NCBI GenBank assembly: GCA_963695395.1
Contig: CAVOGK010000026.1
Span: 60,511 to 124,510, forward strand
Length of the DNA stretch: 64,000 nucleotides
Reading direction: 5' to 3'
Origin: an uncultured Thermoleophilia bacterium
GTDB taxonomy: Bacteria > Actinomycetota > Thermoleophilia > UBA2241
Shown in pieces: positions 1-64,000 of the stretch. Under the pieces are notes generated by a model that did no database searches, was not told where the DNA came from, and worked only from the letters and a program-made list of their open reading frames with translations. The first letter of the stretch is position 1; each line of letters opens with the position of its first letter. A program made the translations under genes and the position numbers.

Positions 1-2
1 TC

Positions 3-289
3 GCCGTCACCTTCGCCCTGCGCTCTCTGCCCTTCGCCGTCCTCCGGCCGCTGCGCGACTCCGCTCTGATCGGGTACCTGAGCCGCCACATGCCGGCCGG
101 CATCATGGTGATCCTCGTGGTGTACACACTGCGCGGCGTCTCGCTGGGCGAGGCGCCGCACGGGCTGCCCGAGGCCCTCGCCATCGCCGTGACCGTCGCA
201 CTGCACCTGCTGGAGGCGCAACGCCGTGGCCAGCATCATCGTGCGGCACGGCGGTCTACATCGCTCTGGTCAACGTGGTGTTCATCTGA
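3..289 (+). CDS. 3' end of an AzlD-like small membrane protein (branched-chain amino acid exporter accessory subunit), partial, with two apparent frameshifts
   Basis: Reading from the window edge gives ...LPFAVLRPL...MPAGIMVILVVYTLRG...ALHL. After two +1 shifts it continues WRRN...GTAVYIALVNVVFI-stop (stop 287-289). Hydrophobic, AzlD-like C-terminus. Gene starts outside the window. Confidence 0.3.
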   Translation, partial: RHLRPALSALRRPPAAARLRSDRVPEPPHAGRHHGDPRGVHTARRLAGRGAARAARGPRHRRDRRTAPAGGATPWPASSCGTAVYIALVNVVFI

Positions 290-881
290 GGTCTGGGCAC
301 GGCGGTGCCGTCGGGCCGGCTTCCCCGGTGCCCCAACGGTCGTTGACGCAGTCCAGGTCCCTTGTCGCCGCGGCCGTCAAGGCTGACGACGATCGTCCCC
401 GTCTTCCTCTCTCGGGCCATGACGGGCGCGTGCGCCACGCCGTGCTGACCAGCGCCGGTCTCGGCGATGCCTTCTTTCGATCCCTGCACATGGCCGACAG
501 GTCCTCGCGCACGCAGCGGTTGAGCATGTGTGCTTCGGAGTGGCTCGAATACTCGCTCGTCAGGTAGATCCGCGAGCCTCCGTTGTCGAGCGACTGCACG
601 CGCCCGTGACAGCCACGGGTCGGGCAGCGCCTGCCCCGCCGCGCCTGACCGAGCAGCCGTCACCGCGTGGTCTCGGTGTCTCGCATCGGCCGGCGGCCAG
701 TCCACGCGCCGCCGCGACCGCACGCCTCCGCGTCCCGGCTCGTTGTCAGCACGGGCAACGGCGGCTTCACAAGGTCCTGGCGGCTCAGGCCTGAGCAGGG
801 CGATCACGGGGTACATGAGGAAATCATTGCTTCGCGTGACATCGAGGGTCGGGGTGACCCCCTTTCAAGGAGACAGAGACC

Positions 882-2087
882 ATGAGACGTAGCCACATCG
901 CGCCGCTCGTCGCGGCGCTCGCCCTGCTCACACTGCTTGTCGCCGTCCCCATCGCGGCGGCGACCGGCAGCAGCTTCAACCCGTCGCTGTCGTGGACCAA
1001 GGTCTACGGCGACGATCCGTCGGGCTGGACCGGCCGTGCCGGCCTTCAGGCCGTCCAGCTGCGCGGCGACTTCTATGTGATGGGCGGCCGCACGCCGGAC
1101 CCGTCGCAGTTCAACCCGTTCGGCAGCATCCTGTGGAACGACGTGTGGAAGAGCCGCGACCTCGGACGCTCGTGGCGCCAGGTGGGCACGGCGCCGTGGG
1201 CCGCCCGCGGCTACTTCCAGGCCGTCACCAAGGACGGCGCCATGTTCGTGCTCGGCGGCCAGAATCTGACCCGGCTGGGCAGCCGTCCGAGTTCTTCAAC
1301 GACGTCTGGAGGTCATACGACGGCAAGAACTGGAAGCAGCTGACCGCCAACGCTCCGTGGAAGGGCCGCGCCGGCCTCAGCGCGATCGTGTTCGGCGGCT
1401 ACATCTACGTCATGGGCGGCAGCAACGGTGACGACGTCGCCATCGGCGGCAGCGGTCGCGAGCTGTTCAACGACGTCTGGCGCTCCCGCGACGGCAAGTC
1501 GTGGCAACAGGTCACCGGCAACGCCGCTTGGCCGGCACGGGCCGGCGCCGCGGTCGTCAAGAAGGCACGGCTACCTGTACCTCCTCGGCGGCGAGGACGG
1601 CTTCCTCTGCACGGTGGGTCCGGCCGGCCTTCAGTGCCCGTACTTCAACGACGTCTGGCGTTCGCGGGACGGCGCCACTGGAAGCAGGTGACGCCGTCCG
1701 CGGCGTGGAGTCCCGCGCCCCGGGCACCAGGCCCAGGTGCTCTACGGCGCGATCGTCGTGTTCGGCGGTTTCGGCTGGCCCTCGCTCGCGGACCCGACGC
1801 AGCCGCCCGGACCCTTCAACCCGTTCCTTCCCGGCCATCCGACCGACCAGTGGTCCAGCCGCGACGGGAAGAACTGGACCCGGTTGCCGGGCAGCCCGTG
1901 GAACGCGACCAGCGCCGCGGACGTCAAGTACGACTTCGACTCGCTCGTGGTCAGGACGGGCCTCTTCGGGCTGCGCCAGTCGATCTACACGTTCGGTGGC
2001 GACCGTGAGATCTCGTTCGTGAACCCCGATCCTTCGCTGGTCGACGACGACGTCTGGCGCGCCACGCCGCGTCTCTGGCGCTGGTAG
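882..2087 (+). pseudogene. Secreted Kelch/beta-propeller repeat protein, broken into four ORF pieces by at least 4 frameshifts
   Basis: N-terminal signal peptide (MRRSHIAPLVAALALLTLLVAVPIAAA). Repeated FNDVWRSxDGKxWxQV and YVMGG motifs continue across ORFs 882-1343, 992-2008, 1428-1691 and 1737-2087 in alternating frames. Confidence 0.55.
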
Positions 2088-2207
2088 TTCGACGCTGACG
2101 CCACCCGCTCGCCGCCGGTCTCGGCGGCGAGCGGGTGAAACGCCGAGGGGCGGGTCCGGCGCAGCCGGACCCGCCCCTCGATGCGTCTTCAGTGCGAACG
2201 CAGGGCC

Positions 2208-2683
2208 TCAGCCCCGCCCGCGCCCCATGGCGATCGTGCCGGTGCGCACGACCTCGAGCACGCCGAGCGGCTGCAGCAACTCCAGCAGGGCCTCCACCTT
2301 GTCGTTGGTGCCGACGACGCGAAGCGTGAGCGTGCGCCGGTCCACGTCGACGATCTTGGCCTTGAAGATCTCGGCGATCTGCAGCGCCTCGGTACGCTTG
2401 TCGCCCTCGCCGGCGACGCGCACCAACAGGAGCTCTGCAGAGACCGAGTTGTCCGGCGCGAGTTCGCGGATCTTGAGCACGTTGATGAGCTTGTGGAGCT
2501 GCTTGGTGACCTGGTCGACCGGGTGCTCGTCGCCGTCGATGACGATGGTGATGCGGGAGAGCCTGGGGTCCTCGCTGAGTCCTACCGCCAGGCTCTCGAT
2601 GTTGAAGCCGCGGCGGGCGAAGAGCCCGGCGACCCGCGTGAGCACGCCGGGCTTGTTCTCGACGAGGATGGAGAGGGTGTGCT

Positions 2684-2687
<4 letters not shown>
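2208..2687 (-). CDS. ilvN: Acetolactate synthase small (regulatory) subunit
   Basis: 159 aa, [33 protein letters not shown]... ACT-domain small subunit. ATGA start/stop overlap with ilvB at 2684-2687. Confidence 0.9.
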
Positions 2688-4404
<1,717 letters not shown>

Positions 4405-4408
<4 letters not shown>

Positions 4409-6066
4409 TGCAGCACTGCTCCCTTCTCCGCGCCGGAGACGAGTTTGACGTAGCGGGCGAGGTACCCGGTTACGCCGTCGCGCGGCGCCATGGGCGGCTG
4501 CGCCGCCTTTCGCCGCGCGATCTCGTCCTCCGGAAGGTCGAGGGTGAGCGTGCGTGCGGGGATGTCGATGCTGATCGTGTCGCCGTCCCGCACGAGACCG
4601 ACAGGGCCGCCAGCGTACGCCTCCGGCGCGACGTGCCCGATGGCCGCCCCGCGCGTCGCGCCGCTGAAGCGGCCGTCGGTGATGAGCGCCACATCCTTGT
4701 CCCGCCCCTGGCCCGCCAGCATCGACGTGGCGCTGAGCATCTCGGGCATTCCCGGCGCGCCCTTGGGCCCCTCGCCGCGGATGACGAGGACGGAGCCGGT
4801 CGCGATGTCACCGCTCGAGATGGCCGCGACCGCCTCCTTCTCGCTCTCGAAGACGCGCGCAGGGCCAGAGTGGCGCAGCATCTCATCGGCGACGGCACCC
4901 TCCTTGACCACCGCGCCGAGCGGGGCGAGGTTGCCGAAGAGCACGGCGAGGCCACCGGTGGCGTGCCATGGGTCGTCGAGCGGCCGGATCACGGTCTTGT
5001 CCACGACCCGAGCGCCGGCCACAGCCTCGCCGACGGTACCCCCGGCGACGCTGAGCGCCGAGCCGTCCATGAGCCCGGCGGCGATCAGCTGCTTCATGAC
5101 GGCCTGGATGCCTCCGGCGTGATAGAGGTCTTCCATATGGTGCGTGCCGGCGGGGGCGATCTTGCAGATGTGCGGCACCCTGGCCGCGACCTCGTTGATG
5201 CGCCGCAGGTCGAAGTCGAGGCCCGCCTCGGTGGCGATCGCCGTAAGGTGGAGCACGGTGTTGGTGCTGCAGCCGAGGCTGGCGTCGGCGGCGAGAGCGT
5301 TGCCGACCGCCGCGTCCGTCAGGATGTCGCGCGGCTTGAGGTCAGCGGCGAGCACGTCCATGACCTTCATGCCGCTGTCCTTGGCGAAGCGGAGGCGCTC
5401 GCTGTACACGGCGGGGATCGTGCCGTTGCCGGGCAGCGCAAGGCCGATGACCTCGGCGAGGCAGTTCATCGAGTTGGCGGTGAACATGCCGGAGCACGAG
5501 CCGCAGGTCGGGCAGGCGCTGCACTCGATGGCCTTGAGCTCCTCGTCGTCGAGCTTGCCCGCCTGATGCTGGCCGACGGCCTCGAAGACACTGTTGAGAT
5601 CGAGGGTGCGGCCCTCCAGGTGGCCGGCGAGCATGGCGCCGCCGCCGACCATGATCGAGGGCACGTTGAGCCGCATCGCCGCCATCATCATGCCGGGGAC
5701 GATCTTGTCGCAGCACGGCACGAGCACGAGGGCGTCGAACGCGTGGGCGATGGTCATCGACTCGACGGTGTCGGCGATGAGCTCGCGGCTGGGCAAGGAG
5801 TAGTGCATGCCGAGGTGGTTCATGGCGAGCCCGTCGCAGATGCCCATCACGCCGAATTCCATGGGCACACCGCCGGCCGACCGCACGCCGGCCTTGACCG
5901 CGTCGACGACGCTGCGCAGGTGCACGTGTCCGGGGACGACCTCGCTGAAGGCGTTGACCACTCCGATGAACGGCCGCTCCATCTCGGCGTCGCTCACACC
6001 GAGCGCGCGCAGCAGTGAACGGTGAGGCGCGCGCGCCAGGCCACGCTTGATCTCGTCGCTTCTCAC
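4405..6066 (-). CDS. ilvD: Dihydroxy-acid dehydratase
   Basis: IlvD/EDD motifs: [42 protein letters not shown]. The long ORF extends to 6333, but the conserved N-terminus (V)[18 protein letters not shown] begins at a GTG at 6066 with GGAGAG upstream. Confidence 0.85.
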
Positions 6067-6277
6067 GGCACTCCACTCTCCTCGTCGCCCGCGGACTGGC
6101 CGCCCCCGCTTCGGGCGGCGGCCACGAGCCTGAAATGATACCGGAAACGCCGCGCCCGCGGGGAGAGGCTGCCGCGATCGCTCGGCGAGTGCGGTCACCG
6201 CCGGTCGCCGGACGATTGGCGGCCGCGGCGGGCGGGCATCTAGGTCGTGAGCACCCGGTGGGACCGAGGTATCAGAA

Positions 6278-6295
6278 TATACCCCCCGGGGTATA
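6278..6295. promoter_or_regulatory. Inverted repeat TATACCCC-cc-GGGGTATA in the divergent ilvD / DUF302-trxA intergenic region; CsoR/RcnR-type operator-like
   Basis: 8-bp arms with a 2-bp spacer, 37 nt upstream of the DUF302 ATG. It overlaps a TATAGG -10-like hexamer. Confidence 0.4.
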
Positions 6296-6331
6296 GGAGT
6301 CGCAGTTCCCCCACCAGCGAGGAGGTTCACC

Positions 6332-6724
6332 ATGCAAGGAGTGGAGTACGGCGTCGGCCGTTTCCTTGATGAACCCTACGAGGCCGCCAAGGCCCGGGTC
6401 ATCGAGGCCTTGAAGGTCGAGGGCTTCGGCGTCCTCACGGAGATCGACGTCAAGGCGACGATGAAGGAGAAGCTCGACGTCGACGTCCCGCCCCACACCA
6501 TCCTCGGCGCGTGCAACCCGAAGCTGGCCCACGCGGCGATCGAGGTCGAGCCCGACCTGGGCGTGCTGCTCCCGTGCAACGTCGTCGTCTACGCGACCGA
6601 CGAGGGCACCCGCGTGACCGCGGTCAACGCCGGCGCGATGCTGGGCATGGTGGGCAACGAGCGCCTGGCGCCGATCGCCGAGGAGGTCCAGGCGCGCTTG
6701 AACAGAGTCCTCGAGAGCCTGTGA
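6332..6724 (+). CDS. DUF302-family protein
   Basis: 130 aa. GGAGG SD 7 nt upstream. The sequence pattern is typical of DUF302. Confidence 0.6.
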
Positions 6725-6779
6725 GACAATCACGACCAACGGGCAGGGCCAGTACCTGCCGTCCCAAGGAGGAGACCAC

Positions 6780-7103
6780 GTGGCAAGCGAAGTGAAGACC
6801 CTGACCGACGCGACGTTCGACACCGAGGTCGCGGACACCGGAACGCCGATGATCGTCGATTTCTGGGCGCCCTGGTGCGGCCCCTGCCGCATGGTCGGCC
6901 CCGTGATCGACGAGATCGCCCAGGAGCAGGGGGACAAGGTGAGCGTCGGCAAGGTCAACGTCGACGAGAATCCCGCGACGGCTCAGAAGTACGGCATCAT
7001 GAGCATCCCGACGATCATCCTCTTCAAGGACGGCGAGCCGGCCAAGAAGGTCATCGGGGCGCGCTCCAAAGCCGACTTCCTGCGCGAGTTCGAACTGGCC
7101 TGA
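6780..7103 (+). CDS. trxA: Thioredoxin
   Basis: 107 aa with FWAPWCGPC active site. GTG start preceded by AAGGAGGAG. Confidence 0.9.
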   Translation: MASEVKTLTDATFDTEVADTGTPMIVDFWAPWCGPCRMVGPVIDEIAQEQGDKVSVGKVNVDENPATAQKYGIMSIPTIILFKDGEPAKKVIGARSKADFLREFELA

Positions 7104-7190
7104 GCACACCCCGTCGCCGCCCAGCGCCGCTGGCGGACAGACCGTTCCAGTCGAAGAGCGCGGCCCTGTGGGCCGCAGGCGTAACCCGAA

Positions 7191-7218
7191 GGGGCGGCCG
7201 TGAGGCCGCCCCTTTCAC
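7191..7218. terminator. Hairpin GGGGCGGCC-gtga-GGCCGCCCC followed by TTTCAC, between convergent trxA and glnB
   Basis: 9-bp perfect GC stem, 4-nt loop, T-run on the plus side. Candidate bidirectional terminator. Confidence 0.5.
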
Positions 7219-7220
7219 GC

Positions 7221-7246
7221 GAGAGGCCCGGCATGCCGGGCCTCTC
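7221..7246. terminator. 26-bp perfect palindrome GAGAGGCCCGGCATGCCGGGCCTCTC immediately after the first hairpin
   Basis: Perfect self-complementarity. Tandem with the 7191-7218 hairpin in a convergent intergenic gap. Confidence 0.4.
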
Positions 7247-7288
7247 GCGTGTCGTGCCTGGACTTGTGGCCTCAGGGCCGCGCGCGGC

Positions 7289-7630
7289 TCACGTGATGGC
7301 GTCGCGGCCGCGCTGGCCGGTGCGCGTGCGCACGGCGTCGTCGATCGGGAGCACGAAGATCTTGCCCTCGCCGATCTGGTTGCTCTTGAGAGAGTGGGAG
7401 ATGGCGGCGACGATGCGCTCGACGTCCTTCTCGAGCACGACCATCTCGACCTTCATCTTGGGGTGGAAGCGGTACTCGCCCGGCTTCGTATCTTCGCCGC
7501 GCGTGAACCCCTTCTGGACGCCGAAGCCTTTGACCTCGGCGACCGACATACCGACCACGCCCTCGACCGCCAGGGCCTCGGCCACGGTGTCGAGGTTGTA
7601 CGGCTGGATGTAGCACTCGATCTTCTTCAT
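7289..7630 (-). CDS. glnB: Nitrogen regulatory protein PII (GlnB/GlnK family)
   Basis: MKKIECYIQPYNLDTVAEAL... 113 aa. ATG at 7630 with AAAGGAG SD. The ORF-track start at 7723 is an upstream extension. Confidence 0.9.
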   Translation of the reverse strand: MKKIECYIQPYNLDTVAEALAVEGVVGMSVAEVKGFGVQKGFTRGEDTKPGEYRFHPKMKVEMVVLEKDVERIVAAISHSLKSNQIGEGKIFVLPIDDAVRTRTGQRGRDAIT

Positions 7631-7729
7631 GCTCGCCGCTCCTTTCAGCCCACCGGGCTTGTGACCCGGCGGGATGCGCTCAACTGATACGCAAGCTTGT
7701 GCTGCGTCGTACCTGCCCCACAAGGTGTC

Positions 7730-9136
<1,407 letters not shown>

Positions 9137-9423
9137 TCAGGCTTCGCACACGCCGCGCGCGCCCGGACGACAAGAGCGCGAGGCGCCCGGAGTATACGCC
9201 CTCGCCCGCCACCCCGCAGTCGCCATCCGGGCCAAACTTGGGCGGTGCACGTGGGCCACTTGGTACACCGTGGCGAACCGGCGCGCGTAGGGACCGCAGT
9301 GGCCGGCTGCCGTGTCTGCCGCGGGTGGCGGGCCAAGCCTTCCGAACCCGCCACATTCGCTCGTCATGTCTTGGACATTTAGTACAAGTAGAGGGCGTCT
9401 GGTTGGCTCTCCTCTCGCCCTCA

Positions 9424-9452
9424 TTGACTAGGACCCGGCACGCTCCTATAGT
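9424..9452 (+). promoter_or_regulatory. Consensus sigma70-type promoter TTGACT-N17-TATAGT upstream of abfD
   Basis: Perfect -35/-10 hexamers with a 17-nt spacer, 148 nt upstream of the abfD ATG. A palindrome ATGTCttgGACAT lies at 9366-9378 upstream. Confidence 0.45.
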
Positions 9453-9599
9453 GATTCACGAGGGCGCCAGGAGTCATCCCGACTGCTTCCGCCCCGCCGC
9501 ACCGAATCAACGCGCGAGCGCTCCCGCTTCTGCGCGCGCCCGCGCCCGCCAGGCCAGCGCAGCGCCCGACCCCCGAGGGCGCCAGGAAGGAGTGCACGC

Positions 9600-11099
9600 A
9601 TGGCTCTCAGAACGCCTGAGGAGTTCATCCAGAGCCTCGCCGATCTGCACCTGCAGATCTACCTGTTCGGCGAGAAGGTCGACGACTACGTCAACCACCC
9701 CGTCATCCGCCCCAGCATCAACTGCATCGCCATGACCTACGAACTCGCGGCCCAGCCCGAGTACGAGGACCTGATGCTGGCGACCAGCCATCTCACCGGG
9801 AAGCGGATCAACCGCTTCTCGCACATCCACCAGTCGACGGAGGATCTGTCCAAGAAGGTCAAGATGCAGCGCCTGCTGGGCCAGAAGACCGGCTCCTGCT
9901 TCCAGCGCTGCGTCGGCATGGATGCGATCAATGCCCTCTACTCGGTCACCTACGAGACCGACCAGGCCAGGGGCACCGAGTACCACGAGCGGTTCAAGAA
10001 GTACGTGCAGTACCTGCAGGACAACGACCTCGTCGCCGACGGCGCCATGACGGACCCCAAGGGCGACCGCTCCCTGCCGCCGCACCAGCAGCCCGACCCG
10101 GACGTGTACGTGCACGTCGTCGAGAGGCGCGATGACGGCATCGTGGTGAGCGGCGCCAAGGCCCACCAGACCGGCGCCTGCAATTCGCACGAGATCATCG
10201 TCATGCCGACGGTGGCGATGCGCGAGGGCGACGAGGATTTCGCGGTGAGCTTCAGCTGTCCGGCCAACGCCGAGGGCGTGTACTACATCTACGGCCGCCA
10301 GAGCTGCGACACACGCAAGTTCGAGGAGTCGGACCTGGACGTCGGCAACATGCGCTACGGCGGCCAGGAAGCGCTGATGGTGTTCGAGAACGTGTTCGTC
10401 CCGTGGGACCGGGTGTTCCTGTGCGGCGAGATCGAGTTCTCCGGCGCGCTCGTCGAGCGCTTCGCCGGCTTCCACCGTCAGAGCTACGGCGGCTGCAAGG
10501 TCGGCGTCGGCGACGTGCTGATCGGCGCCGCCGCGACGGCCGCCGACATGAACGGCGTCGCCAGAGCCAGCCACATCAAGGACAAGCTCATCGAGATGAC
10601 CCACCTCAACGAGACGCTGTTCTCGTGCGGGCTGGCCTGCTCCTACGAGGGCGTCAAGATGCCGGCCGGCAACTACCAGATCGACATGCTGCTGGCCAAC
10701 GTCTGCAAGCAGAACGTGACCCGCTTCCCCTACGAGATCGCCCGCCTGGCCGAGGACATCGCCGGCGGCCTCATGGTCACCATGCCGTCGGCCCAGGACC
10801 TCGCAGACGAGAAGATCGGACCCATCGTCGAGAAGTACTTCGCCGGCCAGTGCGACACGCCGACGATCGACCGCATGCGCGTCCTGCGCCTCATCGAGAA
10901 CCTGACCATCGGCGCCGGCGCCGTCGGCTACCGGACCGAGTCGATGCACGGCGCAGGCTCCCCGCAGGCGCAGCGCATCATGATCGCCCGCCAGTCGAAC
11001 CTGAACCACAAGAAGGATCTGGCCAAGGCCATCGCCGAGGTCGGCAAGCCGTGGGACAAGGCGAAGGTCAAGTCGCCGACCGCGGTCTACCCGGACTGA
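9600..11099 (+). CDS. abfD: 4-hydroxybutyryl-CoA dehydratase / vinylacetyl-CoA isomerase
   Basis: 499 aa, high similarity to Clostridium aminobutyricum AbfD. Motifs IRPSINCIAMTYELA, KVKMQRLLGQKTGSCFQRCVGMDA (Fe-S Cys pair), ESMHGAGSPQAQRIMIAR. Confidence 0.9.
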   Translation: MALRTPEEFIQSLADLHLQIYLFGEKVDDYVNHPVIRPSINCIAMTYELAAQPEYEDLMLATSHLTGKRINRFSHIHQSTEDLSKKVKMQRLLGQKTGSCFQRCVGMDAINALYSVTYETDQARGTEYHERFKKYVQYLQDNDLVADGAMTDPKGDRSLPPHQQPDPDVYVHVVERRDDGIVVSGAKAHQTGACNSHEIIVMPTVAMREGDEDFAVSFSCPANAEGVYYIYGRQSCDTRKFEESDLDVGNMRYGGQEALMVFENVFVPWDRVFLCGEIEFSGALVERFAGFHRQSYGGCKVGVGDVLIGAAATAADMNGVARASHIKDKLIEMTHLNETLFSCGLACSYEGVKMPAGNYQIDMLLANVCKQNVTRFPYEIARLAEDIAGGLMVTMPSAQDLADEKIGPIVEKYFAGQCDTPTIDRMRVLRLIENLTIGAGAVGYRTESMHGAGSPQAQRIMIARQSNLNHKKDLAKAIAEVGKPWDKAKVKSPTAVYPD

Positions 11100-11101
11100 C
11101 C

Positions 11102-11443
11102 ATGACCGACGACGGCACGCCGGCGGAGAAGCGCGTGGAGGTCGTGTACTGCGGGGGCTGCAACCCCCACATCGACCGTTCCGCCGTCGCCGTCGGCCTG
11201 CCCGTCGACGACCCGGAAGTACCCCCGGGGACGACCGTGCACCTCAGCGGCTGTCCCCGGGCGTGCGCGTCCGGGCACCAGCTCGTCGCGGAGGGCGGTG
11301 AGCAGGCCGTACGTGGTGCGGAAGGCGCCCCCTCCGGCCGCCCCGCGGCGCCAGTGGTCGTGATCGCGGGCGAGCTCGTCGACGGCGTCCCCACGCCGTC
11401 CGCCGAGATCGTCCCCACCGTAACGCGCAAGCTCAAGGAGTGA
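11102..11443 (+). CDS. Small Cys-rich protein (113 aa; CGGC...GCPRAC) translationally coupled between abfD and abfT
   Basis: ATG 3 nt after the abfD stop. Stop overlaps the abfT region. Four Cys in two C-x2/3-C pairs. Not recognised as a known family. Confidence 0.45.
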   Translation: MTDDGTPAEKRVEVVYCGGCNPHIDRSAVAVGLPVDDPEVPPGTTVHLSGCPRACASGHQLVAEGGEQAVRGAEGAPSGRPAAPVVVIAGELVDGVPTPSAEIVPTVTRKLKE

Positions 11444-11448
11444 AGGGG

Positions 11449-12780
11449 ATGGACTGGAAAACGGAGTACGCCGGCAAGCGCGTCACGGCCGCCGAGGCCA
11501 TGAAGTGCGTCAGGTCCGGCGACCGCGTCGTGTTCGCACACGCCTGCGGCGAGCCGCTCGACCTCGTCGACGCGCTCGTCGCCCGCGCCGGCGAGCTCGA
11601 GCGCGTCGAGATCAACCACATGGTCGCGATGGGCAAGGGCGAGTACGCCCGGCCTGAGTACGCCGACTCGTTCTTCCACAAGTCTCTGTTCGTCGGCGCC
11701 AGCACCCGCGAGGCGGTGAGAGACGGTCGCGGCGACTACATCCCCGTCTTCTTCAGCGAGATCCCCAAGCTGTTCTGCGAAGGCTATCTGCCGCCGGACG
11801 TGGTACTCGTCCACGTCTCGCCCCCCGACAAGCACGGCTTCTGCTCCTTCGGCATCTCGGTGGACTACACGAAGCCGGCGGCCCAGGTGGCGAAGACGGT
11901 CGTCGCGCAGGTGAACCCCAAGATGCCGCGCACCCACGGCGACTCGTTCATCCACGTGTCCGAGATCGACCACATCGTCGAGAGCGAGCAGGACATCGTC
12001 GAGCTGCGGCCACCGCGGATCGGCCCGGTCGAGGAGGCCATCGGCAAGCACATCGCCGGCCTCGTGGACGACGGCTCCTGCCTGCAGCTCGGCATCGGCG
12101 GCATCCCCGACGCGGTGCTGCTGTTCCTGCACGACAAGAACGATCTCGGCATCCACAGCGAGATGTTCAGCGAGGGCGTCGTCGACCTCTACAACGAGGG
12201 CGTGATCACCAACCGCAACAAGGCGATCAACCGCGACAAGATGACGGCGACCTTCCTCATGGGTACGCGCCGCCTCTACGACTTCGTCGACGACAACCCG
12301 GCCGTCAACATGTTCCCGGTCAACATCACCAACGACCCGTACCTGATCGGCCAGAACGACCGCGTCGTCGCCATCAACTCCGCCCTGCAGGTCGACCTCA
12401 TGGGCCAGGTCGTGGCCGACACGATGGGCGCCAACCAGTTCACCGGCATCGGCGGCCAGGTCGACTTCGTGCGCGGCGCCGCCCGGAGCCGCGACGGCAA
12501 GGCGATCATCGCCTTGCCGTCCACGGCGAAGAAGGGCGCCGTCTCGCGCATCGTGGCGGCGCTCTCGCCGGGCACCGCGGTGACGACCATGCGCGCCGAC
12601 GTCGACTACATCGTCACCGAGCACGGCGTCGCCCACCTGCGCGGCCTCGGGTTGCGCGAGCGCGCCGAGGCCCTCATCGCCATCGCCGATCCGGCGTTCA
12701 GAGACCAGATCCGGAGGGAGGCGGCCGAGGTGTACGGGGTCGGCCGCCTGCCCCATCAATCGCTCACCAAGGAGAGCTGA
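11449..12780 (+). CDS. abfT: 4-hydroxybutyrate CoA-transferase (acetyl-CoA hydrolase/transferase family)
   Basis: MDWKTEYAGKRVTAAEAM... Strong similarity to C. aminobutyricum AbfT/Cat2. AAGGAG SD before the ATG at 11449. The ORF track starts at GTG 11440. Confidence 0.85.
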   Translation: MDWKTEYAGKRVTAAEAMKCVRSGDRVVFAHACGEPLDLVDALVARAGELERVEINHMVAMGKGEYARPEYADSFFHKSLFVGASTREAVRDGRGDYIPVFFSEIPKLFCEGYLPPDVVLVHVSPPDKHGFCSFGISVDYTKPAAQVAKTVVAQVNPKMPRTHGDSFIHVSEIDHIVESEQDIVELRPPRIGPVEEAIGKHIAGLVDDGSCLQLGIGGIPDAVLLFLHDKNDLGIHSEMFSEGVVDLYNEGVITNRNKAINRDKMTATFLMGTRRLYDFVDDNPAVNMFPVNITNDPYLIGQNDRVVAINSALQVDLMGQVVADTMGANQFTGIGGQVDFVRGAARSRDGKAIIALPSTAKKGAVSRIVAALSPGTAVTTMRADVDYIVTEHGVAHLRGLGLRERAEALIAIADPAFRDQIRREAAEVYGVGRLPHQSLTKES

Positions 12781-12785
12781 GAGCC

Positions 12786-14075
12786 ATGGACCACGTGCAC
12801 AACGAACCCGAACCGCGAGTGTTCTCATCCTCCATGGGGGGCCAGCAGGTCCAGAGTCGCCGCGTGGAGCGCAAGATGCGCATCCACCGCCAGCCCAAGA
12901 CGCTCATCACCGGCATCGGCGCGGTGGATCAGCTGGGTGTGGAGGCGAAGAAGCTCAACGGGACCAAGGTCCTCGTCGTCACCGACCAGGGCGTCAGCGA
13001 CTGCGGCATGTGCATCGACGTCGAGCGGCCGCTGGTCGAGGCCGGCCTCGAGGTCGCCTTCTACGACAAGACCGTGCCCGAGCCGCCGATGAGTACCATC
13101 GAGGAGATCGTGCGCATCGTCGAGAAGGGCGGCTACGACCTCATCGTCGGCTTCGGCGGCGGCTCGCCGATCGACGTCGCCAAGGCAGCGGCCGTGCTGC
13201 CCAACACCGGCGACACTGTCTACGACTACGTCGGCATCGACCAGGTGCCTCGCAAGGGCCTGCCGATCATCGCCATCCCCACGACGGCCGGCACCGGCTC
13301 GGAGTGCACGGCGATCGCCATCTTCGCCAACGAGAAGCTCAATGTGAAGCAGGGCCTCGTCAGCCCGTTCCTCATGCCGAACGTGGCGCTCATCGACCCG
13401 GCGCTCACGGTGAGCTGCCCGCCGAACGTCACGGCCGCCTCGGGCATGGACGCCCTCATCCACAACATCGAGGCCTACATCTCGGTGAACGCGACCATGC
13501 ACACCGACTCGCTGGCCTACGAGGGCATCAAGCTCATCAGCCAGAGCATCCGCACCGCCGTGTTCGACGGCAACAACATGTGGGCTCGTGACGCCATGGC
13601 GATGGGCTCGATGATGGGCGGCATCGCCTTCGGCAACGCCGGGGTCGGCGCCGTGCACGCGCTCTCGTATCCCATCGGCGGCATGTTCCACGTGCCGCAC
13701 GGGGTCGCCAACACCATGGTCCTGCCGTGGGCGATGGAGTACAACATGCTCGCCTGTCTGCGCTGGTTCAAGCAGTTCGGTGGAGCGATGGGCGAGAACA
13801 TGATCGGGCTCTCAGACCGCGAGGCCGCCGACAAGACCCTCGCCGCGCTGCGGCTGCTCGCGGACGACCTGGGCGTCCCGCAGTACCTGAGCGACGTCGG
13901 CATCCCCGAGTCGGCCATCCCCGATCTCGTGGAGGGCGCCAAGACGCAGGCGCGCCTGTGGAACAACAACCCGCGCAAGTTCACGCCCGAGGACATGGAG
14001 CAGGTGTACCGCAACATGGCCGTCCGCCCGGGCAGCGAGCCCGTCGGCGAGAAGAAGCCGGGCGCCGGCAAGTAG
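12786..14075 (+). CDS. Iron-containing alcohol dehydrogenase, likely 4-hydroxybutyrate dehydrogenase
   Basis: Fe-ADH GGGS motif GFGGGSPIDVAKAAA; HxxxH region present. AAGGAGAG SD. The start could instead be the internal M at 12876. Confidence 0.8.
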   Translation: MDHVHNEPEPRVFSSSMGGQQVQSRRVERKMRIHRQPKTLITGIGAVDQLGVEAKKLNGTKVLVVTDQGVSDCGMCIDVERPLVEAGLEVAFYDKTVPEPPMSTIEEIVRIVEKGGYDLIVGFGGGSPIDVAKAAAVLPNTGDTVYDYVGIDQVPRKGLPIIAIPTTAGTGSECTAIAIFANEKLNVKQGLVSPFLMPNVALIDPALTVSCPPNVTAASGMDALIHNIEAYISVNATMHTDSLAYEGIKLISQSIRTAVFDGNNMWARDAMAMGSMMGGIAFGNAGVGAVHALSYPIGGMFHVPHGVANTMVLPWAMEYNMLACLRWFKQFGGAMGENMIGLSDREAADKTLAALRLLADDLGVPQYLSDVGIPESAIPDLVEGAKTQARLWNNNPRKFTPEDMEQVYRNMAVRPGSEPVGEKKPGAGK

Positions 14076-14098
14076 GGCCGGCGCAAGACGCAAGACAC

Positions 14099-14137
14099 CC
14101 GACGGGCCGGGCGACCGACGGTCGCCCGGCCCGTCGG
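14099..14137. terminator. Perfect 18-bp stem hairpin (CCGACGGGCCGGGCGACC-gac-GGTCGCCCGGCCCGTCGG) between convergent 4hbD and the LarA-like gene
   Basis: Arms are exact reverse complements. Ends at the stop of the minus-strand gene. Confidence 0.55.
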
Positions 14138-15415
14138 TCAGTCGGCGCCGGCAGTCACCCGGCTGCCGTGCGGCACGACCAGGCAGCGGGCGCCGGGACC
14201 GGCGCGGTCCAGCGCGGCTCCGATCGCCGCGTCGACGCTCGCGAACGGCGTCATGCACATACTGCGCACGACGTCGTCCGGGAACTCCGAGACGAGGTAC
14301 ACCTCGGCCCGGTCGAGCAGTCCGGCGACGGCCGCCGCCTTGTGCCCGCCGAGCACGAACTCCTGCTGGATGCGGTCGATGAGGACCTGGGGGCTGCCCA
14401 TGCCCGTCATCCACTCCTCGAAGACCTTCTGCCCGAAGCCCTCGCGGCAGCGGGCGACCAGCACGATCACGCCGCCGTCGCGCACCGCCCCGCCGACGTT
14501 GTCGAGCGTCTTCTGCGCCTGGTACAGGTTGATGTCCTTGGGCCTGCCGCCCGGCGAGGCGACGACGACGTCGGCCGCCTCGGGGATGCGCAGGTCGCAG
14601 CGCCGGTCGTAGGCGGCGGCGCCGGCGCGGTGCGCCTCGAGGTAGTGACCGGCCACGGCGCGGACGATCCGCTTGTCCTCGTCGAGCAGCACGTTGAAGA
14701 TGAAGTCGATGCCGATCAGCCCGCCGGCCTCGTCGATGTCCTCGCGCACGGGGTTGCCGTCGATGATGCCGGCCCTCGCCGTCGGCGCCAGCATCATGCT
14801 GTGGTTGTCGCGGATGGCGGCGTAGGAGCAGAGACCCGGGACGACCGCCTTGGCGCCGCCGCTGAAGCCGGCGAAGTAGTGGTACTCGATGTTGCCGGTG
14901 CAGATGCGCAGGTCGGCGTCCAGGTAGGGCTCGAAGACCTCGAGGCGCGTGCCGCGCGAGGTCGTGCCGACCGGCACGCAGCGCGCGGCGTCGAGGTCGA
15001 TCAGGCGGACGCCGCTCGCGGCCACCTCCGTCGCCGACGAGCTGCGCGCTGCTCCTCGGGCGTGTGCGCCCGGTGGCCGCCGAGCGCGAAGAGGATGCTG
15101 ACGTCCTCCGGCGCGAGCGGCGCGAGCTCCTCGAGCAGCGCCGGCAGGAAGCGGTACGACGGGCACGGCCTGGTGACGTCGCTGACGACGATCGCGGCCG
15201 CTGCGCGCCGAGGCCGCGAGCTCCGAGAGGCGCGGCGCGCCGATGGGCTCCGCCAGGGCGCGCCTGATCTCGGCCTGCTCGTCCTCGGCCGACGGCGCCG
15301 CCGGCGGAGGCTCCTCTTCGCCCAGGCCGCAGCCGGGGCCGATGACGGTGACCTGCAGGTCGTCGGGCAGGACGGCGTCGAGAGCGCCGTCGCCGTACGG
15401 GATGGAGACCTTCAT
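14138..15415 (-). CDS. LarA-like (nickel-pincer lactate racemase family, DUF2088) protein, two internal frameshifts
   Basis: N-terminus MKVSIPYGDGALDAVLPDD. An alternative frame restores the VVSDVTRPCPS (DxTRP) motif. The 837-aa ORF 14138-16651 is a read-through artefact. Confidence 0.6.
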   Translation of the reverse strand: MKVSIPYGDGALDAVLPDDLQVTVIGPGCGLGEEEPPPAAPSAEDEQAEIRRALAEPIGAPRLSELAASARSGRDRRQRRHQAVPVVPLPAGAARGARAARAGGRQHPLRARRPPGAHARGAARSSSATEVAASGVRLIDLDAARCVPVGTTSRGTRLEVFEPYLDADLRICTGNIEYHYFAGFSGGAKAVVPGLCSYAAIRDNHSMMLAPTARAGIIDGNPVREDIDEAGGLIGIDFIFNVLLDEDKRIVRAVAGHYLEAHRAGAAAYDRRCDLRIPEAADVVVASPGGRPKDINLYQAQKTLDNVGGAVRDGGVIVLVARCREGFGQKVFEEWMTGMGSPQVLIDRIQQEFVLGGHKAAAVAGLLDRAEVYLVSEFPDDVVRSMCMTPFASVDAAIGAALDRAGPGARCLVVPHGSRVTAGAD

Positions 15416-15432
15416 CCGCCGCTCCCGGGCCG

Positions 15433-16686
15433 TCAGCCGAAGCGGACGGCCGACTCCTTGAGCGCTTCGATGACCGGCATCGGCTTGCCGCTGAGGAACT
15501 GCACCATGGCGCCGCCGGCGGTGCACACGTAGTCGAAGCGGCCGGCGAGTCCGAAGCGGTTCATGGCCGCGACGCTGTCGCCGCCGCCGAGGGCGCTGAA
15601 GGCGGCCGAGTCGGCCATCGCCTCCCAGATCGCCCGCGTGCCGTACTCCGTCTCCGCCTGCTCGAACACGCCGGCCGGGCCGTTGACGAACACGGTGCCG
15701 GCGGCGGCGATGCGGGCGGCGTAGTCGGCCGCGGCCGCGTGACCGATGTCCACGAGCGGCGCGTCCACCGGCAGGTCCGCGACGGCGACCTCGCCTGCGC
15801 TCCCCGTCCTCGCACCCAGGCGAGGTCGGCCGGCAGCACGATCTTGTCGCCGTGCGCGGCGAGGATCGCCCGCGACTCCTCGATGAACGGCTCCAGCTGG
15901 CTCGCACTGGATGAACTCCATGGACGGCTCGCCGATGTCCACGCCGCTCGCCGCCAGCATGACGTTGGCGACCAGGCCGGCGGTGAGCACGGTGTCGACG
16001 ACGCCGTCGGCAAGCGCGGCGGCCATCATCGGGAACGCCTCCTGGATCTTGGTGCCGCCGAGGACGAAGACGCACGGCCGGGCCGGATCCTCGCGCAGGC
16101 GAGCCAGGTTCTCGTACTCGCGCTCGAACAGGCGGCCCATCGCCGACGGCAGCAGCTGCTCGAAGCCGACGAGGGTGGGCTGTGAGCGGTGCGCGGCCGC
16201 GAAGGCGTCGCAGACGTAGAGGTCGGCGAGCGGCGCCAGCTTGCGCACCACGAGCGTCTTCGCCTGGTCCTCCGGCGAGAGCTCGAGCTTGCGCTCGAAC
16301 AGGGTGAGCTCCTCGGCGCAGAAGCGCACGTTGTCGAGGAGCAGGACGTCGCCGCCTGAGAGCCGGCCGATCGCGTCGCGCGCGGCCGGCCCGCAGACGT
16401 CGTCGATGAACGCGACGGCATGGCCGGTGAGCTCGCTCATCACGGCCGCGTGCGGCTCGGTGGAGGCGTAGTTGTGGTACTCGAGGTCGCCGCCCTGGTG
16501 GGCGAGCAGGACGACCCGGGCGCCGGCGTCCGCGAGCTCGCGGACGGTGGGCGCGCAGCCGCGGAGCCGCGTCACGTCGCGCAGCCCGCCGGTCTCCGGG
16601 TCGAGCGGCGCGTTGATGTCCACGCGGCAGAGGACGGTCTTGCCGCCCCACGCGAAGTCGTCCAGCGTGTGGATGCCGTACTTCAC
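15433..16686 (-). CDS. pgk: Phosphoglycerate kinase, archaeal type, with two internal frameshifts
   Basis: (V)KYGIHTLDDFAWGGKTVLCRVDINAPLDPETGG, VCDAFAAAHRSQPTLVGF and GGGAMVQFLSGKPMPVIEALK match archaeal PGKs rather than bacterial ones. The middle segment is recovered in the frame of ORF 15561-16013. GTGA overlap with the gap stop. Confidence 0.8.
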   Translation of the reverse strand: MKYGIHTLDDFAWGGKTVLCRVDINAPLDPETGGLRDVTRLRGCAPTVRELADAGARVVLLAHQGGDLEYHNYASTEPHAAVMSELTGHAVAFIDDVCGPAARDAIGRLSGGDVLLLDNVRFCAEELTLFERKLELSPEDQAKTLVVRKLAPLADLYVCDAFAAAHRSQPTLVGFEQLLPSAMGRLFEREYENLARLREDPARPCVFVLGGTKIQEAFPMMAAALADGVVDTVLTAGLVANVMLAASGVDIGEPSMEFIQCEPAGAVHRGVAGDPRRARRQDRAAGRPRLGARTGSAGEVAVADLPVDAPLVDIGHAAAADYAARIAAAGTVFVNGPAGVFEQAETEYGTRAIWEAMADSAAFSALGGGDSVAAMNRFGLAGRFDYVCTAGGAMVQFLSGKPMPVIEALKESAVRFG

Positions 16687-17747
16687 GTGGGTCGCCTCTC
16701 CCCTGCGCCGATCAGGCGAGCCCGAGGTACTTGTTCGTGAGCCCCACGGCCTCGAGGCGGTCGGTCTGCATGCTGAGCGCCGCGCGCACGGCGTCCACGG
16801 TCTCGGGGATCACCACCGACTCCTGCGGGATGTTGATCGCGAACATGAACTCGCGGCCGCTCTTGGCGATGGTCTCGTCGAAGACGGCGATGTCGTACAT
16901 GTCGGCGCGCTTGTTGCCGAGGTCGCGGGCGTAGCGGAACAGCGCCGCGTTGCTGTTGAAGCCGTCGGCGATCTTGACGGGCCGGATGCGCGGGTGCGCC
17001 GCGAAGAGCTCGAGCGCCCGCTCCTTGCTGACGTCGCGCCTTGGTGGTGGCGATCACGTTGATGATGTGGCCGTGCGTGGTGGGCACGTGCACGAGCAGG
17101 CCGGTGGCCTCGATGTGCGGCATGATCGTCATCAGGTCGAGCGCCTGGTGGTTCGGGACGGGCTCGACCTGAGCGACGTCGACGAGCCCGCGGTGCGTGT
17201 CGCCGGGGTCGGCGACGCGGCGCACGATGGTGACGATGACGCGCTCCACGCCGACCTCGCGGTCGAGGCAGTCGACGGCGCGGATGAGGCCGGTGGTGTT
17301 GCAGCTGGTCAGCTTGAGGTAGTCCCGCCCGACGCCCTTCTCGTAGTTGGCGTAGCCGTGGAAGAAGACGTCGACGATGTCGTTCTTCTCGCCGCCCTGG
17401 AAGACGGCCTTGACGCCCTTCGCCTGGTAGAGCTCCTTGTTCTTGCGCCCCACGCCGCCGGGCGAGGAGTCGAGCACGATGTCGACCTTGCCGAGCAGGT
17501 CGTCCATGGTGCCGGTGACCGGGATGCCGACCTCGTCGAAGGCGGCCTTCTGGCCGGCCTCGACCACGTACAGGTCGTAGGGCATGCCCGACTCACACAG
17601 GGCGCGCGTCGAGAGCGTCGGCGCGACGTCGACGACGCCGACCAGCTCCATGTCGCCCTGCAGCGCCACGCCGTCGGCGAGACGCTGGCCGATGACGCCG
17701 TAGCCGACGACGCCCACTCTTGGCTTGCTCATGTTCCGCTCCTTCAA
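16683..17747 (-). CDS. gap: Glyceraldehyde-3-phosphate dehydrogenase, type II (archaeal type), C-terminal frameshift(s)
   Basis: VGVVGYGVIGQRLADGV, AVFQGGEK, LTSCNTTGL and VTIVRRVADP match archaeal GAPDH. The C-terminal part continues in the frame of ORF 16712-16900. Confidence 0.8.
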   Translation of the reverse strand: MKERNMSKPRVGVVGYGVIGQRLADGVALQGDMELVGVVDVAPTLSTRALCESGMPYDLYVVEAGQKAAFDEVGIPVTGTMDDLLGKVDIVLDSSPGGVGRKNKELYQAKGVKAVFQGGEKNDIVDVFFHGYANYEKGVGRDYLKLTSCNTTGLIRAVDCLDREVGVERVIVTIVRRVADPGDTHRGLVDVAQVEPVPNHQALDLMTIMPHIEATGLLVHVPTTHGHIINVIATTKARRQQGAGARALRGAPAHPARQDRRRLQQQRGAVPLRPRPRQQARRHVRHRRLRRDHRQERPRVHVRDQHPAGVGGDPRDRGRRARGAQHADRPPRGRGAHEQVPRARLIGAGERRPT

Positions 17748-17771
17748 GCGTCATGCCGCCGCCGGCGGCGA

Positions 17772-19170
17772 TCAGTAGCCCAGTTCCTTCTCGACGACGC
17801 CGATCGACTCGTCGAGCACGTTCACGACGGTGTCGATCTGCTCCTTGCTGATGATGAACGGCGGCGCGACCGCGTGCACGTGGCCGCCGCCCAGCAGGCG
17901 CACGAAGACGCCGCGCTTGAACGCCTCGTCGCGGATCTTCGCGGCGACGCCCTGCGCCGGCGCGAACCACTCACGCGTCTCCTTGTCCTTGACGTACTCG
18001 ATGCCGGCCACGAGGCCGACGCCGCGCACGTCGCCGACGATCGGGTGCGCGAGCAGCGTGGCGAGGCCGTCCTGCAGGTACGGACCGAGCTCGGCGCAGC
18101 GCTCGACCAGTTTCTCGCGCTCGACGATCTCGAGGTTGGCGATGCCGGCGGCGCAGCACAGCGGGTGACCCATGTAGGTGGCGCCGCTCATGAACGCCTC
18201 GCCCGGGGCCGCCGAGGAAGGCGTCGAACACGTGGTCCTTGGCGCCCACGGCGCCCAGCGGCAGGTAGCCGGAGGAGAGGCCCTTGGCCAGCGTGATCAG
18301 GTCGGGGTCGGAGCCGAACTGCTCGAAGCCGAACCAGGTGCCGCTGCGCCCGAAGCCGGTGATCACCTCGTCGTTGATCACGAGCACCTCGTTGGCCTTG
18401 CAGATCTCGTTGACCATCGGCCAGTACTCGGGCGGCGGCGGGATCACGCCGCCGGTGCCGATCATCGTCTCGCCGAGCATGGTGCCGACGTTCTCGGGGC
18501 CGTAGAAGGCGATCTCCCCTGCGACCTGCGTGGCGCACTCCATCTTGCAGTCGTCGCCGTAGGTCTTGTTCCACTCGCAGCGGTAGCAGTACGGCGCGCC
18601 GAGCTTGATGAAGCCGGGCAGCAGGGGCTCGAACTTGGCGCGGTTCACGGTGAGGCCCTGGGCGCTGACGCTGGTCATGGTCGTGCCGTGGTACGAGCGG
18701 TCGCGGAACATGACCATGTACTTGGTGCCTTTGCCCTTGTTGCGCCAGTACTGACGCGCCATCTTGACCGCGGTCTCGACCGACTCCCCGCCGCCGAGCG
18801 TGAGAAAGACGTGGTTCAGATCGCCGGGCATGTGCTCCGCGACCTTGGCGGCGAGCTTGATGGCCGGCTCGTTGCCGATCTGGAAGATGTGGTAGATGGC
18901 CAGCTTCTGCATCTGGGCGTTGATGGCGTCGTAGATCTCCTGGCGGCCGTGGCCGACGTTCACCGTCCACAGGCTGGCGAAGGCGTCGATGTACTCGTTG
19001 CCGTCGCTGTCGTAGACGAGCGCGCCCTCGGCGCGCTCCATGATCACCGGCTTGAGGCCCTCCATCTGCGTGAAGGGGGGCCAGAGGTGCTCGAAGGACT
19101 CGTCCTTCATCCCACCGTCGGCCGCGTGTTCCTTGTCTGCCATGAGTCCTTCCTCTCCGCTGGTATCCAC
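17772..19170 (-). CDS. Class III (omega/BioA-like) aminotransferase, one frameshift near 18190-18240
   Basis: HLWPPFTQM, PLP-lysine region EVLVINDEVITGFGRSGTWFG. C-terminal part in ORF 17772-18191. Confidence 0.8.
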
Positions 19171-19218
19171 CCAGGTGGAAACTAGGGCGTCAGCGCCCCG
19201 ATGTCAACACGACGAGCG

Positions 19219-20649
19219 TCACGTGAGGACGACGCCGCAGACCTCCGCCAGAGCAGCCACTTGGGCATCGGACAACGCCGGTCTCCAGTCGGCGCGAGCC
19301 TGCAACATGGCTGTCACGCGCTCGCGGGCGGCGTCGACCTCGTCGCGGTCCTCCGCCTTCCAGGCGTCGTACGAAAGACGTGTCGAGACGACCGGCGCGA
19401 ACTGCTCGCCGGCGCGGATGCGCCGCGTGGTCTCCTTCTCGGCCAGGAAATGCCCGCCCGGACCGACCCTCTCGATCATCTCGCCGAGGATCTCCTCGTG
19501 CGAGATGGTCACGTCGGCCAGCAGCCGGCGGATGATGCCCACGATCTCGCAGTCGATGACGATCTGCGGCAGGTACAGCAGGTCGACAGAGTCGAGCATG
19601 CCGACGCCACCGCTGAGCACGTCGGCCCCGGCGGCGGCTGAGGTCAACCCCTTCAGGGCCTTGTCGTACCCAGCCTGGATGCCGGGGTACTTGGCCTCCG
19701 TGCCCAGGCCGGGCACCGCGACAGGCACGCCCAGGAAGTGCCCCATCTCGATGCTGGCGGCGGCCATGAGGTGAGATTCGGGCGCTCCGTACGCCACGTG
19801 TGCGGAGCGCATGTCCATGACGTTGGAGGAGGCGCCGAACACCAGGCGCGCGCCGGGGGCCATTGACTGCATCGCCGTGGCCACGCCGAGGAACTCGGCT
19901 ACCGCCTGCGTGACGCCGGCGGCGACGGTGATCGGCGTCGTCGCCCCGGACATCGGGATCGTGTAGACCTCGATCGGCACACCGTGCACGGCCATGGCGG
20001 CATGGAAGTCCAGCGCACCGCCGTCCACCTGCAGCGGGGAGGCCGCGGTGAGCAGCGTGCTGAACCGCGGTCGCTCCCTGAACGCTTCCTCGCCATCGGC
20101 GACGATGTCCCCGATGCGCAGCAGCGGTTCGACCTGCGACGGGCAATCGACGAAGGTGACGTGCTTGTCCGTGTTCGTGAGCATGGTGAAGTAGCCGGTG
20201 AGCTCGCGGACATCGAGAGGCACGTCGTTGGCGGTCACCGTCGTCCAGACCAGGTCGACCTCCGGCGAGGCGTCGAGCAGCGCCGTGGCCTTACGCAGGT
20301 CGTCGAGCGTCGAGAGCCGGCGTTCGCCGCTCTCGTCGTCCAGCACGAAGGCGCCGCAACCGGAGGAGCAGAAGTGCGAGCCCTCCCCTTCGGCGAGCAG
20401 AACGTCCTGCGCCGGCGTGGCGCCCGCCATGACGATCTCGCGCGGGCAGTGGTCGACGGCCTCCCGGACGAGGTCCGGTGGGAAGCGGACGATGCCGCTC
20501 TCGTGGTCGACCGCCGCGCCTTGCGCGGCGAGCGCGGCGAGTGCCCGGGAGCCGGCGAGACGCATGCCGACGCGCTCGAGCAGGGCCAGGGCCTCCCGGA
20601 CGATGAGGTCCTTCTCTTCCTGGCTCAGCCAGGTGGTCCGCTGTCGCAC
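19219..20649 (-). CDS. MttB-superfamily (trimethylamine methyltransferase family, COG5598) corrinoid-dependent methyltransferase, non-pyrrolysine paralog
   Basis: 476 aa. Family-typical segments PESHLMAAASIEMGHFLGVP, AGYDKALKGLTSAAAGADVLSGGVGMLDS. No internal stop. Confidence 0.8.
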   Translation of the reverse strand: MRQRTTWLSQEEKDLIVREALALLERVGMRLAGSRALAALAAQGAAVDHESGIVRFPPDLVREAVDHCPREIVMAGATPAQDVLLAEGEGSHFCSSGCGAFVLDDESGERRLSTLDDLRKATALLDASPEVDLVWTTVTANDVPLDVRELTGYFTMLTNTDKHVTFVDCPSQVEPLLRIGDIVADGEEAFRERPRFSTLLTAASPLQVDGGALDFHAAMAVHGVPIEVYTIPMSGATTPITVAAGVTQAVAEFLGVATAMQSMAPGARLVFGASSNVMDMRSAHVAYGAPESHLMAAASIEMGHFLGVPVAVPGLGTEAKYPGIQAGYDKALKGLTSAAAGADVLSGGVGMLDSVDLLYLPQIVIDCEIVGIIRRLLADVTISHEEILGEMIERVGPGGHFLAEKETTRRIRAGEQFAPVVSTRLSYDAWKAEDRDEVDAARERVTAMLQARADWRPALSDAQVAALAEVCGVVLT

Positions 20650-20829
20650 GGCGCTCCTCCGTTCGTGGCCGGATCAAGTCCCGCCGGCCATCAGTACCCA
20701 TGGCCCGTCCGACACGGCCATGCCCATACCGCGGACGGGAGGCAGCGCGCCGGACCAAGCGCCGCAGCGCCGGCGACGAGGACCAAGCGGCCACCGACCA
20801 ACCGCCCGGCCCGGCCGGACCGGCCCTGC

Positions 20830-22653
20830 TCAGACCGTCGGCGTGTCCGACAGCAGCTTCTTGGTGTAGTCGGCCTGCGGGTCGTCGAGGACGGCGTCCA
20901 CGGCGCCGTACTCCACAATACGCCCCTCGTTCATCACCGCGACCTCCTGGGAGATGCTGCGCACCAGGGCCAGGTTGTGGGTGACGAACAGCATCGAGAG
21001 GCCCATGTCGCGCTGCAGGCGCGGCGAGCAGTTCGATGATCGCCGCCTGCACGGAGACGTCGAGCCAGGAGGTCACCTCGTCGCAGATCAGCACCGTCGG
21101 CTCCGCCGCCAGACCGCGAGCGATGGCCACCCGCTGCCGCTCCCCGCCGGAGAGCTGGTCCGGGTAGCGGCTGAGCAGCGACGCGTCCAGGGCCACCTGC
21201 TCGAGCGCCTGCTCCATCCGCCCCTCCATCTCGCTGCGCGAGAGGTCGAAGAAGACCCGGAGCGGCTGCGAGAGGATCTGGCCGATCGTCTTGCGCGGGT
21301 TGAGCGAGCTGTAGGGGCTCTGGAAGATGTACTGGATCGCCTGCCGGGTCGCCCGCGGCCGGCCGCGGGCGTCGCGCGAGAGCGGCTTGCCCATGAACTC
21401 GATGTCGCCGACGATCTTGTGCTGATGCAGTCCGGCGATGCAGCGCGCCAGGGTCGTCTTGCCGGACCCGGACTCACCGACCAGGGAGAGGCAGCGCCGC
21501 TCGCTGAGATGAGTGGTGATGTCGTGCAGCGTCTCCTTGTGCTGGTAGAACGCCTTCACGTCGCGCACGCTGATGACCTGCTTCTCCTGGGTTCCCGGAG
21601 CAGAGAGCGACTTGTCGCGCAGCAAGAAGTCCCGCTCGGCCGCCGCGGCATTCACTTCCTTGTGGCGCCAGCAGCGCACGCGGTGCCCGGGGCTCACCTC
21701 CTCCACGGGGGGATACTCCTCCCCGCAGTGGTCGACCGCCCAATCGCAGCGCGGCGTGAAGGCACAGCCGCTGGGCCGCCTGCCCGGGCGGGGGGCCCAG
21801 CCCGGGATGCCGCGCAGGGCACGCTCGCCGGTGATATCGGGGATGGACGCGAGCAGCTTGCGCGTGTAGGGGTGCCGGCCGGACGCGAAGAGCTCGTCGC
21901 GGGTGCCGATCTCGACGACCCGGCCGGCGTACATCACGGCGATGCGGTCGGCGAGGTTGGAGACCACGGCGAGGTCGTGGGTGATGTAGAGCGCCGCGAC
22001 GCCGTACGACCTCGTGAGGTCGCGCACGGTGTCGAGCACGTGCGCCTGGGTGGTCACGTCGAGGGCGGTGGTCGGCTCGTCGAGGACGATGACCTTGGGC
22101 CGGTTGGCGAAGGCCATGGCGATGGCGACGCGCTGCTGCTGTCCGCCGGAGAGCTGGTGCGGATACCTGCGCAGGAACGCCCTGTCGGACGGCAGCAGGA
22201 CCTCGGCCATCATCTCGGCGCGGCGCGCCTCGCGATCTTCCGTCGACGAGCCGAAGCCGTGCACCTCGAGGATCTCCAGGAGCTGCGTGCCGATGCGCAG
22301 CGCCGGGTTGAGCGCCGCCGAGGAGTCCTGCGGCACGTAGCTGATCTGGCCGCCGCGGACGGCGCGCAGCGCCGCCGGGCCCATGGCAAGGACGTCCTCT
22401 CCGTCGATCTCCACCTGTCCGCCGGCGATCTTCGCGCCGCGGCGCTGGTAGTCGAGCAGGCTGGTCCCGACCGTGGTCTTGCCCGAGGCGGATTCGCCGA
22501 CCAGGCCCAGCACCTCACCGCGGTGGATCACCATCGAGACGTCGTCGTCGATGTCCACGCCCGAGGGATCGAAGACGATGCGCAGCCCCTCGACGCGCAG
22601 GACGACGTCAGGCTCCACGCTGGTCGCGGGACCGGCAGTGGTCGTGGACTCCA
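20830..22653 (-). CDS. Fused double ABC ATPase of an Opp/Dpp-type transporter (OppD-OppF fusion), one frameshift near 21020
   Basis: MESTTTAGP... Two Walker A sites ([18 protein letters not shown]) and two LSGG signatures. The true C-terminus ...[20 protein letters not shown] is in an alternate frame ending near 20830. The 1104-aa ORF is an artefact. Confidence 0.75.
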
Positions 22654-23574
22654 TCACCCCACCCCCGTGTCGCGTTCGATGCCGATCAGCGCGCGTCCCA
22701 GACCGTCGGCGATCAGGTTGGTGCCGATCGTCAGGATGCCGATCAGCAGCACCGGCACGAACACCGGCCACGGCTGGATGACGATGCCGATGCGGTTCTC
22801 GTTGATCATGAGGCCCCAGTCGGCCGCCGGTGGCTGCATGCCGAAGCCGAGGAACGACAGCGCCGCGATGAGGCCGATCGAGTACGTCAGGCGCAGGCCG
22901 AACTCGACCAGCAGCGGGCTGGTGATGCTCGGCATGATCTCGTTGAAGAGGATCTTCCAGCGCGCGATGCCGAACGCCTCGGCCGCGCGCACGAAGTCGC
23001 GCTGCGCGACCTCGAGCGTCGCGGAGCGCGCCACGCGCGCGATGCGCGGCGCGTGCCCGATGCCGACCATGAGCACGATCAGCCAGAGCCGCGGGCCGAG
23101 GATGGAGACGAAGAGCAGCGTGAGGACGATCTGCGGGAAGGCGAGCACGACGTCCAGGATGCGCATGACCGACTCGTCGACCCAGCGCCGCGCGTAGCCG
23201 GTGATGAGGCCCAGGGTGACGCCGAGGGAGAGGCCGATCACGGTGGCCGCGAGGGCGAGCAGGATGACCGTGCGCCCGCCGTAGAGCACGCGCGTGAGCA
23301 CGTCGTGGCCGATGTAGTCGCTGCCCAGCCACATCTTCGGGATGGCCGGTGGGGAGAAGGGCGGCGCCACGAACTCGGTCGGTGAGTACGGAGCGATCCA
23401 GGGGCCGACGACCGCGAGCAGCACGATGAAGCCGAAGATGCCGACGCCGATCTTGGTGCGCCCCATGCCCCAGGCCTCGCGAAGGGTCATCAGCCACTCG
23501 GAGTGGCGACGCTCGGGCAGGATGACGGCCGGCTCGGCCAGCTCGTCGGCGCTGATCATGATCTCGTCGCTCAT
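22654..23574 (-). CDS. oppC: Oligopeptide/dipeptide ABC transporter permease
   Basis: 306 aa with multiple TM segments. ATG/TGA abutment with the ATPase gene. Confidence 0.85.
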   Translation of the reverse strand: MSDEIMISADELAEPAVILPERRHSEWLMTLREAWGMGRTKIGVGIFGFIVLLAVVGPWIAPYSPTEFVAPPFSPPAIPKMWLGSDYIGHDVLTRVLYGGRTVILLALAATVIGLSLGVTLGLITGYARRWVDESVMRILDVVLAFPQIVLTLLFVSILGPRLWLIVLMVGIGHAPRIARVARSATLEVAQRDFVRAAEAFGIARWKILFNEIMPSITSPLLVEFGLRLTYSIGLIAALSFLGFGMQPPAADWGLMINENRIGIVIQPWPVFVPVLLIGILTIGTNLIADGLGRALIGIERDTGVG

Positions 23575-24536
23575 CGCAGGCCTGTCCGTAGTCGCGGGCT
23601 GACAAGGATGGTGAGGATGTCGGCCGTCAGGTTGGCCAACACGTACACGGCCGCGATGATCAGGCAGATGGCCTGCACCATGGGCATGTCGCGGTTGGCG
23701 ACGGCGTCGACCAGGGCCGAGCCGATGCCGGGAAAGGCGAAGAGGTACTCGACCACGACGACGCCCCCGGCCAGCCAGGCGAGGTTGAGCGCCGTGACCT
23801 GGAGCGCCGGGCCGAGGGCGTTCGGGAGCGCGTGCCGGTTGAGCACGAGGCGCTCGGGCAGCCCCTTGAGCCGCGCCATCATCACGTACTCGCTCTCGAG
23901 CACCTCGATGGTGCTGGCACGCAGGATGCGCGTGATGTACGGCGCCACCGCCAGCGTCAACGTGAGCGCGGGCAGGATGAACAGCTCGATTTGCTGATAG
24001 ATGGGAACGCCCGGGTCGACGCGCGAGACCGCAGGCAGCCAGTTGAAGACCTGGGTCGCGAACAGCAGGATCAGGACGATGCCGATGACGAACTCCGGCA
24101 GGGCGGCAAGCGAGAGGCTGCCGACAGTCACGGTGGTGTCGAACTTGCTGTCTCTTCGTAACGCGGTGAGGGAGCCCAGAAGCAGGGAGATGGGAATGCT
24201 GAGCAGGGCGGCAATCGCGACCAGTATGAAGGTGTTGATGACGCGCCGCGTGAGGAGCTCGGTGACCGGCTTGTCCTGCACGAGCGAGTTCCCGAGGTCG
24301 CCGGTGACGACGCCGCCGAGCCAGCTCAGGTACTGCTCGGCGATCGGCTTGTTCAGTCCGAGTTGCTCCCGCAGGGCCTCGTAGCGGGCCTTTTCCGCCG
24401 CTTCCTTGCCGAGGATCGCCCGGGCCGTGTCGCCGGGCAGGGCCTGGGTCGCGGCGAACACGACGACCGAGACCAGGAACAACGTGAGGACACCCAAGCC
24501 GATCCGGATCAGGATCAGCTTCAGGAGCGGTGGCAT
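23571..24536 (-). CDS. oppB: Oligopeptide/dipeptide ABC transporter permease
   Basis: 321 aa. MPPLLKLILIRIGLGVLTLFLV..., typical OppB/DppB. Confidence 0.85.
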   Translation of the reverse strand: MPPLLKLILIRIGLGVLTLFLVSVVVFAATQALPGDTARAILGKEAAEKARYEALREQLGLNKPIAEQYLSWLGGVVTGDLGNSLVQDKPVTELLTRRVINTFILVAIAALLSIPISLLLGSLTALRRDSKFDTTVTVGSLSLAALPEFVIGIVLILLFATQVFNWLPAVSRVDPGVPIYQQIELFILPALTLTLAVAPYITRILRASTIEVLESEYVMMARLKGLPERLVLNRHALPNALGPALQVTALNLAWLAGGVVVVEYLFAFPGIGSALVDAVANRDMPMVQAICLIIAAVYVLANLTADILTILVSPRLRTGLR

Positions 24537-24750
24537 CGGATCCGATCCCTTCTGTGAGTCATGCGAAGCATTCGGTCAAGTCTCCCGCGAGTCTAGGGGC
24601 AGAGTCGGAGGTGTCAAGGTCGCCACGGTCACGTCGACGACCGACGTCGAGGCGCGTGGTTCCTGCCTCCGGGCGGTCTCGACCGGACCGGCGGCGGGCG
24701 CCAAGGGAGAGTATGGCGTTCGCCGCCGGTCCTGACGATAGTGCCCTGTC

Positions 24751-26397
24751 TCAGACGAAGTAGACTTCCTTGAAGTACATCCGGCCGACAGGACCGCCGA
24801 GCTTGTCCAGCTTGTAGCCGGTGGTCGTCGTGGAGTAGGCGTCGACCTGGTTGCGCCACGACCAGACGATGTAGCCGCCCGTGTCGAACTCGATCTGCTG
24901 CGCTTGGCTGATGAGCGCGTTGCGCTGCGTCGTCGTCGACCGTCGTGAACGCCTCCTGGACGCAGCGACAGCCACTCGGCGTTCTCCCAGTGAGTCTCGT
25001 TGTAGGGCGCGTCGGGCATCGTGCCCTGGCTGGCCTGCGCGAGGTAGCCTCGCGTCGCCCAGAAGTCCTGGGCGAACGGCCACGACAGGTAGTCGTCGCC
25101 GTAGAAGACGCCCGCGTCGGTCTTCTTGATCTTGACGGTGACGCCGGCGGCCTTGGCCTGCTCGGCGAACACCTGCGCCGCCGCGACCTCGTCGCCGCCC
25201 AACGCGCCCTCGGAAGTGACGAGCTCGACCGTGAGGTTGTTGTCGTAGCCGGCCTGCTTGAGCAGCGACTTGGCCTGCTCGATGTCCTGCACGCGCTGCG
25301 GCGAGGTCGCGGCGTGCCGGCGTCGTACCGGGCGTACATGTCGTTGCCCACGGCGCCCGAGGCCGCTGTACGCCTGGTCGATCATCTGCTGGCGGTCGAC
25401 GATGAGCCGGAAGGCCTGACGCACGCGCACGTCGTCGAACGGCTTGACGTCGATGCGCATGGTGAAGGGACGCCACGCGCCGGTCTCGGCGTTGAGGAGC
25501 GCGAGGCCGTCCGTCGCCTCGATGACCTTGGCCTGGCTCTTCGGCAACTGCGACATCGCCTGGATCTGGCCGCTCTGCAGCGCGTTGATGCGCGCCGTGT
25601 CGTCGGCGAACTCGATCATGGTGAGGGTGTCGACGTACGGGGGCGTGTTCCAGTAGTCGGCGAACGCATCCCACTTGAACTGCTCGCCGGGCTTCATGTC
25701 GATCATCTTGAACGGGCCGCTGCCGATGGGGTTCTTCGGGTCGAAGCCCACCGGAACGATCTTGGCAGCTACGCTCAGCGAGATTCTCGGCCAGCAGCAC
25801 GTTCGCCGTCGAGAGGGTGATCTCGACCGTCTTGTCGTCGATCTTCTTGGTGCCGCCGGGAGCGACGCCGGTGAGAGCGGCGGCGCCGACCTTCGGGTCC
25901 TTCGGGTCGACGATGCGATCCAAGGAGAAGACGACGTCGTCGGCGGTGACGGGCTTACCGTCGTGCCACAGCACCCCGTCGCGCAGCTTGACCTGCCAGA
26001 CGGAACCGTCGGCGTTGGGCTCGATGGTCTCGGCCAGCAGGTTCTCCAACTGCATGTCGAAGGTCCAGCTGGTGAGACCCTCGTACATGATGTACTGGAT
26101 GGCGATGTCGGGCTCGTACGAGCCCAAGTGCGGATCGGCGGTGTCTTTGGCCGAGCCGCCGACGATGCCGACCATGAGGTCGCCGCCCTTGTTGGGCGTG
26201 CCCGCGGCGGACTCCGAGGCGGAGCTGCTCGTACTGTCGCTGCCGCACGCTGCCGCCAGCGGCCCGAGAGCCGTGACTCCTCCGAGCGCTGCCGCCCCCT
26301 TGAGCAGACTGCGGCGCGAGATGCGCTTGCCGTTGACGAGCTCCCCGAGCTCGCCCAACTCGAGCCCTGCTGGACTCCGCTTGTCCTTGTCAGTCAC
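24751..26397 (-). CDS. oppA: ABC transporter substrate-binding protein, family 5 (OppA/DppA/NikA-like)
   Basis: Tat/Sec-like RRSLLKGAAALGGVTALGPLAAACGS lipobox-like signal. SBP_bac_5 pattern. Start uncertain: GTG 26397 preferred, the ORF extends to 26607. Confidence 0.75.
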   Translation of the reverse strand: MTDKDKRSPAGLELGELGELVNGKRISRRSLLKGAAALGGVTALGPLAAACGSDSTSSSASESAAGTPNKGGDLMVGIVGGSAKDTADPHLGSYEPDIAIQYIMYEGLTSWTFDMQLENLLAETIEPNADGSVWQVKLRDGVLWHDGKPVTADDVVFSLDRIVDPKDPKVGAAALTGVAPGGTKKIDDKTVEITLSTANVLLAENLAERSCQDRSGGLRPEEPHRQRPVQDDRHEARRAVQVGCVRRLLEHAPVRRHPHHDRVRRRHGAHQRAAERPDPGDVAVAEEPGQGHRGDGRPRAPQRRDRRVASLHHAHRRQAVRRRARASGLPAHRRPPADDRPGVQRPRAPWATTCTPGTTPARRDLAAARAGHRAGQVAAQAGRLRQQPHGRARHFRGRVGRRRGRGGAGVRRAGQGRRRHRQDQEDRRGRLLRRRLPVVAVRPGLLGDARLPRAGQPGHDARRALQRDSLGERRVAVAASRRRSRRSTTTQRNALISQAQQIEFDTGGYIVWSWRNQVDAYSTTTTGYKLDKLGGPVGRMYFKEVYFV

Positions 26398-26568
26398 GAT
26401 TCCCGTCCCCCTGTCTCGGTCGTTTCCTGAAAGTCGCGCCTCAGTGTCAATCCTGTCGTCTCCGGGCATCGGCGTCAATGTCGCAGATCGCGCCTTGGGC
26501 ATTCGTCCGCGACGGAAAGCCCCTTGGCTGCACACGCTCGCGGCCGGCCGGTGACCTGCAACGACTAT

Positions 26569-26580
26569 CCACCCGGGTGG
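26569..26580. promoter_or_regulatory. Perfect 12-bp palindrome CCACCCGGGTGG in the oppA1/lrp1 divergent region
   Basis: Exact self-complement. Lies in a relatively AT-rich promoter island. Confidence 0.25.
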
Positions 26581-26728
26581 GTAGACAAGTAACGTCACTA
26601 TGGACAAGGTGCCACAACTCTGTCAAGACTCTTGATCATGAACACTAGCACCGGGGCCCGGCATTGGCAACTAGATGGGATATGGAATCGTAGCGCATGT
26701 CTTTGATTCCGAGCAGTTTGTTGAACGG

Positions 26729-26746
26729 ATAGCGTCGCATCGCTAT
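26729..26746. promoter_or_regulatory. Inverted repeat ATAGCG-N6-CGCTAT 12 nt upstream of the lrp1 start; candidate autoregulatory operator
   Basis: Exact 6-bp arms. Position overlaps the expected promoter/RBS region of lrp1. Confidence 0.3.
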
Positions 26747-26757
26747 ACTTCACCTTC

Positions 26758-27345
26758 ATGAAACCGAAATCTGATAGTCATCACGAAAGTCAGCCCGTCG
26801 TTCGTCAGGGCTCTCTCCCCCATGGCACCATCGAGTTGGACGACGTCGATCGGCGCATCATGAAGCTGCTGCGCCACGACGCGCGCCTCAGCTACGCACA
26901 CGTCGCGCGCACGGTCGGCGTCTCCGAGCCCACCGTGCGCAAACGCATCGACCGCCTGGTGCACGCCGGCGCCATCATCAACGCGGCACGCATCAATCCG
27001 GCCCCCATCGGCTTCCCCATAGACGCCATGATCGGCATCAACGTGGTCCGCGGCAGGGTCAAAGAGGTCGGGCGCAACCTGGCCGAGATGGAGAACGTGG
27101 CCTACGTGGCCTACGTGGCCGGCAATTTCGACATCATCATCCAGGCCTACCTGCCCCACACTGAGGGGCTGTTCAAATTCCTGAACGAGGATCTCGAGAA
27201 GATCGAGGGCATCGCCAGCACGCAGACGTGGAACGTGCTGCGCACGGAGAAGTTCTTCTACAACTGGGAGGGCGAGGATATCGGCCTCGACACCTCACCG
27301 GCCGCGGACGAAACGAGCGCCGACGGACACGACGCGTCCTCCTGA
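26758..27345 (+). CDS. Lrp/AsnC-family transcriptional regulator
   Basis: HTH (IDRRIMKLLRHDARLSYAHVARTVGVSEPTVRKRIDRL) plus a RAM domain. Divergent from oppA1. Confidence 0.85.
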   Translation: MKPKSDSHHESQPVVRQGSLPHGTIELDDVDRRIMKLLRHDARLSYAHVARTVGVSEPTVRKRIDRLVHAGAIINAARINPAPIGFPIDAMIGINVVRGRVKEVGRNLAEMENVAYVAYVAGNFDIIIQAYLPHTEGLFKFLNEDLEKIEGIASTQTWNVLRTEKFFYNWEGEDIGLDTSPAADETSADGHDASS

Positions 27346-27688
27346 CCTCGCTCCGGCCCAGTACTGAAGCGTTGAGTGCCGGCCGCAGTCCTCGCCCTGC
27401 TGGCACGTCCCTCGTGGAGGACGTCCTCTTCCTGGTCGCCGTGGAATCCATCGTCGTCGCCACGGCGAAGCCGGGCTGCACCGCGCGGGAGAGTGCCGGG
27501 GAAGGCCGTCCGCGTGCCTTCGCGGTCGGCCGCACGCAGACGGTCTCCCGCGCGCCAACGCGTAGCTGGCGCGAGGCAGCGCCGAGGGAGTACCCTGCGG
27601 GATGAAGCGTGTGCGACCCGCGACGACGACGGCGCGGGCAGCGGATCGCGCGGCGGGCTGCGCAGGCGCCGCGCAGAAAGGTGATCTG

Positions 27689-27925
27689 ATGAACGAGCCG
27701 ACGTGCGCGACCTGCCCGTGGTGGTCGCGGTTCCCCGATCGAGTCGAGTTCGGCGGCACGCCGGAGCCGGACGGCTCGATACCGGAGACCCACTCGCCGA
27801 ACGACAAGGGCGAATGCCGCAAGCGGCCGCCGCTCTTCAAGCGCACCTTTCCGATCAGCGACATCGACGACTGGTGCGGCGAACACCCGGGCCGCGCCGT
27901 CCCACGCCCCGGGGCGACCGGCTGA
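27689..27925 (+). CDS. Small Cys-rich hypothetical protein (78 aa; CATCPWW...C...C)
   Basis: ATG preceded by AAAGGTGAT. Four Cys, possible zinc ribbon. Sits in an otherwise non-coding gap. Confidence 0.3.
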   Translation: MNEPTCATCPWWSRFPDRVEFGGTPEPDGSIPETHSPNDKGECRKRPPLFKRTFPISDIDDWCGEHPGRAVPRPGATG

Positions 27926-27943
27926 GGTAGCCGAAAGCCGGGC

Positions 27944-29740
27944 TCAGCCGGCGTCGGGGCCGGCCACGCCCCCGACGTCCTTCGTCTCCAGCCAATCCTG
28001 TCCGCGACGCTGGGCCAGCGCGCACGCCCCGTAGAGCTCGTCGGTGGCGGCCACCACAGCGTCCGGTCCCAGCATCTTGAGCACGCCGGTACGGCGCAGC
28101 TGATCCTGCATCTCAGGGCCGACCCCCGCGAGGTACAGCCGCCCCCCGACGGCCGCGCAATCGGCCGCATAGTCGCGGATCAACGCGATCGTGGCGCTGT
28201 GGAGCGTCCCGCGCCCGCGCACGCGCAGCACGACGACCGGTCGCCGCGCCGCGCCGACAGCGGGCAGGGACTCCCTCACCTTGGGGCCGGCGGCGAAGAA
28301 GAGGCTGCCGTAGATGTCCAGCACGGTGACGGCGTCGCTGGAGAGCGCGCGCGGCGCGGCGGTCTCCCTCAGGCGTCCGTCCTCACCCGTCACGACCTGC
28401 ATCACGCGCACATCGAGCGACGACAGGTAGATGTGCTTGATCACCGAGATGGCCGCCCCGGCGAGCACCGCATACTGCAATGGGACGACGAGGACGAGGA
28501 CGAACGTCGTCACCATGACGGCGGCGGACATCTTGTCCGCCCTCCAGATGTCCCCCACGGCGCGCGGCTGGAGCGCGCTGGAGGCCGCCACCACCAGGAT
28601 GCCCGCCGTGACCGCAAGCGGGACCCGCTGCACCAGCGGCGCCGCGACAAGCACGACGATGACGACGAAGAGGCCGGCGAAGACGGACGACCAGCGTGTG
28701 CGCGCGCCGGCGCCGACGTCGAGCGCCGTGGCCTGCACGGACCCCCCGACGACCCCTCCGGTGAAGAAGCCCGAGAAGATGTTCGCGACGCCCTGGCCGG
28801 CGAAATCCCGGCTTGAGTCTCCGAGGCGCCCGTCCGCGTTGGGCACGGTCCGGCTGATGCCGGCGCCCTGCACCAGCCCGATGATCGCCAGGGACAGGGC
28901 CGGCAGCAACAGCGCCGGCGCGAGCGAGAAATCGGGCAGCCGCGGGATCGGCAGGCTCCGGGGAATCGGCGCGATGTCGCCGACCACCGCCACCGACGGC
29001 AGGCGGAGCACCGCGACCGTCACGGTCAGCGCAACGAGCGCGATCGCCATGGCGAGGAGCCGCAGGCGCGTCCGTCTGAGCACGACGACGAGGACCACCG
29101 TCGTGAGGCCGACGACAGTGGTCGGGAGGTCGACACTCCCCAGGTGTGCGATCGTGTCGGCGGCCTTCTGGAGCTTGTTGTCGTGATAGCCGGAGAAGCC
29201 GGTGAGCGCGGCCAGCTGCCCGAGCAGGATCGTCACCGAGACGCCGGCCATGAACCCGACCATGACCGCGTTCGAGATGAAGCGCACCAGACCACCGGCT
29301 CGCAGGATCCCGGCGACGGTCATGATGACGCCGGTGAGAAGCGCCAGTACGAACAGGCCCGAAACCCGCTGCTGCGCCGGCAGGGCGGCCAGGGCTCCGC
29401 CGGCAGCAAGGCTCAACACCGCCGTCGGGACGATCGACATGCGCTCCGAACTCGACGCGAGCGCCCCTGACGGGCTGCCGACCATCACCGCGTAGAGCCC
29501 GTGCACCGGCGGGACGCCGGCGAGCATCGTGTAGGCCATGGAATTGCCGACCTGGGCGGCGCCTACCGTGGCGCCGGCGAGCAGGTCGCGAGGCAGGTCC
29601 TTGCGCGTCGGCAGCTCGAGCCGGCGCACGAGACCGCGGACGCCCGCCGAGGGCCGTCGACCGTTGCTCATCGCGACCGCCGCCGATGGCGTCCCGAGCG
29701 CCGCCGCTCGCCGGCGCGGGGCGCCGGCGCAACGACACAA
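27944..29740 (-). CDS. SulP-family sulfate/anion permease with C-terminal STAS domain
   Basis: Multi-TM core plus STAS-like tail. Start uncertain; several in-frame Met. Confidence 0.8.
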   Translation of the reverse strand: MCRCAGAPRRRAAALGTPSAAVAMSNGRRPSAGVRGLVRRLELPTRKDLPRDLLAGATVGAAQVGNSMAYTMLAGVPPVHGLYAVMVGSPSGALASSSERMSIVPTAVLSLAAGGALAALPAQQRVSGLFVLALLTGVIMTVAGILRAGGLVRFISNAVMVGFMAGVSVTILLGQLAALTGFSGYHDNKLQKAADTIAHLGSVDLPTTVVGLTTVVLVVVLRRTRLRLLAMAIALVALTVTVAVLRLPSVAVVGDIAPIPRSLPIPRLPDFSLAPALLLPALSLAIIGLVQGAGISRTVPNADGRLGDSSRDFAGQGVANIFSGFFTGGVVGGSVQATALDVGAGARTRWSSVFAGLFVVIVVLVAAPLVQRVPLAVTAGILVVAASSALQPRAVGDIWRADKMSAAVMVTTFVLVLVVPLQYAVLAGAAISVIKHIYLSSLDVRVMQVVTGEDGRLRETAAPRALSSDAVTVLDIYGSLFFAAGPKVRESLPAVGAARRPVVVLRVRGRGTLHSATIALIRDYAADCAAVGGRLYLAGVGPEMQDQLRRTGVLKMLGPDAVVAATDELYGACALAQRRGQDWLETKDVGGVAGPDAG

Positions 29741-29860
29741 GGGAGCTGAGACCGCGCCGCGGGCGTCCGCGGGACGACCCGCGTGAGAGGTGCGCCGCCC
29801 GGGGTCACCGGCGGCCGGAGCAGCCCGGCTCGGCGACGCCGGCGAGCACGGGGGCCGGCC

Positions 29861-31079
29861 TCACGCCCGCGAGCTAGCATTGCCGTGGCCGGCGTACGCC
29901 TTCTGGAGGACCTCCGCCACCTCCGGCCGTGTGAACCACTCGGGGAGCTTCTTGCCTTTGGCGAGGTAGTCCTCACGCACCTGGGTGCCGGAGATGGAGG
30001 AGATGTCGGCCCCGGGAGGGACCAGGCTGGCCTCTTCATACCGGTCCTCATCGGACAGATAGAACAGCTCGCGCGGAGGCGACGGTCTGCACACCGATCT
30101 CGGCCGAGTAGTGCTCGGCCATCGCTTGCGCGTCGTAGGGTCCGTAGAAGGGCACGCCGTGCGAATCGGGGCCGGGGCCGGCATGGTCCCGCCCGACAAT
30201 GAGATGCGTGGCGCCGTAGTTGCGCCGGATGATGGCGTGCCACACGGCCTCTCGCGGCCCGGCGAAGCGCATGGCCAGGGGCATGAGCGAGAGCAGCGTG
30301 GTCGCCTGGTCGTAGTAGTTGCGCACCAGCACCTCGTAGGCCTCGACGCGGAGTGCGTGATGCACGTCCTGGGGGCGGGTCACGCCGACCGCCGGATGGA
30401 TGAGGAGCGTACCGCCCACAGCGCTCGCGGCACGCTTGGTCAGCTCCTCGTGGATACGGTGCATCGGGTTGCGGGTCTGGAACGCGACGACCGTCGGGTT
30501 GCCCATGGCCGCGAGGCGCTCCCGCGTCTCGGCCGGCGTGAGGCACTGTGAGCCGTGAAGACGATGCCGCGGCAGACCGAGCACGCGCGGGCGGCCGGCG
30601 AGGTAGTAGCCCGGCCAGCGCGCCGCCTCGATCACCAGCGGGTGGGCGCTGTCCCTCCCGCCCAGCACGGCCCGCATCTCGCGCATCATGTCGTGAGGGT
30701 AGGCCTCGTCCACCTCAAGGACCGCGAGGACCGCGCCCTGCTCATCCGTCAGCGCCACCTCGCCGGGAGCGCCGCGCACGTCCTCCTCGCGGACGGGCAC
30801 CGCCAGCGGGATGGGGAACAGCATGCCACCCCTGAGATGCATCTCGTAGAGCACCGACTCGTACTCGTCCTGCGCCATGAACCGGTCCAGCGGGGAGAAC
30901 GCCCCGACGGCCAGCATCTCGAGGTCGTACTGGGCGCGCAGCGAGAGCGGCACGACGGGGAGCCGTCGTGCCCGCTCGAGCAGCGACCGCCGTTCTTCGG
31001 GGTCGCTCACGACGAGGTCCACAAGCCGCCCGCCGAACGGCGAGATCAGCTCGCGGGCTGGCTCAGGTCGGTGGCTCAC
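29861..31079 (-). CDS. sat: Sulfate adenylyltransferase (ATP sulfurylase), one frameshift near 30130-30200
   Basis: QTRNPMHRIHEEL, HLIVGRDHAGPG. The C-terminus ...GTQVREDYLAKGKKLPEWFTRPEVAEVL continues in ORF 29861-30199. Confidence 0.75.
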
Positions 31080-31186
31080 GGAAGTCGTCGTGCACGCTCC
31101 TGATCGGACGGCCGCGTCGGCCGACGCGGCCGCGACGCCGGGGAGGGCGGACGGCACGCGCGCCCTCCCCGGCGAGGTAGGCGCGC

Positions 31187-31915
31187 CTACGGACGCAGGC
31201 GCGCCTCGTACATCTTCTCGTAGTACGGCATGCACTGCTCGTACATCTCCTTGAGCTCCGGCACGTCGTCGACCGTGTAGCCGAAGTCCTCCATGTCTTT
31301 CTGGAATCCGGTGCTGTCGCCGGCGTCCAGGTGCCACATCTCCCAGTCCTTCCACTCCTGCTTGAACTCGGGCTTCCACGTGAGCGACTCGGGCAGGAAC
31401 GGGATGCCGACCTTCTCGCAGTACTGCTCGACCACAGACCCGGCGTCGATGAGCAGGTCCTCGGCGTCGACGACCGCCGGCACCTCACCGGTGATCTTCT
31501 TGGCCAGCTCGAACAGCTTGAACTGCGACTCGAAGCCGATCTCGCGGAGCGTCACCGTGGGGTCGAGCTTGTGATACGAGACCAGCGTGAGGGCGGGGTC
31601 GCGGATGATGAACGTGTTGGTGAACTTCTGCATGAAGTCCTCGTCCGCGTCGTCGCTGACGTAGTACGCCATGTCCTTGAAGAACACCGGCTTGTCCGCG
31701 CCGGCGGCCTCGATCATCTCGACGGTGCCCTCGAAGGTCTGGGGATGGCCCTCCTGCGGCTGCATCCCGACCGGCTCCTTCGCCTTGGCCTCGAGGTAGA
31801 AGTAGTACCCGAACGGCTCGTGGATGACCTTGAAGTCGCCGCGCTCGAACATCATGCGTTCGAATCCGGTCGAGATCGAGCGGGGGACGGACCAGAGGGG
31901 GACGATCTTGTTCAT
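31187..31915 (-). CDS. Sulfotransferase-family protein
   Basis: MNKIVPLWSVPRSISTGFERMM, a P-loop-like PAPS-binding motif. GGAGAG SD before the ATG at 31915. Confidence 0.55.
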   Translation of the reverse strand: MNKIVPLWSVPRSISTGFERMMFERGDFKVIHEPFGYYFYLEAKAKEPVGMQPQEGHPQTFEGTVEMIEAAGADKPVFFKDMAYYVSDDADEDFMQKFTNTFIIRDPALTLVSYHKLDPTVTLREIGFESQFKLFELAKKITGEVPAVVDAEDLLIDAGSVVEQYCEKVGIPFLPESLTWKPEFKQEWKDWEMWHLDAGDSTGFQKDMEDFGYTVDDVPELKEMYEQCMPYYEKMYEARLRP

Positions 31916-32411
31916 GCAATCTCTCCTCGACGCGTGCTGCAGGGCTGATGTGACGATCGGGACCGGCCAGCCGTGGCGACGGGCGACGCACCCGGGACGG
32001 CGACCATGCCTCCGACATGTCTGCAACGACGGTAACACTCGGGCGACGTCGTGGCAACACCAGGATGACGGAATCATAGCGAATCCTGCTGATTCTCAAC
32101 TGGTCGTGAATGCAAAGGGTCCGATTCTCTGTACTTACTGACTGTGGTCAGCATTATCGATATGAATCCCTGAAATCCCACCCGTTGTGCGTCAGGGCCA
32201 GCTCCCCAACGGGACACTGCCGCTCGGCGGCCTCGACCGCCACACGCGGCCTGCGTCGCCGGCGGTATGGAACGCGCCGCGCACGGAGGATCTCTTCTAC
32301 AATCGGCAGGGTGAGGGCGTAAGGGTGGCGCGGCCCGGCGAGGACGAGACCTCGCAGGAGCCGCGGCGGACCGGCAAAGCGAGACAGGCTACCTCGTCCG
32401 GGAGGACGCCG

Positions 32412-33413
32412 ATGTTCACAGTGATCCAGACCGACCGCGGCGCCTCGGATCGGGAGGTCGAAGACGGCGTCTTTCGCGGCTGCGGCCTCGACATCGACTT
32501 CAGGCGCTTCGAGCTCGAGAGCGAGAGTGATCTGATCGCCACCTGTGCGCAGGCCCACGCCCTCCTCCCGGCGTTCGCCCCGGTCACCGCGCGTGTCCTT
32601 GGCGAGCTTCCCGACTGCCGCATCGTCGCCTTCATGGCCACGGGCTACAACAGCGTCGACCTGGCGGCGGCCACAGAGCTCGGCATCGTCGTCACCAACG
32701 TGCCCGACTACTGCACCGCGGAAGTCGCCGACCACGCCCTCGGGTTCCTGCTCGATCTGGGGCGGAACATCACCCGGCTGCGCGACAGCGTCCTGGCAGG
32801 GCGGTGGGACTACGAAGCGTGCGGCAAGCCCGACCGCATCGGCGACCAGACGCTCGGCATCATCGGCCTGGGGCGCATCGGCAGCGCGGTCGCGCGACGG
32901 GCCCGCGGCTTCGGCCTCGCGGTGCTGGCCTCCGACCCCTACGTCGACGAGGCCGCGATGACGGGGCTCGGCGTGCAGAAGGCGGATCTCGATGAGGTCC
33001 TCGCCTGCGACTACGTCTCCCTCCACTGCGCCCTGACCGACGAGACGCAGTCGATCATCGACGCGGCGGCGCTCGCGCGGATGAGGCCGACGGCCTTCCT
33101 CATCAACACCGCCCGCGGGGGCTGCGTGGACACCGAGGCGCTCACCGTGGCGCTCGACGAGCGGCGCATCGCCGGTTCCGCGCTCGACGTGGTGAGCCCC
33201 GAGCCGCTTCCCGACGGCCATCCGCTGTACACCATGCCCAACGTCATCATCACCCCGCACACGGCCTTCATGTCGCGGGTCTCGGAGCGTGAGGCGCGCG
33301 AGAAGGCCTGCCTGGAGGTGGTGCGTGCGCTTCGCGGCGAAGTCCCCCGCAACGTGCGCAATCCCCAGGTGCTGGACCGGGACGGCCTCCGTCTCACCGC
33401 CTCCGCGGCATGA
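32412..33413 (+). CDS. D-isomer-specific 2-hydroxyacid dehydrogenase (PGDH/CtBP-like)
   Basis: GIIGLGRIGSAVARRARGFGL NAD-binding motif. Catalytic R/E/H pattern. Confidence 0.8.
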   Translation: MFTVIQTDRGASDREVEDGVFRGCGLDIDFRRFELESESDLIATCAQAHALLPAFAPVTARVLGELPDCRIVAFMATGYNSVDLAAATELGIVVTNVPDYCTAEVADHALGFLLDLGRNITRLRDSVLAGRWDYEACGKPDRIGDQTLGIIGLGRIGSAVARRARGFGLAVLASDPYVDEAAMTGLGVQKADLDEVLACDYVSLHCALTDETQSIIDAAALARMRPTAFLINTARGGCVDTEALTVALDERRIAGSALDVVSPEPLPDGHPLYTMPNVIITPHTAFMSRVSEREAREKACLEVVRALRGEVPRNVRNPQVLDRDGLRLTASAA

Positions 33414-33485
33414 GACCTTGACCACCCGGCGCCACACGCGATCTCTCCAGCTGCCTGGATCACCCCCAGGGACGGCGGTCAGCGG

Positions 33486-35414
33486 TCAGGTCGGCGAACG
33501 CCCCCCTGTCTCCGCCGCCAGACGTCGGGCGACGGCTACCGCGTCGCCGGCGCTCGAGCCGTGGCCGTCCGCGCCGATGTCACGGGCGAAGCGCGCGGTG
33601 ACGGGAGCCCCGCCGACCATGACGCGTACGCCGTCGCGCTCACCCGACGCGACCAGCGCGTCGATCACGAGCCCCATCTGCGGCATGGTCGTGGTCAGCA
33701 GGGCGCTGAGGCCGAGAAGCGACGCGCGATGCTCTCGAAGCGCGCGCACGAACTCCTCGACCGGCACGTCCGTCCCGAGGTCGACCACGTCGAACCCCAC
33801 GCCACGCAGCATGATGGCCACGAGGTTCTTGCCGATGTCGTGAAGGTCGCCCCTCACAGTCCCAAGGACGACGGTGTCCGCCGCCCGCGAGACGCGTCCC
33901 TCGTTCATGAGCGCCTCGCCGAGCGCGTCGACCCCCGCCTGCATCGCGCGCGCCGCCAGCAGCATCTCCGGTATGAACGCCTCGCCCGCGGCGAAGCGCG
34001 CGCCGACGACGTCCATCGCGTGGATGAGGCCGTCGTCGAGGATCGCCTGCGCCGGCTGGCCGGCCGAGAGCAGCCGCCGACACCCGTCGTCGACGCTTGC
34101 CTCATCCCCGGCGAGGACGGCGGCGGCCAGCGAGGTGAACCCCTCGGCGACGGGAGCCGCCGGCTGCATCGGCGCGCGCCCACCCTCGACGAGGATGTCG
34201 GGCACCGCGCCCATCGCCAGCGGCAGTCTGCCGTCTGTCTGGAAGAACTCGTGCACGCGGCGCAGGCGGTCGAAGTCGGCCGTCGGCGGGACGGCATCGG
34301 TGATGCCGGCGATGAAGCGACGGCCCGGAGCTACGGCAGCTTTCACGTAGCGCAGGTAGTCGTCCAGGTCGGCGTCCGACGTCTGCTCGGGAATGAGATA
34401 GTCGGCCGGGATGCCGCCGATGATGCACAGATCGCCGGCCCAGCGCTCGTAGTACTCACGGAGGGTCAGGGCGGTCATCGGATACGGACAGACGGATTCC
34501 GCGGCATCGACGCCCGACGTCCTGATGAGCTCCATGAGGCCCCGGTTCTCGCCGTCGCAGTGCGTCAGGAGAGGGATGCCGCGAGGCCGCAGCACATCCG
34601 CGGCACGACGCAGCCAGGGGAGGATCTGCTCCTCGAAGAACGGCGGATACGTGATCGTCTCGTCGAAGTTGCCGCCCCAGGTCACGCCGTCGACGTCGGC
34701 GGACTCGTAGAACTCGAGAAACTGCTCGTAGAGCGGAGCGATCGCGGCGGCGAACTCCTCCAGTTCCGCCCGCCGGTCGTTGTAGAGCAGGTAGAAGTCG
34801 GTGCCGGGGAAGAAATGCTTCTGGATGTGGTGCATCGGCGAGGCCGGCTCCCCGGCCGCCGAGATCACGGCGCCGTCCTCGCCGATGCTCTGCCTGACCC
34901 GGCGATAGGTGTCCGGGTCCGGCACGAGACGCAGCGACCGGAACAGGTCGGCGACGACCCGCCAATCGTCGAACTCCTTGATGAAGGGCTGCGTGACCCA
35001 GGGGTAGGTGATCCCATTGCGGAGCATCTCGGGCGTGTGACTCAGGACGGCGCCCGCGTCGCCGGAGTCCGTCTCCGCCCGCACGTGGAGGCGATCGCCG
35101 TCGCGGCGCCACGAGAAGCCTACGTCGTCACCGAGGGTCAGCCGATAGCCACACTCCGGGGGCGTGTAGAGACCGAGAGCACTGAGGGCCATGCCCTCGT
35201 CCGACGACGCGAGGTAGGCGAAGGTGCTCGTCAGCAGGTAGACGCCCCACCCCTCGGCGCGACAGATCTCCTCGATCGAGGCATCCTCGAGTCCGGGCGG
35301 CAGGGTCCCCGCGGCCGCACGGCCGGTGTGCCAGAGGTCCAGCCGCGGTGCGTACGGGAGCCTGTCGGGCAGCTCACCTCGGAGGGCCGCCAGCGCCTGT
35401 GTCCTGAACCCCAT
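33486..35414 (-). CDS. Two-domain methyltransferase: N-terminal URO-D/MtaA-like domain fused to a C-terminal cobalamin-binding domain (CmuA-like architecture)
   Basis: URO-D-like N-terminal ~400 aa. C-terminal DLHDIGKNLVAIMLRGVGFDVVDLG...GLSAL B12-binding DxHxxG/SxL/GG signature. GGAAGGGAGGG SD before the ATG at 35414. Confidence 0.75.
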   Translation of the reverse strand: MGFRTQALAALRGELPDRLPYAPRLDLWHTGRAAAGTLPPGLEDASIEEICRAEGWGVYLLTSTFAYLASSDEGMALSALGLYTPPECGYRLTLGDDVGFSWRRDGDRLHVRAETDSGDAGAVLSHTPEMLRNGITYPWVTQPFIKEFDDWRVVADLFRSLRLVPDPDTYRRVRQSIGEDGAVISAAGEPASPMHHIQKHFFPGTDFYLLYNDRRAELEEFAAAIAPLYEQFLEFYESADVDGVTWGGNFDETITYPPFFEEQILPWLRRAADVLRPRGIPLLTHCDGENRGLMELIRTSGVDAAESVCPYPMTALTLREYYERWAGDLCIIGGIPADYLIPEQTSDADLDDYLRYVKAAVAPGRRFIAGITDAVPPTADFDRLRRVHEFFQTDGRLPLAMGAVPDILVEGGRAPMQPAAPVAEGFTSLAAAVLAGDEASVDDGCRRLLSAGQPAQAILDDGLIHAMDVVGARFAAGEAFIPEMLLAARAMQAGVDALGEALMNEGRVSRAADTVVLGTVRGDLHDIGKNLVAIMLRGVGFDVVDLGTDVPVEEFVRALREHRASLLGLSALLTTTMPQMGLVIDALVASGERDGVRVMVGGAPVTARFARDIGADGHGSSAGDAVAVARRLAAETGGRSPT

Positions 35415-35530
35415 GGACGACCCTCCCTTCCAGTTCGTCGCGCCAGCCAGCACACCTGATCGATCGCGGTCGCGATGCTACGGGGCCGCAGCAGCCCGGC
35501 GATGCCCCCAGTGTCGCGCCGCGGCGACCC

Positions 35531-35761
35531 TCAGACAGGGTAGGCCTCGTACTCCAGACCGGCTCTGACCATGGCCAAGTAGTTCTCCGCCGCGACGCCC
35601 GTGTGGATCGAGGCCGTGTTCACCGCCTCCCGGCCGAGGATCGCCCGGGCCGTGTCTCCGGGCAGCGCCTGCGTCGCCGCGAAGACGACGACCGAGACCA
35701 GCAGCAGGGTGAGGATCCCCAGGCCGATGCGGACGAGGATCAACTCCAGGAGCGGCGGCAA
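35531..35761 (-). pseudogene. In-frame chimeric remnant: 5' ~50 codons of an oppB paralog (TTG start, SD retained) joined to the last ~26 codons of a URO-D-like methyltransferase gene
   Basis: (M)PPLLELILVRIGLGILTLLLVSVVVFAATQALPGDTARAILG matches oppB1 (~85% nt identity). The tail SIHTGVAAENYLAMVRAGLEYEAYPV matches the C-terminus of the URO-D gene at 58099-59175. Confidence 0.55.
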
Positions 35762-35888
35762 GGTACGCGCTCACCTCCATGCAAGGACTGTCGCGGGAAC
35801 GATGCCGAGCCCGAAGCGACCGGCGCGGCGGCGGGCGCCAGGGGGAGTACGGGCGCCCGCCGCCAGGTACTTTGCGCCGGCAGGGACG

Positions 35889-37502
35889 TCACACGAAGGA
35901 GACGTCCTTGAAGCCGAAGTTGCCAAGCGGGACGCCGAGCTTCGAGGTCTTGAGACCCGAGACCCTATCGGACCCGGCATCGACCTGATTGCGGAACGCC
36001 CAGATGATGTAGCCGCCCTCGTTGAACTCGATCTCCTGCGCCTGACCGATGAGCTCGTTGCGCGCCGCATCGTCAACCGTGCCGAAGGCCTCCTTCACGA
36101 TGGCAAGCCACTTGTCGTTCTTCCAGTGCGTCTCGTTGTAGGGAGCCCCGGGCATGGTGGCCTGGCCGGCCTGACTGAGGTAGTTGCGTGTGTACCAGAA
36201 GTCCTGCGCAAAGGGCCAGCTCAGGTACTCGTCCCCGTAGAAGACGCCCGAGTCGGTCTTCTTGACCTTCACGGTGACGCCGGCCGCCTTGGCCTGTTCG
36301 GCGAAGACCTGCGCCGCCGCGACTTCGTCGGCTCCAAGAGCACCGGCGGACGTGACCAGTTCAACCGTGAGGTTGTTGTCGTAGCCCGCCGCCTTGAGCA
36401 GTGACTTGGCCTGCTCGATGTCCTGCATACGCTGGGGCAGGTCGGGAGTGCCCGGGTCGAACGGCGCGTACATGTCGTTACCCACGGCGCCGAAGCCACT
36501 GTAGGCCTGGTCGATCATCTGCTGGCGGTCGACGATCATGCGGAACGCCTGCCGGACGCGAACGTCGCTGTACGGCTTGACGTCGATGCGCATGGTGAAC
36601 GGACGCCATGCGCCCGTCTCGGCGTTGAGCAACAGGAGGCCGGCGGTCGCCTCGATCACCTTCGACTGGCTCGTCGGCAGGTTCGATATGGCCTCCACCT
36701 CGCCGCTCTGCAGAGCATTGACGCGCGCTGTGTCGTCGGCGAACTCGATGATCGTGAGCTCATCCACCCATGGGCTCCCGTCCCAGTACTCCGCGAACGG
36801 GGCGAAGGTGAACCGCTCACCAGGCTTGAACCCTGTGAGCTTGAACGGGCCGCAGCCGATGGGGTTCTTCGGATCGAAGTCGACCGGCACGAGCTGACTG
36901 CCACGGAATGCGAGCCCCTCCGTGAGCAGCACGTTCGGCGGGTCCATGCGGAACTCGACCGTGAGGTCATCGATCTTGACGGTGCCGCCAGGATTAAGGC
37001 CGGCGAGCGACGACACGGCCGTCTTCGGATCCTCGGGATCGACGATGCGCTCGAACGTGTACACGACGTCGTCGGCGGTGACGGGCTTGCCGTCGTGCCA
37101 GGTGAGGCCCGACTTCAGGCGGCACGTCCAGACGGAGCCGTCGTCGTTGGGTGTGATCTCCTCGGCCAGATGGTTGACCGCAATGGCGTCCGTGTCGAAC
37201 GCCGTGAGGCCGTCGTACATCTGGTATTGGATGGCGATGTCCGGTTCATAGGACGCCCGGTGCGGGTCGGCTGTGTCCTTCGCGGAGCCGCCCACGATGC
37301 CCACCCGGAGAGAACCGCCCTTGCTCGCGCCGGCTGTGGGAGACGCCGAGGCGTCGCCGTCAGTCTCGCTGCCGCCGCAGGCAGACACGATCGGCCCAAG
37401 AGCCGCCATGCCGCCGAGAACCGCCGCCCCCTTGAAGAGACTCCGGCGCGACACGCGCTTGTTGGAGACCTCCCAGATGAAACCCATCTCGTCGCTACTC
37501 AT
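35889..37502 (-). CDS. ABC transporter substrate-binding protein, family 5 (paralog of oppA1)
   Basis: MSSDEMGFIWEVSNKRVSRRSLFKGAAVLGGMAALGPIVSACGG signal. Homologous to oppA1 throughout. Confidence 0.8.
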   Translation of the reverse strand: MSSDEMGFIWEVSNKRVSRRSLFKGAAVLGGMAALGPIVSACGGSETDGDASASPTAGASKGGSLRVGIVGGSAKDTADPHRASYEPDIAIQYQMYDGLTAFDTDAIAVNHLAEEITPNDDGSVWTCRLKSGLTWHDGKPVTADDVVYTFERIVDPEDPKTAVSSLAGLNPGGTVKIDDLTVEFRMDPPNVLLTEGLAFRGSQLVPVDFDPKNPIGCGPFKLTGFKPGERFTFAPFAEYWDGSPWVDELTIIEFADDTARVNALQSGEVEAISNLPTSQSKVIEATAGLLLLNAETGAWRPFTMRIDVKPYSDVRVRQAFRMIVDRQQMIDQAYSGFGAVGNDMYAPFDPGTPDLPQRMQDIEQAKSLLKAAGYDNNLTVELVTSAGALGADEVAAAQVFAEQAKAAGVTVKVKKTDSGVFYGDEYLSWPFAQDFWYTRNYLSQAGQATMPGAPYNETHWKNDKWLAIVKEAFGTVDDAARNELIGQAQEIEFNEGGYIIWAFRNQVDAGSDRVSGLKTSKLGVPLGNFGFKDVSFV

Positions 37503-37928
37503 GGAACTCCCCCTTCTTGCCTGCCTGTATCGACCAACCCGACTTCGGCGGCGCTCGCCGCGGTCCGTCCCCAGAGCAGCCCCCTGGCTGCAGTTGAGGA
37601 AATCGGTAGACGTACGTCCCCCGTAGACCTCGGCGACAAACCGCTGCGCCACGTTGTCAACGACCATCCCTTATGGATTCTTCATATGTACCGCAGCATC
37701 TCCTGCAAGTCAACAGTGAATCCGAAGAGTATCTGGACATGATGCTTCTTTCTCGGCGTATCGCTCACCACCTCGCACGGCGGCAGGAGACTGTGCGGCT
37801 GCTCCTGGGTACTCCGAACTCCTCACACGCCCAGAACGCGCTCCGCACGACGGGTCGACCCCTCGCCCCTCCCCTCTCGCCGCTCATCGGCGCGATATGA
37901 TGCACTGAACCGCTCAGAGGGAGACCCC

Positions 37929-38399
37929 GTGGACGTTCTCGACCGCCGCATCCTGATCGAACTGCAACGGGACGGCAGCCTCACCAATGCCCGCCTCGCC
38001 GAGATCGTCGGCCTCAGCCAGTCGGCGATGAGCGAGCGCGTGCGCCGACTCGAGGGCGAGGGCCACATCACCGGCTACCGGGCGCTGGTCAGCCCGGCCA
38101 GCCTGGGCATCGGCCTGCAGGCGTTCGTAGCCGCCGAGCTGGTGCATCACGAGACCGCCTGCATCGAGGGCTTCGAGCGCGGCGTCGCCGCCCTGCCCGA
38201 CGTGCGCGCCTGCTACCACGTGGCCGGACGCTTCGACTACCTGCTGCACATCGCCGTGCAGGACCTCGAACACCTCGGCCGCCTGATCAAGGACGACATC
38301 GCCGCCATCCCCGGCGTCGACAAGGTGGAGACCATGCTCGTGTACTCCGAGGTCAAGGCGGACACGGGCTGGCCGACGCTTGAAGGCGACGGAGGCTGA
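37929..38399 (+). CDS. Lrp/AsnC-family transcriptional regulator (paralog of the 56468-56971 gene)
   Basis: GTG start. (M)DVLDRRILIELQRDGSLTNARLAEIVGLSQSAMSERVRRLE. ~88% nt identity to lrp3. Confidence 0.85.
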   Translation: MDVLDRRILIELQRDGSLTNARLAEIVGLSQSAMSERVRRLEGEGHITGYRALVSPASLGIGLQAFVAAELVHHETACIEGFERGVAALPDVRACYHVAGRFDYLLHIAVQDLEHLGRLIKDDIAAIPGVDKVETMLVYSEVKADTGWPTLEGDGG

Positions 38400-38521
38400 T
38401 CGGCGATGCGCTTGCGGCAGGTGGGGCAGCTAGATCCGGCGCCCCGCTCGCCAGCCCGTTCGGCGCGATACCCGAAGCCGCCGCCCCATGACCAGGCGCG
38501 CAAGCTGACACGCTGCACCGC

Positions 38522-39964
38522 TCATTGCTGCACGCCGCAGACCTCCGCGAGGGCGGCGAGCTGGTCAGATCCGAGCGCCGAGGCGCGGCCGTCGGCGGCG
38601 TCCGCCGCCCCAGTGGCGAGCACCTGATCCACGATCTCCCTGGCCACGTCCGTCTCGAGCACCCCCGCAGCCATCCACTGTTCGAAGGCCAGGCGACTGC
38701 CGATGACGGGGCTGAAGTGCTCGCCCGCCCGGGTACGCTCGCGCGTCACGCGCTCCTTGAGGTAGTTGCCGCCCGCGCCCAGGCGCGCGATGGCGTCGCT
38801 CATGACGCTCTCCACGCTGATATCGGCGCCCGCGACGATGTGCCGCACGAGCCGCGCGATGTCCGCGTCGATCGGCACCATCGGGAGGTGCCACACGCTC
38901 GACGAGGCCAGCGCCCCGAATCCCCCGCTGATGACATCCACCCCGGCGAGCGCCGCCGGCAGCACCTTGAGGCCCTTCTCGTACCCGGCCTGCACGCCGG
39001 GGTGCTTGGCGTCCGTCGAGAGGGCCGTGTTGTGGACGGGCAGACCGAGATGGTGTCCGATCTCGACCGAGGCGATGCCCATGATGGTGTTCTCCGGGCT
39101 GCCGAGGGACATCGACGAGGTGCGCATGTCGAGGACGCCGGGCCCGCAGCAGGCGAGCACCGCGGCCCCGGGGGCCGTGGCCTGGACGGCGGTGACCATG
39201 CCGAGGATCTCCGCCCACATCAACGCGAGCGTCCCCCCCACCGTGACCGGTGACGTGGCGCCGGCCATCGGCATGGTGTACGCCCAGACCGGCGCCCCCA
39301 TCGCTGCGTGCGCACAGGTCGCGTCGAGGAGCTCGCCGTTGACCTGCAGGGGAGCGCGGACGGCGCACAGGATAGCGATCCGCGGACGCCGCCTGAAGCC
39401 GTCCATGCCGTCCCCGAGGACGTCCATGATGCGCCGTACCGGCGCGACCTCGGTCGGGCAGTCGACGATCACGAATGGCTTCGAGGTCAGCGAGAGGTAT
39501 GCGTAGTACTCGGTCAGCTCGCGGCGTTCATCGGGCACGTCGTTCGCGGTCGCGAACGTCCACAGGAAGTCGATCTCGGGTGTCGCATCCATGACCGCGG
39601 TGCCCTCACGGATGTCCTGCAGCGTCGACTGCCGCACCTTGCCCGTGCGGAAATCCAACGTCTTGGCGTGGCAACCGGACGGATTGAAGAACGGTCCGGT
39701 GTGGCGGTCAAGGACCACGTCGCGTTCCGGCGTGGCTCCGGCCAACACGAGCCGGTCGGGCAACTGGGCGAGAGAGGCGCGCACGAGGTCCGGCGGCATG
39801 CGCACCATGCCGGACTCCCGGTCCACCGTCGCGCCGCGCTCCTCGAGAGCGTCGAGCGCGCGCGATCCCTTCATGCGCATGCCCTCCCGCTCGAGCACGC
39901 TGAGAGCGGACTCGACGACGAGGTCGCGCTCGGACGGGTCCAGGCACGTGAGACGAAGGTTCAT
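38522..39964 (-). CDS. MttB-superfamily corrinoid-dependent methyltransferase, non-pyrrolysine paralog 2
   Basis: Homologous to the 19219-20649 gene (LSLGSPENTIMGIASVEIGHHLGLPV, AGYEKGLKVLPAALAGVDVISGG). ATG at 39964 with AAAGGGG SD. Confidence 0.8.
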   Translation of the reverse strand: MNLRLTCLDPSERDLVVESALSVLEREGMRMKGSRALDALEERGATVDRESGMVRMPPDLVRASLAQLPDRLVLAGATPERDVVLDRHTGPFFNPSGCHAKTLDFRTGKVRQSTLQDIREGTAVMDATPEIDFLWTFATANDVPDERRELTEYYAYLSLTSKPFVIVDCPTEVAPVRRIMDVLGDGMDGFRRRPRIAILCAVRAPLQVNGELLDATCAHAAMGAPVWAYTMPMAGATSPVTVGGTLALMWAEILGMVTAVQATAPGAAVLACCGPGVLDMRTSSMSLGSPENTIMGIASVEIGHHLGLPVHNTALSTDAKHPGVQAGYEKGLKVLPAALAGVDVISGGFGALASSSVWHLPMVPIDADIARLVRHIVAGADISVESVMSDAIARLGAGGNYLKERVTRERTRAGEHFSPVIGSRLAFEQWMAAGVLETDVAREIVDQVLATGAADAADGRASALGSDQLAALAEVCGVQQ

Positions 39965-40084
39965 GCAACCCCTTTTCAGGACGCGCCGGCGGCGAGGGCC
40001 GTCGGCAGCGGTGTCCGTAGGTGACCTGCTCGTAGTCAAGCGCGAATGGTACACCCCTGACCGGCCTCGCGGATGCTGCGCGCT

Positions 40085-41485
40085 CTACTCCTCCGCGGGC
40101 GGCGTCAAGCTTTTGCGGACGTCCTTCGAGCGAACAAGGAGGTGCTGCGGGCCCGTGGGCGAGGGCGCAAAGCCGTACTTCTCAAAGAAGCCGCGCGCGG
40201 CGCCGTCACCAGCATCGACGAGGACTGCCCGGGAGAACATCGTGGAGGACGCCTGCAGGCAGCGAGACAACGCCTGCACGAGCATCGCCTCGCCGATGCC
40301 CCTGCCCTGCTCCGGGGTGTCGACCGCCATGCGCTCGAGCACGATCACCGGGATGTCCAGAGGACCCTGGCCGAGCTCGTGCTCGATCGTCGCGGGTGGG
40401 CTGACCGTCGCCGCCTTGAGTGCGAAGTAGCCGACCACTCGCGCATCCCGGGCGGCCACGCGGGTCGTGCCGGCCCGCTGGTCGATGAGCGCGCGCTGCG
40501 CGAGGTACTCGTCCAGGGCAGCGTCGCCACAGGTGAAGCCGGCGACATCGTCGGTCGCCCCGAGGGCCTCGAGCCGGAGCGACGCCCCGTCGCCCTCGAA
40601 TGGGCTCGCCGCCGCAGCCGCCTCGGCGAGCGCCGTGATCGGCTCCGACTTGCCCGACAACTGCTCGCCGAAGGCCGTCCAGGCCTCGTCGTCGAGCACG
40701 AACCGGGGCTGGTCGGGCAGCGGCTGGTCGGGCGGGCTGACGAAGCCTCCGCCGCCGTCCTGGCCGATGGGGCACGCCAGTTCGCAGGCACGGCAGTACT
40801 TGGTGACGTTGCTGGGCTCGTCGAGTGCCATGATCGCCCCGTCGAGCACCTCGAAGTCCACGTCGAGTTGATCCTGCTCCTGCTTGCAGAGTGTCCGCGC
40901 GTACGAGCCGCTACGGAACGCGGTCCGCGGGCAGACACGCTGACAGGGCTTGCTGCACGTCGCGCAGGGATCGAAGCCCACGAGCTGCGGGGTCGGTCCC
41001 AGTTCCGCTTCCATGAAGATGCCGCGAAGCCGTATGCGCGGGCCGTACTCGGGCGTGATCAGCAGGTTGTCCCGGCCGAACACACCCAGGCCGGCGAGGA
41101 CTGCGGCATCCTTGAGGAAGGCCCCGCCGTACTCGATCTGGTACGGCAGCGACAGGGCGCCCATGTCGAGTTCTTCATTCATCCACACGCGGAGCCGCCG
41201 GGACTGGGCGGCCAACTCGCGGTTGCCGGGGGTGAAGCCTTTGACCTTCAGGCTCCACCAGTCGAGAACGGGCTCCGACGCCGGGTGCGCCAGCCCCCAC
41301 ACCAGCATCGTCTTGAACTCGTCCTTCCATTCCACGCCCTTGTACTCGGGGTAGAAGGGGTTCTCGTCGTAGGTCGCGTATGACGGAGCGTCCTTGAGGT
41401 CCGCGATGCGTACGATGCCGACCAGCGAAGCACCCTCTTCCCTGGCCTTGTCCATGATTCTCTGCGTGAGCCCGTCGCTGCCCAT
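40085..41485 (-). CDS. Fusion protein: QueG-like (DUF1730 + double 4Fe-4S cluster) N-terminal region with a C-terminal GNAT acetyltransferase domain
   Basis: Cys clusters CATCSKPCQRVCP and CRACELACP. C-terminal GNAT pattern. ATG 41485 with AAAGGA SD. Confidence 0.5.
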   Translation of the reverse strand: MGSDGLTQRIMDKAREEGASLVGIVRIADLKDAPSYATYDENPFYPEYKGVEWKDEFKTMLVWGLAHPASEPVLDWWSLKVKGFTPGNRELAAQSRRLRVWMNEELDMGALSLPYQIEYGGAFLKDAAVLAGLGVFGRDNLLITPEYGPRIRLRGIFMEAELGPTPQLVGFDPCATCSKPCQRVCPRTAFRSGSYARTLCKQEQDQLDVDFEVLDGAIMALDEPSNVTKYCRACELACPIGQDGGGGFVSPPDQPLPDQPRFVLDDEAWTAFGEQLSGKSEPITALAEAAAAASPFEGDGASLRLEALGATDDVAGFTCGDAALDEYLAQRALIDQRAGTTRVAARDARVVGYFALKAATVSPPATIEHELGQGPLDIPVIVLERMAVDTPEQGRGIGEAMLVQALSRCLQASSTMFSRAVLVDAGDGAARGFFEKYGFAPSPTGPQHLLVRSKDVRKSLTPPAEE

Positions 41486-41547
41486 GTGTCTGGATCCTTT
41501 CCGCCGTGAGGTCGGGCCCGCGGCCCCTCCTCGCACGTCCGTGACTT

Positions 41548-43620
41548 CTAACGGTCCCCGCTCAGTCTGATGAGCGCGTCGGCCGCGACCGCGCCCTGGC
41601 CCTCGGCCAGGACCAGGAGCGGGTTCACGTCGAGCTCCACGATGGCCGCGGGATCCTTCTGGACAAGGGCGGCGACCGCAAGGACGACGTCGGCGGCCGC
41701 GTTCAGGTCGGCCTGCGGACACCCCCGGAAGCAGTTCAGGAGCGGCGCGCACATGAGTCCGCCCAGCGCGTCCAGGACGTGCTCCCGGGTCACCGGGAGC
41801 AGGAGGGACGCGCTGTCCTTCATGAGCTCGACGAGGATGCCGCCGCCGCCGACCACCAGGTACGGGCCGAACTGCTCGTCCTGGGCGACGCCGACGATGA
41901 TCTCCGCGACGGCGTCCTCGACCATGCGCTCGACGAGGAAGGACTCCGAGAGCCCCGCCATCATCGCCATCGCAGACGACACGTCGTCGGCGCTCCGCAG
42001 GTCGAGGCGCACGCCACCCACGTCGGTCTTGTGGGCGACGCCCAGCGCCTTGACGACGACCGGGAAGCCGAGCGCCTCGGCGGCCGCGACCGCCTCCCCG
42101 GCGCTGCCGACGACCCGCGCCTCGGGAACGGGGACGCCGGCGTCGGCGAGCATGCGCTTCGAGGCCGCCTCGTCAAGCACGGTGACGGCGTCGCGATCGA
42201 CCCGGAACGGAGCCACCAGCAGGGGCTGACTCGGCGGCTGCTCCCAGGCCGCGCCGATGTCCACGGCCGCCTGGACCGCCGCCACCGCATCGTCGATGCC
42301 GGCGAGCAGCGCGACGCCGTCTTCCATGAGGCGCTCGGCCACGGGCTCGGCGACCGTGTCGGCGAAGGTCGCGAGCACCGCGCCCTTGGTGCCGGTGGCC
42401 TTGGTCGCACGCACGAAGCCCCGCTCCGCCCCGCCCCAGGTGGACTGGTCGCACCTGTCCGCCCTCGGGTAGTCGAGCGCGCACAACGCGATGTCGAAGT
42501 CCTCCGCCATGAAGGCGCCGAAGATCTCGGCGTTCGCGTCGTCGTCGTCCCACGTGTACATCTGATAGTCGAACGGGTTGGAGGCGACGACCCGTTCGTG
42601 GACGACCGCGCGCACCCCCTCCGCGACCTTCTCGGACAGCGGCGGCAGGGTCAGCCCCGGCGTCAAGGCGTCGGCCAGCAGCGTGAGGTCGCCGCCCGAC
42701 GTGCTCATCGCGCCGACGCGGCCGCCCTGGAGGGGGCCCACCACGTGAAGCAGCTTCAGCGCCTCGACCAGAGCCTCGAGCGAGTCGACCCGTGCCAGCC
42801 CGAGCCGCTCGAACAGCGCACTCACGAGCACGTCGGAACCGGCCAGCGAAGCGGTGTGGGACACGACCACCTTCTGCGCGACCTGCGAGCGGCCGGTCTT
42901 CACCGCGACGATGGGCTTGCCCAGCTCGCGGGCCACGTCGACCGCCTCCTGAAAGCCCTTCGGATCCGGCAGCGTCTCGAGATAGAGCCCGATCGCCGTG
43001 ACCTCGTCCCGGCGCGCGAAGATCCTGATGGCGTCGTTGAGGTCGAACTTGAGCCGGTTGCCCAGCGAGACCATGTAGGCGATGGGCAGGCCGCGCCGCT
43101 GCATGGTGATGTTGAAGCCGACGTTGGACGACATCGTGATGATCGCCACGCCGCGGTCCACCCGGCGGCCGCCCTGCTGATCCGGCCAGAGCATCGCCCC
43201 CGTGACGTAGTTGAGCAGCCCGTAGCAGTTGGGGCCGACCAGCGCCATGTCTCCCGAAGCCTCGAGCAGCTGCCGCGTGAGCTCGGAGCCCTCTTCGCCC
43301 GCCTCGGCGAAGCCGGTGGCGTACGAGATGGCGCCACCGGCGTCCCGCGCGGCGAGGTCCCTGATGATGTCGATGGTGAGATTGCGGTTCACGCCGACGT
43401 AGGAGGCGTCGGGGCTTGCCGGCAGCTCGTCGACCGAGCGGTAGACCTTGCGCCCCTGCACCTGCTCGGCCTTGGGGTGGACAGGCCAGATCTCGCCCTT
43501 GTAGCCCATGAGGTCGCACTGACGGATCGCCTCCTGAGCCTGCGCGCCGCCGAAGACGGCGATCGACTGCGGGTTCAGAAGGCGCTCGAATCGCGTCGGG
43601 TCAGTGGTCACCGCATCCAT
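41548..43620 (-). CDS. ADP/NDP-forming acyl-CoA synthetase (acetate--CoA ligase family), fused alpha/beta domains
   Basis: CoA-binding and succinyl-CoA-synthetase-like domains followed by an ATP-grasp domain. ATG 43620 with GGAGGT SD. Confidence 0.75.
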   Translation of the reverse strand: MDAVTTDPTRFERLLNPQSIAVFGGAQAQEAIRQCDLMGYKGEIWPVHPKAEQVQGRKVYRSVDELPASPDASYVGVNRNLTIDIIRDLAARDAGGAISYATGFAEAGEEGSELTRQLLEASGDMALVGPNCYGLLNYVTGAMLWPDQQGGRRVDRGVAIITMSSNVGFNITMQRRGLPIAYMVSLGNRLKFDLNDAIRIFARRDEVTAIGLYLETLPDPKGFQEAVDVARELGKPIVAVKTGRSQVAQKVVVSHTASLAGSDVLVSALFERLGLARVDSLEALVEALKLLHVVGPLQGGRVGAMSTSGGDLTLLADALTPGLTLPPLSEKVAEGVRAVVHERVVASNPFDYQMYTWDDDDANAEIFGAFMAEDFDIALCALDYPRADRCDQSTWGGAERGFVRATKATGTKGAVLATFADTVAEPVAERLMEDGVALLAGIDDAVAAVQAAVDIGAAWEQPPSQPLLVAPFRVDRDAVTVLDEAASKRMLADAGVPVPEARVVGSAGEAVAAAEALGFPVVVKALGVAHKTDVGGVRLDLRSADDVSSAMAMMAGLSESFLVERMVEDAVAEIIVGVAQDEQFGPYLVVGGGGILVELMKDSASLLLPVTREHVLDALGGLMCAPLLNCFRGCPQADLNAAADVVLAVAALVQKDPAAIVELDVNPLLVLAEGQGAVAADALIRLSGDR

Positions 43621-43784
43621 CTCAACCTCCGTTGTCACGGGTTCTCGCAGGTCCGATCGTCGAGCCGGCGATGGTCGGGCACGCAGGCGCGCCGCGGAGC
43701 GTGGCGCGTGGCCGGGCAGACGCGTGGTCACTGCGGTGGTTCACGCGGGCGTCGAAGCGCTCCGGGGCAACGCACGCGGCCTGG

Positions 43785-44543
43785 TCAAAGCCTGAGGCCG
43801 CCGTCGACCGGGATGACCCGTCCGTTCATGTAGTCGTTCTCGAGCGCGAAGCGCACGGCGTGCGACACCTCGGCGGGCTCCGCCATCCTGCGCAGCGGAA
43901 TGGCGGACGTCAAGCGCTCGCGCGCCTCCTCGGGCATGGACCTGGCCATGTCTGTGGCCGTGAGACCGGGTGCGACGGCGACGGCGCGGATGCCGTACCG
44001 AGCGAGCTCCATGGCCCACGTGCGCGTCATGGAGACGATGCCGCCCTTCGCGGCGCTGTAGTTCGTCTGGCCGGCGTTGCCCATCCACGAGAGAGACGAG
44101 ATGGAGACGATGACGCCGCCCGTGCCCTGGCCGACCATGTGATAGGCCGCCTCACGCGCGCACAGGAACACGCCTGTCAGGTCGACGTCGATCACCGCCT
44201 GCCACCGTGACAGCGGGAGCTTCTCCAGCTGGTCCCCGGTCTTCTTGATGAGCAGGCCGTCGCGGTTCATGCCGGCGTTGTTGACGACGGCGTCGACGCC
44301 GCCGGCCTCCTTCACGAACTCGGCGAAGAGCTGCTCGACGCTGGCCTCGTCGCTGACGTCCGCCGGCGTCGCCCACAGCCGCAGGCCGAGCCTGTCAGCG
44401 TCGGCCCGGAGGTCGTCCAGCGCCGTTTCGTCGACGTCGCAGACACCGACGTGGGCTCCGGCCCCGGCCAGGTCGAACGCGAACGTACGGCCCAGGCCGC
44501 GTGCCCCACCGGTGATGACGACGCGTGCTCCCGCGATCTCCAC
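43785..44543 (-). CDS. Short-chain dehydrogenase/reductase (FabG-like)
   Basis: ITGGARGLG Rossmann motif, NNAG, YSAAK catalytic motif. Confidence 0.8.
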   Translation of the reverse strand: MEIAGARVVITGGARGLGRTFAFDLAGAGAHVGVCDVDETALDDLRADADRLGLRLWATPADVSDEASVEQLFAEFVKEAGGVDAVVNNAGMNRDGLLIKKTGDQLEKLPLSRWQAVIDVDLTGVFLCAREAAYHMVGQGTGGVIVSISSLSWMGNAGQTNYSAAKGGIVSMTRTWAMELARYGIRAVAVAPGLTATDMARSMPEEARERLTSAIPLRRMAEPAEVSHAVRFALENDYMNGRVIPVDGGLRL

Positions 44544-44644
44544 GGCTCACTCCTCCATCCTGGGCCCGCCCGGCATCGCCGGCGCAGCAGCGCGGCGCGC
44601 TCGGTCGGGCGGATTCTACGCCGACGCTCGCGCCGGCGATCGCC

Positions 44645-45241
44645 TCACGCCGGCGTGACGACCGAGTCGCGGCCGAGCGCGAAGGCCTTCTCGTTGACCG
44701 CGAAGATCTTGGCGGGCACGGCCCGTTCCAGGCCCTGCCGCCACGACTCGGCGGCGAAGGACATCACGGTGCTCGTCGCACCCATCAGGGCGACGTTCAC
44801 GGCTCGCACGGTGCCCGCCTCGCGCGCCAGACCCTCGGCGTCGACGGCCAGCAGCCGGACGCCGCGGCCAGCAGCCGCGACGGCCAGATCCTCCGGGTAC
44901 GCCTGCTCGCGCCGCAGCACGCTGCCCGGCAGGATGCGCGTGGTGGCGGCGCAGACGAGCGTGCCGCCCTCGCCCAGCATGTCCAGCCCGCGGAAGCCCT
45001 CGAGCAGCTCCGTGGCGAGGACGTAGTCGGGACGGCGGAAGACCGGCGAGAAGACCTTGGGACCGAAGCGGACCGTGCTGAGCACGCTGCCGCCCCGCTG
45101 GGCCATGCCGTGTACCTCGCTGCCCTTGACTTCGAGGCCTTCGGCGGACGCCGTCTCGGCAAGGATGGATGCCGCGAGCAGGATGCCCTGCCCGCCGACG
45201 CCGATCAGTGCGACCGTGGTGGTGTCCGAAGCGGTGCTCAC
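44645..45241 (-). CDS. iorB: Indolepyruvate ferredoxin oxidoreductase beta subunit
   Basis: (V)STASDTTTVALIGVGGQGILLAASIL, IorB-like. GTGA overlap with the iorA stop. GGAGG SD. Confidence 0.8.
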   Translation of the reverse strand: MSTASDTTTVALIGVGGQGILLAASILAETASAEGLEVKGSEVHGMAQRGGSVLSTVRFGPKVFSPVFRRPDYVLATELLEGFRGLDMLGEGGTLVCAATTRILPGSVLRREQAYPEDLAVAAAGRGVRLLAVDAEGLAREAGTVRAVNVALMGATSTVMSFAAESWRQGLERAVPAKIFAVNEKAFALGRDSVVTPA

Positions 45242-47022
45242 GAGGCCTCCTCTCCGAGGCTGAGGGTCAGCGCGCCGCGCTTGCAGACCTCGACGCAGAG
45301 GCCGCATCCCGTGCAGGCTTCGGTGATGCTGACGGTGTCCGCCTGCGGCGCGATGGCCGGACAGCCGATGGCGAGACAAAGACCGCAGAGGTTGCAGCGC
45401 TCGTCGTCGACGAGCACGGTGCCGTTCTTCTCGCGCACGAGCAGGGCACACGGAGCCTCGGCGACGATCACGCCCAGACCCGGCGTCGCGACCTCCGTCT
45501 TGATGCCGTCGACGATCGCATCGTAGTCCTTGGCGTCGATGGTGGTGCAGCGGACGTGGATGCCGTCGCACAGCTCCTGGATGGTGATCGCCGGACCCTC
45601 GGTGAGGTCCGGGCGCACGCCGCTGCCCGGGTGTCCCTGGTGGCCGGTCATGGCCGTGGTGCGGTTGTCGAGGATCATGACGAGCCCCTCGGCCTCGTTG
45701 TAGGAGGCGCTGATGAGCGCCGTGATGCCGGAGTGGAAGAAGGTGGAGTCGCCGATGACGGCCGCGGCCGCCTTGCGCCCGAGCGCCTGGTTGAAGCCGG
45801 CCATCATGCCGATGCTGGCGCCCATGCAGAGGGAGCTGTCCAGGGCGTTCAGCGGCGGATCGGCGCCCAGCATGTAGCAGCCGATGTCGCCCATCGCGGC
45901 GAGCTTCTGGCGCTTCAGGGCTGTGAAGACCGAGCGATGCCGGCAGCCGGGGCACAGCACCGGCGGGCGCACGGGAAGCTCCGACTCGGCCGGGAGGTCG
46001 CTGAGGCGCGGCGCCGGCGGGAACACCGGGCTCCGGCGCTGGGGCGGCTCGGCTGCGAGGAAGGGCTCGAGCGCCGCGAAAACGACGTCTGGCTCGAGCT
46101 CGCCGTCGGCGGGGATGGCCTCCTTGCCGATCACCGGCAGGCCGAGCATGCGCACGTGGTCCTCGATGAACGGGTCGAGCTCCTCGACGACGAAGACCTT
46201 GGACACGCGCTCGTAGAGGTCGGCGATCTTCTGATACGGCAGCGGATACGACAGGCCGAGCTTGAGGTGCCAGGCCTCCGGGAAGGCCTCACGCGCGTAC
46301 TGGTGGACGACGCCGGAGCTGATGATGCCGAAGTCGGCGGTCCCCTCGATCAGGGGGTTGAGCGGGCTCGCGTCGCTGCGCTCGCGCAGCCGCTCGAGGC
46401 GCTCGATGATGAACCGGGTGCGGAGCCGGGCCCACTGCGGCACCATGAGATACTTGGTGATGTCCTTGACGTAGTCGATCCGCTCGGCCTCGATGCGCTC
46501 GCCCTGCTCGACCTGGCCGCGCCCGTGCGAGAGCTTGGTGCTCGAGCGCAGCAACACCGGCGTGTCGAACTCCTCCGAGAGCGCGAACGCTTCGGCGACG
46601 AAGTCGTAGCACTCCTGGCTGTCCGACGGCTCGAACATCGGGATCTTGGCGAACCGGGCGTAGTGGCGGCTGTCCTGCTCGTTCTGCGACGAGTTCATCC
46701 CCGGGTCGTCGGAGCTGACGATGACCAGCCCGCCGTTGACGCCCGTCTCCGTGAGCGTGAGCAGGGGGTCGGCGGCGACGTTGAGGCCCACGTGCTTCAT
46801 CGCGACGAGGGTGCGCACGCCCGCCCGGGAGCACCCGACCGCGGTCTCGAGCGCGACCTTCTCGTTGACGCACCATTGCGCGTGCACACCGTCGAGGCCG
46901 GCTGCGGTCTCGATGATCTCGGTGGACGGGGTGCCCGGATAGGCGCAGGCGAAGCCGACGCCGGCGCGCGCCGCGCCGTAGGCGATGGCTTCGTTGCCCA
47001 TCAGGAAGAGTGTGGTGTCCAT
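45238..47022 (-). CDS. iorA: Indolepyruvate ferredoxin oxidoreductase alpha subunit
   Basis: ThDP domain, CPGCRHRS, two C-terminal 4Fe-4S motifs (CNLCGLCLAIGCP, CTGCGLCVEVC). Start at ATG 47022 or GTG 47031. Confidence 0.85.
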   Translation of the reverse strand: MDTTLFLMGNEAIAYGAARAGVGFACAYPGTPSTEIIETAAGLDGVHAQWCVNEKVALETAVGCSRAGVRTLVAMKHVGLNVAADPLLTLTETGVNGGLVIVSSDDPGMNSSQNEQDSRHYARFAKIPMFEPSDSQECYDFVAEAFALSEEFDTPVLLRSSTKLSHGRGQVEQGERIEAERIDYVKDITKYLMVPQWARLRTRFIIERLERLRERSDASPLNPLIEGTADFGIISSGVVHQYAREAFPEAWHLKLGLSYPLPYQKIADLYERVSKVFVVEELDPFIEDHVRMLGLPVIGKEAIPADGELEPDVVFAALEPFLAAEPPQRRSPVFPPAPRLSDLPAESELPVRPPVLCPGCRHRSVFTALKRQKLAAMGDIGCYMLGADPPLNALDSSLCMGASIGMMAGFNQALGRKAAAAVIGDSTFFHSGITALISASYNEAEGLVMILDNRTTAMTGHQGHPGSGVRPDLTEGPAITIQELCDGIHVRCTTIDAKDYDAIVDGIKTEVATPGLGVIVAEAPCALLVREKNGTVLVDDERCNLCGLCLAIGCPAIAPQADTVSITEACTGCGLCVEVCKRGALTLSLGEEAS

Positions 47023-47079
47023 AACCCTCACCTTGACCGAATGATTTGCGAGCCGTCAGACCCTTGTCAGGAACTATTC

Positions 47080-47108
47080 CTGTGTCAATGACTCATGATA
47101 GGACACAG
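47080..47108. promoter_or_regulatory. Inverted repeat CTGTGTC-N15-GACACAG upstream of iorA
   Basis: 7-bp exact arms, 50-80 nt upstream of the iorA start, in a 170-nt intergenic region. Confidence 0.2.
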
Positions 47109-47203
47109 TGCGGGCGATTGGCAACAGACCGAAATACCTTCGCCGCCGATGCCTCCGCACCGGCGGCGACCGGCGCGACCGCCCATCGCCGGAGGCCGTG
47201 GAC

Positions 47204-48847
47204 TCACCTCCCGTACGCTTCGCGGAGGCGCTTCTTGTCGAGCTTGCCGACACTGGTCTTGGCGAGCTCGGGCACGAACACGAAGCGGTCGGGCACCGCA
47301 TACTTCGAGATGATCCCGTGCCCGGCATGCTCGAACGTGAAGGCGCGGATGGCGTCGGCGTCGTCAGCCGCGCCGTCCCTGAGGACCACCAACGCGAGGG
47401 GACGCTCGCCCCACTTCTCGTCCGGCACGCCGATGACGGCCACCTCGCTGACCGCCGGGTGCCGCCCGATGATGTTCTCGAGATCGAGCGAGGAGATCCA
47501 CTCGCCGCCGGTCTTGATCACGTCCTTGATCCGGTCCGAGACCTGCAGGTAGCCCTGCGCGTCGATGAAGCCGACGTCGCCGGTGTGCAGATACCCGCCA
47601 GCCCAGAGCGCCGACGAGTTCCGCTCGTCCTTGAGGTACCCCATGGTCGCCCATGGAGCGCGCACGACGATCTCGCCCGTGGCCTCGCCGTCGTGAGGCA
47701 CGTCCCGCATCGCGTCGTCCACGATCCGCAGGTCCACGAGGGGGTTGGGCCGGCCGGCCCTGCAGCGGATCTCGAGCTCGCGCTCGTCGTCCAGCCCGGT
47801 GGTGTCCGGCGGCAACTGGGCGCTCATGATGAACGGGCAGGTCTCGCTGAGGCCGTAGCCGCCGAAGATGTCTATCCCTCTGGCCAGAGCCTCCTCGCAC
47901 AGCGCCCTCGGCAGCGGCCCGCCGCCGATGATCACCTTCCAGCCGGAGACGTCGGCGTGCTCCATGGCAGGGCTGCCCAGAAGCATGAACATGATGGTGG
48001 CCACGCAGTGAGAGAAGGTCACCTTCTCCGTCTGGATCAGGCGTAGAAGCCTCGCGGGATCGTAGCGCCCCGGGTAGACCTGCTTCACGCCCATGAGGGT
48101 CGCCATGTACGGGTAGCCCCAGGCATGGGCGTGGAACATGGGCGTGATCGGCATGTAGACGTCGTCGCGGTGGAAGCTGCCCTGCCCGGGCGACATCGCC
48201 ATCGCGGAGAGCCCGGCGAGGGTGTGCAGCACAAGCTGCCGGTGGCTGTAGTACACCCCCTTGGGCAAGCCCGTCGTCCCGGTCGTGTAGAAGGTCGTGG
48301 CGCAGGTGTCTTCGTCCAGCTCGGGAAACGCGAACTGCTCGCCGCTGCCGGCGAGCAGCTCTTCGTACTCGGCGTCCAGCGGCACGCTCGTCGCCGGCGG
48401 CTCCTCCTGGTCGCTGAGGAGGACGAACCGCTTGACCGTGGTGAGGCGGGAGCTGATCTGCTCGAGGACCGGGAGGAACTCGGCGTTCACGAGGATGACG
48501 TCGTCCTCCGCGTGATCGATCGTGTACAGGATCTGTTCCGGCGAGAGGCGCACGTTCACGGTGTGCAGCACCGCCCCCATCATGGGCACGGCGAAGAAAC
48601 ACTCCAGGTAGCGGTGGCTGTCCCAGTCCATCACGCCGACGGTGTCGCCCGGTCGCACGCCCAGGCTCGTCAGGCCGCTCGCGAGCCGGCCGACGCGGGC
48701 GATGAGATCCCTGTAGGTGTAGCGTGCCAGGTCGCGATAGACGATCTCCTGGTCGAGCGCGTAGGCGCGCGGCGCATGCAGCAGGTGCTTGATGAGCAGC
48801 GGGTAGCCGTAGGCATCGGGGTTCCTCTCGATGATCCTCGCGGGCAT
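47204..48847 (-). CDS. AMP-forming fatty-acid/acyl-CoA ligase
   Basis: YTTGTTGLPKGV AMP-binding motif, GYGLSE, and a C-terminal lysine motif. Confidence 0.85.
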   Translation of the reverse strand: MPARIIERNPDAYGYPLLIKHLLHAPRAYALDQEIVYRDLARYTYRDLIARVGRLASGLTSLGVRPGDTVGVMDWDSHRYLECFFAVPMMGAVLHTVNVRLSPEQILYTIDHAEDDVILVNAEFLPVLEQISSRLTTVKRFVLLSDQEEPPATSVPLDAEYEELLAGSGEQFAFPELDEDTCATTFYTTGTTGLPKGVYYSHRQLVLHTLAGLSAMAMSPGQGSFHRDDVYMPITPMFHAHAWGYPYMATLMGVKQVYPGRYDPARLLRLIQTEKVTFSHCVATIMFMLLGSPAMEHADVSGWKVIIGGGPLPRALCEEALARGIDIFGGYGLSETCPFIMSAQLPPDTTGLDDERELEIRCRAGRPNPLVDLRIVDDAMRDVPHDGEATGEIVVRAPWATMGYLKDERNSSALWAGGYLHTGDVGFIDAQGYLQVSDRIKDVIKTGGEWISSLDLENIIGRHPAVSEVAVIGVPDEKWGERPLALVVLRDGAADDADAIRAFTFEHAGHGIISKYAVPDRFVFVPELAKTSVGKLDKKRLREAYGR

Positions 48848-48875
48848 CAGTGCCTCCGTCGCTCGGTGCGCAGGC

Positions 48876-50126
48876 TCAGACGAGCTCGAGGGCCGTCGCG
48901 ATCGAGACCCCGCCGCCGCCGCACAGGGTGGCCAGGCCGAGCGTCTTGCCGCGCCGTCGCATGGCGTGCAGCAGGGTGACCATGATCCGGCACCCCGTGG
49001 ACCCGACCGGGTGGCCGAGAGCGATCCCCGAGCCGTTCACATTGGTGATCGCGCGGTCGAGCCCGAGGTCCCGCTCGCAGGCGAGGTACTGCGAGGCGAA
49101 CGCCTCGTGGACCTCGAGCAACTCGAAGTCGGAGACGCCGAGCCCCGACCGGCGCTCCAGGTCCTGGACCGCCGGCATCGGACTCAGGCCCATGACCGAG
49201 GGCTCGCAGCCGCCGTAGCCGACGCCGCGGATGCGCGCGAGCGGCTGGACCCCCAGCTCGCGCGCCTTCGCCGTCGACATGATGACCACGGCGCTGGCGC
49301 CGTCGTTGATCCCCGCGGAATTGCCCGCGGTGACCTTGCCGAGCCCGGGCATGAACGCCGGACGCAGCGCCGCGAGATCATCCATCGTGAGCCCCGCACG
49401 GAAGTGCTCGTCGCGGGCGAATGCGAGCGGCGGCTTGCCGCGCCGCTGCGGGACCTCCACCGGCACGATCTCGTCGCTGAAGTCGCCCTCTTCGGTCGCG
49501 CGCTCGACGTTGTGATGACTGCGCAGCGCCACCTCGTCCATCTCCTCTCGGGAGAGGCCGTACTGCTCGGCGACGAGCTCCGCGGTGTGGCCCATGACGT
49601 AGGGCTGGCCCTGGAGCTGGGCGAGGATGGGGCGGTCCTTCGTGTCGCCACCTGATGGACAAGGGTGGTATCGCGAGCCGCAGTAGAGACCCTCGATCAC
49701 CTGGTCGTCGATGGTCTGGTTCTGAAGCCGGGCGCCCCATCGTGCCGTCGGGATCGCGTACGGCACGCCGGACATGACCTCGACGCCGCCGGCCACGATG
49801 ACGTCCGCCAGGCCCGCCTGGATCATCGCCATGCCTGAGACCACGGCCTCCATCGCCGACACGCACACGCGGTCCATCGACACCGCCGTCGCCGTGACGG
49901 GGATGCCGGCCTCGATGGCCGCCGACCGGGCGACGCTCTTCGTGAGGTAGGGCTCGAAGCAGCTGCCGAGCCGGACGTCACTCACGGCCTCCGGCTCGAT
50001 CCCCGCACGAGCGACGGCCTCGCGGATGACGGCTGCGGCGAGCGCATACGGTGGCACGTCCTTGAGCGTGCCTCCGAACGCGCCGATCGCCGAGCGACAC
50101 GCGGACGCGACTACGACATCATCCAT
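48876..50126 (-). CDS. Acetyl-CoA C-acetyltransferase (thiolase)
   Basis: Thiolase signatures: active-site Cys region CRSAIGAFGG, NVNGSGIALGHPVGSTG, CGGGGVSIA. ATG at 50126. Confidence 0.85.
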   Translation of the reverse strand: MDDVVVASACRSAIGAFGGTLKDVPPYALAAAVIREAVARAGIEPEAVSDVRLGSCFEPYLTKSVARSAAIEAGIPVTATAVSMDRVCVSAMEAVVSGMAMIQAGLADVIVAGGVEVMSGVPYAIPTARWGARLQNQTIDDQVIEGLYCGSRYHPCPSGGDTKDRPILAQLQGQPYVMGHTAELVAEQYGLSREEMDEVALRSHHNVERATEEGDFSDEIVPVEVPQRRGKPPLAFARDEHFRAGLTMDDLAALRPAFMPGLGKVTAGNSAGINDGASAVVIMSTAKARELGVQPLARIRGVGYGGCEPSVMGLSPMPAVQDLERRSGLGVSDFELLEVHEAFASQYLACERDLGLDRAITNVNGSGIALGHPVGSTGCRIMVTLLHAMRRRGKTLGLATLCGGGGVSIATALELV

Positions 50127-50344
50127 CGGGCACCTCTCTCCACCTCTCGGCCTCTCGGCCGGGTGGCCGCGAACGCCTGCGCGCGGAGGCCGCGAACCAC
50201 CCGCATGATAGACGGAGCATCTCCTGCTCGTCAACGCTTCTTCCGCCATCTGTGCTGTCAGGACGACATTCCATGGAGATTCTCCGTTCCTGGTCTCGTT
50301 CCTCGGGATTCCTTTCGGCTGACAGCGACGCTGCCGGAACCCCG

Positions 50345-51121
50345 TCAGATGAACTCCGTGTGGCCGTCCACGCCGATCGCCTGACCCGAGATGCGCGCTC
50401 CCTGCTCCGAGCAGAGGAAGAGGATCATCGCTGCGACGTCATCCGCTGTGACGAACGTGCGCAACGAGCAGCCACGCACCCACTGCTCGCGCAGGTCCTC
50501 GCAGGTGATGCCCTTCTCCTCCGCTTCGAGGCGCATCACCCGCTCAAGGCGCTCGCCGACGACGCTGCCGGGACACAGGGCGTTGGCGCGGACGCCGAAC
50601 GGCCCGAGCTCCATGGCGACCGTCTTCATCAGGCCGATCAGCCCCCACTTGCTGGCCACGTACGGGGCTCGGGTCGGGCCACCGAACACGCCGTAGTGGG
50701 ACGACATGATGACGACCGAGCCGGAGCGCTGGTCCTTGAAGACCGGGGCGGCCCGGCGCGTGCACAGAAAGGCCCCCGTGAGATCCACGTCGATGGTGCG
50801 CTGCCAGTCGGCGAGTGAGACGTTCTCGATGCAGGCCACCGGGCCGCCGACGCCGGCGTTGTTGACGAGGACGTCGAGTCCTCCGAGGTGCGCCTGCGCC
50901 TCTTCGAAGAGGCGATCGACGTCGGCCTCGCGGGAGACGTCGGCGACCGTCGCACCGGCGCGCGGCTCGGCCTCGCGCAAGGCCTCCACCGCAGCGGGAT
51001 CCACGTCGCACGTGAAGACCGAGGCACCGGAGTCCACGAACTGCTTGAGAATCACGTTGCCGATCCCGCTTCCCCCAGCCGTCACGATCACCCGGGCGCC
51101 AGACAGGCCCGTCAGCTGCAT
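50345..51121 (-). CDS. Short-chain dehydrogenase/reductase
   Basis: VTAGGSGIG, NNAG, YVASKWG. ATG 51121 with AAGGGTGG SD. Confidence 0.8.
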   Translation of the reverse strand: MQLTGLSGARVIVTAGGSGIGNVILKQFVDSGASVFTCDVDPAAVEALREAEPRAGATVADVSREADVDRLFEEAQAHLGGLDVLVNNAGVGGPVACIENVSLADWQRTIDVDLTGAFLCTRRAAPVFKDQRSGSVVIMSSHYGVFGGPTRAPYVASKWGLIGLMKTVAMELGPFGVRANALCPGSVVGERLERVMRLEAEEKGITCEDLREQWVRGCSLRTFVTADDVAAMILFLCSEQGARISGQAIGVDGHTEFI

Positions 51122-51230
51122 CGCGCACCACCCTTCATGTCGGAGGCTGAACCCACCGCAGCTGTTCGCGGCCACCCATTCTACGCCGGACCGAGGGTCG
51201 TCAAGCGCCGGACGCGGCGGAGAGTCCGCG

Positions 51231-52121
51231 TCACCGCGCCGGCTGACGCAGACCGAGCTTGGCGCGCGCCTCGGAGGCCGTGAGGGTGCGCGCGCCCAGC
51301 ATCTCGACGAGACCGACCGCCTTCTCGACCAGCTGCGCGTTGCTGGCGAAGACGCCCCGGCGGAGGTAGAGGTTGTCCTCCAGGCCGACACGGACGTTGC
51401 CTCCCAACAGCACCGCTTGGGCGACGATCGGCATCTCCATCCGGGAGATCGCGAAGGCGGCCCACACGGCGTCGGGCGGCAGCAGGTCGATCATCGCCGC
51501 CATGGTGCGCGTGTCGGCCGGCGCACCGTAGGGGATGTCGAGACAGAGCTGGAACAACGGGGCGCCGTCGATCAGTCCCTCCTCGACGAGCCGGTTCGCG
51601 AGGCGCACGTGACCGGTGTCGAACACCTCCAGCTCCGGCTTGACGCCGAGCTCCTGGACCCGTGCGGCCATCGTGCGCAGCTGATTCGCCGTGACCACCG
51701 CCACGTAGTCCCCGTCGGAGAAGTTCATGCTGCCGCAGTCCAGCGTGCACATCTCGGGGCGCAGAGCTTCGATGTGCTCCAGCCGCTCCAGGGCAGGGAT
51801 CATGTCGCTGCCGGGCGCGGCGACCGAAGGATGGGCGTCGTCCACGATGAGGTCGCCGCCCATGCCGGTGGTCAGATTGATGATGACGTCGACGCCGCTC
51901 GAGCGGATGCGGTCGACGACCTCCCGGTAGTACTCGAGCTTGCGCGACGGCGCGCCCGTCTGCGGGTCGCGTACGTGGATGTGCGCGACGGCGGCGCCCG
52001 CCTCGGCAGCGCCGATGGCCGCCGCCGCGATCTGCGCCGGCGTCACCGGGAGCTCGGGGTGGATGCCTGCGGTGTCCCCGGCGCCGGTGACGGCGCAGCT
52101 GACGATGACCTCGTTGTTCAT
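51231..52121 (-). CDS. 3-keto-5-aminohexanoate cleavage enzyme family (BKACE, DUF849)
   Basis: [16 protein letters not shown]..., a TIM-barrel beta-keto acid cleavage enzyme pattern. Strong GAAGGAGGAG SD. Confidence 0.8.
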
Positions 52122-52152
52122 CACTCCTCCTTCGCCCGAGGGCTCGTCCGCA

Positions 52153-53016
52153 TCATCGCGGCGGCTCACCGGGAGTGAGCAGCGCCCATTCGCGGGCCTT
52201 GGCCATGCGGTCGAGCCAGTCGCCCACCAGCGCCCGGAAGGGGGCCGGACACTCGATGCGACCGAGTTGGTGGCCCGCCATGTCGAGCACCGCGTACGTT
52301 GCCCGAGGAAACTCGTCCAACAGCGACCCGGCCGGGCGGTACCCGACCGTCGAGTCCTGGCGGCCGGCCAGGATGAGACTCGGCTCAGCGAACGGGGGCC
52401 CGGGTCGTCCGGCGGCGCCGGTCGCGTGGAGGTTCGCCTCGAGACGCGCGAGGAACTCGTAGTCGGCCCGCCGGTAGGCGGGCATGTCGTGAGCCCTGAT
52501 CTCGTCGACCATCCAGCGCTCGTGCACGACCAGCGTGTCGCGCATCCACTCCTCGTCAGGCTCGAGATCCTCGAAGATCGAGTCGTCCTCGAAGAGCACG
52601 GTGACGTCGGTGGGTTCCAGCGCGCCGTCCGCGGCGTCGATCGCAGGGACGAGAAGCCCGGCGCCCGCCAGCCGGTCGGGGATCAGCCGGACCAGCCCCA
52701 CCGTGAGGCGGCCTCCGTAGGAGCTGCCGGCGATCGCGAACCGACCGTCCGGCAGCACGGCGTCGATGAAGTCGCGCACGACCGAGAGCATCTGGTCTTC
52801 CGTCGAGAGCCACTCGGGGGCAGGGGTCGAACCGTGGCCCGGGAGGTCCAGGTAGATGCGCCGCCACCCGGGGTGCTCGTCGAAGACTGGCTCGAGATCG
52901 GCGAGCATGTAGTCCCGATCCGCCGACCAGCCGTGGACGAGCAGGATGGGCCTGCCTTCCCCACGTGCCTCGTAGGCGATCGGGATTCCCTGGACCTCGA
53001 TCGGCGGCGACGTCAT
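52153..53016 (-). CDS. Alpha/beta-fold hydrolase
   Basis: HGWSAD and GSSYGG nucleophile-elbow motifs. Confidence 0.75.
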
Positions 53017-53040
53017 GGACGTTCCTCGTGAGCGGTCATG

Positions 53041-54258
53041 TCAGGCGAGCACACGCGAGAGATCCTCGCACGACTGGAAGACGTGCGCGCCCCAGTCCTC
53101 GTACAACTCCTGCGGCGACGACGAGAGTATGACGACGACGACCCCGGCCTCCTGATTCACGTAGACGCGCTGCCCCAGCCAGCCGACGGCGCTGAACGCG
53201 GTGTGGTCGGCCAGCTCGCGGACCCAGAAGCAGCTCCGGTACGAGTAGCCGGCGTAGTCGCCGCCGCCCCAGGTCTCGGCGGCGGCGGCGAACGCAGCCT
53301 TGTCTCCGTTTCGCCTGACGTCCTCCAGCCAGCGCTCCGGGACCACCTGGACGCCGGCGAGGCGACCGCCCTGCGCGAGCATCAGGCCGAAACGGGCGAG
53401 GTCGCGGAGGCTGCACGCCAAGCCGCCGTCAAGCTGCGCGCTGCCGGCGCCGTCGAGGAGGAGGTACGCGTCGTGCTCGGCGCCCAGCTTGCTCCAGAGG
53501 TGTCTCCTGACGAGCTCGGGCACGCTCAGCCCTGTGGCCCTCTCCATGACCCAGCCGAGCACGATCGTGTTCAGCGAGACGTAGTGGAACAGGGCGCCGT
53601 GCTGGTCCTCCTTGCGCGTGGTCGTGGCGAAGTCGTACGCGGATCCGGGCTCGTCGTCCGCCAACGCGGGCTGCACGCCCTGGAGGCGGCACAGACGGGC
53701 GCCGTCGTACTGCGGCCGGTCCAGGTCGTCCTCGTAGCGGATGCCCACGGTCATGTCCAGGAGGTGCCGGACCGTGGCGTCACCGTACGCGCTGAGGGCG
53801 AGCTCCGGGACGAGCGCGGCGACGGCATCGTCGACGGCGAGGCTCCCGGCCTCGACGAGATTGGCGACGACACACGACGTCACCGCCTTGGTGATCGACT
53901 GGGAGAGGTGGGGCGTCTCGGCCGTCATGCCGCGCAGATAGCGCTCGTAGACGATCCGCCCCCCGCGCATGACGATGATGCCGTCGACGCTCGCGCCGTC
54001 GAGCATCTCGCGCACGGTCCATGCGGCGCCGTCGGCCTTGCCGACCCGGACCGCATCCAGATCCAGCGGCTCCTGCGGGAGCTCGAGGACGGGCTGCCGT
54101 GACGACACATCCGCCGTGGCCGACACCTGCCGGGCGTGCTGCATGTACCAGTGCGTCAGCCGCGGGTCGGTGTAGACCCGGTCCGCCCTCACCCGCTGCT
54201 CGGGCGGCGGCGGAAAGCCGCGCATCACGCGATCGTCGTTCGCGTTCACGTCAGACAC
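53041..54258 (-). CDS. Beta-lactamase-related serine hydrolase
   Basis: SQSITK (SxxK) motif and a class-C-like fold pattern. Confidence 0.75.
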   Translation of the reverse strand: MSDVNANDDRVMRGFPPPPEQRVRADRVYTDPRLTHWYMQHARQVSATADVSSRQPVLELPQEPLDLDAVRVGKADGAAWTVREMLDGASVDGIIVMRGGRIVYERYLRGMTAETPHLSQSITKAVTSCVVANLVEAGSLAVDDAVAALVPELALSAYGDATVRHLLDMTVGIRYEDDLDRPQYDGARLCRLQGVQPALADDEPGSAYDFATTTRKEDQHGALFHYVSLNTIVLGWVMERATGLSVPELVRRHLWSKLGAEHDAYLLLDGAGSAQLDGGLACSLRDLARFGLMLAQGGRLAGVQVVPERWLEDVRRNGDKAAFAAAAETWGGGDYAGYSYRSCFWVRELADHTAFSAVGWLGQRVYVNQEAGVVVVILSSSPQELYEDWGAHVFQSCEDLSRVLA

Positions 54259-54325
54259 GGACCTGCACCTCCGGGCGCCGCCCCGCCGCCGCCGCTACGA
54301 GCGGCGGCGGCGCTTTGGGGGACCG

Positions 54326-55607
54326 TTACGCCGGCGCGTGAAGCAGCGCGGCTGCGTGCACGCCGATGCCGGCCTTCGTCAGCTCAGCGGCAGTGTGGAC
54401 CACGGCGTCGTGCTTGTCGAGGTAGTTGCGCTCCATGAGCGGCATGAGGCCGTCGGCGACGACCTGCTCCTTGGCCACGAAGTAGTCGAGGATGTCGCTG
54501 GGGTGCTCGCGGGTCGCCTCGGTCTCCGGGTCGCCACCCTCGTGCTTGGCGGAGATGTTGGGCACCGTGGCCGCAGCGGCGACCACGTCGGCGCGGCGGT
54601 CGTAGGGCTGACGCACGATCGACTTCCAGGTCTCGGTGACGTGGTGCTCGAAGCGCACGCCCTCGTCGAAGCCCAGGCCGCGGCGCACGTCGGCGGCGGC
54701 GAGCAGCGTCGGCAGCTCGACGGAGTTGGAGAGGTTGAGGCCGATCATGCTGGTCGTGCCGTCGTCGGCCGCGAAGAGGCGCGCGCCCATCAGCAGCCAA
54801 AGAACTGACCACGGGTTGTCGACGCCCATGAACACCGAGACCTTGAACTCGTTGCGGATCCCGAGCTTGTGCATCAGGAGGGCGACGAGGATGGTGCCGC
54901 TGTTGATGTTGAGCGCCTGGCGGACGCCGTACTTCGTGAGCAGCCCGAGGTACTCGTCGGCGAACTTGAGCGGGTAGTCGTTGGGCTGGCCGATGCCGCC
55001 GAAGTAGCCGGTGATCGTGTCGGGGCCGCCGAGGTGGACGTTGGAGCCGTCGATACCCTTGGTGTCGAGCGTCTCCACGTGCGTCGCGCCGATGATCTGC
55101 ATGGCGGCGGCCACGGCGAGGATGTCCTCACCCGGCGCCGACTGCTCGACGATGTTGCGCACGCGGATGTAGCGGCCCGGCATGAGCTCGCGCTTCTCGA
55201 TCGCCTGCTTGGCCTCGGCGATCAGCCACGGGAAGTACTGCAGGGCGCTGACCTCGAGCGTGACGGCGTTGGCCTGGTTGAACGCCATGCCGTCGGCGGC
55301 GTCGCCGAGGACGCTGCGCCGGTACTCGGGCAGCGTGACGAAGGCGCCGGCGTCGCGCTGCTCGGTGAGCCACTGCAGGCCGCCCAGGAAGGGTGAGCCC
55401 TCGTCCTGCAGACGCGCGAGGCGGGTCTCGAGGACGCCCGGCCTCGTCGGCCTTGCGGTTGATCTCGTCCACGCCGCCGTACTTCTCGACGAGGTCGAGA
55501 AGGCCGCCGACGAGCGCGTTGTCTTCGCCCGCGAGGACCGCGTTCACGGCCTCCAGGTCGGCCGGCTTGATGCGCAGCTGCTCGCGCATGGCGTCACGGG
55601 TGGTCAT
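54326..55607 (-). CDS. Conserved hypothetical protein co-transcribed with panB (about 425 aa, one frameshift near 55290-55430)
   Basis: ATGA overlap with the panB stop. The N-terminus MTTRDAMREQLRIKPADLEAVNAVL... continues in the frame of ORF 54326-55288. No recognised family. Confidence 0.45.
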
Positions 55608-56458
55608 CGGGTCTCCTCCATGTACGTTGCGAACTTCTCCCGCTCCCCCTCGAGCATGCGGTAGCAGTGCTCCTCCTCGGGGAAGGCGCCGCCGCGCACG
55701 TCGCTGACGTACTCGCCGAGCGCCGCCGTGGAGACGGCGGCCAGGTCGGCGTACTTCTTCACGAACTTGGGGGTGAAGGCGGCGAAGGTGCCGAGCACGT
55801 CGGAGACGATGAGCAGCTGGCCGTCGACGCCGGCGCCGGCGCCGATGCCGAGCACCGGGATGGGCAGCTCGGCGCGGATGAAGCCGGCGACCTCGGGGGG
55901 CACCGCCTCGACGAGCAGCAGCTGCACGCCGGCCGCATGCAGGGCGCGGGCGTCCTCGACCACCAGCTTGGCGGACTCGAGCGTGCGCCCCTGGGCCTTG
56001 TGGCCGCCGAGCTGGCCCGAGGACTGCGGGGTGAGGCCGATGTGGCCGCAGACGGCGACGCCGGCGTCGAGGATGGCGCGCACGCGGGAGACGGTGCGCA
56101 CCCCGCCCTCGAGCTTGATGGCGTCGACGTTGGCCTCCTTGAGGAAGCGGATCGCGTTGCGGACCGCGTCCTCGTCCGAGGCCTGGTAGCTGCCCAGGGG
56201 CATGTCGCCGACGACGAAGGTGTTCGGGGCGCCGCGGCGCACCGCCTCGCAGTGCACGATGCACTGGTCCATGGTCACGGGCACGGTGCCCGCGTAGCCG
56301 TAGACGCACATGCCCAGCGAGTCGCCGACCAGGATCATGTCGACCCCGGCGGCCTCCTCGAAGCTGGCCGTGGGGTAGTCGTAGGCGGTGAGCCAGGCGA
56401 TCTGCTCGCCGGCGCGCTTCATCTGGTGCAGGTCGAAGAGACCCTTCTTCGTTGTCAA
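55604..56458 (-). CDS. panB: 3-methyl-2-oxobutanoate hydroxymethyltransferase
   Basis: 284 aa. LTAYDYPTA, GDSLGM, KLEGG motifs. Confidence 0.9.
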   Translation of the reverse strand: MTTKKGLFDLHQMKRAGEQIAWLTAYDYPTASFEEAAGVDMILVGDSLGMCVYGYAGTVPVTMDQCIVHCEAVRRGAPNTFVVGDMPLGSYQASDEDAVRNAIRFLKEANVDAIKLEGGVRTVSRVRAILDAGVAVCGHIGLTPQSSGQLGGHKAQGRTLESAKLVVEDARALHAAGVQLLLVEAVPPEVAGFIRAELPIPVLGIGAGAGVDGQLLIVSDVLGTFAAFTPKFVKKYADLAAVSTAALGEYVSDVRGGAFPEEEHCYRMLEGEREKFATYMEETR

Positions 56459-56467
56459 GATCCCCTC

Positions 56468-56971
56468 CTAGTGATGAGCTGGTACTGCGATCTGTGCGGG
56501 GGCCGGCTCCGTCTCCTCCGGCACCGGCCATCCCGTGTCTGGCTTCACCTCCGAGTAGACGAGCATGGTCTCCACCTTGTCGACGCCGGGGATGGCGGCG
56601 ATGTCGTCCTTGATCAGGCAGCCGAGGTGCTCGAGATCGCGCACCGCGACGCGCAGCAGGTAGTCGAAGCGCCCGGCGACGTGGTAGCAGGCGCAGACGT
56701 CGGGCAGGGCGACGACGCCGCGCTCGAAGCCCTCGATGCAGGCGGTCTCGTGATGCACGAGCTCGGCGGCGAGGAAGGCCTGCAGGCCGAGGCCGAGGCT
56801 GGTAGGGCTGACGAGGGCGCGGTAGCCGGTGATGTGGCCGTCGAACTCGAGGCGTCGCACGCGCTCGCTCATCGCCGACTGGCTGAGCCCGACGAGCTCG
56901 GCGAGGTGGGCGTTGGTGAGGCTGCCGTCCTTCTGAAGCTCGATCAGGATGCGGCGGTCGAGAGCGTCCAT
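56468..56971 (-). CDS. Lrp/AsnC-family transcriptional regulator, 9 nt upstream of panB
   Basis: MDALDRRILIELQKDGSLTNAHLAELVGLSQSAMSERVRRLE. Near-duplicate of the 37929-38399 gene. Confidence 0.85.
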   Translation of the reverse strand: MDALDRRILIELQKDGSLTNAHLAELVGLSQSAMSERVRRLEFDGHITGYRALVSPTSLGLGLQAFLAAELVHHETACIEGFERGVVALPDVCACYHVAGRFDYLLRVAVRDLEHLGCLIKDDIAAIPGVDKVETMLVYSEVKPDTGWPVPEETEPAPAQIAVPAHH

Positions 56972-57215
56972 GTCATCTCCACTGGAACGACCGGTCAGCC
57001 CAGATGGTAATCGAAAGATTTCCTGTCAGTCAATGTTATTGCCGCCGAAACTCCTGACATACGCCGCAATATCGACAGAGTCGCCGTACTCGAGCGTCCT
57101 CAGCGGGAGACTTTGCGAGGCAGTACGGCACCGGCCGGGTCCGCGGCGAGCTCCGGCGACGGAGCGGCGGCGGTCCCCCGGAATCTGGTAGGTTTGCTGG
57201 CGAGGAGGGTGGACC

Positions 57216-57902
57216 ATGTACGACTGGCGCAGAGACTGGCTGACCCGTTTCGGACGCACCGAGCCGAAGATCGTCTGTGTGGGTCTCAACTACACCGACC
57301 ATGCCGCGGAGCAGGGCGTGAAGCTGCCGCCGAACCCCATGCTGTTCGCCAAGTTCGCGAACGCCCTCTGCGGGGACGGCGAGGACATCGTCCTCCCCCG
57401 CGAGATCGGACACGTCGACGCCGAGGCCGAGCTGGCCGTCGTCATCGGCCGCGAGGCGCACGGCGTCGCCGCCGACGACGTCCTCGAGATCGTGCACGGC
57501 TATCTGTGCGGCAACGACGTGAGCGCGCGCGACCTGCAATTCGGCGACGGGCAGTGGTTTCGCGGCAAGAGCCAGGACACCTTCTGCCCCATCGGTCCGG
57601 GGATCGTGCCCGCGAGCGAGCTGGGCGACGCCGGCGACCTGCGCGTGGTGCAGCGCCTCAACGGCGAGACGCTGCAGGACTCGCGCACCAGCCGGCTCCT
57701 CTTCGGCGTTCGCGAGCTGGTCTCGTTCGCCTCGCACGCGCTGACGCTGCTGCCCGGCGATCTGATCCTCACGGGCACGCCCGCGGGCGTGGGCGTCTTT
57801 CGCGACCCCAAGGTCTCCCTGCGGCACGGCGACGTCGTCGAGGTCGAGGTGGAGGGCATCGGCGTGCTCCGCAACCCGGTGATCGAGTCCCCGGAAGCCT
57901 AG
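57216..57902 (+). CDS. Fumarylacetoacetate hydrolase family protein
   Basis: FAH-fold motifs (IVCVGLNY, EAELAVVIG, GTPAGVG). Confidence 0.8.
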   Translation: MYDWRRDWLTRFGRTEPKIVCVGLNYTDHAAEQGVKLPPNPMLFAKFANALCGDGEDIVLPREIGHVDAEAELAVVIGREAHGVAADDVLEIVHGYLCGNDVSARDLQFGDGQWFRGKSQDTFCPIGPGIVPASELGDAGDLRVVQRLNGETLQDSRTSRLLFGVRELVSFASHALTLLPGDLILTGTPAGVGVFRDPKVSLRHGDVVEVEVEGIGVLRNPVIESPEA

Positions 57903-58098
57903 AACGAGCCCTCCGGGTCGCGCCCGAGCGCGTCCCTGAAGCCACCGTCAGGCGCCTGCGCGGACCGCGGCGCCCGGCGTGCGGCGTACGGCGAGTGACT
58001 ACGCAGGCGCCTCCCCCACTCCAGAGACGCGTCCTTCGCGGACGCTGCCGGCCGAGCGCCTCCTCGTCGGATTGTGGTCCTGAGATGGCGCGCCGTGG

Positions 58099-59175
58099 TC
58101 AGAGCGGGTACGCGCCGTGCTCACGACCTGCCCTCACCATGGCCAGGTAGTTCTCCGGCCTCACGCCTGCGTGGATCGAGTTCGACGAGGAGAGGATGTA
58201 GCCGCCGCCCGGAGCCGCCGCGTCGATCGTCTGCTCGACGGTCCGTACGACCTCGCCTTCGTCCCCGCTGACGAGTACCTCGACACAGTCGATGTTCCCG
58301 ACCAGACAGATGCGGTCGCCGAGTCGCTCCTTGACCTCAACGATGTCCATGCACTGCGGCTGGATCGGGTTGTAGCCGTCGAAACCGACGTCGATGAGAT
58401 CCTGCATGAGCGGCCACATGTTGCCGTCGCTGTGCTTGACGATCGGCAGGCCGCAGTCGTGCGCGGCCGCGACGATCTCGGCATAGTAGGGCTTCACGTA
58501 CTCGCGAAAGTGGGCCGGCGAGAAGATCGGCGCCTTGTTGGCGGCGAGGTCACCCTCCATGAGGAGCACGTCGGCGCCCGCCTGTGCGGCGCCGCGCACG
58601 GTGGCGATCGTGGCGTCGGTGGTGACCCGGGCGAGGGCATGGACCAGCTGCGGATCCCGGAGGAAGTCCCAGAGCAGCGCCTCCATGCCGCCCCGGAGCT
58701 TCCAGGACAGCTTGAAGGTATCGGCGAAGTAGAACCACACGGGGTAGTCCGGGCCGAGCAGCTCGCGCGCCTTGCGCACGCAGTCGAAATCCGCAGACGT
58801 GAGTCTGCCCGCCATGTCGAAGCCGACCAGATCCTCGACTGAGCCGACAGGGCCCTCTTCCACCGTCGGTTCCCCATGCCTGCTGAGACGATAGACAGAG
58901 CCGTAGCGGTCCCGCACGCGCTCTTCATCGACGGGCGTGACGCCGAGCGGCATGCAGATCCAGATGCTGTCGATGCCCAGGGCCTTCGTCAGGGACGCCG
59001 ACAGCTGCTCGAACGCGAACGGCTCCTCAGCCGCCGGCACGTCGAGGTCGAGCAGCCGGGCCAGGTCGACCATCGGCGCCCAGTCGATACAGTCGACGAT
59101 AGGCACGCGATCCGGCGCCTCGCCGCGGAGGGCGGCGAGCACGCGCTGCCTGGGCGTCATGGCCGGGGTGGCCAT
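58099..59175 (-). CDS. URO-D/MtaA-like methylcobamide methyltransferase family protein
   Basis: 358 aa, URO-D fold pattern. The C-terminal tail ...SIHAGVRPENYLAMVRAGREHGAYPL is the same tail found in the 35531-35761 remnant. Confidence 0.75.
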   Translation of the reverse strand: MATPAMTPRQRVLAALRGEAPDRVPIVDCIDWAPMVDLARLLDLDVPAAEEPFAFEQLSASLTKALGIDSIWICMPLGVTPVDEERVRDRYGSVYRLSRHGEPTVEEGPVGSVEDLVGFDMAGRLTSADFDCVRKARELLGPDYPVWFYFADTFKLSWKLRGGMEALLWDFLRDPQLVHALARVTTDATIATVRGAAQAGADVLLMEGDLAANKAPIFSPAHFREYVKPYYAEIVAAAHDCGLPIVKHSDGNMWPLMQDLIDVGFDGYNPIQPQCMDIVEVKERLGDRICLVGNIDCVEVLVSGDEGEVVRTVEQTIDAAAPGGGYILSSSNSIHAGVRPENYLAMVRAGREHGAYPL

Positions 59176-59511
59176 TCCGACGGCCGATCCGGTCCGCTAC
59201 GACGCCGAAACCGGCGTCGTGTCGGTCTTCCGGAAGCTCATGACGACCTCCTCGTCGACAGGCGGCGGAGCCATCCGCCGGCGGTCGCGCGGCAGCGAGC
59301 CGTCCGCGCACTGCATAACCACCCAGGTGGGTGCTACCCTACCATCGGTGCCCGTAGCGTCAACGGCGTCGACGCCTCGGCACGCGGAGAGACCGTTCGC
59401 CGGCGCCCTGCGCACGTCTCTCCGCGCGAATCCAGGAAGGGAGATGCCGATCCGGCCGGGTGGTACCATGCCACCCAGCGGTGCCTCGCCGCCGTCGACA
59501 TCGGGGGACGC

Positions 59512-61191
59512 GTGCGACTGACCACCCGCGATCTGCTGCGTCGCCCACTCGGCAGCTCGCAGCGAGCGCTCTACAAGAGCATGGGCCACAGCGATGACGA
59601 CCTCAGTCGCCCGCTCGTCGGCCTGGCCAACGCGTACAGCACGCTCGTCCCCGGCCACGCCAACCTCCGCGATGTGGCCGAGGCCGTGCGCCGCGGCGTG
59701 ACGAGGGCCGGCGGCACGGCGGTCGAGTTCGGCGTACCGGGTATCTGCGACGGTCTGGCCGACCATCACTCCGGCGCCCACTACACCCTCCCCTCGCGCG
59801 AGATCGTCGCCGCGTCCGTGGAGATGATGGTTCGCGGCCACGCGCTCGACGGGGTCGTGCTGCTCGGATCCTGCGACAAGATCGTGCCGGGCATGCTGAT
59901 GGCGGCCGCGCGCGTCGACGCGCCGGCGATCATGATCGTCGGCGGCCCTGCGGAGGGTGGCATCGAGTTCCAGGGACACGCCGCCGACAGCTCGTCACCC
60001 GACGACGCCGTCACGCTGCTGCAGAGCGGTGAGATGGACCAGGAGGCGTTCCTCGCGCTCGAGAACGGCTGCCAGCCCGACTGCGGTTCGTGTGCCTACC
60101 TCGGCACGGCGAACTCGATGTGCTGCGCGGCCGAGGCGATGGGCATGAGCCTGCCGGGCAGCGCCACGATCCCGGCCACCGACGCCGCCCGGCTGCACGC
60201 GGGGCAGGCGACCGGCGAGCGGATCGTGCACCTCATCTCGGAGGGCGCCGGAGCGCGCTCGATCATGAGCCTCGCCGCCATCACCAACGCGATCCGGACG
60301 ATGGCCGCCATCGGTGGCTCCACCAATACGGTGCTGCATCTCATGGCCATCGCCCGTGAAGCCGGAATCGCCATCACGATCGACGACTTCGCCGACCTGT
60401 GGACCACGACGCCGCAGATCGCCCGCGTGAACCCGTCCGGCCCCGCCACCGTGCCCGACTTCCACCGCGCCGGCGGGGTGCCCGCCGTGATGCGAGAGAT
60501 CCAACCCCTGCTCGAGGGTTCCGCGCCCACGGTCACCGGCCGCACTCTCGCGGAAGACCTGCTGGCAGCCACGCCGCCGGCGCGCGGCGACGAGATCATC
60601 CGCCCGCTCGGTGACCCCTGGAATGCGGGAGGCGGACTTGCCGTGCTGCGGGGCAACCTCGCGCCGCGCAGCGGCATCACACGCCCGGCGGCCTTCTCGC
60701 GCAGCCTGCACGTGTTCACCGGTCGCGCCCTCTGTTTCGACAGCGAACAGGCCGCCAACGAGGCCATTCTCGGCGGTCACATCGAGCCGGCGACCGTCGT
60801 CGTCATCCGGTACGTGGGCCCGCGCGGCGGCCCCGGCATGCCGGAGATGTACGCGCCGATGAAGTACCTGGCGGCGCGTGGCCTGGCCACGTCCGCCGCG
60901 ATCGTCACGGACGGCCGCTTCTCGGGCACCAACAACGGCTGCTTCGTCGGCCACGTCTGCCCCGAAGCCGCGCTCGGCGGTCCCATCGCCCTGGTCCACG
61001 ACGGCGACGAGATCACGATCGACGTACCCGGAGGGGCGCTCCACCTGCACGTGGACGACCTGGAACTGGAGCGGCGCCGTACCGCGTGGCGGCCGCGAAC
61101 AGCGAAGCCCGCCGGCGGCCTGCTGGCACTCTACGCGCGGCTCGCCGGCCCCGCCGATCGCGGCGCGCTCATGGAGGTGGACGAAACGTGA
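59512..61191 (+). CDS. IlvD/EDD-family dehydratase (second copy; substrate unknown)
   Basis: [45 protein letters not shown]. The ORF is open from 58876, but the conserved N-terminus begins at a GTG near 59512. Confidence 0.75.
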   Translation: MRLTTRDLLRRPLGSSQRALYKSMGHSDDDLSRPLVGLANAYSTLVPGHANLRDVAEAVRRGVTRAGGTAVEFGVPGICDGLADHHSGAHYTLPSREIVAASVEMMVRGHALDGVVLLGSCDKIVPGMLMAAARVDAPAIMIVGGPAEGGIEFQGHAADSSSPDDAVTLLQSGEMDQEAFLALENGCQPDCGSCAYLGTANSMCCAAEAMGMSLPGSATIPATDAARLHAGQATGERIVHLISEGAGARSIMSLAAITNAIRTMAAIGGSTNTVLHLMAIAREAGIAITIDDFADLWTTTPQIARVNPSGPATVPDFHRAGGVPAVMREIQPLLEGSAPTVTGRTLAEDLLAATPPARGDEIIRPLGDPWNAGGGLAVLRGNLAPRSGITRPAAFSRSLHVFTGRALCFDSEQAANEAILGGHIEPATVVVIRYVGPRGGPGMPEMYAPMKYLAARGLATSAAIVTDGRFSGTNNGCFVGHVCPEAALGGPIALVHDGDEITIDVPGGALHLHVDDLELERRRTAWRPRTAKPAGGLLALYARLAGPADRGALMEVDET

Positions 61192-62468
61192 CCACACCAC
61201 CGACTCCCGTGCGACTGCCGGATCTGGTCCGCGTGCGGCAGCGGTTCCCCGCTCGGGCGGGGATCGACGTCGTCGCGCGCCTCGGCGAGCAACTCGACGC
61301 GATGGACCTGGCCGGTCGCATCACTCCGGGCGCCCGAGTGGCTCTCACGGCAGGAAGCCGAGGCGTGCGCGACATCGTGCCGGTGCTTCGCCTGCTCACC
61401 ACCCGGGTCCGCGCCGCCGGCGGCTCGCCGTTCCTCGTCCCCTGCATGGGGAGTCACGGCGGAGCCACGGCAGAGGGTCAAGCCGAGGTGCTGCGCTCGC
61501 TCGGCGTCACGGAGGAGGGCGTGGGCGCGCCTGTCGTGTCGTCGATGGACGTGACGCGCGCCGCGGAGAGCCGCTTCGGGGCGCCGGTCTGGGTGTCGCA
61601 AGATCTGGCACAGGCGGACGCCGTCATCGTCGTCAACCGGGTCAAACCGCACCCCGACTTCGTCGGTCCCATCGAGAGCGGACTCGTGAAGATGCTCGTC
61701 ATCGGCGCCGGCAAGCACGCCGGGGCCGCCGAGGCTCACCGACTGGCCCTCCGCCACGGCTTCCCCGTCGTCCTCGAGGAGCACGCGCGCGGCGCGCTCG
61801 CCCGTCTCCCGGTCATCTGCGGGGTGGCGCTCATCGAGGACCAGACCGAGCAGACGGCCGAGATCCACGTGCTCGAGGCGCGCGACATCATCGCGCGCGA
61901 GCCCGCGCTGCTCGAGCGCGCCAAAGGCCTGATGCCGTCGCTCCCCTTCGAGGCGCTCGACTGCCTGATCGTCGACGAGCTCGGCAAGGAGGTCAGCGGC
62001 AACGGCATGGACTCCAAGATCATTGGTCGCATGGGCCCGTCCGACAGCCCATCCGCCATGACGCCGCGCATCATCCGCATCGTCGTGCGCGACCTCACGG
62101 AGTCCTCGCACGGCAACGCCATCGGCATCGGCTCCGCCGATTTCACGACGAAGCGTCTGCTGGCGGCGATCGACGCGGAGGCGACCACGATCAACTGCGT
62201 GACCTCGATGGCCCCCGAAGCCGCCCGCCTGCCCATCGCCTTTGACCGGGACGTGGACGCGGTGCGCGCCGCCTATGCGACCTGCGGCGCGGCGGCGCCT
62301 GACGAGTTCACCCTCGCCTGGATCCGCAACACGTTGTGCCTTGAGGAACTCCTCATCTCGACGGCGCTGCTGGACACGGCCCGCTCCAATGAGCGTCTGG
62401 AGATCCTGGGCGAACCGTTCACGTTTCCTGCCCTCCGCGACGGTACCCTGGCGCCGGCGTGGGACTGA
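61188..62468 (+). CDS. LarA-like (DUF2088) nickel-pincer-dependent racemase/epimerase family protein
   Basis: GTGA overlap with the upstream dehydratase. DUF2088-like N-terminal domain, similar to the 14138-15415 gene. Confidence 0.6.
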   Translation: MTTPPTPVRLPDLVRVRQRFPARAGIDVVARLGEQLDAMDLAGRITPGARVALTAGSRGVRDIVPVLRLLTTRVRAAGGSPFLVPCMGSHGGATAEGQAEVLRSLGVTEEGVGAPVVSSMDVTRAAESRFGAPVWVSQDLAQADAVIVVNRVKPHPDFVGPIESGLVKMLVIGAGKHAGAAEAHRLALRHGFPVVLEEHARGALARLPVICGVALIEDQTEQTAEIHVLEARDIIAREPALLERAKGLMPSLPFEALDCLIVDELGKEVSGNGMDSKIIGRMGPSDSPSAMTPRIIRIVVRDLTESSHGNAIGIGSADFTTKRLLAAIDAEATTINCVTSMAPEAARLPIAFDRDVDAVRAAYATCGAAAPDEFTLAWIRNTLCLEELLISTALLDTARSNERLEILGEPFTFPALRDGTLAPAWD

Positions 62469-62500
62469 GCGTCTCTGGCGACCAGGACTGGAGGTCACTG

Positions 62501-63311
62501 ATGGACGATGGGCGGCAGGTCTCGAGAGGACGCCTGCAAGGGACTGTGGCGATCGTCACCGGCGGGGCTTCGGGCATCGGCGCCGCCATCGCGCGGCGCT
62601 TCGCCGCAGAGGGCGCCCGTCAGGTCATCGTGGGACTCGCGGACGAGACGGAGAAGGCGGCGTCCCTGATCGGCGAGCTCGGCCACGACCGCGCCGTCTT
62701 CGTGGCCGGAGACGTCAGCACCCCGGAGACCGCCTCTCGTGCAGTAGACATCGCCCTTGAACGCCACGGAAGACTCGACGTCCTGGTCAACAACGCCGGC
62801 CTCGACTACTCGGGTGTGGACGTGCTCGAGTCGGACCTCGGGTTCTCCCGGCGCGTCATGGAGGTCAATTTCTTCGGGTGCTTCCTCATGCTGCGGGCGG
62901 CAGCGCGAGGCGATGATGGGAGCGGCGGACACGGAGACCGGCCCCACGGCGGGCGCCGTCGTGAACGTCGCGTCGCGCGCCGGCGTGGTGGGCGTACCGT
63001 CGATGGCCATGTACGGCGCCAGCAAGGCCGCGCTCATCAGCCTGACTCGTACGGCCGCTCTCGAACTGGCGCCGAGGATCAGGGTGAACGCCGTGGCGCC
63101 CGGCGCTACGGAGACGCCGATGATGCGCACCTGGATCGACGAGCAGGATGACCCTGCCGCCTTCGCGAGCGCCCTCGCCGCCACCGTACCTCTCGGCCGC
63201 CTGGCGCAGCCGCGGGAGATCGCCGACGCGGTCCTCTTCCTGGCCTCGGACGAAGCCTCGCACGTCACCGGCGTCGTCCTGTCGGTGGACGGCGGCTACA
63301 CGACGGGATAA
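62501..63311 (+). CDS. Short-chain dehydrogenase/reductase, one frameshift near 62890
   Basis: VTGGASGIG, NNAG. The C-terminal part (YGASKAAL...) lies in the frame of ORF 62757-63311. Confidence 0.75.
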
Positions 63312-63342
63312 GGCCGCCGGGGGTTGTCTGGGCGTCGATACC

Positions 63343-64000
63343 TCAGCGCACTCCGAGCTCGGCCTCGGCGCCGCGGATGATCTCCCCCAGCTCCGCGGCG
63401 ACGCCATCCGGCAGCGGGGTCGGGACGTGCGTCTCGAGGATCGTGCGCGCCCTGGCGAGGGCACGCTCCTGCATGGTGCTCGAGCCCGACTGCTTCCAGT
63501 CCTCGCGCACGCGCCGGTCGATGAGCGCCGGCTGCGAGGTCTCCCGCATGTGCGCCATCGTGTGGTCGTGGCTCAGGAAGTCGCCGAAGGGCCCGATCTC
63601 GCCGATGACGTCGATGGCGAGCGCTTCGTCGTCCACGCGGATGCCGCGGACGCACTGCTTGATCATCCCAGCGTACTCGTCGTCCATCACGAGCTGCCCG
63701 AAATCGAAGGTCATGCCCGACTCGATCATCCCCAGACCGTAGATGAGGTTGGCGCCTGCCAACGCCGGCATAAGGCCGGTCAGGGTCTTCTCGTGGCCAC
63801 TTTGGGCATCGACCACTTTGGAGTCGCCCTACGCACCCGCCACCCAGCTGGGCAGCAGGTAGAAGCGGGCGATCTGCGCGACGGCCGCGCCGATGAGCGC
63901 GCACTCGGGCGAGCCGACGCTCGCCGAAGCGAGGCGGAGGTCCATGGCCGTCGTCGAGCTGCCGTAGACGACCGCGGCCCCCGGCCGCACGAGCTGGTTC
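63343..64000 (-). CDS. mttB: MttB-family methyltransferase, C-terminal ~220 codons (gene continues beyond the window), with an in-frame TAG at 63829-63831
   Basis: ...[15 protein letters not shown]...[52 protein letters not shown]... is continuous MttB homology on both sides of a single in-frame amber codon, with no frameshift needed. Confidence 0.6.

Follow-up and report, generated by a model that had tools for sequence, protein, structure and literature searches.

Does the TAG codon that interrupts a methyltransferase gene at the end of a 64-kb stretch of Thermoleophilia DNA, hereafter the window, stand for an amino acid, or does it terminate or damage the gene? On the evidence below, we believe that the window very probably ends within a genuine pyrrolysine-type mttB of a bacterium of the Thermoleophilia (Actinomycetota), and that its UAG is decoded as pyrrolysine (Pyl).

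The interrupted gene and its surroundings

The mttB frame lies on the minus strand (Table 1) and could be followed as a single frame through positions 63343-63999, with one internal TAG (63831..63829) and a terminal TGA (63345..63343). An uninterrupted MttB-family frame running through one TAG is what the original prediction had described; its coordinates and translation were reproduced here, and the frame matched the Pfam model MTTB (PF06253) with an E-value of 1.5e-51. The end of the window cuts the gene, such that only its last 218 codons are visible, corresponding to about codons 271-488 of a 488-codon gene, and the 5' part of about 270 codons lies beyond position 64000. Between the TAG and the TGA there are 161 sense codons; the earlier figure of about 162 is reached once the stop codon is counted and is one too many for the sense codons. 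The G+C content of the mttB region, ~69-71%, is similar to that of the remaining window.

Table 1. Features of the 64-kb window considered in this work, in window coordinates.
Feature	Position	Strand	Details
Non-Pyl MttB-superfamily paralogue	19219..20673	minus	Gly at Pyl column (codon at 19704); TIGR02369 332 bits
URO-D-like domain + B12-binding corrinoid domain fusion, MtgC/MttC-like	33486..35477	minus	Pfam B12-binding, B12-binding_2
Non-Pyl MttB-superfamily paralogue	38522..40084	minus	Ser at Pyl column (codon at 39019); TIGR02369 298 bits
URO-D / MtaA-CmuA-like methyltransferase	58099..59175	minus	Pfam URO-D 3.1e-34; NCBIfam MtaA/CmuA models below cutoffs
Predicted Pyl-type mttB, 3' part	63343..64000	minus	trimethylamine:corrinoid methyltransferase; stop TGA 63343-63345
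Match to Rfam RF02510 PYLIS_3 ('pyrrolysine insertion sequence mttB')	63732..63831	minus	starts at TAG; 64.5 bits
mRNA hairpin GUUGGC-AGGC-GCCAAC	63748..63763	minus	+69..+84 from T of TAG; 6-bp stem; loop 63754-63757
Predicted pyrrolysine codon TAG (UAG), in frame	63829..63831	minus	aligns to residue 334 (X), 7XCL

Among solved structures, the top match of the fragment was the trimethylamine methyltransferase of Methanosarcina barkeri (7XCL/7XCM, E 7e-54), with the non-Pyl glycine-betaine enzyme (2QNE/9YCE, E 3e-43) behind it. The alignment with 7XCL spans query residues 2-211 without gaps and pairs query residue 57, which is the TAG, with residue 334 of the chain, shown there as X; 47% of the 210 C-terminal residues are identical, and the figure rises to 66% across 102 residues around Pyl. 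The claim that the TAG lies close to the Pyl position of authentic MttB is thereby borne out, since this ungapped alignment places it opposite Pyl334 of the M. barkeri protein. If the length of M. barkeri MttB is 495 residues, as we assume, 161 residues follow Pyl334, a number equal to that in the window gene; the PDB chain has 503 residues. The second reference protein suggested for this comparison, DSY3156 of Desulfitobacterium hafniense, had been named as a Pyl-MttB in error: we take it to be the non-Pyl glycine-betaine enzyme MtgB, the protein of PDB entry 2QNE, and the residue of 2QNE opposite the window TAG in the alignment is Leu.

Family models gave the same picture. TIGR02369 is the NCBIfam equivalog model for [trimethylamine--corrinoid protein] Co-methyltransferase, with a cutoff of 525 bits; the window fragment scored 339.1 bits on 212 of the 469 profile positions (~45% of the model), against a cutoff that is set for the whole protein. 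The full-length orthologue of the closest relative (L001), a protein of 488 amino acids with Pyl at 327 that is 94% identical to the fragment across the shared part, scored 733.7 bits. Full-length orthologues generally comprise 488 codons with TAG as codon 327, and the 5' part of about 270 codons is intact in five of them (L001, L002, L004, L005 and L008).

Both other MttB paralogues of the window had been predicted to carry Gly or Ser, and no stop, at the column of the TAG, which proved correct (codons in Table 1). Their full-length TIGR02369 scores are well under the cutoff, and they share only 30-33% identity with the mttB fragment. The MtgB-like group is marked by a sense codon in the Pyl column; both paralogues have one and the window mttB does not, and by sequence we assign both paralogues to this non-Pyl group of the MttB superfamily. 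The view that a true Pyl-MttB stands here beside non-Pyl paralogues is upheld by the position of the TAG in the Pyl334 column, by its presence in all orthologues (see below) and by the difference between the score of the L001 protein and those of the two paralogues.

Next to mttB, on the opposite strand, lies a short-chain dehydrogenase (SDR) gene (62459-63311) that is split over two frames by a frameshift near 62.9 kb. Moving further from mttB, this gene is followed by ilvD, the URO-D/MtaA-like gene, a fumarylacetoacetate-hydrolase-family gene, an AsnC regulator and panB. A Pat-like gene (40088-43740) is also split by a frameshift, near 41.6 kb; with assembly frameshifts in at least two other window genes, the local sequence quality is imperfect. 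TAG serves as the ordinary stop of 4 of the 33 confidently coding open reading frames of the window, for example that of the AsnC regulator (56468-56470), so that UAG is ambiguous in this organism rather than reassigned.

The best mttB matches were metagenome-assembled genomes (MAGs) labelled Thermoleophilia or Actinomycetes. In the Thermoleophilia MAG L001, synteny with the window extends over 7 kb (56830-63999) at 86-97% nucleotide identity, and a TetR/BetI-type regulator lies immediately upstream of mttB; such a regulator is therefore expected just past the end of the window. The URO-D gene, which is syntenic with mttB in three relatives (L001, L003 and L012), is a candidate methylcobamide methyltransferase that may carry out the MT2 step. 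The corrinoid fusion protein fell below the cutoffs of the NCBIfam corrinoid models and was matched by MttC-like proteins in tblastn. No cognate mttC adjoins mttB in the window, and neither the corrinoid fusion gene nor the MtaA-like gene is adjacent to it. In most other relatives, TAG-mttB is clustered with a corrinoid protein, a non-Pyl MttB paralogue and one or two TAG-interrupted mtbB genes; this cluster is missing around mttB in both the window and L001.

Conservation of the codon and the decoding machinery of relatives

Orthologous loci were collected by a scan in which each species was represented by one genome, giving 79 loci at 63-94% identity from MAGs of two phyla (Thermoleophilia and Desulfobacterales). 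TAG occupies the aligned codon in all 79 primary orthologous matches, which come from independent assemblies made with differing technologies, and the frame is open 3' of the TAG in every orthologue; with extra paralogous copies included, TAG-mttB copies number 89. Sense codons at the Pyl column are confined to divergent paralogues that are at most ~60% identical, and in the neighbouring divergent paralogues they encode His, Ala, Ser, Thr or Gly. Across the 160 codons past the TAG, dN/dS was 0.19-0.42 against nine of ten relatives (L002 to L038). Against the nearest relative, L001, it was 0.87, a value derived from 12 replacements and 7 synonymous changes. We considered relaxed selection in the window lineage as the reason for this value and rejected it, since the changes are few, the replacements are conservative and they are evenly split (5/6) between the two lineages. 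As judged from these substitution patterns, the frame that follows the TAG is under purifying selection.

The window itself holds no part of a Pyl-decoding system: ARAGORN and Rfam found no tRNA, pylT included, in the 64 kb, and tblastn with Pyl proteins of Desulfobacterales and Thermoleophilia found no pylS, pylB, pylC or pylD there, the only match being to a corrinoid domain. Such a system could be located in relatives. With a Desulfobacterales query, the PylSc search returned close deltaproteobacterial relatives only, and a search of a library of 50% representatives led to a high-G+C representative, P0128. This protein has 2878 relatives at E<=1e-20, some of which are named at NCBI as 'pyrrolysine--tRNA(Pyl) ligase large subunit [Thermoleophilia bacterium]' and some as proteins of Actinobacteria. 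One of them, P0354, is encoded on contig_9089 (486,313 bp) of MAG MFD09964.bin.1.366, and, to judge by name and length, the same contig carries a TAG-mttB that is 90% identical to that of the window (L005). The pyl locus of this contig (L080) comprises pylSc (10001-10858), a corrinoid protein, pylSn (12775-13104), tRNA-Pyl(CUA) (14197-14269), pylD, pylC and pylB; all five of its Pyl proteins exceed their NCBIfam cutoffs, and it lies ~160 kb away from the TAG-mttB. In two further genomes pylSc was found in the same chromosomal neighbourhood (gltX, pmbA/tldD and an amidase), which argues for a pyl cassette that has been stably and vertically inherited in this Thermoleophilia clade. By contrast, Desulfobacterales loci carry tRNA-Pyl and pylSc-pylB-pylC-pylD-pylSn within 10 kb of mttB, and none of the Thermoleophilia mttB loci has a cassette as close as this. 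Given the distance seen in its relatives, one would not expect a 64-kb window to include the pyl genes, and that it has none does not count against decoding; that the window organism encodes a Pyl-decoding system, as the original prediction required, is a strong inference from its relatives.

Decoding as Pyl has to be weighed against other explanations of the TAG. One could suppose that the TAG stems from faulty sequencing or assembly, or from a nonsense mutation of recent origin, which would make this either a pseudogene or one more ordinary member of the MttB paralogues; the frameshifts in the SDR and Pat-like genes lend this idea some footing. However, the errors elsewhere in the assembly are indels, not substitutions, the codon falls precisely in the Pyl334 column, and the frame past it is intact and constrained. 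Because the TAG is found at the same codon in all 79 orthologues, we exclude a sequencing error or a pseudogene, and we give this explanation as a whole next to no weight. It is just as improbable that a near-cognate tRNA or some other suppressor inserts a standard amino acid at the UAG in place of pyrrolysine. Nothing specific speaks in favour of this, and it sits poorly with a codon that occupies the place of the catalytic Pyl in this family, with the dedicated tRNA-Pyl, PylRS and PylBCD of relatives, and with a column at which sense codons occur only in divergent paralogues.

A further possibility, to which we assign a small probability, is that this is a Pyl-type gene in an organism that no longer has a working Pyl system; translation would then end at the UAG after 326 residues, and what is left would be a decaying relic. 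The window is indeed without pyl genes, and the dN/dS value against L001 is high. Moreover, loss of the Pyl system does seem to occur in the Thermoleophilia group: in one relative (L083) the pyl cassette looks disrupted, with a truncated pylC beside a reverse-transcriptase gene and neither pylD nor pylB within reach. Yet the 161 codons past the TAG hold neither a stop nor a frameshift, the 12 replacements have the conservative and balanced character noted above, the hairpin described below, which is constrained at synonymous sites, is intact, and the position of the cassette in relatives accounts for its absence here. We therefore retain decoding of the UAG as pyrrolysine as the preferred reading.

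A model for decoding and its relation to known systems

For a Pyl-type MttB in this organism, we propose the following model. Two lysines would be converted to pyrrolysine by PylB, PylC and PylD, and a split bacterial PylRS (PylSc plus PylSn) would charge tRNA-Pyl with the product, all of these pyl genes presumably lying elsewhere in the same chromosome. As in the relatives from which we infer this step, the amber-suppressor tRNA-Pyl(CUA) would read the UAG of mttB instead of its serving as a stop, with suppression by Pyl-tRNA(CUA) competing with release factor at this codon. In the full 488-residue protein, to judge from the family, Pyl would lie in the active site, where its imine would bind trimethylamine and hold out a methyl group for transfer to the Co(I) corrinoid of a cognate protein of the MttC type. 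From there an MtaA/MtbA-like methyltransferase would hand this group on; in a bacterium, the acceptor is probably tetrahydrofolate. The dimethylamine left over could serve as a substrate for Pyl-MtbB. The incorporation of Pyl, the specificity for trimethylamine and the identity of the downstream methyl acceptor are thus predictions of the model.

Pyl-MttB is the founding example of pyrrolysine use, and Acetohalobium arabaticum and Bilophila wadsworthia are among the bacteria with Pyl systems. The window gene shares its family, and a UAG at the identical column, with M. barkeri MttB (7XCL/7XCM/7XCN; Pyl334); its host, in contrast, is a bacterium of the Thermoleophilia with a G+C content of ~69%, which presumably uses a methyl acceptor other than coenzyme M. 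Pyl systems in bacteria became known with those of D. hafniense and the Olavius delta-1 symbiont (PMC1976440). Like the Thermoleophilia, the Desulfobacterales/Olavius delta-1 type has a split PylSn/PylSc, a pylT-pylS-pylBCD cassette and both TAG-mttB and TAG-mtbB, and the Desulfobacterales MttB orthologues are 63-70% identical to that of the window. The two differ in the placement of the cassette, which is less than 10 kb from mttB in Desulfobacterales and in a separate, conserved neighbourhood ~160 kb away in Thermoleophilia. MtgB (2QNE/9YCE) has its fold family in common with the window mttB but has a sense codon at the Pyl column and no hairpin.

Closest to our observations is the work of Ellenbogen et al., 2023, who reported that Actinobacteriota MAGs from Stordalen Mire express Pyl-encoding mttB and mtbB (PMC10805028). 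Those MAGs belong to the same phylum as the window organism, and the study dealt with two gene families, using amber truncation as its criterion; neither a pyl cassette nor an mRNA element was reported there (PMC10805028). As an Actinobacteriota Pyl-mttB was thus published in 2023, the window mttB adds another case to a known code expansion. In the literature searched, we found no paper that names pyrrolysine and Thermoleophilia together. If our reading is correct, the window organism would be one more soil actinobacterium that reads UAG as the 22nd amino acid and is able to demethylate trimethylamine. This bears on methylamine cycling in soils and wetlands, where such bacteria would compete with methylotrophic methanogens, and on annotation, as gene callers split Pyl genes in two.

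A hairpin downstream of the UAG

A short hairpin, not previously described for mttB, begins 66 nt past the UAG, within the codons for Ala-Leu-Ala-Gly-Ala-Asn (349-354); it emerged from an initial alignment of the 100 nt following the TAG in 76 genes. These six codons are nearly invariant (GCG TTG GCA GGN GCC AAC), with entropies of 0.09, 0.31, 0.00, 1.71, 0.00 and 0.15 bits, respectively, in 90 TAG-mttB genes. The five stem codons thus range from 0.00 to 0.31 bits, and two of them, TTG and GCA, are rare choices at 69% G+C; of the remaining 182 degenerate codons that are conserved in mttB, almost every one has ~0.5-2.2 bits. The bacterial-type consensus, GUUGGC-AGGN-GCCAAC, forms a perfect hairpin in which synonymous change is free only at the fourth base of the loop. 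In non-TAG paralogues, the peptide ALAGAN is spelled with different codons and the hairpin is lacking (L063, in which Pyl is replaced by Leu, L045, L055, L036, L040 and L022). The one exception, a non-TAG paralogue that keeps the hairpin, has TAT, a single step from TAG. Among the sequences sampled, those of the archaeal, M. barkeri type (SDAK[IV]PD...TMTT) are mostly without it.

An independent sample was obtained by scanning metagenome contigs with a pattern that was degenerate at every synonymous site, which gave 122 further unique sequences. The six pairs were formed in 93.9% of cells, as against 21-53% when the partner was slid. At the outer pair we counted G-C in 70, A-U in 32 and G-U in 5 sequences, with 16 unpaired, and pair 72-81 showed single A-U and U-A replacements. 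The covariation score was reached by none of 500 shuffles, in a test that ignores phylogeny and was applied to related sequences. The switch between G-C and A-U had an odds ratio of 448 (p 5e-21), compared with 0.8-6.0 at nine other synonymous sites; this difference, and the occurrence of both types in every GC3 bin, led us to reject drift in G+C content as the cause of the switch. The hairpin is present in the minimum free energy fold, but folding energy was set aside as evidence for it because it does not stand out (z -0.5 to -0.8 in the window), and so the case for the hairpin rests on synonymous-site conservation and covariation. From these two patterns we are highly confident that the mttB hairpin is a selected RNA structure.

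The Rfam model PYLIS_3 also matches the window, from the TAG onwards and over model positions 1-100, with a score above the gathering score of 38 (Table 1). The match is mainly one of coding-sequence similarity, and several of the model's pairs are non-canonical in the window. In 123 sequences, the model's own pairs were formed in 70.9% of cells, a value equalled by 173 of 500 shuffles, and showed no covariation; with its pairs unsupported, we rejected PYLIS_3 as evidence of RNA structure. The hairpin at +69..+84 is not part of its consensus structure.

An analogous hairpin occurs in mtbB, a gene unrelated to mttB. Relatives carry TAG-interrupted mtbB beside mttB, and in the loci examined the TAG was found in 99 of 99 mtbB genes. 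Their hairpin, at +75..+90, has 6 bp and the loop AGAY, is paired in 95.1% of cells and has an outer pair of six types (CG 28, UG 16, AU 15, UA 11, GC 9 and GU 3). It is already contained in the consensus of Rfam RF02509 (PYLIS_2), and the mttB hairpin resembles this PYLIS_2 3' hairpin in its 6-bp stem, its AG-purine-N loop and its distance from the UAG (+69 versus +75).

It is tempting to regard the mttB hairpin as a functional cis-element tied to pyrrolysine decoding and as the counterpart of the PYLIS_2 3' hairpin, although we hold this only tentatively and think it somewhat unlikely. If true, the hairpin would help bacteria, for which UAG is a stop as well, to give preference to the insertion of Pyl, or it would set the fate of the mRNA according to read-through. 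Lying 66 nt from the UAG, it cannot contact a ribosome whose A site holds the UAG. It might act as a recoding or pausing signal, decide what becomes of the mRNA if translation ends at the UAG, or serve as a binding site for a protein or RNA. A model based on the spacing of queued ribosomes (trisomes) was discarded by reasoning alone, as the 6-nt difference between mttB and mtbB speaks against strict spacing. Likewise, a sigma-54-type promoter reading of TTGGCAGGNGCC was dismissed, since inspection by eye found no TTGC at the right spacing.

Whether any bacterial mRNA signal separates a UAG for Pyl from a UAG for stop has been asked since 2005-2007. Earlier searches for PYLIS elements in bacteria found nothing in common (PMC1976440), according to the authors of the PYLIS families, mttB lacks a shared structure (PMC3639795), and a paper of 2025 noted no known mechanism for targeted Pyl insertion (PMC12626013). 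We regard the mttB hairpin as a lead on this question: being short, sharply conserved, covarying and, with the single TAT exception, exclusive to UAG-containing mttB, it is a concrete target for mutagenesis. In the 2.03 Mb examined there were 742 hairpins of this kind, of which 243 are placed at exactly 69 or 75 nt from a preceding open-frame TAG, and no family besides mttB and mtbB showed such a hairpin behind an open-frame TAG.

Hairpins downstream of the pyrrolysine codon

In bacterial-type mttB, a conserved hairpin lies 66 nt 3' of the pyrrolysine (Pyl) codon, its synonymous sites are frozen, and its outer pair covaries between G-C and A-U (alignments A1 and A2). This hairpin is absent from the non-Pyl paralogues that encode the same peptide, and the structure given by Rfam for PYLIS_3, the element of mttB, does not include it. 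Bacterial mtbB genes with an in-frame TAG carry an analogous hairpin with an AGAY loop, the outer pair of which occurs as six pair types (alignment A3); it coincides, at +75..+90 from the T of TAG, with the 3' hairpin of PYLIS_2, the Rfam element of mtbB. The same alignment shows that TTG directly precedes the TAG in 92 of 98 mtbB genes and that Gly +26 is GGA in all 97 of 97.

Features located in the window and in the loci of relatives
Feature	Location	Strand	Remarks
mttB hairpin	window 63748-63763	-	6-bp stem, AGGN loop; alignments A1, A2
mtbB hairpin	+75..+90; L002 7208-7327 and 91 further mtbB loci		alignment A3
mttB paralogue, TAG to CTC (Leu)	L063 ~15669-17129		Thermoleophilia MAG
mttB paralogue, TAG to TAT (Tyr)	L031 2866-3456		Desulfobacteraceae MAG
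pyl cassette	L080 10001-17441; also L081, L082, L083		Thermoleophilia
Short-chain dehydrogenase gene	window 62459-63311	+	split over two frames; adh_short positions 2-129 and 120-236, one frame each
Pat-like acetyl-CoA-synthetase/GNAT protein gene	window 40088-43740	-	split over two frames
TAG terminating the Pat-like gene	window 40085-40087	-	
URO-D-like (MtaA-type), B12-binding_2 and B12-binding corrinoid domains	window 33486-35477	-	single fused ORF

TAG replacement and multiple copies of mttB, and the pyl cassette of relatives

The two copies in which a sense codon replaces TAG are close paralogues of Pyl-type mttB, with 58-62% identity. The Leu copy adjoins two TAG copies and has lost the hairpin; the Tyr copy has kept it. 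Some genomes hold three TAG copies of mttB inside 10 kb (L057 at 10166, 14568 and 19601; L037 at 2505, 4197 and 5933).

The pyl neighbourhood is conserved in Thermoleophilia, running from gltX, pmbA/tldD, an HTH regulator and amidase_3 to pylSc, pylSn, pylT and pylDCB, and it lies ~160 kb from the TAG-containing mttB rather than adjacent to it. Between loci L080 and L083 the tRNA-Pyl is 100% identical, whereas PylSc is only 67% identical. The cassette of L083 may be disrupted: at 12472-14428 a seemingly truncated pylC precedes a gene for a reverse transcriptase (RVT_1), and the 7 kb after that yielded neither pylD nor pylB.

Genes around mttB and elsewhere in the window

In L001, the closest relative, mttC and mtbB are not adjacent to mttB, in contrast to most other relatives. 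Directly upstream of its mttB, in the stretch corresponding to that just past window position 64000, is a TetR-family regulator whose C-terminal domain is of the BetI type (7770-8918, plus strand), preceded by a beta-eliminating lyase. A 90% identical copy of the URO-D/corrinoid fusion adjoins the TAG-mttB cluster of another relative, L012.

Between ilvD and the dehydrogenase gene, ~1.3 kb of the window (61200-62460) holds long ORFs in three frames, none of which matched a Pfam family at 1e-5. The split dehydrogenase and Pat-like genes are consistent with assembly indel errors or with pseudogenes. The TAG of the Pat-like gene is probably an ordinary stop; a non-Pyl MttB paralogue (38522-40084) follows it directly in the same frame, and in a UAG-suppressing cell read-through would enter that gene.
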